Assembly (NCBI GenBank): GCA_964247055.1
Contig: OZ176056.1
Span: 8,556,001 to 8,620,000, forward strand
Origin: Paragordius varius
Lineage: Eukaryota; Animalia; Nematomorpha
Length of the DNA: 64,000 bases
Reading direction: 5' to 3'
Position 1 is the first letter of the stretch; the number at the start of each line of letters is the position of its first letter. The notes under the pieces are model-generated. The model made no database searches, was not told the DNA's origin, and saw only the letters and a program-made list of their open reading frames with translations. Positions 1-64,000 of the stretch are shown in pieces. A program made the position numbers and the translations under genes.

Positions 1-990
1 GATATACCATAATAACTTTTGAGATTTTGACTTTTCCGCGCACACAATGTTCAGAAACCACATCATTCTAATTGAATATAAAATAATGTTTAATAATTAA
101 ATGAATATTTTTTCTTTAACAGAAATGCTGGTTGTTATATAGTTTTTTCAATCATAGTTAACGATTTATTAATGATATTTAGCGTTGTTTTAAAAAAATG
201 CGTTCACAAAAACATTATAGCGGTTATTTCTTATTTATTACTAATTAACAAAAAATAAATAAATTGATTAATATTTAGCTTTTTTAGGAAAAAAACAAAT
301 TAACTATTTATTTCTAATAAAATTTAGCGTTTTTTGATGAAAATTAGGTTAAATGTAATCATTTATATAAGAATGAAAAACATAGTTTTGAAAATATCAA
401 AAACAAACAGCTGTTACGGCTAATTCAATTAAATTGAAAAAAACATATATATTTAGCTAAAATTCTCCTAAAAAATTTTTTTTTATACTGCCCTGTAGTT
501 TTTCAAAATTATCTTACAGTAATTTATATCAGCTGATTTTTAATAAATATTGGAGAATAATTATTAAATTTGGCTGTTTTAATAAAAAAATAGTAATTGC
601 ATAATTTGGCTGTAGTTAAAAATTTTTATAAAAAAATATCAGTTTTTAATTATAATTGAACTGTATTATAAAGGATATCAACATAACTCTCCTATTAGAA
701 ATAGCTAGGGGTTTATTGGAATATAACTATATTATTAAAATCCAACTGTTTCTAAGCAATTAAATAACTTATAAAACCAAGGCTTTAATTAGGTTATTTT
801 TATGCATATTCAAATTTTTAAAAGGAGCTCTGTTTTAGAGTTTTTTTAAAAAATATAAGCTAATTAACGGTATAAAATTTAAACTGTTTTTAATAAAATT
901 AACTTTTAAAGGGCTTTTTACAAAAAATTACCCTTTAAAACCAAAAAATTAATTAACATTTTTATAAATGGCATTGTGATAATTTAATAA

Positions 991-1722
991 TGTAAAAATA
1001 AATACCAAATTTCAATATATATTCAAGCCAAACGTTTTCCATTACGATTCATTTAAGTTTTTGCGAATTCAGGCAACGCATTTCTAAATTAATATAAGGT
1101 ATATATTATACATTGCTATATTAAAATGTATTTAATAGTATTATAATAAATTAACTGTTTGAATAAATAAACTGTATAAATCATAAATATTTCACTTTTA
1201 AAATAAATCAACTGTTATAATAAATCAACTGTTATAGTTGAATCAGTATAAATAAATCATAAATAGTTCACTTAAATTAATCAACTGATTAATTAAAACA
1301 ATAACAACTGATTAATAAAACAACTGATTAATAAAACAACTGATTAATTATTACAACTGATTAATAAAACAACTGATTAATAAAAACAACTGATTAATAA
1401 AAACAACTGATTAATTAAAACAACTATAAAACTAATTAATAAAAACAACTAATTAATAATGACAACTGATAAATTAAAAAAACTGCTTAATATAAATAAA
1501 TGATAAATTAAAAAACCTGAAATATCAAAACAACTCAAATAAAAAAACAAATGTTTTAAAAAATATTTTAAAACATTTAATATAACTATAATATTAATCA
1601 AGAATTTGAATTATTAAACTGTAAAAAAATTACCAAATTCAAAAATATCAAGCCAAAATTTTTTGCTTTACGATTCGTTTCAGTTTATGCGCAAATAATT
1701 GATTGAGGCAACACATTCTAAA
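991..1722 (+). repeat. Pair of diverged ~100 bp direct repeats flanking the minisatellite (also in units 2 and 3)
   Basis: 991-1088 TGTAAAA..TACCAAATT..TCAAGCCAAA..TTACGATTC..TGCG..AGGCAACGCATTTCTAAA matches 1620-1722 TGTAAAA..TACCAAATT..TCAAGCCAAA..TTACGATTCG..TGCG..AGGCAACACATTCTAAA. Confidence 0.8.
1281..1480 (+). repeat. 15-17 bp minisatellite A, (AAAACAACTGATTAAT)n, unit 1
   Basis: About 8 good tandem CAACTGATTAAT copies plus degenerate ones. Confidence 0.95.
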
Positions 1723-1960
1723 AAAAATAATGAAAATAAATAAATTGATAAATATAAACGATTAATTACAATATAATAATTCAAAAAAACGCTATTTATG
1801 AATGATATGTTTTGTGTTTAATTATCTAAAAAACCAATTTGCTGGCATTCAAGTAATTTTGCCGAATTGAGCGAATTAATATTTATAATTTAAGCATTTT
1901 TTTAAACTTTCTGATTTTTAGAATTATTATTAGTACAACATTTGGGTTTATAGGCATATT

Positions 1961-4900
1961 TTTAACCGATTAGCAAATTTTAAGGAAATTTTAACCGATT
2001 TTTAACAAAGCTTAAGGAAACTTTAACCGATTTTTAGGTTATTATAAGAAAACTTTAACCGAATTTTAGCCTATTATAAGGAAACTTTAACAGATTATTA
2101 GCAAATTTTAAGGAAACTTTAACCGATTTTTAGCAAATTCTAAGGAAATTTCACCTATTTTTAACAAATTTTAGGGAAACTTTAACCGATTTTTAGCAAA
2201 TTTTAAGGAAACTTTAACCGATTTTTAGCAAATTTTAACCGAAATTTTAAGAAAAAATTTAACCGAATTAGCAAATTTCAAGGGGACTTTAACCGATTTT
2301 TAGCAAATTTCAAGAAAATTTTGTACGATTTTTAGCCTATTATAAGGAAACTTTAAATAATTTTAGCAAATTTAAGAAAACTTTAACAGATTATTAGCAA
2401 ATTTTAAGGAAACTTTAACCGATTTTTAGAAAATATTAAAACTTTAACCGATTTTTAGCAAACTTAAACCGAAATTTTAAGAAAAACCGAATTAGCAAAT
2501 TTCAAGGGCCCTTTAACCGATTTTTAGCAAATTTTAAGGAAATTTCAACCTATTTTGGCTAATTTTCATGAAACTTTAACCGATTTATAGCCTATTATAG
2601 AAAAACTTTAACCGATTTATAGCCTATTATAGAAAAACTTTAACCGATTTTTAGCAAATTTTACTTTAACCGATTATTAGCAAATTTAAAGGAAACTTTA
2701 ACCGATTTTTAGCAAATTTTAAGGAAACTTTAACCGATTTTTAGCCTATTTTAAGAAAACTTTAACCAATTTTTTGCCTATTATAACGAAACTTTAACCA
2801 ATTTTTTGCCTATTATAACGAAACTTTAACCGATTTTTAGCCTATTATAAGGAAACTTTAACCGATTTTAGCAAATTTTAAAGAAACTTTAACCGATTTT
2901 TAGCAAATTTTAAAGAAACTTTAACCGATTTTTAGCAAATTTTAAGGAAACTTAAACAGATTATTAGCAAATTTTAAGGAAACTTAAACAGATTATTAGC
3001 AAATTTTAAGGAAACTTTAACCGATTATTAGCAAATTTTAAGGAAACTTTAACCAATTTTTAGCCTATTATAAGAAAACTTTAACCGATTTTTAGCCTAT
3101 TATAAGGAAACTTTAACCGATTTTTAGCAAATTTTAAGAAAACTTTAACCGATTTTTAGCAAATTTTAAGAAAACTTTAACCGATTTTTAGCCTATTTTA
3201 AGAAAACTTTAACCGATTTTTAGCAAACTTTAACCGAAATTTTAAGAAAAACTTTAACCGAATTAGCAAATTTCAAGGGCACTTTAACCGATTTTTAGCA
3301 AATTTCAAGAAAACTTTGTACGATTTTTAGCCTATTATAAGGAAACTTTAAATAATTTTAGCAAATTTAAGGAAACTTTAACAGATTATTAGCAAATTTT
3401 AAGGAAACTTTAACCAATTTTTAGCCTATTATAAGGAAACTTTAACCGATTTTTAGCAAATTTTAAGGAAACTTTAACCGATTATTAGCAAATTTTAAAG
3501 TAATTTTAACCGATTTTTAGCAAATTTTAAGGTAATTTTAATCGATTTTTAGCAAATTTTAAGGAACATTTAACGGATTTTTAACAAATTTAAAGAAAAC
3601 TTTAACCAATTTTTAGCCTATTATAAGAAAACTTTAACCGATTTTTAGCCTATTATAAGGAAACTTTAACCGACTTTAGCAAATTTTAAAGAAACTTTAA
3701 CCGATTTTTAGCAAACTTTAAGAAAACTTTAACCGATTTTTAGCCTATTATAAGGAAACTTTAACCGATTTTTAGCAAATTTTAAGAAAACTTTAACCGA
3801 TTTTTAGCCTATTATAAGGAAACTTTAACCGATTTTTAGCCTATTATAAGGAAACTTTAACCGATTTTCAGAAAATTTTAAGGAAACTTTAACCAATTTT
3901 TAGCCTATTATAAGAAAACTTTAACCGATTTTTAGCCTATTATAAGGAAACTTTAACCGATTTTCAGAAAATTTTAAAGAAACTTTAACCGATTTTTAGC
4001 AAATTTTAAAGAAATTTTAAGAAAAACTTTAACCGAATTAGCAAATTTCAAGGGCATTTTAACCGATTTTTAGCAAATTTCAAGAAAACTTTGTACGATT
4101 TTTAGCAAATTTTAACTTTAACCGATTAGCAAATTTTAAGATAATTTTAATCGATTTTTAGCAAATTTTAAGGAAACTTAAACAGATTATTAGCAAATTT
4201 TAAGGAAACTTTAACCGATTATTAGCAAATTTTAAGGAAACTTTAACCAATTTTTAGCCTATTATAAGAAAACTTTAACCGATTTTTAGCAAACTTTAAG
4301 AAAACTTTAACCGATTTTTAGCCTATTATAAGGAAACTTTAACCGATTTTTAGCAAATTTTAAGGAAACTTTAATCGATTTTTAGCCTATTATAGGGAAA
4401 CTTTAACCGATTTTAGCAAATTTTAAGAAACCGCTAACCGATTATTAGCAAATTATAAGAAAACTTTAACCGATTTTCAGCAAACTTTAACCGAAATTTA
4501 AGAAAACTTTAACCGATTTTTAGCAAATTTTAAGAAACCTTTAACCGATTATTAGCAAATTTTAAGAAAACTTTAACCGATTTTTAGCCTATTATAAGGA
4601 AACTTTAACCGATTTTAGCAAATTTTAAGGAAACTTTAACCGATTTTTAGCCTATTATAAGAAAACTTTAACCGATTTTTAGCCTATTATAAGGAAATAA
4701 CCGATTTTTAGCAAATTTTAAGGTAACTTTAACCTAATTTTAGGCAAATTAGTAAAAAATTTTAACGCATTTTTAGCATATTTTAACCGATTTTTAGCAA
4801 ATTTTAAGAAAATTTTAACCGATTATTAGCAAATTTTAAGAAAACTTTAACCGATTATTAGCAAATTTTAAGAAAACCTCAACCGATTATTAGCAAAACT

Positions 4901-5676
4901 TTAACCTAATTTTAGCATATTTTAAGGAAAAATTAACAGATTTTTAACAAATTATAAGGAAACTTTAACCGATTATTAGCCAATTTTAAAAAAACTTTAA
5001 TCGATTTTCAGAAAATTTTAAGGAAACTTTAACAGATTATTAGCAAATTTTAAGGAAACTTTAACCGATTTTTAGCCTATTATAAGGAAACTTTAACCGA
5101 TTTTAGCAAATTTTAAGGAAACTAACCGATTTTTAGAAAATTTTAAAAATTTAATCGATTTTTAGCAAACTTTAACCGAAATTTTAAGAAAAACTTTAAC
5201 CGAATTAGCAAATTTCAAGGGCACTTTAACCGATTTTTAGCAAATTTTAAGAAAACTTTAACCGATTTTTAGCAAATTTTAAGAAAACTTTAACCGATTA
5301 TTAGCAAATTTTAAGGAAACTTTAACCGATTTTTAGCCTATTATAAGGAAACTTTAACCGATTTTAGCAAATTTTAAGGAAACTTTAACCGATTTTTAGC
5401 CTATTATAAGAAAACTTTAACCGATTTTTAGCCTATTATAAGAAAACTTTAACCGATTTTTAGCCTATTATAAGGAAACTTTAACCGATTTTTAGCAAAT
5501 TTTAAGGTAACTTTAACCTAATTTTAGGCAAATTAGTAAAAAACTTTAACGCATTTTTAGCATATTTTAACCGATTTTTAGCAAATTTTAAGAAAATTTT
5601 AACCGATTATTAGCAAATTTTAAGGAAACTTTAACCGATTTTTAGCCTATTATAAGGAAACTTTAACCGATTTTTA
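1961..5676 (+). repeat. 32 bp satellite B, unit 1 (~3.7 kb)
   Basis: Consensus GAAACTTTAACCGATTTTTAGCAAATTTTAAG in tandem, with a frequent GCCTATTATAAG variant. Confidence 0.98.
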
Positions 5677-6548
5677 AATTGATTTTTATTTAATTTCTCA
5701 TTTTTTTAACAAACTTTAAACAATTTTAAATAATTTTAGTGTATTTTTAAGAAACTTTAATACCATTTTTTTACTTTTTTTGAACCACCTTAAGTCATTT
5801 TATGTAAGAAAAAATAGAAGACACGAAAAGAAGGCGTTATATCAATTATACGCCCGAAAACCCAAAACCAATTTGTTGTACATAATTTATATACTAGGAA
5901 TTTTTTAGAGGAGGGGTGGTCAACAAGCGGCTCCTTAAATATTGAGGCTGCCGCGAGAAATTTATATACAAGTTTTTAAAAAATTTAAGGAAAATTGATT
6001 ATCTTAAACAAATTTTCTGAATAAATTTTTCCGGAATTTTGGCAATTTCCTAAAAAAATGATAACAAAATAGTGGTTTTTACAGTATCATTTATAATATC
6101 TAATAAAATGTTAGCTAATGCCCATATATTTAGCCAATTTGGACCGCGAAGCCATAGAATATGAATTTATTTTTTAAGAAATTAAATTTTATAGGACGAG
6201 CATGCACCTAAAAAACAATAACATAAGTTCACCTTTATATGTTAACACTTCCTCTCCATTATCAAAAAATTTTTACAAAATTTTAGAGAAAGAAATTCAA
6301 TGCTAAAATATTTTACCAAGAGCTATAATTTATGTAAAATTATTTTAAATTGGAAGGATATTTTAGATTTCAAAACAAGCAAGCATCTAAATAATTATAA
6401 CATATGTTCACCTTTCTATTTCATCTTCCTCAAACAAATAAAAAAAAATAAATTTTAAAAGATCAAGAAACGCACTTGTTAGCAATATAGTATCATAATT
6501 GGACATTTATTTAGTTTTTTTTAAAAAATGGATAATAATAAAATATTA

Positions 6549-6676
6549 CTAGGTTTGTGTTAAAATTTGCCAGATAGAATTGCCAAGTAAATGGCTAATA
6601 GCAAGAAAAGATTCTTTTTGAAGTTAATAAATGTTCCTTATCATTCGTATCTGGCAATATTTTAATGCAAACCCAG
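6549..6676. mobile_element. MITE-like inverted repeat (~28 bp arms); copies at 39769 and 58001
   Basis: CTAGGTTTGTGTTAAAATTTGCCAGATA pairs with TATCTGGCAATATTTTAATGCAAACCCAG. No target-site duplication seen. Confidence 0.5.
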
Positions 6677-6694
6677 AAATGATTCGTAATTATA

Positions 6695-6960
6695 CTGTAT
6701 ATATATAAAACATGCAAAACTTACATATATTGTTTGATCAGAATTGTATTAAAACGTATTTTCCCATTTCAGTCGTATAATATCAACCATGTTTCCAATA
6801 CTTTGTCGTTTTATTGTGGTCGATTGTTTCCAAGATTTGGTTGGACAGTTTCCTTTTTTCAATTAACAATGGTATTCTAATGATTAAGTATAAACAATTT
6901 ACCTTATTATATAGTAATGGCAATACATTGTATAGCTGGAGAGATCAAGACATGACAAGG
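6695..6960 (-). pseudogene. Fragment of an unknown gene with 26 nt and 30 nt introns (copies ~39915-40180 and ~58147-58412)
   Basis: Minus strand: ..LDLSSYTMYCHYYIIR | intron 6902-6877 GTAAAT..CATTAG | IPLLIEKRKLSNQILETIDHNKTTKYWKHG*YYTTEMGKYVLIQF*SNNI | intron 6724-6695 GTAAGT..TACAG. Two in-frame TGA; protein family not recognised. Confidence 0.45.
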
Positions 6961-7320
6961 GAAGTTGCATATGCACCCAATCTATCCACCCATTTCAAAA
7001 AATGTGCGAGGAAAAAAAATTAAATAAATGAAAAAAAATAAAATTTTCGCCCTTTATATAGGGCATAATGTATATGTTATCTTTTTATCCAATCAAATTA
7101 ATGTGTGCATTTGCGCCTTTTTCCCCCTTCTGGAAAAATGTTTCACATTCTTTTCCCTCTCTTTATTGCGCAACATTGTTTGGGCGCCTCTATTTTATTA
7201 TTATTCCCCCTCCCCCCCATGTGCACATTCCAATAAAACATATAATATTATATATGATTCATCATATCTAAAAATAATCCTTTTTATTACAATAATGTTA
7301 TTTGGCTGGCGCCTATAAAG
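6955..7320. mobile_element. Probable non-autonomous DNA-transposon end (GC-rich subterminal motifs)
   Basis: GGGAAGTTGCATATGCACCC (TGCATATGCA palindrome), repeated GCGCC/TCGCCC motifs and C-runs in AT-rich background. No TIR pair or TSD defined. Confidence 0.3.
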
Positions 7321-8592
7321 AAATGTAAATAAAATTTGGAGAAAAATATGTTAAAAAAATATGGCAATAATATTTTAACAATCTTTATTAATAATAAATG
7401 AAAAATTTGAATTTATTTTCTTACTTAAATGTTTGATTACACAAATGGCTAATATCAAAATTTATTAATTAATTAATCTAATTTGTTTCAATATTAAAAA
7501 AAATAATTTTTCATAGAGGTATTTAAGTTTTTACCGGTGTAATTTGATTAATATATTGGTTTATAATTTAGTGATCTTAGAATTTTTTTTCTAAAATAAA
7601 GCAGAATGTTTTTTAAGAAGTTTATAGATTATTATCTAAAGATTTATAATTATTTTAATTTTATGCTTTGTGCAATCATCTAATATCAAATTAATGTTAA
7701 AATCAAATACATCATATAATAAGCTTTCAACAACAAGAGCTCTGATTTTTTTGGATTTCCAATTCATTAAAATCCATCATCACAGATAGTTTATTTAGGT
7801 AAAAGATATTCAAAGTGTGCTTACGATAATTACCAATATATAATGATTCTCTCTTAATTCATACTAATATATATATTAATTTTAAAATAGGAATCAACAA
7901 ATAAGTTATTATTCTGTTTTAAATTCAATTAAAAAATATGTAAATAAAATCGAAAATAAGTTATGTCCTGTGGGGATAAGGGTTAAAGTAAAAAGTTTGG
8001 TTTCAGTTTTTTAAACAGAAAGCTGAAAATCTGTTTTTCATTAAGAGTTATCTGAAACAAAATTTAAACTTTTTTATACCAAAGAACGATACAGAATATC
8101 TGGGAATTGCTAACTTAACATTTAATAACCTTTAAAAGTGTAATAATTCTCAATTGAGAAATGGTTAAATCCTAACAATTTTATTAAAAATTATAATGGA
8201 TTATTTATCCCAAAACTTTCTAAGCTTGCAATGTTAAATTCCCATCGTTCATGCGAAAATGTCTTTAGAATTAAGCAGTAATAAACACTTTAGTTTTAAT
8301 ATTAACTAATCATTTAAAAATCAATCAAAAGAGTTTCTTCATTTAATAATTATGTATAACCACACGACAATAACATGAGAAAAGTAAAAGATATCAATGT
8401 TGGATAAAAATATCATTAAATTCTTCAACTTTTTTAATAATTAGTTCCCGTTTTGAAAAAGCTGAATAAAAATCTTTTTCAAAACAATAGCATTTCATTA
8501 CTTTACTACAGTTTGGAAAACCAATTAAAATATTTGGTTATATGGTGAAAAATGTAAATTTTTTTAATCTTAAATTTATAGTATAATACTGT

Positions 8593-8710
8593 AAGGTTTC
8601 GACTTTGTGGGCTAGGGTTAGGGTGAGGGATTGGAGTTGGTTCATTTTCTAAAAGAAGTCCGCAGGACTTCCTCGGGCTGCGAAGCAGGCCGAGACCCAC
8701 GCATTATCTT
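8593..8710 (+). mobile_element. G4 + twin-hairpin module (possible Helitron/Helentron-like terminus)
   Basis: GGGCTAGGGTTAGGGTGAGGG at 8609-8629; hairpin GAAGTCC-GCA-GGACTTC at 8655-8671; hairpin CTCGG-G-CTGC-GAA-GCAG-G-CCGAG at 8672-8694. The structure is seen directly; the Helitron assignment is inference. Confidence 0.55.
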
Positions 8711-9453
8711 ACTATTTATACCTTATATTTATAATTAATTTTTTACTTAAATACAAAGATCCCAATAAAAAATTATTAATAATACAGAGTTAGGTATTGA
8801 ATTTTATTGGGAAATAATTGGAGATCCGTTCTAGTATTAGTAAATAAGAACAATGGATTAAACATTTTTTTAGCTGTACTGCAAACATTACATAACATGT
8901 TTACATTAATTTTTATTACCCAAATCCTTAATATATATCATATAGTTTAGGAATCCTTATTTTTAACTTCTTAATAAAAATTTTGTGTTAGGTACAAATT
9001 GTCATTCTATATTCTGCTTATTGATTTTATCAGCTTTAGTTTGTACTTCATCTTAATTTAATCTATTTAAATTTTATATAAATTATAAAAAGATGTCTTT
9101 ATTTGTATTTAAAAATTAAATCTTTGAAAAATAGGGCCTTATCCAAACTAGACCACCTATATTTAAAAATAAAAATTTAATTCGAAACATAGTTAAATTT
9201 AAAACTTATTTCGTTTTTAATTATATATTAATAGCATTTTAAGTTTGATTCATTACTAATTTTAAAATTGATTAAGGTCCTAGAATTGAATTTAGGTATC
9301 TGTAGGAAAAATTGTGCATTGCTCTAAGTTACATGGTTTGAAGAATAAAATGTCAAGTAAACGAATTATATATTTATTTCTATATGTGTAAGACTCATTT
9401 CATATGTTTTTGGGATGAAATAACCCTAACCAACTCATATTTGGATAAACTTT

Positions 9454-9522
9454 AAGGCTTTCGACTTTGTGGACTAGGGTTAGGGTGAGGGATTGGAGTT
9501 GGTTCATTTTCTTAAAGAAGTC
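9454..9522 (+). mobile_element. Truncated copy of the module (also 42668-42736 and 61101-61169)
   Basis: Same sequence, but the first G-run is broken (GGACTAGGG) and similarity stops right after GAAGTC, the left arm of hairpin 1. Confidence 0.75.
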
Positions 9523-10737
9523 ACCCTTCATCCAATTTAAAGAGGTTCATGATTATTATTTGCTAAATCTGTGTTTTCCTATTATAAATTTAATTAAACT
9601 CATTATGACATCGCTTATATGCAAATACAAAAAAATATTTTTATCAACCCGAATACTATCGCAACAAAACCATGTATGATTTTAAATTAAAAAATTGAAA
9701 ATATATTATTTTTATTACAAATTCTAAATTTTAAATGGTTTTTTAGAAAATAAATTTGAATATTGGAAAATAGTAGCAGAGGGCAATCTATGTTAAAAAT
9801 TGTCGAGTCTGTTGGTGAGGGATTGCAATTGTCAAAACAAGACTTGTAAAGCAATAAAGTATTCATTATACAACATAATTCAAAATATTTTTAAATATTT
9901 ATATTCAAAGTAATTGTAACAATCGGATTTAATACTATCAATATATATAAAACATTTATAACATTTAATGGAAAAAATTTGGTTTGTCAAGTTACCTATA
10001 TATACATAATATATAGGTGTAGGTATAGTAATTTTAAACTAAAGAATAGTAAGCAACAACCCTAAAATAAAAATATATTTTATAGGATAATAACTATAGG
10101 TTAAACTATATTTATCCTTGAAGTTTTACTCACTCAAGGTATAATATACAGGATGAATTAAGCAATACAGTTTTAAAATATTAGATACCCATTTTATAAA
10201 ATATAATTAAAGCCTAATTTTGGGGACAAAAAAATATATTATGTCCTACCACATAAATAATTATATTAAAAAATCAACATTAACGATATAAGTTAATTTT
10301 ATTTAACTAATTCCAAATTTTTTAATCCAAATTCATTTCTCTTTTGCTAGGTGGTATTCATACATACATAAATTCAAAAATTTGCTTCACAATACTAAAT
10401 TCGGACAGGATGGTTCATTGTATGTCTACTTTGTTTCGGAAAAGTTATGGCTTTTTGAATGCGTTTAGTTGAAAATATTTTACATTTTTCAATGGATATC
10501 ACAGAATTATGACAAACTAAAAACTTTAATTTGTTGTGGAAAGCAAATGTGAGCCTGATTCCGTATTAAATTTGGAAATTAACTCAAATTGTATGGATCT
10601 TGCAGTGAGTAACAAATATAATTGTTTATTTATTTTTGCGTTCTATTTTGGACTTTATATAAGGATTATTTTCTTCAAAAAACTTAAAATATATACGCAA
10701 ATTTTTATATATTTTTTTGTTTTGAGTATTATTTTAG

Positions 10738-10868
10738 ACTTTATAACAAAACTATCAACACATAACATTACAAGAATTTTCCGGGTGTATTTAAGCTGGT
10801 TGATTACCTCGGTCTAAAGATGTCATTTGGCAGATCTTGTGGATTCGTGTAAACCTGGAGATGATATT
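10738..10868 (+). pseudogene. MCM2: MCM2 pseudo-exon, unit 1 (stops plus a 4 nt deletion)
   Basis: Same exon as 43943-44077, with an extra TGA and a frameshift near DVIL. Confidence 0.85.
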
Positions 10869-11152
10869 GTAACAATTTTTTTTGTTTTCTTATGTAATTA
10901 ACACATAATTCACATACACATAACATCATTTTTAAATATCTTTAACTGTTTTCTATCAGGTTTTTTTTAATTAAGCTTAAAATATTATATAATTTATCAT
11001 ACACACAATGCACACAATATTCTGTTGGATATATATATTCTAATAAAATAGGTCTAAAATTAATGGGTTGCTTTTAATTTCGGGACGAATCATCTCAAAA
11101 TTCCAAATTATCCCCATTTTTTTATAATATTTTTAGGATAACAAAAACTCTT

Positions 11153-11181
11153 TATATATAATATATATATATATATATATA
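11153..11181. repeat. (TA)n microsatellite
   Basis: Run of TA dinucleotides; shorter in units 2 and 3. Confidence 0.9.
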
Positions 11182-11310
11182 GGATAAACTTGAAAAGAAT
11201 TGATTAAGTTTAATTGGGACTTTCGTAGATATTAAGTTTTTATACCACTGAATAGGTCATCTAATGGTAACAAAGTGATAAGAAGCACTATATGAAATTA
11301 TATGTGATTA

Positions 11311-11790
11311 GACAAGTGCCTTATCATCGATCCAACTGTCACCCACGAGAACGGGCCCAACGCCCTAGATGAAGCACATAATATTAAGATAGAGAAGTAT
11401 CGTCACCTCACAGTCTCACTTTCCGCCCAATTTAACGAGGTTTATATCATTTCAATCGTCGTGGGCGCACTTGGATCATGGCATCCCAAAAACAAAAGAT
11501 TATTCGAAAACATTAATATGAAAAATAAGGCTGAGATGAGAAAGGATATAGTCATCGAAACCATCAAATTTTCCTGATATATTCTTTGAATTTACCAGTG
11601 GTAAAAACTATATCCCCTCCTTCCTGGAAACATCCACGTCCAACCTCATCCCACACTCCCACTGCACATCCGTAACACAATAAGGCTCAATTTGTATCAA
11701 TATATCAATTCTGTCCATATGATCACCTATATTTCTTTTTAACAATGTTTTTTATATTCCTTCAATTTTTATTTTTATCAAAATAAATAC
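11311..11790 (+). mobile_element. 5'-truncated RLE-type non-LTR retrotransposon (NeSL/R5/Utopia-like), unit 1
   Basis: DKCLIIDPTVTHENGPNALDEAHNIKIEKYRHL..VYIISIVVGALGSWHPKNKRLF, then a 3' UTR ending near AATAAA at 11782. Confidence 0.85.
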
Positions 11791-11904
11791 ACAAATCAAA
11801 TTAAATACCTAAATAGTTAGAATTGAAAAGTCAAAGGTTAAATATATTGTTCTGCTTTCGAAAAATATTTTGTGTTATAGTTTTAGGTTTTGTCATGTAT
11901 ATTT

Positions 11905-12292
11905 TCAATCTTTACAGTAAATAGGGTTAGAAATATAGAGATAAAAATTCCTTTGTGTACAATATATTAGGAGGATTAACAAAATTAAAAAATCCACACT
12001 CCCAGAAATCGAGATCGAATACATATTGCCAAACGTGTGTTGAATATATAACCGAATTAAAAAATTATGCCAATACTACTCTAATGGTATTTTTAGGATG
12101 CCTTATCCCATAGAAATCTTCAAAATAAAAATGACGCCATCTTATCATCTATAAACCCCGGGGAGAACAGTAACAAACGCAAAAGATAAAAAGAGCCAAG
12201 TGACCCTATTGGTGACATTTAAAGCGCATGAATTACTAATTGCAAAAATATTAAGGATTAAACATTCTCGGCTAAAGCCGCCATAAACTAAT
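11905..12292 (-). pseudogene. Fragments of a hydrophobic (membrane?) protein gene; copy at 45347-45688
   Basis: LVYGGFSRECLILNIFAISNSCALNVTNRVTW(L/I)FLSFAFVTVLPGVY, then ..SVDFLILLILLIYCTQRNFYLYISNPIYCKD*. Unit 2 has a 28 nt GTAAGA..TTTTGAAG segment (45541-45514) between them. Frames do not join cleanly. Confidence 0.35.
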
Positions 12293-12801
12293 CTTATCAA
12301 ATAACAAAGAATTAACATTTAAAATCAAACAGAAGTAGGTTGGCGATGAATTCCTACATTTGGTTCACAAATACTTAAAAGACGTTGGGAATTACTGGTG
12401 ATTTTACTATGTAAATAATACATATAAAAATAAATGAATACCAACAATATAATATTTTTTACTACTCATACATTACTTTCGGCAATTTTGAATTAATAAT
12501 GATATTGATATCTAAATTACATCAAAATACATACGTTTAAAACTATAAGTATAATCAAAAAATGAAAGCTAAACTGTATTACATGCAATTATTAAAGAAT
12601 ATACAGTATTTCGTTATAGTTTTGCTTTGCAGGAATGTATCCATCATGATAAAATGTGGTTATGAATATTTTTAACGGACATTATTATAAATTAGCAAAT
12701 ATTTATTTAATTTTTTCATTTTTTAAACATCATTTGATGAAATTATTACAGCCCAACACTAAATTAATAACCAGAAATAATTAAAACATTTTATTTATCA
12801 A

Positions 12802-12983
12802 TTAGATTGGATAAGCATCTCCAAAATAAGTAATGTTTTTCCACTGTTTGGCACATTCCTTTATCAAGGTATCACCGATCTTATACGATGCCAAAGTTGT
12901 GCCAGATATTTTGAACTGATATTGATTATCACTGCGGTTAAGAGCGGTCAATTTGTTGCAAACATCATTAAAGTATTCATTGT
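12802..12983 (-). pseudogene. Terminal-exon-like fragment of an unknown gene; copy at 46177-46358
   Basis: After a TACAAG acceptor: DNEYFNDVCNKLTALNRSDNQYQFKISGTTLASYKIGDTLIKECAKQWKNITYFGDAYPI*, followed by AATAAA on the same strand. Frame is open in both units. Confidence 0.45.
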
Positions 12984-13712
12984 CTTGTATATTATATATA
13001 TATATATATGTTAACCTCGCTCTCATAATCAAATGCTCAATTCCTTAGAAAAATCCTATATTTTGTCTTAACTATCAGAAAAATTATTTGAATAATACAT
13101 TTAAAATTAATTAGTTTGCTTATATGAAGGTATACAATTCAAACTAGCATATATCATAAAACTATTCTTATGAACCTTAAATTATAAGATAAGAAAGACA
13201 ACGCGTAAAAAAAATTATTTTCCACATAAATTGCTTTTACAAGATCTATATAACATATAATATGTTAATATTGTAATTGATAAACGAGTGTAAATAAAGT
13301 AATAATGATAAAAAAAATTGACACAGCTCGACAACTTAACAATTGAATGGTTAGAAGTTTAAAACTTAGAGTATACAATTTAGTGCAAACCTAAGAGTCG
13401 CAATCAGCTCTTTTTGAAACCGTTTTAAACATAATAAAAACCCAAAATTAGGGACCAAACGTTTCAGGTGGCCATAACATTTAGGAAAAAAAAGTTTTTA
13501 TAACTTTGGGGGAAAATTAAAAACTCTAAAAAAGATTGAGAAGCACTGCAGCGAAAAATGAATGCACGGTCCAGAAAAATAATCGGTTTCAGAATTAAAT
13601 AAAGGAGCACTAAATGACCAACCTGCATTTAATGATTATTTTAAAATCTTACTAATAGAGGAAGAAACAAATATTAGCATCCTAGAAGTTATACTATAAA
13701 ATGTCATTGGTA

Positions 13713-13950
13713 TATACCATTTACCTTAAATTCACCCTTAAACAATTCAAATTTACCCTATAAATATTCAAAAAATTAAATTACCTATATTTTTAAATAT
13801 TTAAAAAAAATAAAATTTTTGGAAAAAATAATATAGCCATAAAGATATATTCCATATGATTAATGATTTATATTAGCCCAAAAACACCTAATTTATTTGT
13901 AGGATGAATTTGAATTGTTCAAGGGTGAATTTGATGATCTTAATGGTATA
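13713..13950. mobile_element. MITE (~240 bp), TA-flanked, Tc1/mariner-like
   Basis: TA|TACCATT..AAATTCACCCTTAAACAATTCAAATT pairs with AATTTGAATTGTTCAAGGGTGAATTT..AATGGTA|TA. Only the left arm survives in unit 2 (~47083-47190). Confidence 0.65.
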
Positions 13951-14070
13951 AAAAATATCATTCTTTAATGTATATATCTTTATTAAAAAATGTATAAGGC
14001 AGGGTTTTTTTATTTTTAAGGCTTATAATAAAAAATTTATTTGCATTTATTATGGTAATTGGTGGATATC

Positions 14071-14627
14071 TTACAGTAAAAACTGTAATTATAACGTACA
14101 AAAAGTAAAAATATAAATAATTTTTTTCCAAACCACCCTACTTTTTGAAATTTAAATACATAAATTATATATTTACAATCATAAAATATATAATTGATTG
14201 TGCTACTAATGTACATCTCTATTTCATATTTCACAATATCTAACAATGATTCAAATTTAAAGTAAAAACTGAAATTACGCGGAAAAAAAGTAAAAATATA
14301 AAGACAAATATTTTTTTCTAAAAGACAACTATACTTTTGAAATCGTATTTTATATAAATCATTGGAATTGTAAAATATGAAATAGAGATATAAGGTAATA
14401 CTATCCATTATATATTTTTTGATAATAATTAAATAATTTATATAGAAAAGTCAAGGTTTAAAAAAGTATGATTGTCTTTTGAAAAAAATAATTATCTTTA
14501 TATATTTACGTTGAGTCCGTATAATTTCAATTTTACTGTAAAAAATTGCGATTGAGCAAGTATGGTTGTCTCTTAAAAAATATTTATCTTTATATTTTAC
14601 ATCCGTATAATTTCAATTACTGTAAAA
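14071..14627. mobile_element. Foldback-like element: two direct and two inverted ~70-90 bp subrepeats (unit 1 only)
   Basis: TTACAGTAAAA..AATTA..GTAAAAATATAAAGA..TTTTTT..AAAAGACAA..ATACTTTT at ~14071 and ~14255; reverse complements at ~14462 and ~14558. Confidence 0.55.
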
Positions 14628-15666
14628 TCGTGGAAGTAGCGCACATTAGGTTTTGTAAAATATTTTCAGTAAAAATTAATGCCCAAAATAAAATATATTG
14701 TAACTATATCTGATCAAAATAACCCTTGTAAAAAATCATTTCTAACAAAAAAATATTTTTAGATGATGATTTTGAATGTAAAAATATGTAATAAAAAACA
14801 GACTATAAGATAAATCAGTATGTAAATTATGGTAAGCAAAAAATGTTTAATCAATTTTAATTGTTAAATGACCAACTTGAGCAAATGGTATTAACTTTTT
14901 TATTTCATGCGAAACTATAGAATTTATAAATTTAAATACTAATGCGAACCATTGATCTCAATTGTTAAAATAAAAAAATTTATGCAAAATTTTCTTAAAA
15001 ATATTTTTTCCACAAATATCTCAAAACCATAAAACTCATCCAGTTAATAAAATAAAACTTTTGAATAATAAATTATTAATGATTGTGTAGCATCAAAAAA
15101 TTGGCATTCGATTGTTTGTAAATATAATCCTATTTAGTGAAACGTAAATAAATGATAGCTATTTCCGCTTTGTGCAAATTTGATAAAAAAATGTTTTTAT
15201 ATAAAGGTTAAAAAAAATTTGAGATGTGTTGGTTAAAAACTTGGTAAATTATGATAATTAAAATTGAAAACTTATACCACAATTATTTAATTATTTGATG
15301 GTAAAGTGCGTCGATTTAAATCCTGTAGCTCCGAGAACGCTATGAAAAATTTCAGAATTTGATAAGTTTTACATTTGCAACTCCTTGCATTTTAAAAAAA
15401 AATAATCAAATTTAAACTGTTATAACCTTTAAATGGGTCATTTTTTGTATTTTTAAAATAATAATTATTAAATGCCTATTTTTGAATTAATTTTTTAAAA
15501 AACCAGTGCCCCTTCAACTATGGGGCCAGGTGCTTCAGCCCCCTTTCTCCCCGATCTAGCTACAACATTTTTCCAAGTATTTCCGCATATACCTGAAACA
15601 TTTAGCTATCGAATGATATATGATTCTTAAAGAAATTTTTGATTGCCATTTTTTTGGCAAATAAAT

Positions 15667-16644
15667 TTAAGAAAAATAAACATTTATATATATGTTATAT
15701 GACATACCTCCCAAGTCAATGAGCAGTGTTTTAGTCCGGTTTTTGGAAAGATTTTCCCAGCCTGATATATTTTTAAGTCCCGAATGGTAGGCTGAGAAGT
15801 AATGTAATGCTGGTAAATTCGACAACTCTGAAATATTTAATGAATCAAATCGATTGTAATTCAAAATTATTTGTTCAATTGATTCATTATATGCAACGTT
15901 TGTAAAGTCAACGGAGGTGATATTACTTTTATGGATAATAAGGGTTTTTAAATGGGGCCATTTTACAATCGGTTTCAAGTCTCGCAACCCCAAAACATAT
16001 AATTCTAAAAATTCAATATTATTTGATTTCATAAATATGTCGGGAGTAACCGTAAAAAAGGTGAGGGTCAAAGATTTTAGGGTTTTAGGGAAATATTGTG
16101 CAGAGTTTATTATGTTTGTATCACGAGGACTCATAGATATGCCTTTTATGGTTAAGGAGCGAATCATAGGGAATTTTCGCAATATGTCAGATAAATCAAA
16201 ATGATCTTCCGACGCGTACAAAATCACTTCTTTCGCGTTTAAATTTTTAGCACCAAAAGTTTTTGTGTATGTAATCACCTTAAGAGTTTCCAATCTAGGC
16301 AAATAAGCTTGCATGGCACTATCATTTGTTGCGTATAGAGTTAATCTCTTTATGCTTGAGTGATTAATATGACCTACCAAACTAACTTTGTCAAGGTATA
16401 AAGTTACGTTTTGCAACATTGGAAAGAGGTGTAAGATGGTCCAATTGAAATCTTTCCCAAAACCTAATATTTTAAGATCAATCGATTCAACCATTGTATG
16501 TGTCGAAGACAATACCTTTAACAACTCATATGTATGATTAATATTTGCATCGTAATCTCGATTGGATATTTTAATATTCCGTAAAGTGAATCCCTCATTC
16601 AAAATGTATTGCGTTGGTGGATAGCACTTGAATGTACTGGTCAT
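15667..16644 (-). CDS. Leucine-rich-repeat protein (large exon, 325-codon ORF)
   Basis: LxxLxLxxN-type repeats: LPRLETLKV, FPMIRSLTIKG, PKTLKSLTLT, WPHLKTLIIHKSNITSV, SIEQIILNYNRFDSL, LPALHYFSAYHSGLKNI. Likely splice donor G|GTATGT at 15708/15707 after IDLGG, so the last 12 residues of the ORF are probably intronic. Confidence 0.8.
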   Translation of the reverse strand: MTSTFKCYPPTQYILNEGFTLRNIKISNRDYDANINHTYELLKVLSSTHTMVESIDLKILGFGKDFNWTILHLFPMLQNVTLYLDKVSLVGHINHSSIKRLTLYATNDSAMQAYLPRLETLKVITYTKTFGAKNLNAKEVILYASEDHFDLSDILRKFPMIRSLTIKGISMSPRDTNIINSAQYFPKTLKSLTLTFFTVTPDIFMKSNNIEFLELYVLGLRDLKPIVKWPHLKTLIIHKSNITSVDFTNVAYNESIEQIILNYNRFDSLNISELSNLPALHYFSAYHSGLKNISGWENLSKNRTKTLLIDLGGMSYNIYINVYFS

Positions 16645-16673
16645 TTAGAACAAAAAGATTTATAATTTTAAAC

Positions 16674-16825
16674 ATCATGTAAATGGTTATCTGATTTATA
16701 TGAAGTTGTGAGTCACATGTGTTAATTTTAATTCTTCGACTGTGCATAGCAAAATAGATAATAAACAGAGCAAAATATTTATATATGCTAAGCAATTTGG
16801 CTGTTTTAAAATATAAAGATTGCAT
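16674..16825 (-). CDS. Putative leader/signal-peptide exon of the LRR gene
   Basis: MQSLYFKTAKLLSIYKYFALFIIYFAMHS.. joins the LRR frame if a 37 nt GTTTAA..ACCAG intron (16673-16637) is removed. The donor is weak. Confidence 0.35.
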
Positions 16826-17010
16826 CTAATTTTAACATAACGTAAATAGTATAGTCTAAATTCTTTAAATATAAGGCTTAAAATGCGGCCTCCGTTTTAT
16901 AAAGTTGCGACCGTAAATATTATCCCGTCAGCAGACAGAACCGTCAATAATTCAAATATAATTGATTGAAAGCAACTATGATCGCAATCAGAAAAATATT
17001 TATAAGTAAA

Positions 17011-17507
17011 GGGTGTTGATAAACTCAAATTCGAAGGCTTGAGGCCTTCTTCTCAAATGGCAACAAGGGATGGGCACATGAATGAAACCAAGCAGCAAGG
17101 ATTGCCGGATTGAAGGATTACGAGGTAAATATATTGTTTAGGTGTATTGGGAGAAACTTTATTGGGGAGGCGTTTACGACGGATCTGTGCAAAGGAGCTA
17201 CTCAACCAGAAGCCCTGAATCGAGGTCCTGGACTTGGGAATGGCCTATCAATGGGATGACATATGGAAAAGAGGTAAACCTAATGTTTAGGTGGGATGGA
17301 TGGCCTTTTGGGGATTCTTGAGACGGAGCTTGTCAAGCCAGCACTACCCCTGATGATCAAAACAAGCTACTTGGGAGCAGGCTTGGTTGTTGGATGGCGA
17401 CTTGCTCGGATCAAACAACACTGCTACCTGGAGGATGGCATTCTGTTGAATGCACAACAAACTCTCATTTTACTTGTGGAGAGTTTTTGGGCCAAATGAC
17501 TCTCTAG
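17011..17507 (+). pseudogene. GC-rich decayed coding island with an internal ~50 aa repeat; copy at 48021-48515
   Basis: EVNILFRCIGRNFIGEAFTTDLCKGATQPEALN and EVNLMFRWDGWPFGDS*DGACQASTTPDDQN lie 149 nt apart. The island ends in GGWHSVECTTNSHFTCGE, which resembles the C-type lectin W-x3-C..F-x-C-E tail. Confidence 0.45.
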
Positions 17508-18677
17508 TGGGAGAATATTTCCTCCTTTGGGGAAAATCAACTCTTGTTATTTTGAGAGAGTTGTTTTCTCCAAACGTGTGAAGGAGGAGGATTTATTTCG
17601 CCCATTAGAGAGTGAGTCAGGCCCCCAAGTCCAATATTTTATTTTGTGCACTCTTACTCCCGGACGCTCAAAAAATAATTTTGGACTTAGAATATTTTTT
17701 AATTTTTTTTTCTCGCCCTTTGGGGGGGGGGGTTATATATATTTATTTATATTTTTTAATTTTTTTTCAAAAAATATAAGATAAAGTAAACATTATTTAT
17801 TGACAATAATTATATATATTCATTTTTCTGTTTATTTTCATTCTTGTCTTGTTGGTTTATTCATGTTTGAGATTATGGTTTGATTGCATTCGTATTTTTG
17901 TTATTCATGATCAACGTTTTAAGATGGTTTCATTGCATTATTCATGTATTTTCTGAATCTATAAAAATTAATAAACATTAGTTTTAGAGATTAAATTTTC
18001 AATGTTATCATAACCTAATTTAAACTAGTAAATCAAATTTTAAATAATTTTTACAATTATTGTCAATTAATTAGCATCTAGAAATTATTAGGAGGTTTAG
18101 AGCACTTATTTTTTATAAATTTTGACGTATGAGCCATTTATTTATATAATAAAATCTTTATTTTAAGATTTAGAGATATTAGCTGTAAACTAACTAATTT
18201 TAGCGGTTAATATTCAATATTAATTCTAAAATCACAATGATTAAAAATTTATTAAAGATGATAAACCTATCCTTAATCTAAGAAATAAACCGACTTTAAC
18301 CCTTAATCTAAGCCTAACCCACAAGTTTGAAAGCCTTTCATTGTTAACCTAAACCGCAATAAAATGAGTTTCAAAAAAATATTTTTATTCTTTTGAATAA
18401 AATAATATCAGCTATTTACAAAAAAATAACTGTTTATAAATATGATCTTCTATTAATTTTGTGGTTTTTAAATAATATTCAGACATATGCGGACTCTTTT
18501 ACTTAGATATCAAATATCATAAAACAAACATAGTGTTAGGGTCAAAACAAATTTAGGAAGGCAATAATATCCTACCTATTATAAAATTATTTATTCAATG
18601 ATTAAAAAACAAGTATTTCATTCAATAATTAACTACAATGGGATCATTTTAAATAATTCCTCTTATCAATTAATTAA

Positions 18678-18797
18678 AAAGAAATGCGTGGGTCTCGGCC
18701 TGCTTCGCAGCCCGAGGAAGTCCTGCGGACTTCTTTAAGGAAATGAACCAACTCCAATCCCTCACCCTAACCCTAGCCCACAAACTCGAAACCCTAA
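18678..18797 (-). mobile_element. G4 + twin-hairpin module, inverted copy
   Basis: Reverse complement of 8593-8710 over ~120 bp; CCCTCACCCTAACCCTAGCCC at 18759-18779. Confidence 0.55.
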
Positions 18798-19056
18798 AAG
18801 TTTTTTACCCCTTATTGTAAAATAAATTTTTGCTAAATACCTTAAAATCCCTACTATTAAAAAGCCATTGATCATGTGTTTAGTATGTTTATTACATGTA
18901 AACCATAAAATAAAACAGTTTAATTAGCAATGTTTACTAGAAATCAAGAGAAAAGGCCATTCATTAAAAGCAAAAATATTTTAAGAATAAATGATCAAGA
19001 ACTATTACATGAAAACGAACATAATAGAAAGCATTTTCAATTACAATATCCATTTA

Positions 19057-19215
19057 AATGGTTGCTTATTTCATACCATAGTAGGGCAATTCTCAACACA
19101 GTAGTGTATGGAAAAACCATACAAAGACTTCAATAAACCATTATTTTCTTCCTTTTTTCCATACAGTACTGTTGTGTTGCAATTTGCCTTACTATTATAG
19201 AAATAAGCAACCATT
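19057..19215. mobile_element. MITE-like element with ~60 bp inverted arms (left arm mostly lost in unit 2)
   Basis: AATGGTTGCTTATTTCATACCATAGTAGGGCAATTCTCAACACAGTAGTGTATGGAAAAA pairs with TTTTTCCATACAGTACTGTTGTGTTGCAATTTGCCTTACTATTATAGAAATAAGCAACCATT. Confidence 0.65.
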
Positions 19216-21389
19216 AAAACATATATTGTAATATAAATTTAAATTAACTGAACACGTTTGAAAAACATCGCCATAGAGATAAAAGTATTTATCGACAATA
19301 ATTAAAGAAAATTCTTAAAGAGATATAAATTAAAATGACAAATAAGACCATTGTTCAAAGTTATTTGAAAAAATGTAATTTATTCAAAAAATTCATTAAT
19401 AAACTATAATAAAGGTATATTATATATTATTTAAATTATGGTATAAATTTATCACCTAATCAATAAAAGTAAATCAAAATATTATTCAATAAACTTGGGA
19501 TTTATAAGAAAATAAAAATAAAAACATTTTACAATAATTTAAATTAATGAATTATTAGTGATAAAAAGGTAAGTATTCTAATATATTCATTAAAATTAGT
19601 TATTTATAATATAATTATTTATAAAAATTACCAAACTAAAAAGAGGTATATTATCTATTTTCTAAATAAAAAACAGCTGAAAAAACTAGTTACCAAAATT
19701 TTAATATTAAACTTAAAATTAATGAAATTTTAAATATACAAAAAATCATTAGTTAAAAAAGTCTTTAATTTAAATTTGTTTATAATTGGTGATAAAAAAT
19801 TTAATTTATATTAATTTTATTTTTACGTTTGACAAATATTACTTGTAGTAATCAAAAATTTTTATAGTTATCAAAAATATAATTATCTAAACAGCTGACC
19901 ATGAAAATTGGCTATTTAATACACTGTAAGACAGAAAAACAGATAAATACAATATTTTAAGTTGATAAAAAAGAGATTCTTATCAATAGATTACTATAGA
20001 AATATTCTAAATTAGTTGTTTGTTGTTCTTATATCTTAGCAAAAATTCTTTAAGAGCCAAAATTTTGAAAAACTCAGGTAACTTTATAAAAAAATATTTA
20101 AATAATGGTTAAGATATACTACCATAATAACTTTTGAGATTTTGACTTTTCCGCGCACACAATGTTCAGAAACCACATCATTCTAATTGAATATAAAATA
20201 ATGTTTAATAATTAAATGAATATTTTTTCTTTAACAGAAATGCTGGTTGTTATATAGTTTTTTCAATCATAGTTAACGGTTTATTAATGATATTTATCGT
20301 TGTTTTAAAAAAATGCGTTCACAAAAACATTATAGCGGTTATTTCTTATTTATTACTAATTAACAAAAAATAAATAAATTGATTAATATTTAGCTTTTTT
20401 AGGAAAAAAAACAAATTAACTATTTATTTTTTAATAAAATTTAGCGTTTTTTGATGAAAATTAGGTTAAATGTAATCATTTATATAAGAATGAAAAACAT
20501 AGTTTTGAAAATATCAAAAACAAACAGCTGTTACGGCTAATTCAATTAAATAGAAAAAAACATATATATTTAGCTAAAATTCTGCTAAAAAAATTTTTTT
20601 TATACTGCCCTGTAGTTTTTCAAAATTATCTTACAGTAATTTATATCAGCTGATTTTTAATAAATATTGGAGAATAATTATTAAATTTGGCTGTTTTAAT
20701 AAAAAAATAGTAATTGCATATTTTGGCTGTAGTTAAAAAATTTTATAAAAAAATATCAGTTTTTAATTATAATTGAACTGTATTATAAAGGATATCAACA
20801 TAACTCTCCTATTAGAAATAGTTAGGGGTTTATTGGTATATAACTATATTATTAAAATCCAACTGTTTCTTAGCGATTAAATAACTTATAAAACAAGGAT
20901 TTTAATTAGGTTATTTATATGCAAATTCAAATTTTTAAAAGGAGCTCTGTTTTAGAGTTTTTTTCAAAAAATATAAGCTAATGAACGGGTATAAAATTTA
21001 AACTGTTTTTAATAAAAATAACTTTTAAAGGGCTTTTTACAAAAAATTACCCTTAACCAAAAAATTAATTAACATTTTTATAAATGGCATTTTGATAATT
21101 TAATAAATACCAAATTTCAATATATATTCAAGCCAACGTTTTCCATTACGATTCGTTTGAGTTTTTGCGAATTCAGGCAACGCATTTCTAAATTAATATA
21201 AGGTATATATATTAACATTGCTATATTAAAATGTATATATTAATAGTATTATAATAAATTAACTGTTTGAATAAATAAACTGTATAAATCATAAATATTT
21301 CACTTTTAATATAAATCAACTGTTATAATAAATCAACTGTTATAGTTGAATCAGTATAAATAAATCATAAATAATTCACTTAAATTAAT

Positions 21390-22030
21390 CAACTGATTAA
21401 TTAAATCAATAACAACTGATTAATTAAAACAACTGATTAATTAAAACAACTGATTAATTAAAACAACTGACTGTAAAAACAACTGATTAATAAAAACAAC
21501 TGATTAATAAAAACAACTGATTAATAAAAACAACTGACTAAAAAACAACTGATTAATTAAAACAACTGATTAATTAAAACAACTGATTAATTAAAACAAC
21601 TGACTGTAAAAACAACTGATTAATAAAAACAACTGATTAATAAAAACAACTGATTAATAAAAACAACTGACTAAAAAACAACTGACTAAAAAAACAACTG
21701 ATTAATAAAAACAACTGACTAAAAAACAACTGACTAAAAAAACAACTGATTAATTAAAACAACTGATTAATTAAAACAACTGATTAATTAAAACAACTGA
21801 TTAATTAAAACAACTGACTGTAAAAACAACTGATTAATAAAAACAACTGATTAATAAAAACAACTGATTAATAAAAACAACTGATTTATAAATACAACTG
21901 ATTTATAAATACAACTGATGATAAAAACAACTGATGATAAAAACAACTGATGATAAAAAAACTGATTGATAAAAACAACTATAAAACTAATTAATAAAAA
22001 CAACTAATTAATAATGACAACTGATAAATT
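21390..22030 (+). repeat. Minisatellite A, unit 2 (roughly 36 copies)
   Basis: Tandem CAACTGATTAAT with blocks of CAACTGACTAA, CAACTGACTGT, CAACTGATTTAT and CAACTGATGAT variants. Confidence 0.97.
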
Positions 22031-22502
22031 AAAAAAACTGCTTAATAAAAATAACTGATAAATTAAAAAACCTGAAATATCAAAACAACTCAAATAAAAA
22101 AACAAATATTTTAAAAAATATTTTGAAACATTTAATATAACTATAATATTAATCAAGAAAACTGTAAAAAATTACCAAATTCAAAAATATCAAGCCAAAA
22201 TTTTTTGCTTTACGATTTGTTTCAGTTTTTGCGCAAATAATTGATTGAGGCAACACATTCTAAAAAAATAATGAAAATAAATAAATTGAATATAAACGAT
22301 TAATTACAATATAATAATTCAAAAAAACGCTATTTTAAGTATGAATGATATGTTTTGTGTTTAATTATCTAAAAAACCAATTTGCTGGCATTCAAGTAAT
22401 TTTGCCGAATTGAGCGAATTAATATTTATAATGAAAGCATTTTTTTAAACTTTCCGATTTTTAGAATTATTATCAGTACAAAATTTGGGTTTATAGGCAT
22501 AT

Positions 22503-25500
22503 TTTTAACCGATTACCAAATTTTAAGAAAATTTTAACCGATTTTAGCAAATTTTAAGAAAACTTTAATCGATTTTTAACAAAACTTAAGGAAACTTTAA
22601 CCGATTTTTAGCAAATTTCAGGGAAACTTTAACCGATTTTTAACAAAACTGAAGGAAACTTTAACCGATTTTTAGCAAATTTTAGGGAAACTTTAACCGA
22701 TTTTTAACATTAAGGAAACTTTAACCGATTTTTAGCAAATTTTAAGGAAATTTTAACCGATTTTTAACAAAACTTAAGGAAACTTTAACCAATTTTTAAC
22801 AAAACTTAAGGAAACTTTAACCAATTTTTAGCAAATTTTAAGGAATCTTTAACCAATTTTTAGCAAATTTTAAGGAATCTTTAACCGATTTTAGCTTATT
22901 ATAAGGAAACTTTAACTGATTATTAGCAAATTTTAAGGAAACTTTAACCGATTTTTAGCCTATTATAAGGAAACTTTAACCGATTTTAGCAAATTTTAGG
23001 GAAACTTTAACCGATTTTTAGCAAATTTTAAGGAAATTTTAACCGATTTTTAACAAAACTTAAGGAAACTTTAACCGATTTTTAGCAAATTTTAGGGAAA
23101 CTTTAACCGATTTTTAGCAAATTTTAAGGAAATTTTAACCGATTTTTAACAAAACTTAAGGAAACTTTAACCGATTTTTAGCAAATTTTAGGGAAACTTT
23201 AACCGATTTTTAACAAAACTTAAGGAAACTTTAACCGATTTTTAACAAAACTTAAGGAAACTTTAACCGATTTTTAACAAAACTTAAGGAAACTTTAACC
23301 GATTTTTAGCAAATTTCAGGGAAACTTTAACCGATTTTTAACAAAACTGAAGGAAACTTTAACCGATTTTTAGCAAATTTTAGGGAAACTTTAACCGATT
23401 TTTAACATTAAGGAAACTTTAACCGATTTTTAGCAAATTTTAAGGAAATTTTAACCGATTTTTAACAAAACTTAAGGAAACTTTAACCAATTTTTAACAA
23501 AACTTAAGGAAACTTTAACCAATTTTTAGCAAATTTTAAGGAATCTTTAACCAATTTTTAGCAAATTTTAAGGAATCTTTAACCGATTTTAGCTTATTAT
23601 AAGGAAACTTTAACTGATTATTAGCAAATTTTAAGGAAACTTTAACCGATTTTTAGCCTATTATAAGGAAACTTTAACCGATTTTAGCAAATTTTAGGGA
23701 AACTTTAACCGATTTTTAGCAAATTTTAAGGAAATTTTAACCGATTTTTAACAAAACTTAAGGAAACTTTAACCGATTTTAGCAAATTTTAAGATAATTT
23801 TAACCGATTATTAGCAAATTTTAAGAAAATTTTAACTGATTTTTAACCGATTTTTAGCAAATTTTATGAAAACTTTAACCGATTATTAGCAAATTTTAAG
23901 ATAATTTTAACCGATTTTTAGCAAATTTAAACTTTAATCGATTTTTAACAAAACTTAAGAAAACTTTAACCGATTTTCAGCAAATTCTAAGGAAACTTTA
24001 ACCAATTTTTAGCAAATTTTAGGGTAACTTTAACCGATTTTTAACAAAACTTAAGGAAACTTTAACCGATTTTTAGCAAATTTTAGGGTAACTTTAACCG
24101 ATTTTTAACAAAACTTAAGGAAACTTTAACCGATTTTTAACAAAACTTAAGGAAACTTTAACCGATTTTTAACAAAACTTAAGGAAACTTTAACCGATTT
24201 TTAGCAAATTTCAGGGAAACTTTAACCGATTTTTAACAAAACTGAAGGAAACTTTAACCGATTTTTAGCAAATTTTAGGGAAACTTTAACCGATTTTTAA
24301 CATTAAGGAAACTTTAACCGATTTTTAGCAAATTTTAAGGAAATTTTAACCGATTTTTAACAAAACTTAAGGAAACTTTAACCAATTTTTAGCAAATTTT
24401 AAGGAATCTTTAACCGATTTTAGCTTATTATAAGGAAACTTTAACTGATTATTAGCAAATTTTAAGGAAACTTTAACCGATTTTTAGCCTATTATAAGGA
24501 AACTTTAACCGATTTTAGCAAATTTTAGGGAAACTTTAACCGATTTTTAGCAAATTTTAAGGAAATTTTAACCGATTTTTAACAAATTTTAAGGAAACTT
24601 TAACCGATTTTTAGCAAATTTTAAGGAAATTTTAACCGATTTTTAACAAAACTTAAGGAAACCTTAACCGATTTTTAGCAAATTTTAGGGTAACTTTAAC
24701 CGATTTTTAACAAAACTTAAGGAAACTTTAACCGATTTTTAACAAAACTTAAGGAAACTTTAACCGATTTTTAACAAAACTTAAGGAAACTTTAACCGAT
24801 TTTTAGCAAATTTCAGGGAAACTTTAACCGATTTTTAACAAAACTGAAGGAAACTTTAACCGATTTTTAGCAAATTTTAGGGAAACTTTAACCGATTTTT
24901 AACAAAACTGAAGGAAACTTTAACCGATTTTTAACAAAACTTAAGGAAACTTTAACCGATTTTTAACAAAACTTAAGGAAACTTTAACCGATTTTTAGCA
25001 AATTTCAGGGAAACTTTAACCGATTTTTAACAAAACTGAAGGAAACTTTGACCGATTTTTAGCAAATTTTAGGGAAAAACCGATTTTTAACATTAAGGAA
25101 ACTTTAACCGATTTTTAGCAAATTTTAAGGAAATTTTAACCGATTTTTAACAAAACTTAAGGAAACTTTAACCAATTTTTAGCAAATTTTAAGGAATCTT
25201 TAACCAATTTTTAGCAAATTTTAAGGAATCTTTCTTTTAACCGATTTTAGCTTATTATAAGGAAACTTTAACTGATTATTAGCAAATTTTAAGGAAACTT
25301 TAACCGATTTTTAGCCTATTATAAGGAAACTTTAACCGATTTTAGCAAATTTTAGGGAAACTTTAACCGATTTTTAGCAAATTTTAAGGAAATTTTAACC
25401 GATTTTTAACAAATTTTAAGGAAATTTTAACCGATTTTTAACAAATTTTAAGGAAACTTTAACCGATTATTAGCAAATTTTAAGAAAATTTTAACTGATT

Positions 25501-28500
25501 TTTAACCGATTTTTAGCAAATTTTATGAAAACTTTAACCGATTATTAGCAAATTTTAAGATAATTTTAACCGATTTTTAGCCTATTATAAGGAAACTTTA
25601 ACCTATTATTAGAAAATTTTAAGAAAACTTTAACCGATTATTAGCAAATTTTAAGATAATTTTAACCGATTTTTAGCAAATTTAAACTTTAATCGATTTT
25701 TAACAAAACTTAAGAAAACTTTAACCGATTTTCAGCAAATTCTAAGGAAACTTTAACCGATTTTAGCAAATTTTAGGGTAACTTTAACCGATTTTTAACA
25801 AAACTTAAGGAAACTTTAACCGATTTTTAACAAAACTGAAGGAAACTTTAACCGATTTTTAACAAAACTGAAGGAAACTTTAACCAATTTTTAACAAAAC
25901 TTAAGGAAACTTTAACCGATTTTTAGCAAATTTCAGGGAAACTTTAACCGATTTTTAGCAAATTTCAGGGAAACTTTAACCGATTTTTAACAAAACTGAA
26001 GGAAACTTTAACCGATTTTTAACAAAACTGAAGGAAACTTTAACCGATTTTTAACAAAACTGAAGGAAACTTTAACCAATTTTTAACAAAACTTAAGGAA
26101 ACTTTAACCGATTTTTAGCAAATTTCAGGGAAACTTTAACCGATTTTTAACAAAACTGAAGGAAACTTTAACCAATTTTTAGCAAATTTTAAGAAAACTT
26201 TAACCGATTTTTAGTAAATTTTAAGGAAATTTTAGCAAATTTTAAGATAATTTTAACCGATTATTAGCCTATTATAAGGAAACTTTAATCGATTTTTAAC
26301 AAAACTGAAGGAATCTTTAACCGATTTTTAGCAAATTTTAAGGAAATTTTAACCGATTTTCAGCAAATTCTAAGGAGACTTTAACCAATTTTTAGCAAAT
26401 TTTAGGTAAACTTTAACCGATTTTTCAAATTTTAAGGAAACTTTAACCGATTATGGCTAATTTTCATGAAACTTTAATTGATTTTTAACAAAACTTAAGG
26501 AAACTTTAACCGATTTTTAGCAAATTTTAGCCGATTTTTACCAATTTTTAGGGAAACTTTAACCGATTTTTAGCCTATTATAAGGAAAATTTAACCGATT
26601 ATTAGCAAATTTTAAGAAAACTTTAACCGATTTTTAGTAAATTTTAAGGAAATTTTAGCAAATTTTAAGATAATTTTAACCGATTATTAGCAAATTTTAA
26701 GATAATTTTAACCGATTTTTAGCCTATTATAAGGAAACTTTAACCTATTATTAGAAAATTTTAAGAAAACTTTAACCGATTATTAGCAAATTTTAAGATA
26801 ATTTTAACCGATTTTTAGCAAATTTAAACTTTAATCGATTTTTAACAAAACTTAAGAAAACTTTAACCGATTTTCAGCAAATTCTAAGGAAACTTTAACC
26901 GATTTTAGCAAATTTTAGGGTAACTTTAACCGATTTTTAACAAAACTTAAGGAAACTTTAACCGATTTTTAACAAAACTGAAGGAAACTTTAACCGATTT
27001 TTAACAAAACTGAAGGAAACTTTAACCAATTTTTAACAAAACTTAAGGAAACTTTAACCGATTTTTAGCAAATTTCAGGGAAACTTTAACCGATTTTTAG
27101 CAAATTTCAGGGAAACTTTAACCGATTTTTAACAAAACTGAAGGAAACTTTAACCGATTTTTAACAAAACTGAAGGAAACTTTAACCGATTTTTAACAAA
27201 ACTGAAGGAAACTTTAACCAATTTTTAACAAAACTTAAGGAAACTTTAACCGATTTTTAGCAAATTTCAGGGAAACTTTAACCGATTTTTAACAAAACTG
27301 AAGGAAACTTTAACCAATTTTTAGCAAATTTTAAGAAAACTTTAACCGATTTTTAGTAAATTTTAAGGAAATTTTAGCAAATTTTAAGATAATTTTAACC
27401 GATTATTAGCCTATTATAAGGAAACTTTAATCGATTTTTAACAAAACTGAAGGAATCTTTAACCGATTTTTAGCAAATTTTAAGGAAATTTTAACCGATT
27501 TTCAGCAAATTCTAAGGAGACTTTAACCAATTTTTAGCAAATTTTAGGTAAACTTTAACCGATTTTTCAAATTTTAAGGAAACTTTAACCGATTATGGCT
27601 AATTTTCATGAAACTTTAATTGATTTTTAACAAAACTTAAGGAAACTTTAACCGATTTTTAGCAAATTTTAGCCGATTTTTACCAATTTTTAGGGAAACT
27701 TTAAACGATTTTTAACAAATTTTAAGGAAAACTTTAACCGATTTTTAGCCTATTATAAGGAAAATTTAACCGATTATTAGCAAATTTTAAGAAAACTTTA
27801 ACCGATTTTTAGTAAATTTTAAGGAAATTTTAGCAAATTTTAAGATAATTTTAACCGATTATTAGCAAATTTTAAGAAAATTTTAACCGATTTTTAGCCT
27901 ATTATAAGGAAACTTTAATCGATTTTTAACAAAACTTAAGGAAACTTTAACCAATTTTTAGCAAATTTTAAGGAATCTTTAACCAATTTTTAGCAAATTT
28001 TAAGGAATCTTTCTTTTAACCGATTTTAGCTTATTATAAGGAAACTTTAACTGATTATTAGCAAATTTTAAGGAAACTTTAACCGATTTTTAGCCTATTA
28101 TAAGGAAACTTTAACCGATTTTAGCAAATTTTAGGGAAACTTTAACCGATTTTTAGCAAATTTTAAGGAAATTTTAACCGATTTTTAACAAATTTTAAGG
28201 AAATTTTAACCGATTTTTAACAAATTTTAAGGAAACTTTAACCGATTATTAGCAAATTTTAAGAAAATTTTAACTGATTTTTAACCGATTTTTAGCAAAT
28301 TTTATGAAAACTTTAACCGATTATTAGCAAATTTTAAGATAATTTTAACCGATTTTTAGCCTATTATAAGGAAACTTTAACCTATTATTAGAAAATTTTA
28401 AGAAAACTTTAACCGATTATTAGCAAATTTTAAGATAATTTTAACCGATTTTTAGCAAATTTAAACTTTAATCGATTTTTAACAAAACTTAAGAAAACTT

Positions 28501-31500
28501 TAACCGATTTTCAGCAAATTCTAAGGAAACTTTAACCGATTTTAGCAAATTTTAGGGTAACTTTAACCGATTTTTAACAAAACTTAAGGAAACTTTAACC
28601 GATTTTTAACAAAACTGAAGGAAACTTTAACCGATTTTTAACAAAACTGAAGGAAACTTTAACCAATTTTTAACAAAACTTAAGGAAACTTTAACCGATT
28701 TTTAGCAAATTTCAGGGAAACTTTAACCGATTTTTAGCAAATTTCAGGGAAACTTTAACCGATTTTTAACAAAACTGAAGGAAACTTTAACCGATTTTTA
28801 ACAAAACTGAAGGAAACTTTAACCGATTTTTAACAAAACTGAAGGAAACTTTAACCAATTTTTAACAAAACTTAAGGAAACTTTAACCGATTTTTAGCAA
28901 ATTTCAGGGAAACTTTAACCGATTTTTAACAAAACTGAAGGAAACTTTAACCAATTTTTAGCAAATTTTAAGAAAACTTTAACCGATTTTTAGTAAATTT
29001 TAAGGAAATTTTAGCAAATTTTAAGATAATTTTAACCGATTATTAGCCTATTATAAGGAAACTTTAATCGATTTTTAACAAAACTGAAGGAATCTTTAAC
29101 CGATTTTTAGCAAATTTTAAGGAAATTTTAACCGATTTTCAGCAAATTCTAAGGAGACTTTAACCAATTTTTAGCAAATTTTAGGTAAACTTTAACCGAT
29201 TTTTCAAATTTTAAGGAAACTTTAACCGATTATGGCTAATTTTCATGAAACTTTAATTGATTTTTAACAAAACTTAAGGAAACTTTAACCGATTTTTAGC
29301 AAATTTTAGCCGATTTTTACCAATTTTTAGGGAAACTTTAACCGATTTTTAGCCTATTATAAGGAAAATTTAACCGATTATTAGCAAATTTTAAGAAAAC
29401 TTTAACCGATTTTTAGTAAATTTTAAGGAAATTTTAGCAAATTTTAAGATAATTTTAACCGATTATTAGCAAATTTTAAGATAATTTTAACCGATTTTTA
29501 GCCTATTATAAGGAAACTTTAACCTATTATTAGAAAATTTTAAGAAAACTTTAACCGATTATTAGCAAATTTTAAGATAATTTTAACCGATTTTTAGCAA
29601 ATTTAAACTTTAATCGATTTTTAACAAAACTTAAGAAAACTTTAACCGATTTTCAGCAAATTCTAAGGAAACTTTAACCGATTTTAGCAAATTTTAGGGT
29701 AACTTTAACCGATTTTTAACAAAACTTAAGGAAACTTTAACCGATTTTTAACAAAACTGAAGGAAACTTTAACCGATTTTTAACAAAACTGAAGGAAACT
29801 TTAACCAATTTTTAACAAAACTTAAGGAAACTTTAACCGATTTTTAGCAAATTTCAGGGAAACTTTAACCGATTTTTAGCAAATTTCAGGGAAACTTTAA
29901 CCGATTTTTAACAAAACTGAAGGAAACTTTAACCGATTTTTAACAAAACTGAAGGAAACTTTAACCGATTTTTAACAAAACTGAAGGAAACTTTAACCAA
30001 TTTTTAACAAAACTTAAGGAAACTTTAACCGATTTTTAGCAAATTTCAGGGAAACTTTAACCGATTTTTAACAAAACTGAAGGAAACTTTAACCAATTTT
30101 TAGCAAATTTTAAGAAAACTTTAACCGATTTTTAGTAAATTTTAAGGAAATTTTAGCAAATTTTAAGATAATTTTAACCGATTATTAGCCTATTATAAGG
30201 AAACTTTAATCGATTTTTAACAAAACTGAAGGAATCTTTAACCGATTTTTAGCAAATTTTAAGGAAATTTTAACCGATTTTCAGCAAATTCTAAGGAGAC
30301 TTTAACCAATTTTTAGCAAATTTTAGGTAAACTTTAACCGATTTTTCAAATTTTAAGGAAACTTTAACCGATTATGGCTAATTTTCATGAAACTTTAATT
30401 GATTTTTAACAAAACTTAAGGAAACTTTAACCGATTTTTAGCAAATTTTAGCCGATTTTTACCAATTTTTAGGGAAACTTTAAACGATTTTTAACAAATT
30501 TTAAGGAAAACTTTAACCGATTTTTAGCCTATTATAAGGAAAATTTAACCGATTATTAGCAAATTTTAAGAAAACTTTAACCGATTTTTAGTAAATTTTA
30601 AGGAAATTTTAGCAAATTTTAAGATAATTTTAACCGATTATTAGCAAATTTTAAGAAAATTTTAACCGATTTTTAGCCTATTATAAGGAAACTTTAATCG
30701 ATTTTTAACAAAACTTAAGGAAACTTTAACCGATTTTTAGCAAATTTTAGGGAAATTTTAACCGATTTTTAACAAAACTTAAGGAAACTTTAACCGATTT
30801 TTAGTAAATTTTAAGGAAATTTTGAAAAATTTTAACCGATTTTTAGCAAATTTTAGGGAAATTTTAACCGATTTTAGCAAATTTTAACCGATTATTAGCA
30901 AATTTTAAGAAAATTTTAACTGATTTTTAACCGATTTTTAGCAAATTTTATGAAAACTTTAACCGATTATTAGCAAATTTTAAGATAATTTTAACCGATT
31001 TTTAGCCTATTATAAGGAAACTTTAACCGATTATTAGAAAATTTTAAGAAAACTTTAACCGATTATTAGCAAATTTTAAGATAATTTTAACCGATTTTTA
31101 GCAAATTTTAAGGAAACTTTAATCGATTTTTAACAAAACTTAAGAAAACTTTAACCGATTTTCAGCAAATTCTAAGGAAACTTTAAGCAATTTTTAGCAA
31201 ATTTTAGGTAAACTTTAACCGATTTTTCAAATTTTAAGGAAACTTTAACCGATTATGGCTAATTTTCATGAAACTTTAATTGATTTTTAACAAAACTTAA
31301 GGAAACTTTAACCGATTTTTAGCAAATTTTAGCCGATTTTTACCAATTTTTAGGGAAACTTTAAACGATTTTTAACAAATTTTAAGGAAAACTTTAACCG
31401 ATTTTTAGCCTATTATAAGGAAAATTTAACCGATTATTAGCAAATTTTAAGAAAACTTTAACCGATTTTTAGTAAATTTTAAGGAAATTTTAGCAAATTT

Positions 31501-34500
31501 TAAGATAATTTTAACCGATTATTAGCAAATTTTAAGAAAATTTTAACCGATTTTTAGCCTATTATAAGGAAACTTTAATCGATTTTTAACAAAACTTAAG
31601 GAAACTTTAACCGATTTTTAGCAAATTATAGGGAAATTTTAACCGATTTTTAACAAAACTTAAGGAAACTTTAACCGATTTTTAGTAAATTTTAAGGAAA
31701 TTTTGGCAAATTTTGAAAAATTTTAACCGATTTTTAGCAAATTTTAGGGAAATTTTAACCGATTTTAGCAAATTTTAACCGATTATTAGCAAATTTTAAG
31801 AAAATTTTAACTGATTTTTAACCGATTTTTAGCAAATTTTATGAAAACTTTAACCGATTATTAGCAAATTTTAAGATAATTTTAACCGATTTTTAGCCTA
31901 TTATAAGGAAACTTTAACCGATTATTAGAAAATTTTAAGAAAACTTTAACCGATTATTAGCAAATTTTAAGATAATTTTAACCGATTTTTAGCAAATTTT
32001 AAGGAAACTTTAATCGATTTTTAACAAAACTTAAGAAAACTTTAACCGATTTTTAGCAAATTTCAGGGAAACTTTAACCGATTTTTAACAAAACTGAAGG
32101 AAACTTTAACCAATTTTTAGCAAATTTTAAGAAAACTTTAACCGATTTTTAGTAAATTTTAAGGAAATTTTAGCAAATTTTAAGATAATTTTAACCGATT
32201 ATTAGCCTATTATAAGGAAACTTTAATCGATTTTTAACAAAACTGAAGGAATCTTTAACCGATTTTTAGCAAATTTTAAGGAAATTTTAACCGATTTTCA
32301 GCAAATTCTAAGGAGACTTTAACCAATTTTTAGCAAATTTTAGGTAAACTTTAACCGATTTTTCAAATTTTAAGGAAACTTTAACCGATTATGGCTAATT
32401 TTCATGAAACTTTAATTGATTTTTAACAAAACTTAAGGAAACTTTAACCGATTTTTAGCAAATTTTAGCCGATTTTTACCAATTTTTAGGGAAACTTTAA
32501 CCGATTTTTAGCCTATTATAAGGAAAATTTAACCGATTATTAGCAAATTTTAAGAAAACTTTAACCGATTTTTAGTAAATTTTAAGGAAATTTTAGCAAA
32601 TTTTAAGATAATTTTAACCGATTATTAGCAAATTTTAAGATAATTTTAACCGATTTTTAGCCTATTATAAGGAAACTTTAACCTATTATTAGAAAATTTT
32701 AAGAAAACTTTAACCGATTATTAGCAAATTTTAAGATAATTTTAACCGATTTTTAGCAAATTTAAACTTTAATCGATTTTTAACAAAACTTAAGAAAACT
32801 TTAACCGATTTTCAGCAAATTCTAAGGAAACTTTAACCGATTTTAGCAAATTTTAGGGTAACTTTAACCGATTTTTAGTAAATTTTAAGGAAATTTTAGC
32901 AAATTTTAAGATAATTTTAACCGATTATTAGCAAATTTTAAGATAATTTTAACCGATTTTTAGCCTATTATAAGGAAACTTTAACCTATTATTAGAAAAT
33001 TTTAAGAAAACTTTAACCGATTATTAGCAAATTTTAAGATAATTTTAACCGATTTTTAGCAAATTTAAACTTTAATCGATTTTTAACAAAACTTAAGAAA
33101 ACTTTAACCGATTTTCAGCAAATTCTAAGGAAACTTTAACCGATTTTAGCAAATTTTAGGGTAACTTTAACCGATTTTTAACAAAACTTAAGGAAACTTT
33201 AACCGATTTTTAACAAAACTGAAGGAAACTTTAACCGATTTTTAACAAAACTGAAGGAAACTTTAACCAATTTTTAACAAAACTTAAGGAAACTTTAACC
33301 GATTTTTAGCAAATTTCAGGGAAACTTTAACCGATTTTTAGCAAATTTCAGGGAAACTTTAACCGATTTTTAACAAAACTGAAGGAAACTTTAACCGATT
33401 TTTAACAAAACTGAAGGAAACTTTAACCGATTTTTAACAAAACTGAAGGAAACTTTAACCAATTTTTAACAAAACTTAAGGAAACTTTAACCGATTTTTA
33501 GCAAATTTCAGGGAAACTTTAACCGATTTTTAACAAAACTGAAGGAAACTTTAACCAATTTTTAGCAAATTTTAAGAAAACTTTAACCGATTTTTAGTAA
33601 ATTTTAAGGAAATTTTAGCAAATTTTAAGATAATTTTAACCGATTATTAGCCTATTATAAGGAAACTTTAATCGATTTTTAACAAAACTGAAGGAATCTT
33701 TAACCGATTTTTAGCAAATTTTAAGGAAATTTTAACCGATTTTCAGCAAATTCTAAGGAGACTTTAACCAATTTTTAGCAAATTTTAGGTAAACTTTAAC
33801 CGATTTTTCAAATTTTAAGGAAACTTTAACCGATTATGGCTAATTTTCATGAAACTTTAATTGATTTTTAACAAAACTTAAGGAAACTTTAACCGATTTT
33901 TAGCAAATTTTAGCCGATTTTTACCAATTTTTAGGGAAACTTTAAACGATTTTTAACAAATTTTAAGGAAAACTTTAACCGATTTTTAGCCTATTATAAG
34001 GAAAATTTAACCGATTATTAGCAAATTTTAAGAAAACTTTAACCGATTTTTAGTAAATTTTAAGGAAATTTTAGCAAATTTTAAGATAATTTTAACCGAT
34101 TATTAGCAAATTTTAAGAAAATTTTAACCGATTTTTAGCCTATTATAAGGAAACTTTAATCGATTTTTAACAAAACTTAAGGAAACTTTAACCAATTTTT
34201 AGCAAATTTTAAGGAATCTTTAACCAATTTTTAGCAAATTTTAAGGAATCTTTCTTTTAACCGATTTTAGCTTATTATAAGGAAACTTTAACTGATTATT
34301 AGCAAATTTTAAGGAAACTTTAACCGATTTTTAGCCTATTATAAGGAAACTTTAACCGATTTTAGCAAATTTTAGGGAAACTTTAACCGATTTTTAGCAA
34401 ATTTTAAGGAAATTTTAACCGATTTTTAACAAATTTTAAGGAAATTTTAACCGATTTTTAACAAATTTTAAGGAAACTTTAACCGATTATTAGCAAATTT

Positions 34501-37500
34501 TAAGAAAATTTTAACTGATTTTTAACCGATTTTTAGCAAATTTTATGAAAACTTTAACCGATTATTAGCAAATTTTAAGATAATTTTAACCGATTTTTAG
34601 CCTATTATAAGGAAACTTTAACCTATTATTAGAAAATTTTAAGAAAACTTTAACCGATTATTAGCAAATTTTAAGATAATTTTAACCGATTTTTAGCAAA
34701 TTTAAACTTTAATCGATTTTTAACAAAACTTAAGAAAACTTTAACCGATTTTCAGCAAATTCTAAGGAAACTTTAACCGATTTTAGCAAATTTTAGGGTA
34801 ACTTTAACCGATTTTTAACAAAACTTAAGGAAACTTTAACCGATTTTTAACAAAACTGAAGGAAACTTTAACCGATTTTTAACAAAACTGAAGGAAACTT
34901 TAACCAATTTTTAACAAAACTTAAGGAAACTTTAACCGATTTTTAGCAAATTTCAGGGAAACTTTAACCGATTTTTAGCAAATTTCAGGGAAACTTTAAC
35001 CGATTTTTAACAAAACTGAAGGAAACTTTAACCGATTTTTAACAAAACTGAAGGAAACTTTAACCGATTTTTAACAAAACTGAAGGAAACTTTAACCAAT
35101 TTTTAACAAAACTTAAGGAAACTTTAACCGATTTTTAGCAAATTTCAGGGAAACTTTAACCGATTTTTAACAAAACTGAAGGAAACTTTAACCAATTTTT
35201 AGCAAATTTTAAGAAAACTTTAACCGATTTTTAGTAAATTTTAAGGAAATTTTAGCAAATTTTAAGATAATTTTAACCGATTATTAGCCTATTATAAGGA
35301 AACTTTAATCGATTTTTAACAAAACTGAAGGAATCTTTAACCGATTTTTAGCAAATTTTAAGGAAATTTTAACCGATTTTCAGCAAATTCTAAGGAGACT
35401 TTAACCAATTTTTAGCAAATTTTAGGTAAACTTTAACCGATTTTTCAAATTTTAAGGAAACTTTAACCGATTATGGCTAATTTTCATGAAACTTTAATTG
35501 ATTTTTAACAAAACTTAAGGAAACTTTAACCGATTTTTAGCAAATTTTAGCCGATTTTTACCAATTTTTAGGGAAACTTTAACCGATTTTTAGCCTATTA
35601 TAAGGAAAATTTAACCGATTATTAGCAAATTTTAAGAAAACTTTAACCGATTTTTAGTAAATTTTAAGGAAATTTTAGCAAATTTTAAGATAATTTTAAC
35701 CGATTATTAGCAAATTTTAAGATAATTTTAACCGATTTTTAGCCTATTATAAGGAAACTTTAACCTATTATTAGAAAATTTTAAGAAAACTTTAACCGAT
35801 TATTAGCAAATTTTAAGATAATTTTAACCGATTTTTAGCAAATTTAAACTTTAATCGATTTTTAACAAAACTTAAGAAAACTTTAACCGATTTTCAGCAA
35901 ATTCTAAGGAAACTTTAACCGATTTTAGCAAATTTTAGGGTAACTTTAACCGATTTTTAACAAAACTTAAGGAAACTTTAACCGATTTTTAACAAAACTG
36001 AAGGAAACTTTAACCGATTTTTAACAAAACTGAAGGAAACTTTAACCAATTTTTAACAAAACTTAAGGAAACTTTAACCGATTTTTAGCAAATTTCAGGG
36101 AAACTTTAACCGATTTTTAGCAAATTTCAGGGAAACTTTAACCGATTTTTAACAAAACTGAAGGAAACTTTAACCGATTTTTAACAAAACTGAAGGAAAC
36201 TTTAACCGATTTTTAACAAAACTGAAGGAAACTTTAACCAATTTTTAACAAAACTTAAGGAAACTTTAACCGATTTTTAGCAAATTTCAGGGAAACTTTA
36301 ACCGATTTTTAACAAAACTGAAGGAAACTTTAACCAATTTTTAGCAAATTTTAAGAAAACTTTAACCGATTTTTAGTAAATTTTAAGGAAATTTTAGCAA
36401 ATTTTAAGATAATTTTAACCGATTATTAGCCTATTATAAGGAAACTTTAATCGATTTTTAACAAAACTGAAGGAATCTTTAACCGATTTTTAGCAAATTT
36501 TAAGGAAATTTTAACCGATTTTCAGCAAATTCTAAGGAGACTTTAACCAATTTTTAGCAAATTGGTAAACTTTAACCGATTTTTCAAATTTTAAGGAAAC
36601 TTTAACCGATTATGGCTAATTTTCATGAAACTTTAATTGATTTTTAACAAAACTTAAGGAAACTTTAACCGATTTTTAGCAAATTTTAGCCGATTTTTAC
36701 CAATTTTTAGGGAAACTTTAAACGATTTTTAACAAATTTTAAGGAAAACTTTAACCGATTTTTAGCCTATTATAAGGAAAATTTAACCGATTATTAGCAA
36801 ATTTTAAGAAAACTTTAACCGATTTTTAGTAAATTTTAAGGAAATTTTAGCAAATTTTAAGATAATTTTAACCGATTATTAGCAAATTTTAAGAAAATTT
36901 TAACCGATTTTTAGCCTATTATAAGGAAACTTTAATCGATTTTTAACAAAACTTAAGGAAACTTTAACCGATTTTTAGCAAATTTTAGGGAAATTTTAAC
37001 CGATTTTTAACAAAACTTAAGGAAACTTTAACCGATTTTTAGTAAATTTTAAGGAAATTTTGGCAAATTTTGAAAAATTTTAACCGATTTTTAGCAAATT
37101 TTAGGGAAATTTTAACCGATTTTAGCAAATTTTAACCGATTATTAGCAAATTTTAAGAAAATTTTAACTGATTTTTAACCGATTTTTAGCAAATTTTATG
37201 AAAACTTTAACCGATTATTAGCAAATTTTAAGATAATTTTAACCGATTTTTAGCCTATTATAAGGAAACTTTAACCGATTATTAGAAAATTTTAAGAAAA
37301 CTTTAACCGATTATTAGCAAATTTTAAGATAATTTTAACCGATTTTTAGCAAATTTTAAGGAAACTTTAATCGATTTTTAACAAAACTTAAGAAAACTTT
37401 AACCGATTTTCAGCAAATTCTAAGGAAACTTTAAGCAATTTTTAGCAAATTTTAGGTAAACTTTAACCGATTTTTCAAATTTTAAGGAAACTTTAACCGA

Positions 37501-38898
37501 TTATGGCTAATTTTCATGAAACTTTAATTGATTTTTAACAAAACTTAAGGAAACTTTAACCGATTTTTAGCAAATTTTAGCCGATTTTTACCAATTTTTA
37601 GGGAAACTTTAAACGATTTTTAACAAATTTTAAGGAAAACTTTAACCGATTTTTAGCCTATTATAAGGAAAATTTAACCGATTATTAGCAAATTTTAAGA
37701 AAACTTTAACCGATTTTTAGTAAATTTTAAGGAAATTTTAGCAAATTTTAAGATAATTTTAACCGATTATTAGCAAATTTTAAGAAAATTTTAACCGATT
37801 TTTAGCCTATTATAAGGAAACTTTAATCGATTTTTAACAAAACTTAAGGAAACTTTAACCGATTTTTAGCAAATTATAGGGAAATTTTAACCGATTTTTA
37901 ACAAAACTTAAGGAAACTTTAACCGATTTTTAGTAAATTTTAAGGAAATTTTGGCAAATTTTGAAAAATTTTAACCGATTTTTAGCAAATTTTAGGGAAA
38001 TTTTAACCGATTTTAGCAAATTTTAACCGATTATTAGCAAATTTTAAGAAAATTTTAACTGATTTTTAACCGATTTTTAGCAAATTTTATGAAAACTTTA
38101 ACCGATTATTAGCAAATTTTAAGATAATTTTAACCGATTTTTAGCCTATTATAAGGAAACTTTAACCGATTATTAGAAAATTTTAAGAAAACTTTAACCG
38201 ATTATTAGCAAATTTTAAGATAATTTTAACCGATTTTTAGCAAATTTTAAGGAAACTTTAATCGATTTTTAACAAAACTTAAGAAAACTTTAACCGATTT
38301 TCAGCTAATTCTAAGGAAACTTTAAGCAATTTTTAGCAAATTTTAGGTAAACTTTAACCGATTTTTCAAATTTTAAGGAAACTTTAACCGATTATGGCTA
38401 ATTTTCATGAAACTTTAACCGATTTTTAACAAAACTTAAGGAAACTTTAACCGATTTTTAGCAAATTTTAGCCGATTTTTAGGGAAACTTTAAACGATTT
38501 TTAACAAATTTTAAGGAAACTTTAACCGATTTTTAGCCTATTATAAGGAAACTTTAACCGATTATTAGCAAATTTTAAGAAAACTTTAACCGATTTTTAG
38601 TAAATTTTAAGTAAATTTTAGCAAATTTTAAGGAAATTTTAGCAAATTTTAAAAAAATTTTAACCGAGTTTGCAAATTTTGGGGAAATTTTAACCGATTT
38701 AACATATTTTAAGGAAACTTTAACCGATTTTAGCAAATTTTAAGATAATTTTAACCGATTATTAGCAAATTTTAAGAAAATTTTAACCGATTTTTAACCG
38801 ATTTTTAGCAAATTTTAAGAAAACTTTAACCGTTTTTAGGAATTGTTAAGAAAGAAACTTTAACCGATTTTTTTTAAGGTAACTTTAACCGATTTTTA
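22503..38898 (+). repeat. 32 bp satellite B, unit 2 (~16.4 kb, higher-order structure)
   Basis: Same consensus. Rare variants recur at ~0.89, 1.14, 1.64, 2.78 and 6.24 kb spacings. Confidence 0.98.
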
Positions 38899-41808
38899 AA
38901 TTGATTTTTATTTAATTTCTCATTTTTTAACAAACTTTAAACAATTTTAAATAATTTTAGTGTATTTTTAAGAGATTTTAATACCATTTTTTTACTTTTT
39001 TTGAACCACCTTAAGTCATTTTATGTAAGAAAAAATAGAAGACACGAAAAGAAGGCGTGATATCAATTATACGCCCGAAAACCCAAAACCAATTTGTTGT
39101 ACATAATTTATATACTAGGAATTTTTTAGAGGAGGGGTGGTCAACAAGCGGCTCCTTAAATATTGAGGATGCCGCGAGAAATTTATATACAAGTTTTTAT
39201 AAAATTTAAGGAAAATTAATTATCTTAAACAAATTTTCTGAATAAATTTTTCCGGAATTTTGGCAATTTCCTAAAAAAAATGATAACAAAATAGTGGTTT
39301 TTACAGTATCATTTATAATATCTAATAAAATGTTAGATAATGCCCATATATTTAGCCAATGCGGCCCGCTAAGCCATAGAATATGAATTTATTTTTTAAG
39401 AAATTAAATTTTATAGGACGAGCATGCACCTAAAAAATAATAACATAAGTTCACCTTTATATGTTAACACTTCCTCTCCATTATCAAAAAATTTTTACAA
39501 AATTTTAGAGAAAGAAATTCAATGCTAAAATATTTTACCAAGAGCTATAATTTATGTAAAATTATTTTAAATTGGAAGGATATTTTAGATTTCAAAACAA
39601 GCAAGCATCTAAATAATTATAACATATGTTCACCTTTCTATTTCATCTTCCTCAAACAAATGAAAAAAAAAATTTTAAAAGATCAAGAAACGCACTTGTT
39701 AGCAATATAGTATCATAATTAGACATCTATTTAGTTTTTTTTAAAAAATGGATAATAATAAAATATTACTAGGTTTGTGTTAAAATTTTCCAGATAGAAT
39801 TGCCAAGTAAATGGCTAATAGCAAGAAAAGATTCTTTTTGAAGTTAATAAATGTTCCTTATCATTCGTATCTGGCAATATTTTAATGCAAACCCAGAAAT
39901 GATTCGTAATTATACTGTATATATATAAAACATGCAAAACTTACATATATTGTTTGATCAGAATTGTATTAAAACGTATTTTCCCATTTCAGTCGTATAA
40001 TATCAACCATGTTTCCAATACTTTGTCGTTTTATTGTGGTCGATTGTTTCCAAGATTTGGTTGGACAGTTTCCTTTTTTCAATTAACAATGGTATTCTAA
40101 TGATTAAGTATAAACAATTTACCTTATTATATAGTAATGGCAATACATTGTATAGCTGGAGAGATCAAGACATGACAAGGGAAGTTGCATATGCACCCAA
40201 TCTATCCACCCATTTCAGAAAATGTGCGAGGAAAAAAAAATTAAGTAAATGAAAAAAATGCAAAATTTTCGCCCTTTATATAGGGCATAATGTATATGTT
40301 ATCTTTTTATCCAATCAAATTAATGTGTGCATTTGCGCCTTTTTCCCCCCCTTCTGGAAAAATGTTTCACATTCTTTTCCCTCTCTTTATTGCGCAACAT
40401 TGTTTGGGCGCCTCTATTTTATTATTATTCCCCCCCCCATGTGCACATTCCAATAAAACATATAATATATTATATATGATTCATCATATCTAAAAATAAA
40501 TCCTTTTTTATTACAATAATGTTATTTGGCTGGCGCCTATAAAGAAATGTAAATAAAATTCGGAGAAAAATATGTTAAAAAAATATGGCAATAATATTTT
40601 AACAATCTTTATTAATAATAAATGAAAAATTTGAATTTATTTTCTTACTTAAATGTTTGATTACACAAATGGCTAATATCAAATATTAATTAATTAATCT
40701 AATTTGTTTCAATATTAAAAAAAATAATTTTTCATAGAGGTATTTAAGTTTTTACCGGTGTAATTTGATTAATATATTGGTTTATAATTTAGTGATCTTA
40801 GAATTTTTTTTCTAAAATAAAGCAGAATGTTTTTTAAGAAGTTTATAGATTATTATCTAAAGATTTATAATTATTTTAATTTTATGCTTTGTGCAATCAT
40901 CTAATATCAAATTAATGTTAAAATCAAATACATCATATAATAAGCTTTCAACAACAAGAGCTCTGATTTTTTTGGATTTCCAATTCATTAAAATCCATCA
41001 TCACAGATAATTTATTTAGGTAAAAGATATTCAAAGTGTGCTTACGATAATTACCAATATATAATGATTCTCTCTTAATTCATACTAATATATATATTAA
41101 TTTTAAAATAGGAATCAACAAATAAGTTATTATTCTGTTTTAATTCAATTAAAAAATATGTAAATAAAATCGAAAATAAGTTATGTCCTGTGGGGATAAG
41201 GGTTAAAGTAAAAAGTTTGGTTTCAGTTTTTTAAACAGAAAGCTGAAAATCTGTTTTTCATTAAGAGTTATCTGAAACAAAATTTAAACTTTTTTATACC
41301 ATAGAACGATACAGAATATCTGGGAATTGCTAACTTAACATTTAATAACCTTTAAAAGTGTAATAATTCTCAATTGAGAAATGGTTAAATCCTAACAATT
41401 TTATTAAAAATTATAATGGATTATTTATCCCAAAACTTTTTAAGCTTGCAATGTTAAATTCCCATCGTTCATGCGAAAATGTCTTTAGAATTAAGCAGTA
41501 TCAACAGTTTAGTTTAAATATTAACTAATCTAAAAATCAATCAAAAGAGTTTCTTCATTTAATAATTATGTATAACCACACGACAATAACATAAGCAAAC
41601 TAAAAGATATCAATGTTGGATAAAAATATCATTAAATTCTTCAACTTTTTTAATAATTAGTTCCCGTTTTGAAAAAGCTGAATAAAAATCTTTTTCAAAA
41701 CAATAGCATTTCATTACTTTACTACAGTTTGGAAAACCAATAAAAATATTTGGTTATATGGTGAAAAATGTAAATTTTTTTAATCTTAAATTTATAGTAT
41801 GATACTGT

Positions 41809-41926
41809 AAGGTTTCGACTTTGTGGGCTAGGGTTAGGGTGAGGGATTGGAGTTGGTTCATTTTCTAAAAGAAGTCCGCAGGACTTCCTCGGGCTGCGAA
41901 GCAGGCCGAGACCCACGCATTATCTT
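41809..41926 (+). mobile_element. G4 + twin-hairpin module, unit 2
   Basis: Essentially identical to 8593-8710. Confidence 0.55.
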
Positions 41927-43942
41927 ATTATTTATACCTTATATTTATAATTAATTTTTTACTTAAATACAAAGATCCCAATAAAAAATTATTAATAATA
42001 CAGAGTTAGGTATTGAATTTTATTGGGAAATAATTGGAGATCCGTTCTAGTATTAGTAAATAAGAACAATGGATTAAACATTTTTTTAGCTGTACTGCAA
42101 ACATTACATAACATGTTTACATTAATTTTTATTACCCAAATCCTTAATATATATCATATAGTTTAGGAATCCTTATTTTTAACTTCTTAATAAAAATTTT
42201 GTGTTAGGTACAAATTGTCATTCTATATTCTGCTTATTGATTTAATCAGCTTTAGTTTGTACTTCATCTTAATTTAATCTATTTAAATTTTATATAAATT
42301 ATAAAAAGATGTCTTTATTTGTATTTAAAAATTAAATCTTTGAAAAATAGGGCCTTATCCAAACTAGACCACCTATATTTAAAAATAAAAATTTAATTCG
42401 AAACATAGTTAAATTTAAATTATTTCGTTTTTAATTATATATTAATAGCATTTTAATTTTGATTCATTACTAATTTTAAAATTGATTAAGGTCCTAGAAT
42501 TGAATTTAGGTATCTGTAGGAAAAATTGTGCATTGCTCTAAGTTACATGGTTTGAAGAATAAAATGTCAAGTAAACGAATTATATATTTATTTCTATATG
42601 TGTAAGACTCATTTCATATGTTTTTGGGATGAAATAACCCTAACCAACTCATATTTGGATAAACATTAAGGCTTTTGACTTTGTGGACTAGGGTTAGGGT
42701 GAGGGATTGGAGTTGGTTCATTTTCTTAAAGAAGTCACCCTTCATCCAATTTAAAGAGGTTCATGAATATTATTTGCTAAATCTGTGTTTTCCTATTATA
42801 AATTTAATTAAACTCACTATGACATCGCTTATATGTAAATATAAAAAAATATTTTTATCAAACCTGGATACTGTCGCAACAAAACCATTTATGAATTTAA
42901 ATCGAAGAATTGTTTATAATATAGTATTTTCATCATAAATTCTTAATTCAAAATGGTGTTTTATACGAAAATAAATTTCCAGATTACGCAAATTAGTAGT
43001 AGAGGAAAATCAATGATATAAGCGTTCAGTCCGATATAAGGGATTGCAATTGTTTTAGGGTAAAAGAAGACTTGTAAGCAATAAAGTGCTTATAAAATTT
43101 AATTTTAAATTTTTCTAATAAATTTGATCAAAATAATTGTAAATATCGAAGTTAATACTCTAATATATATATATATATAAAATTACTAATGATGGATAAG
43201 AGGATTTGATTTGTCAAATTACCTATGAATGTAAAATAGTTAGTTTAAAACCGAATAATATTAGTGAGCAAATCCTAAAATGATAAAATATGTTTATTGG
43301 AGAATGAATATAAGTTAAAGTTTAATTAATTATAGTTATACTTACCCAAGGTATAATATACAAGAGGCATCAATACAATTTAAATATTAAATAGCCATAT
43401 TATAAAAATTTATTTATATTCTCATCTTTATCGGAGACAAAAATATTTTTTCATGTCATACCACATAAATAATTATATTAAAAAATCAACATTAACGATA
43501 TAAGTTAATTTTATTTAAGTAATTCCAAATTTTTTAATCCAAATTCATTTCTCTTTTGCTAGGTGGTATTCATACATACATAAATTCAAAAATTTGCTTC
43601 ACAATACTAAATTCGGACAGGATGGTTCATTATATGCCTACTTTGTTTCGGAAAAGTTATGGCTTTTTGAATGCGTTTAGTTGAAAATATTTTACATTTT
43701 TCAATGGATATCACAGAATTATGACAAACCAAAAACTTTAATTTGTTGTGGAAAGCAAATGTGAACTTGATTCCGTATTAAATTTGGAAATTAACTCAAA
43801 TTGTATGGATCTTGCAGTGAGTAGCAAATATAATTGTTTATTGCGTTCTATTTTGGACTTTATATAAGGATTGTTTTCTTCAAAAAACTTAAAATATATA
43901 CGCAAATTTTTATATATTTTTTTGTTTTGAGTATTATTTTAG

Positions 43943-44077
43943 ACTTTATAACAAAACTATCAACACATAACATTACAAGAATTTTCCGGGTGTGTTTAAG
44001 CTGGTTTATTACCTCGGTCTAAAGATGTCATTTTACTGGCAGATCTTGTGGATTCGTGTAAACCTGGAGATGATATT
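43943..44077 (+). pseudogene. MCM2: MCM2 pseudo-exon, unit 2
   Basis: 135 nt between TTTTAG and GTAACA: [43 protein letters not shown]. This matches the MCM2 segment I recall as [45 protein letters not shown]. Two TAA stops. Confidence 0.9.
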
Positions 44078-44577
44078 GTAACAATTTTTTTTGTTTTCTT
44101 ATGTAATTAACACATAATTCACATACACATAACATCATTTTTAAATATCTTTAACTGTTTTCTATCAGGTTTTTTTTAATTAAGCTTCAAATATTATATA
44201 ATTAATCATACACACAATGCACACAATATTCTGTTGGATATAAATATTCTAATAAAATAGGTCAAAAATTAATAGGTTGCTTTTAATTTCGGGACGAATC
44301 ATCTCAAAATTCCAAATTATCCCCATTTTTTTATAATATTTTTAGGATAACAAAAACTCTTTATATATAATATATATATATATAGGATAAACTTAAAAGA
44401 ATTGATTAAGTTTAATTGGGACTTTTGTAGATATTAAGTTTTTATACCACTGAATAGGTCATCTAATGGTAACAAAGTGATAAGAAGCACTATATGAAAT
44501 TATATGTGATTAGAATTTCAAAATAGGTTATTTTAGATATATTTTGATCAAATTTTAAACGAAACATTTGGTATTTA

Positions 44578-45230
44578 ATGTCCACAGGGCATATTCTTGG
44601 GTTCTGCGCCAACAGTAGTCGATTAATTAACTTGCGACATCATAATATAGTGGGTCACATAAAACAAAACCTCCCATCCAATGCACGACTAATATCCGAA
44701 AATCAAGCGCTGGACTCGTCAGGATTACGACCCGATCTCGTGGTGGCCCAACAAATGCCTTATCATCGATCCAACTGTCACCCACGAGAACGGGCCCAAA
44801 GCCCTAGATGAAGCACATAATATTAAGATAGAGAAGTATCGTCACCTCACAGTCTCACTTTCCGGCCAATTTGACGAGGTTTATATCATCCCAATCGTCG
44901 TGGGCGCACTTGGATCATGGCACCCCAAAAACAAAAGATTATTCGAAAACATTAATATGAAAAATAAGGCTGAGATGAGAAAGGATATAGTCATCGAAAC
45001 CATTAAATTTTCCTAATATATTCTTTGAATTTACCAGTGGTAGAAACTAAATCCCCTCCCTCCCGGAAACATCCACGTCCAACCTCATCCCACAGTCCCA
45101 CTGCACATCCGTAACACAATAAGGCTCAATTTGTATCAATATATCAATTCTGTCCATATGATCACCTATTTATATTCTTTTTAGCATGTTTTTTTATATT
45201 CCTTATATTTTTATTTTTATCAAAATAAAT
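44578..45230 (+). mobile_element. 5'-truncated RLE-type non-LTR retrotransposon (NeSL/R5/Utopia-like), unit 2
   Basis: GHILGFC (end of the CCHC knuckle), RHHNIV, EN..GLRPDLVV, a frameshift, then KCLIIDPTVTHEN..K.EKY..PIVVGALGSWHPKN. This is a PD-(D/E)xK endonuclease, and VG(A/S)LGSW is typical of the NeSL clade. The 3' UTR ends near AATAAA at 45224. Confidence 0.9.
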
Positions 45231-47572
45231 ACACAAATCAAATTAAATACCTAAATAGTTAGAATTGAAAAGTCAAAGGTTAAATATATTGTTCTGCTTT
45301 CGAAAAATATTTTGTGTTATAGTTTTAGGTTTTGTCATGTATATTTTCAATCTTTACAGTAAATAGGGTTAGAAATATAGAGATAAAAATTCCTTTGTGT
45401 ACAATATATTAGGAGGATTAATAAATTTGAAAAATCAACATCCCCAGAGATTAACATGAATATATTGAATATTACTCTAATGGTATTTTTAGGATGCCTT
45501 ATCCCATAGAAATCTTCAAAATAAAAATGACGCCATCTTACCATTTATAAACCCCGGGGAGAACAGTAACAAACGCAAAAGATAAAAAGATCCAAGTGAC
45601 CCTATTGGTGACATTTAAAGCGCATGAATTACTAATTGCAAAAATATTAAGGATTAAACATTCTCGGCTAAAGCCGCCATAAACTAATCTTATCAAATAA
45701 CAAAGAATTAACATTTAAAATCAAACAGAAGTAGGTTGGCGATGAATTCCTACATCTGGTTCACAAATACTTAAAAGACGTTGGGAATTAAAACAACTGG
45801 TGATTTTACTATGTAAATAATACATATAAAAATAAATGAATACTAACAATATAACATTTTTTACTACTCATACATTACTTGCGGCAATTTTGACTTAATA
45901 ATGATATTGATATCTAAATTACATCAAAATACATACGTTTAAAACTATAAGTATAATAAAAAAATGAAAGCTTATTTAAACTGTATTACATGCAATTATT
46001 AAAGAATATACTGCTTTGCAGGAATGTATCCATCTTGCTAAAATGTAGTTATGAATATTTGTAACGGAGGTTATCATAAATTGCAAATTTTCATTTTTCA
46101 AACATCATTTGATAAAATTATTAAAGCCCAACACTAAATTAATAACCAGAAATAATTAAAACATATTATTTATCAATTAGATTGGATAAGCATTTTCAAA
46201 ATAAGTAATGTTTTTCCACTGTTTGGCACATTCCTTTTTCAAGGTATCACCGATCTTATACGATGCCAAAGTTGTGCCAGATATTTTGAACTGATATTGA
46301 TTATCACTGCGGTTAAGAGCGGTCAATTTGTTGCAGGCATCATTAAAGTATTCATTGTCTTGTATATTATATATATATATATATATTTAACCTCGCTCTC
46401 ATAATCAAATGCTCAATTCCTTAAAAAAATCCTATATTTTGTCTTAACTATCAGAAAAATTATTTGAATAATACATTTAAAATTAATTAGTTTGCTTATA
46501 TGAAGGTATACAATTCAAACTAGCATATATCTTAAAACTATTCTTATGAACCTTAAATTATAAGATAAGAAAGACAACGCGTAAAAAAAATTATTTTCCA
46601 CATAAATTGCTTTTACAAGATCTATATAACATATAATATGTTAATATTGTAATTGATAAACGAGTGTAAATAAAGTAATAATGATAAAAAAAATTGACAC
46701 AGCTCGACAACTTAACAATTAAATGGTATAGAAGTTTAAAATTTAAAATATATAATTTAGTGCAGGTGAACCAAAGAGTCGCAAGCCTTTTTTAAACGTT
46801 TTAAACTTAAAAATCCAAAATTAGAGACCAAACGTTTCAGGTGGCCATAACATTTAGGAAAAAAAAGTTTTTATAACTTTGGGGGAAAATTAAAAACTCT
46901 AAAAAAGATTGAGAAGCACTGCAGCGAAAAATGAAACGGTCCAGCAAAATGGTCGGTGTCAGAATTTAATAAAGGAGCACTAAATGACCAACCTGCATTT
47001 AATGATTATTTTAAAATCTTACTAATAGAAGAAGAAACAAATATTAGCATCCTAGAAGTTATACTATAAAATGTCATTGGTATATACCATTTATTTCAAA
47101 TTCACCCTTAAACAATTCAAATTTACCTATAAATATTCAAAAATTTAAAATTACCTATATTTTTTTATATTTTTAAAAAATAAAATTTTTGTTTTAAATT
47201 AAAATAATGCTGAAAAAATAATATAGTAATTGAAAAACGCTATGAATCAAATTTATTGCTGTAAATGAATTGAAAATATATTATTGCATATAAAATGGTC
47301 AAATATTCTAATAACAATATATATAAAATTAAAGAATTAAAAGCAAGAATCAATTTTTTTATAATTACTTTTTACTATTTCACCAATTCAATATCTTGAG
47401 TTAACTATATAATCCGTCACTTTTTTCCCGTCAATAATCGCATCTTTTTCCTGTATACTGAAATTTCAAGAATTTTGCCCCTGAACATTACTACGTGTTT
47501 GGATGAGTTTTTTGGCTCTAGAAAATTATTATAATTATCTAAGCGATTATATAAATATTGTTCGGTTAATAG

Positions 47573-47837
47573 TTGGATATTTTAATATTCCGTAAAGTGA
47601 ATCCCTCATTCAAAATGTATTGCGTTGGTGGATAACACTTGAAGGTACTGGTCATTTAGAACAAAAAGATTTATAATTTTAAACATCATGTAAATGGTTC
47701 ATCTGATTTATATGAAGTTGTGAGTCACATGTGTTAATTTTAATTCTTCGACTGTGCATAGCAAAATAGATAATAAACAGAGCAAAATATTTATATATGC
47801 TAAGCAATTTGGCTGTTTTAAAATATAAAGATTGCAT
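47573..47837 (-). pseudogene. Truncated 5' remnant of the LRR gene, unit 2
   Basis: Matches 16562-16825, carries a +1 base near 47700, and similarity ends after ..LRNIKIS. Confidence 0.85.
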
Positions 47838-48634
47838 CTAATTTTAACATAACGTAAATAGTATAGTCTAAATTCTTTAAATATAAGGCTTAAAATGCGG
47901 CCTCCGTTTTATAAAGTTGCGACCGTAAATATTATCCCGTCAGCAGACAGAACCGTCAATAATTCAAATATAATTGATTGAAAGCAACTATGATTGCAAT
48001 CAGAAAAATATTTATAAGTAAAGGGTGGTGATAAACTCAAATTCGAAGGCTTGAGGCCTTCTTCTCAAATGGCAACAAGGGATGGGGACATGAATGAAAC
48101 CAAGCAGCAAGGATTGCCGGATTGAAGGATTACGAGGTAAATATATTGTTTAGGTGTATTGGGAGAAACTTTATTGGGGAGGCGTTCACGAAGGAGCTGT
48201 GCAAAGGAGCTACCCAACCAGAAGCCCTGAATCGAGGTCCTGGACTTGGGAATGGCCTATCAATGGGATGACATATGGAAAAGAGGTAAACCTAATGTTT
48301 AGGTGGGATGGATGGCCTTTTGGGGATTCTTGAGACGGAGCTTGTCAAGCCAGCACTACCCCTGATGATCAAAACAAGCTACTTGGGAGCAGGCTTGGTT
48401 GTTGGATGGCGACTTGGTTGGATCAAACAACACTGCTACTTGGAGGATGGCATTCTGTTGAATGCACAACTCTCATTTTACTTGTGGAGAGTTTTTGGGC
48501 CAAATGACTCTCTAGTGGGAGAATATTTCCTCCTTTGGGGAAAAATCAACTCTTGTTATTATTGAGAGAGTTGTTTTCTCCAAACGTGTGAAGGAGGAGG
48601 ATTTATTTCTCCCATTAGAGAGTGAGTCTGGTCC

Positions 48635-48700
48635 CTAAGTCCAAAATTTTATTTTGTGCACTCTTACTCCCGGACGCTCAAAATAAAATTTTGGACTTAG
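48635..48700. other. Perfect 22 bp inverted repeat with a 22 nt loop (imperfect copy at 17625-17690)
   Basis: CTAAGTCCAAAATTTTATTTTG / CAAAATAAAATTTTGGACTTAG. Confidence 0.8.
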
Positions 48701-49727
48701 AATATTTTTTAATTTTTTTTCTCGCCCTTTGGGGGGGGTTATATATATTTATTTATATTTTTTAATTTTTTTTCAAAAAATATAAGATAAAGTAAACATT
48801 ATTTATTGACAATAATTATATAAAATATTCATTTTTCTGTTTGTTTTCATTCTTGTCTTGTTGGTTATTAATGATCAACGTTTTGAGATTATGGTTTAAT
48901 TCTATTCGTATTTTTGTAAGTATTTTCGTGTCTTGTTGGTTATTCATGATCAACGTTTTTAGATTATGGTTTTCTGGTATATTCTGATTCTATAAAAATT
49001 AATAAACATTAGTTTTAGAAATTAAATTTTCAATGTTACCACAAACTAATTCAACCTAGTAAATCAATTTTTACTATTTTTTACAATATTGTCAATTAAT
49101 TAGCATGTGGAAATTTAGCAGTAATTTTTAAATAAATTTTGACGTCTGAGTCATTTAAATTTAACCTTTATTTTATGATTGTCATTATAGAACTAATATT
49201 GGGATCAATATAAACCGCTAAAATTAAAATCAACAAATTTGAAATCATTTAATTGTTAACCTAAAACAATAAAATCAGTTTAAAAACCCATATTTTTATT
49301 CTTTTGAATTCAAATGCTAAAAAAATATGAGTTGGACAGGTTTTTAACAATTTTATTTATATTCAAAATTAGCAGTTTTACAACCAAATAAACTATTTTT
49401 TACCGATTTTGGCTATTAATATGTTTGTATGAGCTATTTTTTAAACAAATAAATATATTAATTGAATGCTGTCTAGCACATAAGGAATTATTTATTACAA
49501 ACCAGTAAATTAACAAATTTAGGTAGATTTAGGTAATTGAATTTAGATATAAAAAATGGTAAACAAATCATAAAACAAACAGTGTTAGGGTCAAAACAAA
49601 TTTAGGAAGGCAATAATATCCTACCTATTATAAAATTATTTATTCAATGATTAAAAAACAAGTATTTCATTCAATAATTAACTACAATGGGATCATTTTA
49701 AATAATTCCTCTTATCAATTAATTAAA

Positions 49728-49847
49728 AAGAAATGCGTAGGTCTCGGCCTGCTTCGCAGCCCGAGGAAGTCCTGCGGACTTCTTTAAGGAAATGAACCAA
49801 CTCCAATCCCTCACCCTAACCCTAGCCCACAAACTCGAAACCCTAAA
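49728..49847 (-). mobile_element. G4 + twin-hairpin module, inverted copy, unit 2
   Basis: Matches 18678-18797, with one G>A change outside the hairpins. Confidence 0.55.
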
Positions 49848-52274
49848 AGTTTTTTACCCCTTATTGTAAAATAAATTTTTGCTAAATACCTTAAAATCCC
49901 TACCATTTAAAAACCATTGATCATGTGTTTAGTATGTTGTAATTCGCAGAACAGTAGTGTATGGAAAAACCAACAAACAATGTGTTCATAAACCATTATT
50001 TTCTTTCATTTTTCCATACACAACTGTTGTGTTGCAATTTGCCTTACTATGGTGTGAAATAAGCAACAATATATTATAATATAAAAATTAATTGAAAACA
50101 TTTGGAACACACCGCCATAGAGATTGATAAAAAAGTATTTATTATTAAGCTATCAATATTAGCAAATTAAACAGATATGAATTGGTATTATTTACCAAAT
50201 TTTATTTAGTTGTCTCAAAATGACATATAAGACCATTGTTAAGTAATCAAAGTTATTTAAAAATTAAGATGTAATTTAACTATAATAACGGTATTTTGTA
50301 TATTATAAAAATTAGGGTATAAAATATTTAAAAAAAATAATACCTAATCAATAAAAGTGAATCAAAATATTTTTAAATAACCTTAAGATTTAAGAAAATA
50401 ATAATTTAAATATATGTATTATATTAGTGATAAAAAGGAAGTATATTTATTTAATATATTCATTAAAATTAGTTATTTAAAATATAATTATATAAAAAAA
50501 TTAGTAAACTATATTTAAAAGTAAAGGTAATTAATTATTTATTTTCTAAATAAAAAACAGCTGAGAAAGAAAAGTCTTAATAAAATTTTAATATTAAACT
50601 TTAAATTAATGAAATAATAATATACAAAAAATCATTAGTTAAGAAAGTCTCCAATTTAAATTTGTTTATAATTGGTGATAAAAATTTTAATTTATATTAA
50701 TTTTATTTTTACGTTTGACAAATATTACTTGTAGTAATCAAAAAATTTTATAGTTATCAAAAATATAATTATCTAAACAGCTGACCATGAAAATTGGTTA
50801 TTTTATAAACAGTAAGACAGAAAAACAGATAAATACAATATTTTAATTTGATAATATTTAAAAAAGAGATTCTTATCAATAGATTACTATAGAAATATTC
50901 TAAATTAGTTGTTTGTTGTTCTTATATTTTAGCAAAAATTCTTTAAGAGCCAAAATTTTGAAAAACTCAGGTAACTTTATAAAAAAATATTTAAATAATG
51001 GTTAAGATATACCATCATAACTTTTGAGATTTTGACTTTTCCGCGCACACAATGTTCAGAAACCACATCATTCTAATTGAATATAAAATAATGTTTAATA
51101 ATTAAATCAATATGTTGTTTAATAAAAATGCTGGTTGTTTTATAGTTTTTTTCAATCATAGTTAACTGTTTATTAATGATATTTAGCGTTGTTTTAAAAA
51201 ATAAATGCGTTCACAAAAACATTATAGCGGTTATTTCTTATTTATTACTAATTAACAAAAAATAAAAAAATTGATTAATATTTAGCTTTTTTAGGAAAAA
51301 AAACAAATTAACTATTTATTTTTTAATAAAATTTAGCGTTTTTTGATGAAAATTAGGTTAAAATGTAATCGTTTATGTAGGAATGAAAAACATAGTTTTG
51401 AAAATATCAAAAAAACAGCTGTTACGACAAATTCAATTAAAATGAAAAAAATATATATATTTAACTAAAATTCAATACTGCCCTGTAGTTTTTCAAAAAT
51501 ATCTTACGGTAATTAATATCAGCTGATTTTTAATAAATATTGGAGAATAATTATTAAATTTGGCTGTTTTAATAAAAAAATAGTAATTGCATAATTTGGC
51601 TGTAGTTAAAAAATTTTATAAAAAAATATCAGTTTTTAATTATAATTGAAATGTATTATAAAGGATATCAACATAACTCTCCTATTAGAAATAGCTAGGG
51701 GTTTATTGGTATATAACTATATTATTAAAATCCAACTGTTTCTTAGCGTTTAAATAACTTATAAAACCAGGATTTTAATTAGGTTATTTATATGCAAATT
51801 CAAATTTTTAAAAGGAGCTCTGTTTTAGAGTTTTTTCCAAAAAATATAAGCTAATTAACGGTATAAAATTTAAACTGTTCTTAATAAAATTAACTTTTAA
51901 AGGGCTTTTTACAAAAAATTACCCTTTAAAACCAAAAAATTAATTAACATTTTTATAAATGGCATTTTGATAATTTAATAATGTAAAAATAAATACCAAA
52001 TTTCAATATATATTCAAGCCAAACGTTTTCCATTACGATTCGTTTAAGTTTTTGCGAATTCAGGCAACGCATTTCTAAATTAATATAAGGTATATATTAT
52101 ACATTGCTATATTAAAATGTATATATTAATATTATTATAATAAATTAACTGTTTGAATAAATAAACTGTATAAATCATAAATATTTCACTTTTAAAATAA
52201 ATCAACTGTTATAATAAATCAACTGTTATAGTTGAATCAGTATAAATAAATTAAATAGTTCACTTAAATTAATT

Positions 52275-52730
52275 AACTGATTAATTAAATCAATAACAAC
52301 TTATTAATTAAAACAACTGCTTAAAAAAAACTGCTTAAAAAAACAACTGCTTAAAAAAACAACTGCTTAAAAAAACAACTGCTTAAAAAAACAACTGCTT
52401 AAAAAAACAACTGCTTAAAAAAACAACTGATTAATAAAAACAACTGATTAATAAAAACAACTGATTAATAAAACAACTGATTAATAAAACAACTGATTAA
52501 TAAAAACAACTGATTAATAAAAACAACTGATTAATTAAAACAACTGATCAATTAAAACAACTGATTAATTAAAACAACTGATTAATTAAAACAACTGATT
52601 AATTAAAACAACTGATTAATTAAAACAACTGATTAATAAAAACAACTGATTCATAAAAACAACTGATTCATAAAAACAACTATAAAACTAATTAATAAAA
52701 ACAACTAATTAATAATGACAACTGATAAAT
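52275..52730 (+). repeat. Minisatellite A, unit 3 (roughly 25 copies)
   Basis: A block of AACTGCTTAAAAAAAC followed by CAACTGATTAAT copies. Confidence 0.97.
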
Positions 52731-53209
52731 TAAAAAAACTGCTTAATAAAAATAACTGATAAATTAAAAAACCTGAAATATCAAAACAACTCAAATAAAA
52801 AAACAAATGTTTTAAAAAATATTTTAAAACATTTAATATAACTATAATATTAATCAAGAATTTGAACTGTAAAAAATTACCAAATTCAAAAATATCAAGC
52901 CAAAATTTTTTGCTTTACGATTCGTTTCAGTTTTTGCGCAAATAATTGATTGAGGCAACACATTCTAAAAAAAATAATGAAAATAAATAAATTGATAAAT
53001 ATAAACGATTAATTACAATATAATAATTCAAAAAAACGCTATTTAAGAATGAATATGTTTTGTAATTAATTATCTAAAAAACCAATTTGCTGGCATTCAA
53101 GCAATTTTGCCGAATTGAGCGAATTAATATATATAATTTAAGCATTTTTTTTAAACTTTCTGATTTTTAGAATTATTATTAGTACAACATTTGGGTTTAT
53201 AGGCATATT

Positions 53210-56200
53210 TTTAACCGATTAGCAAATTTTAAGGAAATTTTAACCGATTTTAGCAAATTTTAAGGAAATTTTAACCGATTATTAGCAAATTTTAAGGAAA
53301 CTTTAATCGATTTTTAGCCTATTATAAGGAAACTTTAACCGATTATTAGCAAATTTTAAGATAATTTTAACCGATTTTTAGCCTATTATAAGGAAACTTT
53401 AACCGATTATTAGCAAATTTTAAGAAAACTTTAACCGATTTTTCAAATTTTAAGGAAACTTTAACCGATTATGGCTAATTTTCATGAAACTTTAACCGAT
53501 TTTTAACAAAACTTAAGGAAACTTTAACCGATTTTTAGCAAATTTTAGCCGATTTTTAGCAAATTTTAAGGAAATTTTAACCGATTTTTAACAAAACTTA
53601 AGGAAACTTTAACCGATTTTTAGCAAATTTCAGGGAAACTTTAACCGATTTTTAACAAAACTGAAGGAAACTTTAACCAATTTTTAGCAAATTTTAAGGA
53701 ATCTTTAACCGATTTTTAGCAAATTTTAAGGAAATTTTAACCGATTTTTAACAAAACTTAAGGAAACTTTAACCGATTTTTAGCAAATTTTAGGGAAACT
53801 TTAACCGATTTTTAACATTAAGGAAACTTTAACCGATTTTTAGCCTATTATAAGGAAACTTTAACCGATTATTAGCAAATTTTAGGGAAACTTTAACCGA
53901 TTTTTAACAAAACTGAAGGAAACTTTAACCGATTTTTAACAAAACTGAAGGAAACTTTAACCGATTTTTAGCAAATTTTAGGGAAACTTTAACCGATTTT
54001 TAACATTAAGGAAACTTTAACCGATTTTTAGCCTATTATAAGGAAACTTTAACCGATTATTAGCAAATTTTAAGAAAACTTTAACCGATTTTTAGTAAAT
54101 TTTAAGGAAATTTTAGCAAATTTTAAAAAAATTTTAACCGATTTTTAGCAAATTTTGGGGAAATTTTAACCGATTTAACATATTTTAAGGAAACTTTAAC
54201 CGATTTTAGCAAATTTTAAGAAAACTTTAACCGATTATTAGCAAATTTTAAGATAATTTTAACCGATTTTTAGCCTATTATAAGGAATCTTTAACCGATT
54301 TTTAGCAAATTTTAAGGAAATTTTAACCGATTTTTAACAAAACTTTAGGAAACTTTAACCGATTTTTAGCAAATTTCAGGGAAACTTTAACCGATTTTTA
54401 ACAAAACTGAAGGAAACTTTAACCAATTTTTAGCAAATTTTAAGGAATCTTTAACCGATTTTTAGCAAATTTTAAGGAAATTTTAACCGATTTTTAGCAA
54501 ATTTTAGGGAAACTTTAACCGATTTTTAACAAAACTGAAGGAAACTTTAACCGATTTTTAGCAAATTTTAGGGTAACTTTAACCGATTTTTAACAAACCG
54601 ATTTTTAGCAAATTTCAGGGAAACTTTAACCGATTTTTAACAAAACTGAAGGAAACTTTAACCAATTTTTAGCAAATTTTAAGGAATCTTTAACCGATTT
54701 TTAGCAAATTTTAAGAAAATTTTAACCGATTTTTAACAAAACTTAAGGAAACTTTAACCGATTTTTAGCAAATTTTAAGGAAACTTTAATCGATTTTTAG
54801 CCTATTATAAGGAAACTTTAACTGATTATTAGCAAATTTTAAGGAAACTTTAACCGATTTTTAGCCTATTATAAGGAATCTTTAACCGATTTTTAGCAAA
54901 TTTTAAGGAAATTTTAACCGATTTTTAACAAAACTTAAGGAAACTTTAACCGATTTTTAGCAAATTTTAGGGAAACTTTAACCGATTTTTAACATTAAGG
55001 AAACTTTAACCGATTTTTAGCCTATTATAAGGAAACTTTAACCGATTATTAGCAAATTTTAAGAAAACTTTAACCGATTTTTAGTAAATTTTAAGGAAAT
55101 TTTAGCAAATTTTAAAAAAATTTTAACCGATTTTTAGCAAATTTTGGGGAAATTTTAACCGATTTAACATATTTTAAGGAAACTTTAACCGATTATTAGC
55201 AAATTTTAAGATAATTTTAACCGATTTTTAGCCTATTATAAGGAATCTTTAACCGATTTTTAGCAAATTTTAAGGAAATTTTAACCGATTTTTAACAAAA
55301 CTTTAGGAAACTTTAACCGATTTTTAGCAAATTTCAGGGAAACTTTAACCGATTTTTAACAAAACTGAAGGAAACTTTAACCAATTTTTAGCAAATTTTA
55401 AGGAATCTTTAACCGATTTTTAGCAAATTTTAAGGAATCTTTAACCGATTTTTAGCAAATTTTAAGGAAATTTTAACCGATTTTTAACCGATTTTTAGCA
55501 AATTTTAGGGAAACTTTAACCGATTTTTAACAAAACTGAAGGAAACTTTAACCGATTTTTAGCAAATTTTAGGGTAACTTTAACCGATTTTTAACAAACC
55601 GATTTTTAGCAAATTTCAGGGAAACTTTAACCGATTTTTAACAAAACTGAAGGAAACTTTAACCAATTTTTAGCAAATTTTAAGGAATCTTTAACCGATT
55701 ATTAGCAAATTTTAAGATAATTTTAACCGATTTTTAGCAAATTTTAAGGAAATTTTAACCGATTTTTGACATTAAGGAAACTTTAACCGATTTTTAGCAA
55801 ATTTTAGGGAAACTTTAACCGATTTTTAACAATAAGGAAACTTTAACCGATTTTTAGCAAATTTTAAGGAAATTTTAACCGATTTTTAACAAAACTTAAG
55901 GAATCTTTAACCGATTTTTAGCAAATTTTAAGGAAATTTTAACCGATTTTTAACAAAACTTAAGGAAACTTTAACCGATTTTTAGCAAATTTCAGGGAAA
56001 CTTTAACCGATTTTTAACAAAACTGAAGGAAACTTTAACCAATTTTTAGCAAATTTTAAGGAATCTTTAACCGATTTTTAGCAAATTTTAAGGAAATTTT
56101 AACCGATTTTTAGCAAATTTTAGGGAAACTTTAACCGATTTTTAACAAAACTGAAGGAAACTTTAACCAATTTTTAGCAAATTTTAAGGAATCTTTAACC

Positions 56201-57128
56201 AATTTTAGCAAATTTTAGGGAAACTTTAACCGATTTTTAACAATAAGGAAACTTTAACCGATTTTTAGCAAATTTTAAGAAAATTTTAAGCGATTTTTAA
56301 CAAAACTTAAGGAATCTTTAACCGATTTTTAGCAAATTTTAAGGAAATTTTAACCGATTTTTAACAAAACTTAAGGAAACTTTAACCAATTTTTAGCAAA
56401 TTTTAAGGAAACTTTAACCGATTTTTAGCAAATTTTAGGGAAACTTTAACCGATTTTTAACATTAAGGAAACTTTAACCGATTTTTAGCAAATTTTAAGG
56501 AAATTTTAACCGATTTTTAACAAAACTTAAGGAAACTTTAACCGATTTTTAGCAAATTTTAGGGTAACTTTAACCGATTTTTAACATTAAGGAAACTTTA
56601 ACCGATTTTTAGCAAATTTTAAGGAAATTTTAACCGATTTTTAACAAAACTTAAGGAAACTTTAACCGATTTTTAGCAAATTTTAGGGTAACTTTAACCG
56701 ATTTTTAACAATAAGGAAACTTTAACCGATTTTTAGCAAATTTCAGGGAAACTTTAACCGATTTTTAGCAAATTTCAGGGAAACTTTAACCGATTTTTAA
56801 CAAAACTGAAGGAAACTTTAACCAATTTTTAGCAAATTTTAAGGAAACTTTAATCGATTTTTAGCCTATTATAAGGAAACTTTAACTGATTATTAGCAAA
56901 TTTTAAGGAAACTTTAACCGATTTTTAGCCTATTATAAGGAAACTTTAACCGATTTTAGCAAATTTTAGGGAAACTTTAACCGATTTTTAGCAAATTTCA
57001 GGGAAACTTTAACGCATTTTTAGCATAACCGATTTTTAGCTAAATTTAAGAAAATTTTAACCGTTTTTAGGAATTGTTAAGAAAGAAACTTTAACCGATT
57101 TTTTTTAAGGTAACTTTAACCGATTTTT
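53210..57128 (+). repeat. 32 bp satellite B, unit 3 (~3.9 kb)
   Basis: Same consensus; the variant set resembles unit 2 (AACAAAACTKAAGG, TTTCAGGG, AACATTAAGG). Confidence 0.98.
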
Positions 57129-59993
57129 AAATTGATTTTTATTTAATTTCTCATTTTTTTAACAAACTTTAAACAATTTTAAATAATTTTAGTGTATTTT
57201 TAAGAAACTTTAATACCATTTTTTTACTTTTTTTGAACCACCTTAAGTCATTTTATGTAAGAAAAAATAGAAGACACGAAAAGAAGGCGTGATATCAATT
57301 ATACGCCCGAAAACCCAAAACCAATTTGTTGTACATAATTTATATACTAGGAATTTTTTAGAGGAGGGGTGGTCAACAAGCGGCTCCTTAAATATTGAGG
57401 CTGCCGCGAGAAATTTATATACAAGTTTTTATAAAATTTAAGGAAAATTAATTATCTTAAACAAATTTTCTGAATAAATTTTTCCGGAATTTTGGCAATT
57501 TCCTTAAAAAAATGATAACAAAATAGTGGTTTTTACAGTATCATTTATAATATCTAATAAAATGTTAGCTAATGCCCATATATTTAGCCAATTTGGACCG
57601 CGAATCCATAGAATATGAAATTATTTTTTAAGAAATTAAATTTTATAGGACGAGCATGCACCTAAAAAATAATAACTTAAGTTCACCTTTATATGTTAAC
57701 ACTTCCTCTCCATTATCAAAAAATTTTTACAAAATTTTAGAGAAAGAAATTCAATGCTAAAATATTTTACCAAGAGCTATAATTTATGTAAAATTATTTT
57801 AAATTGGAAGGATATTTTAGATTTCAAAACAAGCAAGCATCTAAATAATTATAACATATGTTCACCTTTCTATTTCATCTTCCTCAAACAAATGAAAAAA
57901 AAAATTTTAAAAGATCAACAAACCCACTTGTTAGCAATATAGTATCATAATTAGACATCTATTTAGTTTTTTTTTAAAAATGGATAATAATAAAATATTA
58001 CTAGGTTTGTGTTAAAATTTGCCAGATAGAATTGCCAAGTAAATGGCTAATAGCAAGAAAAGATTCTTTTTGAAGTTAATAAATGTTCCTTATCATTTGT
58101 ATCTGGCAATATTTTAATGCAAACCCAGAAATGATTCGTAATTATACTGTATATATATAAAACATGCAAAACTTACATATATTGTTTGATCAGAATTGTA
58201 TTAAAACGTATTTTCCCATTTCAGTCGTATAATATCAACCATGTTTCCAATACTTTGTCGTTTTATTGTGGTCGATTGTTTCCAAGATTTGGTTGGACAG
58301 CTTCCTTTTTTCAATTAACAATGGTATTCTAATGATTAAGTATAAACAATTTACCTTATTATATAGTAATGGCAATACATTGTATAGCTGGAGAGATCAA
58401 GACATGACAAGGGAAGTTGCATATGCACCCAATCTATCCACCCATTTGAGAAAATGTGCGAGGAAAAAAAAAACTAAATAAATGAAAAAAAATAAAATTT
58501 TCGCCCTTTATATAGGGCATAATGTATATGTTATCTTTTTATCCAATCAAATTAATGTGTGCATTTGCGCCTTTTTCCCCCTTCTGGAAAAATGTTTCAC
58601 ATTATTTTCCCTCTCTTTATTGCGCAACATTGTTTGGGCGCCTCTATTTTATTATTATTCCCTCCCTCCTCATGTGCACATTCCAATAAAACATATAATA
58701 TTATATATGATTCATCATATCTAAAAATAATCCTTTTTATTACAATAATGTTATTTGGCTGGCGCCTATAAAGAAATGTAAATAAAATTCGGAGAAAAAT
58801 ATGTTAAAAAAATATGGCAATAATATTTTAACAATCCTTATTAATAATAAATGAAAAATTTGAATTTATTTTCTTACTTAAATGTTTGATTACACAAATG
58901 GCTAATATCAAAATTAATTAATTAATTAATCTAATTTGTTTCAATATTAAAAAAAATAATTTTTCATAGAGGTATTTAAATTTTTACCAGGTTTTTTTTA
59001 TTTAAAACAGAATGTTTAAAGGCCTTTATAGATTATTATATAAAGATTTTAAATTATATATTTGATTTTTTTCAAATGGTTTCTGCAATCATTTAATGTC
59101 TAATTAATGTTAAAATCAACTAACCTTCAACAACAAAGAGCTCTGAATTACGTTTTTTGAGTTCCAAAATAATTATAAATCATCACAGATAATTATATTT
59201 AGGTAAAAGATATTCAAAATGTACTTAAGATTACGTAGATATTATTCTTTCTTAATCCATACTAATATATATATATATCAGATATAAGTTATTATTTTGT
59301 TTTAATTCAACTAAAAAATTTGTAAATATAAGCATGAGAATAAGTTGTGTCCTGTGAGGATAAGGGTTATTGTAAGAAGCTTTGTTTCAGTTTTTGAATA
59401 GAAGGCCGAAACTCTGTCTTTTATTAAAAGTTATCTTTATTAAAACTAAATTTTAACTTTTTGTATACCATAGAAAGATACAGAATACCAGGGACTTGCT
59501 ATCTTAACATTAATTAACCTTTAAAAGTGTAATAATTCTCAACTGTGAAATGGTTGAATCCTAATTATTTTTATTTAAAATATAATGGATTATTAATTAA
59601 ATTATCCCAAAACCTTCTAAGCTTGCAATGTTAATTTCCTATCATTCATGCGAAATTATAAATAGTTCAATTTAAAAGTTAATAAACAGTTCAATTAAAA
59701 TATTAACAAATATTTTAAAAGTCAATCAAGGGAGTTTCTTCATTCAATAACTATATATAACCACACGACAATAACGTGAACAAACTAAAACACGATAACA
59801 ATGTTGGATAAAAAAATAATTAATTCGTTCATTTTTTTTAATAATTAGTTCCGGTTTTTAAAAGCTGAATTGTAATCTTTTCAAACAGCAGACATTTATC
59901 TTCTTTACTTTAATTGAAAAACCAATAAAAATCTTTGGTTATATGATTAAAAATGTAAATCATTTCAATCTCTAGTTTATAGTATGATACTGT

Positions 59994-60111
59994 AAGGTTT
60001 CGACTTTGTGGGCTAGGGTTAGGGTGAGGGATTGGAGTTGGTTCATTTTTTTAAAGAAGTCCACAGGACTTCCTCGGGCTGCGAAGCAGGCCGAGACCCA
60101 CGTATTTTCTT
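59994..60111 (+). mobile_element. G4 + twin-hairpin module inside a diverged patch, unit 3
   Basis: G4 motif and both stems intact; hairpin-1 loop GCA>ACA. Confidence 0.55.
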
Positions 60112-62375
60112 ACTACTTATACCTTATATTTATGAATAATTTTATAAGGTCACCAATTATAATTTATAAATAATACAGAGATAAGTAAAAAAAGTTGAAT
60201 TTTATTAGGAAATAATTAAAGATCCGTGCTAGTATTTGTAAAGAAGAACAGTGGTTTAATCTTTTTTTAACTAAAAGGACTTGCAAACATTACATACCAT
60301 GTTTACATCTAATTTTTATTATCCAAAACTTTAATATATTTCATATAGTTTAGGATTATCTTACTATTTATACCTATTTATAATTAATTTTTACTTAAAT
60401 ACAAAGATCCCAATAAAAAATTATTAATAATAGAGAGTTAGGTATTGAATTTTATTGGGAAATAATTGGAGATCCGTTCTAGTATTAGTAAATAAGAACA
60501 ATGGATTAAACATTTTTTTTAGCTGTACTGCAAACATTACATAACATGTTTACATTAATTTTTATTACCCAAATCCTTAATATATATCATATAGTTTAGG
60601 AATCCTTATTTTTAACTTCTTAATAAAAATTTTGTGTTAGGTACAAATTGTCATTCTATATTCTGCTTATTGATTTAATCAGCTTTAGTTTGTACTTCAT
60701 CTTAATTTAATCTATTTAAATTTTATATAAATTATAAAAAGATGTCTTTATTTGTATTTAAAAATTAAATCTTTGAAAAATAGGGCCTTATCCAAACTAG
60801 ACCACCTATATTTAAAAATAAAAATTTAATTCGAAACATAGTTAAATTTAAATTATTTCGTTTTTAATTATATATTAATAGCATTTTAATTTTGATTCAT
60901 TACTAATTTTAAAATTGATTAAGGTCCTAGAATTGAATTTAGGTATCTGTAGGAAAAATTGTGCATTGCTCTAAGTTACATGGTTTGAAGAATAAAATGT
61001 CAAGTAAACGAATTATATATTTATTTCTATATGTGTAAGACTCATTTCATATGTTTTTGGGATGAAATAACCCTAACCAACTCATATTTGGATAAACATT
61101 AAGGCTTTTGACTTTGTGGACTAGGGTTAGGGTGAGGGATTGGAGTTGGTTCATTTTCTTAAAGAAGTCACCCTTCATCCAATTTAAAGAGGTTCATGAA
61201 TATTATTTGCTAAATCTGTGTTTTCCTATTATAAATTTAATTAAACTCACTATGACATCGCTTATATGTAAATATAAAAAAATATTTTTATCAAACCTGG
61301 ATACTGTCGCAACAAAACCATTTATGAATTTAAATCGAAGAATTGTTTATAATATAGTATTTTCATCATAAATTCTTAATTCAAAATGGTGTTTTATACG
61401 AAAATAAATTTCCAGATTACGCAAATTAGTAGTAGAGGAAAATCAATGATATAAGCGTTCAGTCCGATATAAGGGATTGCAATTGTTTTAGGGTAAAAGA
61501 AGACTTGTAAGCAATAAAGTGCTTATAAAATTTAATTTTAAATTTTTCTAATAAATTTGATCAAAATAATTGTAAATATCGAAGTTAATACTCTAATATA
61601 TATATATATATAAAATTACTAATGATGGATAAGAGGATTTGATTTGTCAAATTACCTATGAATGTAAAATAGTTAGTTTAAAACCGAATAATATTAGTGA
61701 GCAAATCCTAAAATGATAAAATATGTTTATTGGAGAATGAATATAAGTTAAAGTTTAATTAATTATAGTTATACTTACCCAAGGTATAATATACAAGAGG
61801 CATCAATACAATTTAAATATTAAATAGCCATATTATAAAAATTTATTTATATTCTCATCTTTATCGGAGACAAAAATATTTTTTCATGTCATACCACATA
61901 AATAATTATATTAAAAAATCAACATTAACGATATAAGTTAATTTTATTTAAGTAATTCCAAATTTTTTAATCCAAATTCATTTCTCTTTTGCTAGGTGGT
62001 ATTCATACATACATAAATTCAAAAATTTGCTTCACAATACTAAATTCGGACAGGATGGTTCATTATATGCCTACTTTGTTTCGGAAAAGTTATGGCTTTT
62101 TGAATGCGTTTAGTTGAAAATATTTTACATTTTTCAATGGATATCACAGAATTATGACAAACCAAAAACTTTAATTTGTTGTGGAAAGCAAATGTGAACT
62201 TGATTCCGTATTAAATTTGGAAATTAACTCAAATTGTATGGATCTTGCAGTGAGTAGCAAATATAATTGTTTATTGCGTTCTATTTTGGACTTTATATAA
62301 GGATTGTTTTCTTCAAAAAACTTAAAATATATACGCAAATTTTTATATATTTTTTTGTTTTGAGTATTATTTTAG

Positions 62376-62510
62376 ACTTTATAACAAAACTATCAACACA
62401 TAACATTACAAGAATTTTCCGGGTGTGTTTAAGCTGGTTTATTACCTCGGTCTAAAGATGTCATTTTACTGGCAGATCTTGTGGATTCGTGTAAACCTGG
62501 AGATGATATT
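62376..62510 (+). pseudogene. MCM2: MCM2 pseudo-exon, unit 3
   Basis: Same sequence as 43943-44077. Confidence 0.9.
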
Positions 62511-63010
62511 GTAACAATTTTTTTTGTTTTCTTATGTAATTAACACATAATTCACATACACATAACATCATTTTTAAATATCTTTAACTGTTTTCTATCA
62601 GGTTTTTTTTAATTAAGCTTCAAATATTATATAATTAATCATACACACAATGCACACAATATTCTGTTGGATATAAATATTCTAATAAAATAGGTCAAAA
62701 ATTAATAGGTTGCTTTTAATTTCGGGACGAATCATCTCAAAATTCCAAATTATCCCCATTTTTTTATAATATTTTTAGGATAACAAAAACTCTTTATATA
62801 TAATATATATATATATAGGATAAACTTAAAAGAATTGATTAAGTTTAATTGGGACTTTTGTAGATATTAAGTTTTTATACCACTGAATAGGTCATCTAAT
62901 GGTAACAAAGTGATAAGAAGCACTATATGAAATTATATGTGATTAGAATTTCAAAATAGGTTATTTTAGATATATTTTGATCAAATTTTAAACGAAACAT
63001 TTGGTATTTA

Positions 63011-63660
63011 ATGTCCACAGGGCATATTCTTGGGTTCTGCGCCAACAGTAGTCGATTAATTAACTTGCGACATCATAATATAGTGGGTCACATAAAACAA
63101 AACCTCCCATCCAATGCACGACTAATATCCGAAAATCAAGCGCTGGACTCGTCAGGATTACGACCCGATCTCGTGGTGGCCCAACAAATGCCTTATCATC
63201 GATCCAACTGTCACCCACGAGAACGGGCCCAAAGCCCTAGATGAAGCACATAATATTAAGATAGAGAAGTATCGTCACCTCACAGTCTCACTTTCCGGCC
63301 AATTTGACGAGGTTTATATCATTTCAATCGTCGTGGGCGTACTTGGATCATGGCACCCCAAAAACAAAAGATTATTCGAAAACATTAATATGAAAAATAA
63401 GGCTGAGATGAGAAAGGATATAGTCATCGAAACCATCAAATTTTCCTAATATATTCTTTGAATTTACCAGTGGTAGAAACTATATCCCCTCCTTCCCGGA
63501 AACATCCACGTCCAACCTCATCCCACAGTCCCACTGCACATCCGTAACACAATAAGGCTCAATTTGTATCAATATATCAATTCTGTCCATATGATCACCT
63601 ATATTTCTTTTTAACAATGTTTTTTATATTCCTTCAATTTTTATTTTTATCAAAATAAAT
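63011..63660 (+). mobile_element. 5'-truncated RLE-type non-LTR retrotransposon, unit 3
   Basis: Same 5' junction as unit 2; the 3' part mixes unit-1 and unit-2 variants. Confidence 0.9.
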
Positions 63661-64000
63661 ACACAAATCAAATTAAATACCCAAATAGTTAGAATTGAAA
63701 AGTCAAAGGTTAAATATATTGTTCTGCTTTCGAAAAATATTTTATGTTATAGTTTTAGGTTTTGTCATGTATATTTTCAATCTTTACAGTAAATAGGGTT
63801 AGAAATATAGAGATAAAAATTCCTTTGTGTACAATATATTAGGAGGATTAACAAAATTAAAAAATACACACTCCCAGAAATCGAGATCGAATACATATTG
63901 CCAAACGTGTGTTGAATATATAACCGAATTAAAAAATTATGCCAATACTACTCTAATGGTTTTTTTAGGATGCCTTAACCCATAGCAATCTTCAAAATAA

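What the first reader, a model, noticed from the sequence alone, without database searches (positions are those of the whole stretch)
8593..8710. Conserved G-quadruplex + twin-hairpin module in both orientations
Seen: a 21-mer with four GGG runs and 3 nt loops (GGG CTA GGG TTA GGG TGA GGG, the geometry of the TTAGGG telomeric G4). It is followed 26 nt later by a perfect 7 bp hairpin abutting a 9 bp hairpin capped by GCGAAGC. Five full copies exist (8593+, 18678-, 41809+, 49728-, 59994+). The 59994 copy sits in visibly diverged DNA, yet its only hairpin change is in a loop. The three truncated copies have lost both the first G-run and the hairpins. Known: GCGAAGC is an exceptionally stable DNA mini-hairpin, and Helitron/Helentron 3' ends carry GC hairpins. 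Inference: a single-stranded-DNA signal such as a rolling-circle terminus, origin or nick site, possibly tied to amplification of the macro-repeat.
Basis: partly seen in the sequence, partly recalled or inferred. Interest (0 to 1): 0.8.

Follow-up and report, generated by a model that had tools for sequence, protein, structure and literature searches.

The report
Telomere-repeat plus Helitron-tail chimeric module
A 110-letter block found about 150 times in this animal's gene arrays, mostly near chromosome ends, fuses worn telomere repeats to the hairpin tail of a rolling-circle jumping gene (Helitron), and it stays almost unchanged while the DNA around it decays, for a reason not yet shown.

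Summary
There are five full copies, three truncated copies and one degenerate copy in the window, and at least 150 in the 110-Mb genome.

The twin-hairpin half (49 nt) matches 44/49 the 3' end of an abundant canonical Helitron family in the same genome. That family has a 5'-TC start, a CTAG-3' end and A|T insertion, and a decayed Rep plus helicase copy carries the same tail. The G-run half is a run of degenerate TTAGGG repeats, which is this genome's telomere repeat.

The module itself is not a Helitron end:
- It lacks CTAG.
- It has no partner 5' end.
- Its flanks are homologous between copies on both sides.
- Every copy lies in about 15 macro-repeat clusters, mostly within ~1 Mb of chromosome ends, so it is not dispersed.

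It forms a sharp box of conservation: 93-99% identity with no indels, where the flanks are 82-86% identical with many indels. Stems and G-runs vary least; loops, the stem mismatch and the spacer vary most.

My best reading is a Helitron-derived, structure-forming block kept uniform by break repair or gene conversion, or by residual use by the Helitron enzyme. A small-RNA gene is not excluded.

Other first readers in this scan noted the same module elsewhere in this genome.

The parts
8593..8710 (+). Full module, unit 1. The conserved box is about 8596-8705. It comprises a leader, a degenerate telomere tract (8609-8629 plus three weaker hexamers to about 8647), a spacer, hairpin 1 (8655-8671), hairpin 2 (8672-8694) and the tail ACCCACGC (8695-8702).
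9455..9523 (+). Truncated copy. It keeps the first ~69 nt (first G-run is GGA) and has no hairpins. It lies 862 bp downstream of the full copy in the same orientation.
18678..18795 (-). Full module, unit 1, opposite strand, about 2 kb upstream of the LRR ORF on that strand.
18247..18336 (-). Degenerate copy of the 5' half only, about 460 bp downstream of the full minus-strand copy.
41809..41926 (+). Full module, unit 2.
42669..42737 (+). Truncated copy, unit 2.
49727..49844 (-). Full module, unit 2, opposite strand.
59994..60111 (+). Full module, unit 3, inside the diverged patch.
61102..61170 (+). Truncated copy, unit 3.
58992..60354 (+). Diverged patch in unit 3, about 80% identical to units 1 and 2, which are 98-99% identical to unit 3 on either side of it. 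The resident sequence resumes at 60355, which corresponds exactly to the base after the module tail (8703 in unit 1).
15667..16644 (-). Context: 325-aa leucine-rich-repeat ORF of the macro-repeat. Only its first 28 codons are kept in unit 2.
22513..38818 (.). Context: 16-kb array of a 32-bp satellite between the minus-strand module of unit 1 and the plus-strand module of unit 2. Shorter arrays lie at 1970-5676 and 53219-57025.

Best explanation
The module is a chimeric, immobile block, not a transposon end in use. Its 5' half (~60 nt) is a short interstitial telomere tract: three good and three worn TTAGGG-type hexamers behind a 15-nt leader. Its 3' half (~50 nt) is the terminator of a Helitron: two abutting GC hairpins with C(GNA)G loops and the 8-nt spacer that follows them. 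It is cut off just before the CTAG at which a Helitron would end.

The block is inherited as part of 0.65-0.86-kb sub-units that sit inside 20-30-kb LRR-gene macro-repeats. Each macro-repeat carries one cluster on each strand, and the arrays lie mostly in the last ~1 Mb of chromosomes.

How it stays uniform is inferred, not shown. The G-rich tract and the very stable hairpins would make it a site where replication or a Helitron enzyme stalls or nicks. Breaks there would be repaired from other copies. Because only the block is similar enough between copies, repair tracts would stop at its edges. That would give a sharp island of concerted evolution and occasional flank swaps at the block.

Confidence by step: that the hairpin half comes from a Helitron terminator, about 0.9. 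That the G-run is a degenerate telomere tract, about 0.8. That it is not an active transposon end at these loci, about 0.8. That break repair or conversion is the maintaining mechanism, about 0.4.
For: Helitron origin of the hairpin half:
- 44/49 identity to the 3' end of family A, which has 2196 candidate places on all chromosomes at 93-100% identity.
- In family A the twin hairpins are followed by ATTCACGCTAG and then T in 13/13 copies. Its 5' end starts with TC after an A.
- A second family, B (1358 candidates), has stems identical to the module's and ends in CTAG|T.
- On C8 a decayed Rep domain, a PIF1 helicase and a twin-hairpin CTAG tail lie in that order on one strand within 7.5 kb.

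Telomere origin of the G-run: chromosome ends carry (TTAGGG)n, and the hexamer register continues through the tract.

Not mobile:
- All 150 scored copies fall in about 15 clusters.
- Upstream and downstream flanks are homologous between copies.
- Tandem sub-unit spacers are related to each other at 61-77%.

Box-like conservation: 0.92-0.99 pairwise identity inside the box against 0.2-0.6 outside it across 17 flank types. Where the flanks are 82-86% identical with 16-96 gap positions per 400 nt, the module is 93-99% identical with at most 1 gap.

Structure-weighted variation (share of minor-allele cells): stems 0.5-0.9%, G-tract 1.6%, spacer 3.1%, loops 3.8-6.4%, stem mismatch 7.7%. All loop-2 variants keep the GCGNAGC mini-hairpin consensus described in PMC13037366.

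Flank switching at the block:
- Copy L010 has the upstream flank of one type (92.8% to the unit-3 type) and the downstream flank of another (99.5% to the unit-1 type).
- The unit-3 patch abuts resident DNA exactly at the module's end.
Against: - No break, nick or conversion event was observed directly; the mechanism is inferred from patterns.
- Decayed and truncated copies sit within 0.5-0.9 kb of intact ones. That looks more like one maintained copy per cluster (selection) than blind homogenisation.
- In a 24% GC genome, a 52% GC block kept for this long could equally reflect purifying selection on an unknown function.
- Only one clean flank switch and one end-coincident junction were documented.
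- Why the Helitron tail lies 3' of G-strand telomere repeats is unexplained. That order is neither chromosome healing nor an ordinary Helitron insertion.
Confidence: 0.5

Rival explanations
1. The module is a working Helitron signal. The Helitron enzyme (RepHel) still recognises its hairpins as a stop or stall site, with the G-rich tract slowing the Pif1-type helicase. Only array units with an intact module get copied or rearranged, which would keep it conserved and could drive growth of the arrays.
For: - The stems match live Helitron tails, and the same loop position is free to vary in both the module and family A.
- One rearrangement junction falls exactly where Helitron homology ends.
- Helitrons are very abundant here and build satellites.
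- One read contig joins the end of the box to its start, as a circle or tandem dimer would.
- Helitron-derived repeats amplify in subtelomeres of cnidarians (PMC11934779), and Paramecium Helitrons insert into telomere repeats (PMC13085455).
Against: - There is no CTRR end within 20 nt of the hairpins in any flank family.
- No Helitron 5' end is found in the window or after the module.
- No Rep or helicase hit lies in or near any array.
- The head-to-tail junction is absent from the assembly and rests on a single contig.
Confidence: 0.2
2. The module is a multicopy small-RNA gene (spliced-leader-like or snRNA-like, ~110 nt) whose 3' hairpins are shared with Helitron tails. Purifying selection on the RNA would explain the sharp box.
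For: - Sharp conserved box with diverged flanks, in tandem sub-units of 0.65-0.86 kb with one intact copy and decayed copies beside it, as in snRNA or SL RNA gene clusters.
- A T-run follows the box in several flank families.
- The predicted fold has a closing stem, hairpins and GU-containing donor-like sites.
Against: - No Rfam match, even at E=10.
- The U-rich, Sm-like stretch is the most variable part of the box.
- No fixed-distance promoter motif upstream.
- No covariation.
- No contig of three probable RNA runs touches it (weak evidence).
- Half of it is plainly Helitron-derived.
Confidence: 0.15
3. The module is a neutral fossil. A Helitron tail next to an old telomere tract was duplicated along with the arrays. 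Its apparent conservation comes from GC-biased conversion, or from AT-rich flanks mutating and aligning badly.
For: - The flanks are low-complexity AT-rich DNA with many indels.
- Some copies are clearly decaying, or have lost the hairpins by two different deletions.
Against: - The substitution-only difference is 3-4 fold, with razor-sharp edges across 17 flank types.
- Variation inside the box follows the predicted structure.
- Plus- and minus-strand copies share nothing but the box, yet their boxes are about 96% identical.
Confidence: 0.12
4. The module is an ordinary SINE or MITE family.
For: It is short, has sharp ends and occurs in both orientations.
Against: - No target-site duplication and no terminal inverted repeats.
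- No tRNA-like part.
- Not dispersed.
- Flanks are homologous between copies.
Confidence: 0.03

Closest known systems
Canonical Helitron 3' terminus (right terminal sequence), as in this genome's own families A and B
   Same: Same twin GC hairpins (stems identical to family B, 44/49 identity to family A), same strand polarity, same GNA loops, and a related 8-nt spacer after the hairpins.
   Different: The module stops 3 nt short of CTAG and is followed by A rather than T. It has no 5'-TC partner and no Rep/Hel nearby. A G-rich telomere tract precedes the hairpins where the Helitrons have a C-rich tract (poly-C of 17-22 in family A). The module is not dispersed.
Interstitial telomere-like islands at the boundaries of subtelomeric duplicated blocks (from my own knowledge of human subtelomeres; no paper read here)
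   Same: Short degenerate TTAGGG-type tract inside duplicated DNA, mostly near chromosome ends, with homology switches next to it.
   Different: Here the tract is fused to a transposon terminator, and the whole 110-nt block is held constant in about 150 copies.
Helitron-derived subtelomeric repeats in cnidarians (PMC11934779) and telomere-inserting Helitrons of Paramecium (PMC13085455)
   Same: Helitron sequence associated with chromosome ends, satellites and telomere repeats.
   Different: In Paramecium, C-strand repeats flank complete elements on the outside. Here G-strand repeats lie on the inner side of a lone tail. In Hydractinia the amplified unit is a 372-bp tandem repeat, not a single block inside 20-30-kb gene arrays.
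Tandem snRNA or spliced-leader RNA gene clusters
   Same: About 110-nt conserved box, sub-units under 1 kb, pseudogene-like neighbours, about 150 copies.
   Different: No family match, no conserved Sm site or promoter, no sign of expression, and half the box is transposon-derived.

Membership tests
Helitron terminus (canonical) | Subterminal GC hairpin about 10-12 nt before the 3' end | tested here: met
   The module hairpins are homologous to family A and B tails, where 11 nt separate hairpin 2 from the end.
Helitron terminus (canonical) | 3' end CTRR, followed by host T (insertion in A|T, no target duplication) | tested here: not met
   The module ends ...ACCCACGC and is followed by A. No CTRR occurs within 20 nt in any flank family. 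Downstream flanks are homologous between copies. Family A itself meets this feature in 13/13 copies.
Helitron terminus (canonical) | Matching 5' end (TC...) upstream on the same strand | tested here: not met
   The family A head is seen at L053 and L060. Nothing like it is found in the window, or upstream or downstream of modules, above background.
Helitron terminus (canonical) | Rep/helicase gene in the family carrying the same tail | tested here: met
   For the hairpin type: on C8, Rep at 2823927-2824424(-), PIF1 at 2819377-2820008(-) and a twin-hairpin CTAG tail near 2816970(-). None lies near the module arrays.
G-quadruplex motif | Four runs of at least 3 G with loops of 1-7 nt on one strand | tested here: met
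   Exact in 5 window copies. A three-tetrad G4 enters the minimum-energy fold when G4s are allowed, -46.4 against -38.7 kcal/mol with RNA parameters.
G-quadruplex motif | Folding in solution or in vivo | not testable with these tools
   Needs CD, DMS footprinting or G4-seq.
Interstitial telomeric sequence | Matches the organism's own telomere repeat | tested here: met
   Both ends of C2 and the end of C6 carry (TTAGGG)n. The module has GGGCTA, GGGTTA and GGGTGA, then GGGATT, GGAGTT and GGTTCA, in register.
SINE / MITE | Dispersed copies with target-site duplications (MITE: terminal inverted repeats; SINE: pol III promoter part) | tested here: not met
   Copies lie in about 15 clusters only. 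No duplications or inverted ends. No tRNA-like part.
Small nuclear / spliced-leader RNA gene | Match to a known family, or a conserved Sm site and promoter | tested here: not met
   Rfam finds nothing at E up to 10. The U-rich stretch is the most variable part. No fixed upstream motif.
Small nuclear / spliced-leader RNA gene | A discrete transcript, or a leader found on mRNAs | tested here: inconclusive
   Three runs guessed to be RNA gave no contig on the module. These are contigs only, and absence is not proof.
Structured element under selection for pairing | Compensatory changes in stems | tested here: inconclusive
   Of 21 pairs, none in the hairpins changes on both sides. 94.8% of cells are paired against 94.2% in shuffles. 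Variation is too low to decide.

The most novel reading that the evidence does not exclude
The block is an exapted single-strand signal. A telomere-type G-quadruplex is placed just ahead of Helitron terminator hairpins. The host, or a Helitron enzyme, would use it to start, stop or template copying and exchange between the LRR gene arrays. Alternatively it encodes a new ~110-nt RNA. Either way the whole box would be under direct selection.
Probability: 0.2. Interest if true: 0.8.

Novelty: new variant of a known kind. Interest (0 to 1): 0.5.

Why it matters
It shows a transposon terminator that has lost its transposon yet is conserved far better than its surroundings. It is welded to telomere repeats and confined to variable LRR gene arrays, mostly near chromosome ends. 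If the conservation reflects function, it would be a case of a rolling-circle signal reused in chromosome-end biology or gene-family turnover. If it reflects break repair, it gives a natural marker for fragile, structure-forming DNA that shapes subtelomeres. Either way it explains a recurrent feature that several readers of this genome flagged as mysterious.

Tried and rejected
1. Rfam, at gathering and at E up to 10: no family. tRNA scan: none.
2. SINE or MITE: no duplications or inverted ends, and not dispersed.
3. Coding exon: one frame is open through most copies, but the window copy has a stop and the variation is not synonymous. Rejected.
4. Similarity of the module's 5' half or its flanks to the Helitron head or to the tail-upstream region, on either strand: within the shuffle or background range.
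5. Helitron head directly after the module (tail-to-head junction): not above background.
6. Head-to-tail module dimers in the assembly: none.
7. Rep or helicase near the arrays: none.
8. LRR ORF used to identify the organism or find relatives: no exact record and no homologues. Pfam gives only weak LRR_8.
9. GC-rich island 17000-17800: six ORF pieces, no Pfam hit.
10. Metagenome scan with a 20-mer from the 5' half: three chance hits in GC-rich bacterial contigs.
11. Paper search for module strings: none.
12. Modules as edges of the swapped LRR body: the unit 1/unit 2 difference (13821-16562 against 47191-47573) does not end at modules.
I did not try another route.

Full report
SETTING

The window is G000:C7:8556001-8620000 of a 110.6-Mb, 44-contig assembly. 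It is about 24% G+C. Earlier notes of this scan call the organism an extremely AT-rich animal; I did not identify it.

The window holds three copies of a 20-31-kb macro-repeat. Each unit has a 17-bp repeat, a 32-bp satellite array (3.7, 16.3 and 3.8 kb), and then about 13 kb of more complex DNA. The complex part includes a 325-aa leucine-rich-repeat ORF in unit 1. Only the first 28 codons of that ORF survive in unit 2.

OBSERVATION

The 21-mer with four GGG runs is exact at five places and has one mismatch at three more, against none expected by chance. A covariance model built from 34 distinct copies finds five full modules, three truncated copies and one degenerate copy in the window.

Hairpin 1 (8655-8671) has 7 perfect pairs and a GCA loop. 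Hairpin 2 (8672-8694) abuts it, with 9 pairs, one G.G mismatch and the cap GCGAAGC. As DNA, the twin hairpin folds at -16.6 kcal/mol. When quadruplexes are allowed, a three-tetrad G4 enters the minimum-energy fold.

EXTENT AND DISTRIBUTION

I aligned 26 copies with their flanks from different places. The conserved block has sharp edges, running from about 8596 to about 8705. Across 17 flank types, mean pairwise identity per column is 0.92-0.99 inside the box and 0.2-0.6 outside.

The genome holds at least 150 copies, which is the scoring cap. All lie in about 15 clusters on C1, C2, C4, C5, C7, C8 and C9. Most clusters lie within about 1 Mb of a contig end; contig lengths come. A few clusters are internal (C2 at 5.35 Mb, C8 at 2.0 Mb, C9 at 2.5 and 3.5 Mb).

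Within arrays, plus- and minus-strand copies alternate every 10-13 kb. Locally, modules sit in short same-strand clusters spaced 0.5-1.3 kb apart. Usually one copy is intact and its neighbours are truncated or decayed. Spacers of such sub-units are related to each other at 61-77%.

This is the pattern of a block inherited within duplicated DNA, not of a dispersed mobile element.

WHAT THE TWO HALVES ARE

Chromosome ends of this assembly carry (TTAGGG)n. The G-run therefore reads as three good telomere hexamers, and the same register continues through three weaker ones. That makes it a short degenerate interstitial telomere tract.

The key result came from copies of the twin hairpin that occur without the G-run. 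They belong to a very abundant family, here called family A, with 2196 candidate places at 93-100% identity on all chromosomes. In family A:
- The hairpins follow a poly-C tract of 17-22.
- The hairpins are followed by ATTCACGCTAG and then, in 13 of 13 copies, by a T and unrelated DNA.
- The other end of the element starts with TC directly after an A.

These are the defining marks of canonical Helitrons, as summarised in PMC13085455.

A second, older family, family B (1358 candidates), has hairpin stems identical to the module's and also ends in CTAG|T.

On C8, three features lie in order on one strand within 7.5 kb: a decayed Helitron Rep domain, the genome's best PIF1-type helicase match, and a twin-hairpin CTAG tail.

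The module's last 49 nt match the family A tail at 44 of 49 positions. Its 5' half and its flanks show no similarity above background to the Helitron head or to the region upstream of the tail, on either strand.

So the hairpin half is a Helitron terminator.

WHY IT IS NOT A HELITRON END IN USE

- Homology with the Helitron tails stops at ...CACGC, three letters short of CTAG. The next base is A.
- No CTRR occurs nearby in any flank family.
- No Helitron head lies in the window.
- No Rep or helicase match lies in or near any array.
- DNA on both sides of the module is homologous between copies, including about 70 nt upstream with recurring motifs displaced by indels.

The module was therefore present before the flanks diverged.

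CONSERVATION

I compared copies that share a flank family. The flanks are 82-86% identical with 16-96 gap positions per 400 nt. The module is 93-99% identical with at most one gap. Plus- and minus-strand copies of one unit share nothing detectable except the box, yet their boxes are about 96% identical.

Variation inside the box follows the predicted structure. The table gives the share of minor-allele cells for each part among 26 near-intact distinct copies:

| Part | Minor-allele cells |
|---|---|
| Hairpin stems | 0.5-0.9% |
| G-tract | 1.6% |
| Spacer | 3.1% |
| Loops | 3.8-6.4% |
| Two mismatch positions of hairpin 2 | 7.7% |
| Immediate flanks | 11-23% |

Every loop-2 variant (A, T or C in the middle) keeps the GCGNAGC form, which PMC13037366 describes as the extraordinarily stable DNA mini-hairpin. 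The same position also varies in family A.

No compensatory stem changes were seen, but there is too little variation for that test. Strongly diverged copies break the stems rather than compensate. Two hairpin-less variants with different deletion end points exist on C1.

That test is not met: the module passes.

REARRANGEMENTS

In unit 3, a 1.36-kb patch of a diverged paralogue (58992-60354) replaces the resident upstream kilobase and the resident module, and brings its own module. Resident sequence resumes at 60355, which is exactly the base after the module tail in units 1 and 2.

Another array unit (L010) has the upstream flank of the unit-3 type (92.8%) and the downstream flank of the unit-1 type (99.5%), so the switch lies at the module.

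These two cases agree with two first-reader notes on this genome (s1-365756, s1-365732). They are too few for statistics. The swapped LRR body does not end at modules.

READS

Three runs guessed to be RNA gave no contig on the module. A run that is probably DNA gave many contigs whose loose ends fall at 8595/8597 and 8705, which are the box edges. In the same run, five contigs have the hairpin part preceded by poly-C, which marks the Helitron tails.

One contig joins 8705 back to 8593, a head-to-tail form that is absent from the assembly. I leave this unexplained. Depth figures from contigs are not usable as copy numbers.

MECHANISM

Shown:
- The block is a chimera of a telomere tract and a Helitron terminator.
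- It is immobile at these loci.
- Its conservation is sharp-edged and weighted toward the structured parts.

Inferred, and favoured at about 0.4-0.5: the G-rich tract and the very stable hairpins make the block a stall or nick site, either for replication or for a Helitron enzyme that still recognises the hairpins. Breaks there are repaired from other copies. Because only the block is similar enough between copies, repair tracts end at its edges. This keeps the block uniform and occasionally swaps flanks.

Rivals:
- A terminator still used by RepHel, possibly tied to array growth (about 0.2).
- A small-RNA gene (about 0.15). The gene-plus-pseudogene look of the clusters favours it. The Helitron origin, the variable U-rich stretch, and the lack of any family match or expression signal count against it.
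- A neutral fossil (about 0.12).
- An ordinary SINE or MITE (about 0.03).

COMPARISON WITH WHAT IS KNOWN

The closest things are Helitron right terminal sequences (the origin of half the block), telomere-like islands inside subtelomeric duplications, and Helitron-derived subtelomeric repeats in cnidarians (PMC11934779). Paramecium Helitrons that insert into telomere repeats are also close (PMC13085455). There, however, the repeats lie outside complete elements and are of C-strand polarity.

None of these papers or searches describes a lone terminator fused to the inner side of a G-strand tract and held constant in about 150 copies. I rate the finding as a new variant of a known kind, of moderate interest.

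LIMITS

- The organism was not identified.
- No raw RNA reads were available.

Noticed in passing
L051-L062 (e.g. G000:C2:6625921-6626099): Helitron family A: about 2200 candidate copies. A poly-C tract of 17-22 lies just before the twin hairpins, and the family's own 5' end (TCTATATATTT...) is repeated internally at spacings of about 480 and 1058 bp. Some tails are followed directly by another head.
   Followed up: partly
G000:C8:2816970-2824424 (L063, L069): Decayed autonomous Helitron: Rep domain, PIF1 helicase and twin-hairpin CTAG tail in order on the minus strand, all with stops. A second Rep fragment faces it at 2817195-2817719.
   Followed up: partly
window 1970-5676, 22513-38818, 53219-57025; 1303-1535, 21411-22090, 52295-52791: 32-bp satellite arrays of very unequal length (3.7, 16.3 and 3.8 kb) with 11+21-bp substructure, each preceded by a 17-bp repeat. 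They account for most of the length difference between macro-repeat units.
   Followed up: no
window 15667-16644 (-) and 47572-47655 (-): The LRR ORF has no detectable relatives in the large protein collection. It is cut down to its first 28 codons in unit 2 by a 2.7-kb replacement.
   Followed up: partly
window 11310-11580 (+): GC-rich island with an open frame whose product looks like the C-terminal part of a retrotransposon protein. This is my impression only; I did not scan it.
   Followed up: no
window 17000-17780: The richest G+C island of the unit (up to 52%), with broken frames on the plus strand and a C-run at about 17730. Six ORF pieces gave no Pfam match.
   Followed up: partly
L031, L032, L050 (G000:C1:14.61-14.65 Mb): Module variants that lack exactly the two hairpins but keep the tail, with two different deletion end points. 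This is what slippage across palindromes would produce.
   Followed up: partly
window 8593-8705, run X1: One read contig joins the end of the box to its start (head-to-tail). No such junction exists in the assembly.
   Followed up: partly
L021 (G000:C2:15022801-15025914): Four modules in tandem at 650-770-bp spacing, decaying progressively from about 98% to about 72% identity, 170 kb from the C2 telomere.
   Followed up: partly

Follow-up and report, generated by a model that had tools for sequence, protein, structure and literature searches.

An apparent chimera of two sequence variants, joined out of register beside a conserved module, in a tandem array of Paragordius varius

The window analysed here – a 64,000-nt stretch of the Paragordius varius genome – carries part of a 220-kb tandem array, the units of which are 18–33 kb in length and include long satellites. 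The genome as a whole is 110 Mb with a GC content of ~24% and TTAGGG telomeres. Our subject is unit 3 of the array. Its unique part, defined from a tandem-repeat table and self-BLAST, begins at position 57029 on the forward strand, fills the window to its last base at 64000 and runs on to approximately 73431 (extended coordinates). Self-BLAST, with satellites masked, covered the window and was extended to the adjoining 26 kb downstream. Four units were compared over their full unique parts (unit 4 as far as this downstream sequence extends), and the remaining six C7 units over the 4.3 kb surrounding the module described below; all ten were aligned around the left edge of the diverged patch that gives unit 3 its interest. 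Scans of the window for Rfam families, tRNAs and ORFs returned nothing relevant to the joint at which that patch ends.

Up to position ~58967 sliding identity among the units is 96–100%. Thence to 60354 the identity of unit 3 to units 1 and 2 is 51–90% (mostly 69–83%), and from ~60650 it is back at 98–100%. BLAST, sliding identity and multi-unit alignment delimit a patch at 58985–60354 (forward strand) that shares ~80% identity with the corresponding sequence of unit 1 (7535–8951). The latter represents the majority form of the array – the A variant – and the patch a second form, the B variant. A search for the source of the patch led to the adjacent unit: the equivalent stretch of unit 4 (C7:8636697–8638069), which adjoins unit 3 just outside the window, is 96% identical to it. 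There the B variant lies in register, with a single flank and no duplication, and extends ~200 nt past the flank, to about unit 1 position 9147. The first unit of the array contains a B-like tract of ~330 nt, and many character states are common to the B variant and the outgroup arrays on C8. An ectopic donor was sought and rejected: apart from unit 4 and the first unit's partial tract, the best that the assembly offers is 77–80% identity. For a diverged patch private to unit 1 the assembly likewise yielded no donor.

The left edge of the patch is an in-register fade, from A-like to B-like, into homologous sequence, and is common to units 3 and 4. Abutting it at 58985–58995 is a deletion private to unit 3, identified from the ten aligned units and the indel list, the size of which varies with the alignment from 42 to 47 nt. 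The B variant is native to the array and not foreign to it, and unit 3, as assembled, combines two old variants of one tandem array in a chimera.

Inside the patch is a copy of a module (59994–60107, forward strand) that comprises a G-quadruplex motif (60010–60030), two hairpins (60056–60072 and 60073–60095) and a tail beginning at 60096. This copy is 97.3% identical to the A-variant module; its flanks reach only ~78%. In the reference copy of unit 1 (8593–8714, forward strand) the motif occupies 8609–8629 and the hairpins 8655–8671 and 8672–8694, with a predicted closing stem that pairs 8607–8611 with 8696–8700. The predicted DNA fold of the module has an energy of −18.7 kcal/mol and a z of −2.8; its centroid retains both hairpins together with the closing stem ending at 8700. 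The genome has more than 150 copies of the module. The tail reads ACCCACGCATT(A/T)(T/C), without CTAG, in all of the 30-odd copies seen; judged over unrelated contexts, the conserved 3′ edge of the module lies ~12–13 nt past hairpin 2.

Beyond the module a flank that is single-copy in unit 1 (8703–8952, forward strand; self-BLAST and piece-wise BLAST) is present twice in unit 3. The left copy (60104–60354, forward strand) is of the B variant, being 97.6% identical to the single flank of unit 4 and 79.5% identical to the canonical flank. The right copy (60355–60605, forward strand) is of the A variant and is 97.6% identical to unit 1 8703–8953. Compared with one another by the same piece-wise BLAST, the two copies are 78.3% identical. 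Self-BLAST pairs unit 1 5687–8998 with 57140–60405 and unit 1 8703–11312 with 60355–62947; since these two pairs overlap, unit 1 8703–8998 is matched twice in unit 3. Directly compared, 60104–60405 matches 60355–60647 at 76%. An ancient tandem pair of flanks, one member of which had been lost elsewhere, was considered and rejected: the C8 outgroup arrays have a single flank copy, the divergence between the two copies equals that between B and A, and each copy has its closest identity to its own variant.

The point at which one variant gives way to the other, 60354/60355, joins the B equivalent of position 8951/8952 to A position 8703 (the A-side breakpoint falling between unit 1 8702 and 8703), with a register shift of 249–251 nt. 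Microhomology amounts to 1 nt: the A at 60355 could belong to either side, so the position is ambiguous by 1 nt and the joint reads either GG followed by A or GGA followed by T. The arrangement is unique in the genome, a single locus spanning an 80-nt probe of which unit 4 matches positions 1–41 and the A units positions 41–78. A 78% BLAST match across this probe prompted the idea of hidden homology at the breakpoint; local alignment of the flanks gave none, being no better than that of shuffled sequences (p 0.25–0.6). The signature of homologous gene conversion or non-allelic homologous recombination – an in-register exchange in shared sequence – is likewise absent at the joint. The last B marker precedes the joint by 14 nt and the first A marker follows it by 4 nt, and since the switch of variant and the shift of register coincide within 18 nt, a single non-homologous event made both.

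The basic outline of this structure had been drawn in an earlier, sequence-only reading, which described 58985–60354 as a diverged paralog of unit 1 ~7535–8950 that included a module and ~245 bp of its flank, placed the restart of canonical sequence, ATTATCTTACTATTTATACC, at 60355 (unit 1 8703, 8 nt past hairpin 2) and held that the flank was present in both diverged and canonical form. Each of these elements withstood independent comparison, with the length of the duplicated flank refined to 249–251 nt (unit 1 8703 to 8951/8952). In terms of the predicted fold, the A-side breakpoint follows hairpin 2 by 8–9 nt and the base of the whole structure by 2 nt, on the strand bearing the G-quadruplex motif. 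The joint is not exactly at the end of the module: given where the conserved 3′ edge lies, it falls within the module tail, 4–5 nt short of that edge.

To the right of the joint, unit 3 has its counterpart in unit 2 at 41919–44889 (forward strand; self-BLAST and unit comparison). The first 160 nt of the right flank copy differ from unit 2 at five positions; the changes at three of these occur in no other A-variant unit. Mutagenic synthesis beside the joint was entertained as their source and discarded, three private changes in 160 nt not being distinguishable from the 2–4% divergence usual in unhomogenised parts of the array. Then, 160 nt from the joint, begins a perfect match: 60514–63322 (forward strand) is 100% identical to unit 2 42081–44889 over 2,809 nt, and probably represents a tract that was converted or copied recently. 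Starting at 63323, unit 3 is closer to unit 1 than to unit 2.

What kind of event produced the joint? B and A were joined once, without homology. We think it probable that this happened in the course of break repair or of replication template switching within the array, possibly with stalling, and not through Helitron transposition. The 1-nt overlap does not separate end joining from template switching, and two routes may be envisaged. By the first, one period of the array would have been duplicated head-to-tail, which predicts the order A unit, B/A chimera, B unit. The observed order is A (unit 2), B/A (unit 3) and B (unit 4) – parent 1, chimera, parent 2, head-to-tail. The B patches (96%), the opening 300 nt of units 3 and 4 (100%) and 60514–63322 with its unit 2 counterpart (100%) are each other's closest relatives, as copies of one duplicated segment should be; beyond 63323 and in the spacers this relation fails, and later conversion may be the cause. 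Because unit 3 resembles unit 1 past 63323, and because it lacks both the 2.7-kb deletion and the diverged patch carried by unit 2, a simple one-period duplication requires later overwriting, and the history of the unit can be rebuilt only in part. By the second route, a break in a B unit would have been repaired by leftward copying of an A unit until synthesis halted and the end was joined. Synthesis could have stalled at the module structure, which would fit the position of the breakpoint on the strand of the G-quadruplex motif; as a causal step, stalling is a plausible guess that we put forward tentatively.

Both routes have parallels. Tandem duplications that are non-homologous or involve microhomology are produced by end joining or by replicative template switching of the FoSTeS/MMBIR kind. 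Like the products of such duplication or of unequal exchange, unit 3 is arranged head-to-tail, has 1 nt of microhomology and no transposon ends, is a chimera between parental types and has one breakpoint beside structure-forming DNA. It differs in that diverged variants have been joined 250 nt out of register – which is why the event is visible as a small flank duplicated in two variants – and in that the identity expected of the two large copies would mostly have been overwritten by later conversion. Synthesis-dependent strand annealing in which synthesis is incomplete or overshoots, and which is finished by end joining, has been described for gap repair in Drosophila. Unit 3 resembles its products in the abrupt end of a tract copied from a homologous donor, in a junction that lacks homology and in the tract of perfect identity beside the joint. 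In unit 3, however, synthesis would have overshot by 250 nt, leaving a duplication and not a deletion, and the perfect tract starts 160 nt away.

A different origin had been suggested from the sequence alone: that a related element carrying its own 3′ flank replaced the resident copy, as in end-bypass by Helitrons. Part of this stands, in that a diverged relative with its native flank is indeed joined just past the module. The Helitron component – a Helitron-like element that read past its terminator and took with it 250 nt of its own flank – does not, even though it has a real basis: the twin hairpins of the module match a genuine Helitron 3′ end of this genome (C7:9190830–9190883), the A variant restarts within 3–5 nt of the expected Helitron terminus, and read-through with transduction of flanking DNA is documented for Helraiser (PMC4778049). 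The likeness to end-bypass in that element (PMC4778049) consists in the homology of the hairpins to a Helitron terminator and in the carriage of 3′ flank. Against this, a Helitron 3′ terminus has its hairpin about 10–12 nt upstream of CTRR, and the genuine Helitron end here consists of hairpins and ATTTAAGCTAG abutting T, whereas in the module the hairpins lead into ACCCACGCATT. The left edge of the patch is an in-register transition, shared with unit 4 apart from the private deletion, and has no 5′ terminus (TC...). The putatively transduced flank is the B variant's own sequence, native to the neighbouring unit, where it continues for ~200 nt more. Nor does the flank copy end in a new terminator: no significant hairpin is predicted there (fold of 60255–60400, z −1.4, with 21 of 200 shuffles as good), the final bases are TTTAGG and not CTRR, and the right joint, in either of its readings, is not CTRR abutting T. 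Helitron transposition inserts at AT sites (PMC4778049), but at this locus the resident A-variant module and the sequence upstream of it are missing, which is replacement and not insertion between A and T. We consider a Helitron origin highly improbable. Similarly little credence can be given to an assembly artefact, in which chimeric reads or the mis-joining of units would have made the joint. Units of 18–33 kb with long satellites are difficult to assemble, but a joint that lacks homology is not something that overlap assemblers create, and the contig bearing the array spans telomere to telomere; moreover, the B patch of unit 3 differs by ~4% from that of unit 4 and is accompanied by the private deletion, so unit 3 was not stitched together from its neighbours. 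With the private changes in the right flank copy, these features mark unit 3 as a distinct sequence, which no splicing of unit 4 to unit 2 would give.

Two further accounts accept the joint as real and place its cause within the array. In one, a 250-nt flank duplication within a single variant was followed by conversion from the other variant, which stopped at the duplication joint where homology ends. The first unit does contain a nearby in-variant tandem duplication (222 nt, at a distance of 106 nt from its module) and conversion pervades the array, but two events would be required with ends coinciding within 18 nt, conversion would have to cross sequence of only 78% identity, and the flank copies diverge from one another as A and B do elsewhere, which fits a single A/B joint; we regard this as very unlikely. 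The other account is coincidence: the array is unstable and AT-rich, and an ordinary event in it, whether non-homologous tandem duplication or unequal exchange, would have had a breakpoint beside the module by chance, the module playing no part. This deserves to be taken seriously, although we are inclined to doubt it. Indels and local duplications are frequent in the units and mostly distant from modules: none of ~17 other indels of 15 nt or more among the four units comes closer than 94 nt to a module, flank duplication does not recur in the other 22 distinct module contexts, and the conserved island at the inverted module of unit 2 stops 90–160 nt away from that module. There are two in-register variant switches inside the invariant module (one in the first unit, the other in C8 units L045/L046), and such switches are expected if the module is the sole near-identical stretch between diverged variants. 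On the other side, a random breakpoint would fall within 10 nt of the 3′ end of a full module with a chance of under 1% – a rough estimate, and no fair p-value for the coincidence, since the joint was chosen for its nearness to the module. In addition, 2 nt separate the breakpoint from the base of a predicted structure that is stable and lies on the G-quadruplex strand, and boundaries between variants touch the module in three cases, which come from two separate arrays.

Whether the repair or template-switching event that we favour was guided to its position is a related issue. The sequence-only reading had offered, as its alternative, that the module end is a hotspot for nicking or recombination, in which case junctions in other units should cluster there. 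The structural breakpoints of other units – the ~17 indels, the 22 contexts and the 222-nt duplication – do not, and are largely random relative to the module. In favour of recurrence are the one out-of-register joint, the two in-register switches inside the module and deletions within the hairpins of decayed copies; the idea of a hotspot is weak. Ends of perfect-identity runs were also considered as recombination boundaries (7 of 54 are near the module) and set aside, such ends in near-identical A units being single private base changes. A broader conjecture, to which we assign a small chance, is that the G-quadruplex and twin hairpins form a physical barrier to repair and replicative synthesis: the module would set the ends of conversion tracts and duplications in these gene/satellite arrays, and frequent breakage and repair there would also keep it near-invariant while its flanks diverge by 20–25%.

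By itself the joint is one further non-homologous joint in an unstable tandem array, from which an unsupported Helitron story has been removed. Under concerted evolution of tandem arrays, relic variants survive where divergence blocks homogenisation. The array follows this pattern insofar as the A variant is near-identical across units, while islands of B, or of other private variants that are ~20–25% diverged and donorless in the genome, persist in single units; it differs in that the joint of unit 3 is not a homologous conversion boundary. Relic variants of this kind let the array record where exchanges start and stop, and a few such ends touch a conserved, structure-forming module. Were a genome-wide excess of such ends to prove true, the module would offer a test site, natural and present in many copies, for the effects of hairpins and G-quadruplexes on duplication and gene conversion. 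The same excess might also account for the conservation of the module. As it stands, the link between such ends and the module is anecdotal.

A second copy of the module, identified by BLAST at 61100–61169 (forward strand), is degenerate and lacks both hairpins. Its offset from the start of the flank is 996 nt in unit 3 compared to 751 nt in canonical units. The hairpins of decayed module copies are prone to deletion.

The flank, the ~250 nt directly 3′ of the conserved G-quadruplex (G4)/twin-hairpin module, is present twice in unit 3 of the tandem array: on self-alignment, unit 1 8703-8998 is matched twice. The left copy (60104-60354) is 79.5% identical to the canonical flank, the right copy (60355-60605) 97.6%, and the two are 78.3% identical to each other; the module of unit 3 is 97.3% identical to the canonical one. 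Sliding identity among units 1-4 (unit 4 being the next unit, just past the window) is 96-100% as far as ~58967; from there to 60354 unit 3 is mostly 69-83% identical to units 1 and 2, and from ~60650 it is 98-100% identical. The sequence-only reading is thus borne out in its description: unit 3 diverges from unit 1 through module and flank to 60354, canonical sequence restarts at 60355 with what is position 8703 of unit 1, 8 nt past hairpin 2, and the flank exists in a diverged and a canonical form.

The setting is chromosomal. The assembly comprises 110.6 Mb in 44 contigs, and the 9.56-Mb contig C7 (OZ176056.1) has TTAGGG repeats at its left and right ends, which identifies it as a eukaryotic chromosome; the window (C7:8556001-8620000; GC ~24%), in which Rfam and tRNA scans gave no matches, lies ~0.94 Mb from the right end. 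The array extends over 9-10 units (C7:8.52-8.74 Mb), with three periods inside the window, and related arrays are carried by contigs C8 and C4. In each period ~15.7 kb is unique, and the remainder is made up of a 17-nt satellite, a spacer and a 32-nt satellite that spans 3.7-16 kb; the unique parts occupy 5687-21410 (unit 1), 38840-52294 (unit 2) and 57029 onward (unit 3). A further 26 kb downstream of the window, reaching unit 4, was added, and full unique parts of four units were compared, unit 4 as far as this added sequence extends. The sole sizeable ORF per unit (15667-16644 on the minus strand) encodes a leucine-rich-repeat protein of 325 aa.

A whole-genome search gave unit 4 (C7:8636697-8638069, 96%) as the best match of the diverged patch at 58985-60354, compared with 79-80% for all other C7 units and 75-78% for the C8 arrays. 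Judged by these identities, the patch is a variant of the same array (B, the minority form, as opposed to the majority form A) and not an import. The proposal that a related element with its own 3′ flank took the place of the resident copy therefore stands as regards a related donor, but the donor is a native variant and not an element. B begins at the same position in units 3 and 4, where 42-47 nt are deleted in unit 3 alone. Unit 4 carries B in register through module and flank to about position 9147 of unit 1, with one flank copy and the second module at normal spacing. A B-like tract of ~330 nt is also present in the array's first unit, lying directly upstream of the module and reaching into it. 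Since B agrees with the C8 outgroup arrays at many sites where A differs, it looks like a relic unerased by homogenisation towards A; such relic variants are, on these alignments, a general feature of the array.

The joint at 60354/60355, where B gives way to A out of register, is singular. Only unit 3 contains the whole of an 80-nt probe that spans it; the probe's positions 1-41 have a 100% match in unit 4, and 41-78 match A units. The overlap is 1 nt (the A at 60355), and local alignment of the two breakpoint sides was no better than that of shuffled sequence (p 0.25-0.6). B-specific bases end 14 nt before the joint and A-specific bases begin 4 nt after it, such that the change of variant and the register shift of 249-251 nt fall within 18 nt of each other. 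This coincidence points to a single non-homologous event as the origin of the joint. In the first 160 nt to its right five positions separate unit 3 from unit 2, three of them with bases absent from all other A-variant units; from 60514 to 63322 the two are identical over 2,809 nt, and from 63323 unit 3 follows unit 1 instead, indicating that many conversions have made the units mosaic. The event that formed the joint may also have produced the perfect block, or the block may reflect later conversion that was unable to pass the joint.

Each unit holds three module-related copies: a full one on the plus strand (8593-8714 in unit 1; ~115-125 nt), a decayed second copy (9445-9522, ~860 nt downstream) in which neither hairpin survives, and a full inverted copy (18679-18796). 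The module begins with a G4 motif (GGGCTAGGGTTAGGGTGAGGG), continues with hairpins of 7 bp and then 10 bp, and closes with a tail (ACCCACGC); its 3′ edge, judged over unrelated contexts, lies 12-13 nt past hairpin 2. In the predicted DNA fold (-18.7 kcal/mol, z -2.8) a closing stem pairing 8607-8611 with 8696-8700 encloses both hairpins. The full modules, in each unit, are arranged so that their hairpin tails face one another across the 10-kb gene-bearing part and their G4 ends point to the part with the satellites; their outer ends showed no target-site duplication. In the second copy (9445-9545) the G4 half is kept and GAAGTC is joined to ACCC..., with a C-strand telomere-like AACCCTAACC ~20 nt upstream (9423-9432). 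Intermediate stages are found in C8 arrays: some copies have 15 nt deleted between the hairpins, others are complete though decayed. In one of these arrays (L045/L046) four haplotypes carry between them at least five independent indels in the second module. At L026 (C2:15022793-15025914) three direct tandem modules with related flanks, 640-770 nt apart, form a small array with a period of module plus flank.

How the joint arose, and whether the module had a part in it, can be considered together. The sequence-only reading had invoked Helitron end-bypass, in which an element carries along its own 3′ flank. There is indeed a match between the module hairpins and a genuine Helitron 3′ end in the same genome (GAAGTCCGAAGGACTTC CTCGGGCTGCGTAGCAGCACGAG ATTTAAGCTAG|T, C7:9190830-9190883), and read-through transduction by Helitrons is documented (PMC4778049). 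The sequence of the patch, however, does not support this reading: there is no CTAG in the module tail, no 5′ terminus to the patch and no terminator-like fold at the flank end; given the position of the module edge, the joint lies 4-5 nt inside the module; the flank carried with the patch is native B sequence; and the resident copy was replaced, with no insertion at an AT site. The alternative offered was that the module end is a nick or recombination hotspot. In its favour, the B-to-A switch of the first unit maps to a 55-nt interval across the hairpins; the C8 neighbours L045 and L046 (6.05 and 6.07 Mb) show 16 differences over the 300 nt leading up to the module and are then identical for 807 nt, from inside the invariant first module to ~40 nt before the second; and deletions that end in or at the hairpins recur in decayed module copies. 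The two in-register switches are nevertheless expected, since diverged variants are near-identical nowhere but in the module. Against clustering, ~17 other indels of at least 15 nt in units 1-4 come no closer than 94 nt to a module, flank duplication is absent from all 22 other distinct module contexts, the conserved island at the inverted module of unit 2 stops 90-160 nt from it, and an ordinary 222-nt same-variant tandem duplication in the first unit lies 106 nt from a module. Ends of perfect-identity runs (7 of 54 near a module) are not a valid test in near-identical units. A causal role for the module in the joint seems less likely than not.

Two routes to the joint would fit. One array period could have been duplicated head-to-tail, from an A breakpoint in one unit to a B breakpoint in the unit that follows; units 2, 3 and 4 should then read A, B|A and B, exactly as they do. 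The patches of B sequence in units 3 and 4 differ by ~4%, an extent comparable to that of the private changes over the 160 nt beside the joint, which is consistent with one old event. Yet unit 3 is not unit-2-like beyond 63323 and lacks the 2.7-kb deletion and the diverged patch of unit 2, so that simple duplication must assume later overwriting. Alternatively, a break in a B unit could have been repaired by leftward copying of an A unit, synthesis halting just before the module and the end being joined without homology. On either route, the breakpoint on the A side falls 8-9 nt beyond hairpin 2 and 2 nt past the predicted closing stem, and leftward synthesis would use the plus, G4-bearing strand as template. 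Non-B DNA can stall synthesis, and stalling at the predicted module structure would be plausible.

Units 1 and 2 have diverged tracts of their own. A private 720-nt patch in unit 1 (9597-10318) reaches only 55-84% identity with every other unit; the best match genome-wide is 76%, suggesting either a relic variant or import from unassembled DNA. A patch of nearly 2 kb in unit 2 (48857-50570 versus unit 1 17848-19700) is 42-78% identical to units 1 and 3, which are themselves 99-100% identical over this stretch; within the patch, a 374-nt island (49567-49938) with the inverted module at its centre has 98% identity. Unit 2 also lacks ~2.7 kb found in units 1, 3 and 4 (47195-47572 versus 13821-16561), leucine-rich-repeat ORF included, which leaves one array unit without its gene. 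The tandem duplication in the first unit (L053, C7:8518702-8522566) lies ~106-330 nt upstream of the module in B sequence equivalent to window 59660-59888, with 5-of-6-nt homeology, AAA(T/C)AG, at its joint. GC-richer segments at 17435-17870 and 16970-17185, which have neither a long ORF nor an Rfam match, are 70-87% conserved in arrays on C1, C2, C4, C5, C8 and C9. The 17-nt satellite AACAACTGATTAATAAA sits before the 32-nt satellite, whose tracts (1970-5686, 22513-38839 and 53218-57025) differ in length between adjacent units from 3.7 to 16.3 kb and have an internal 11/21-nt sub-period, near the DNA helical repeat.
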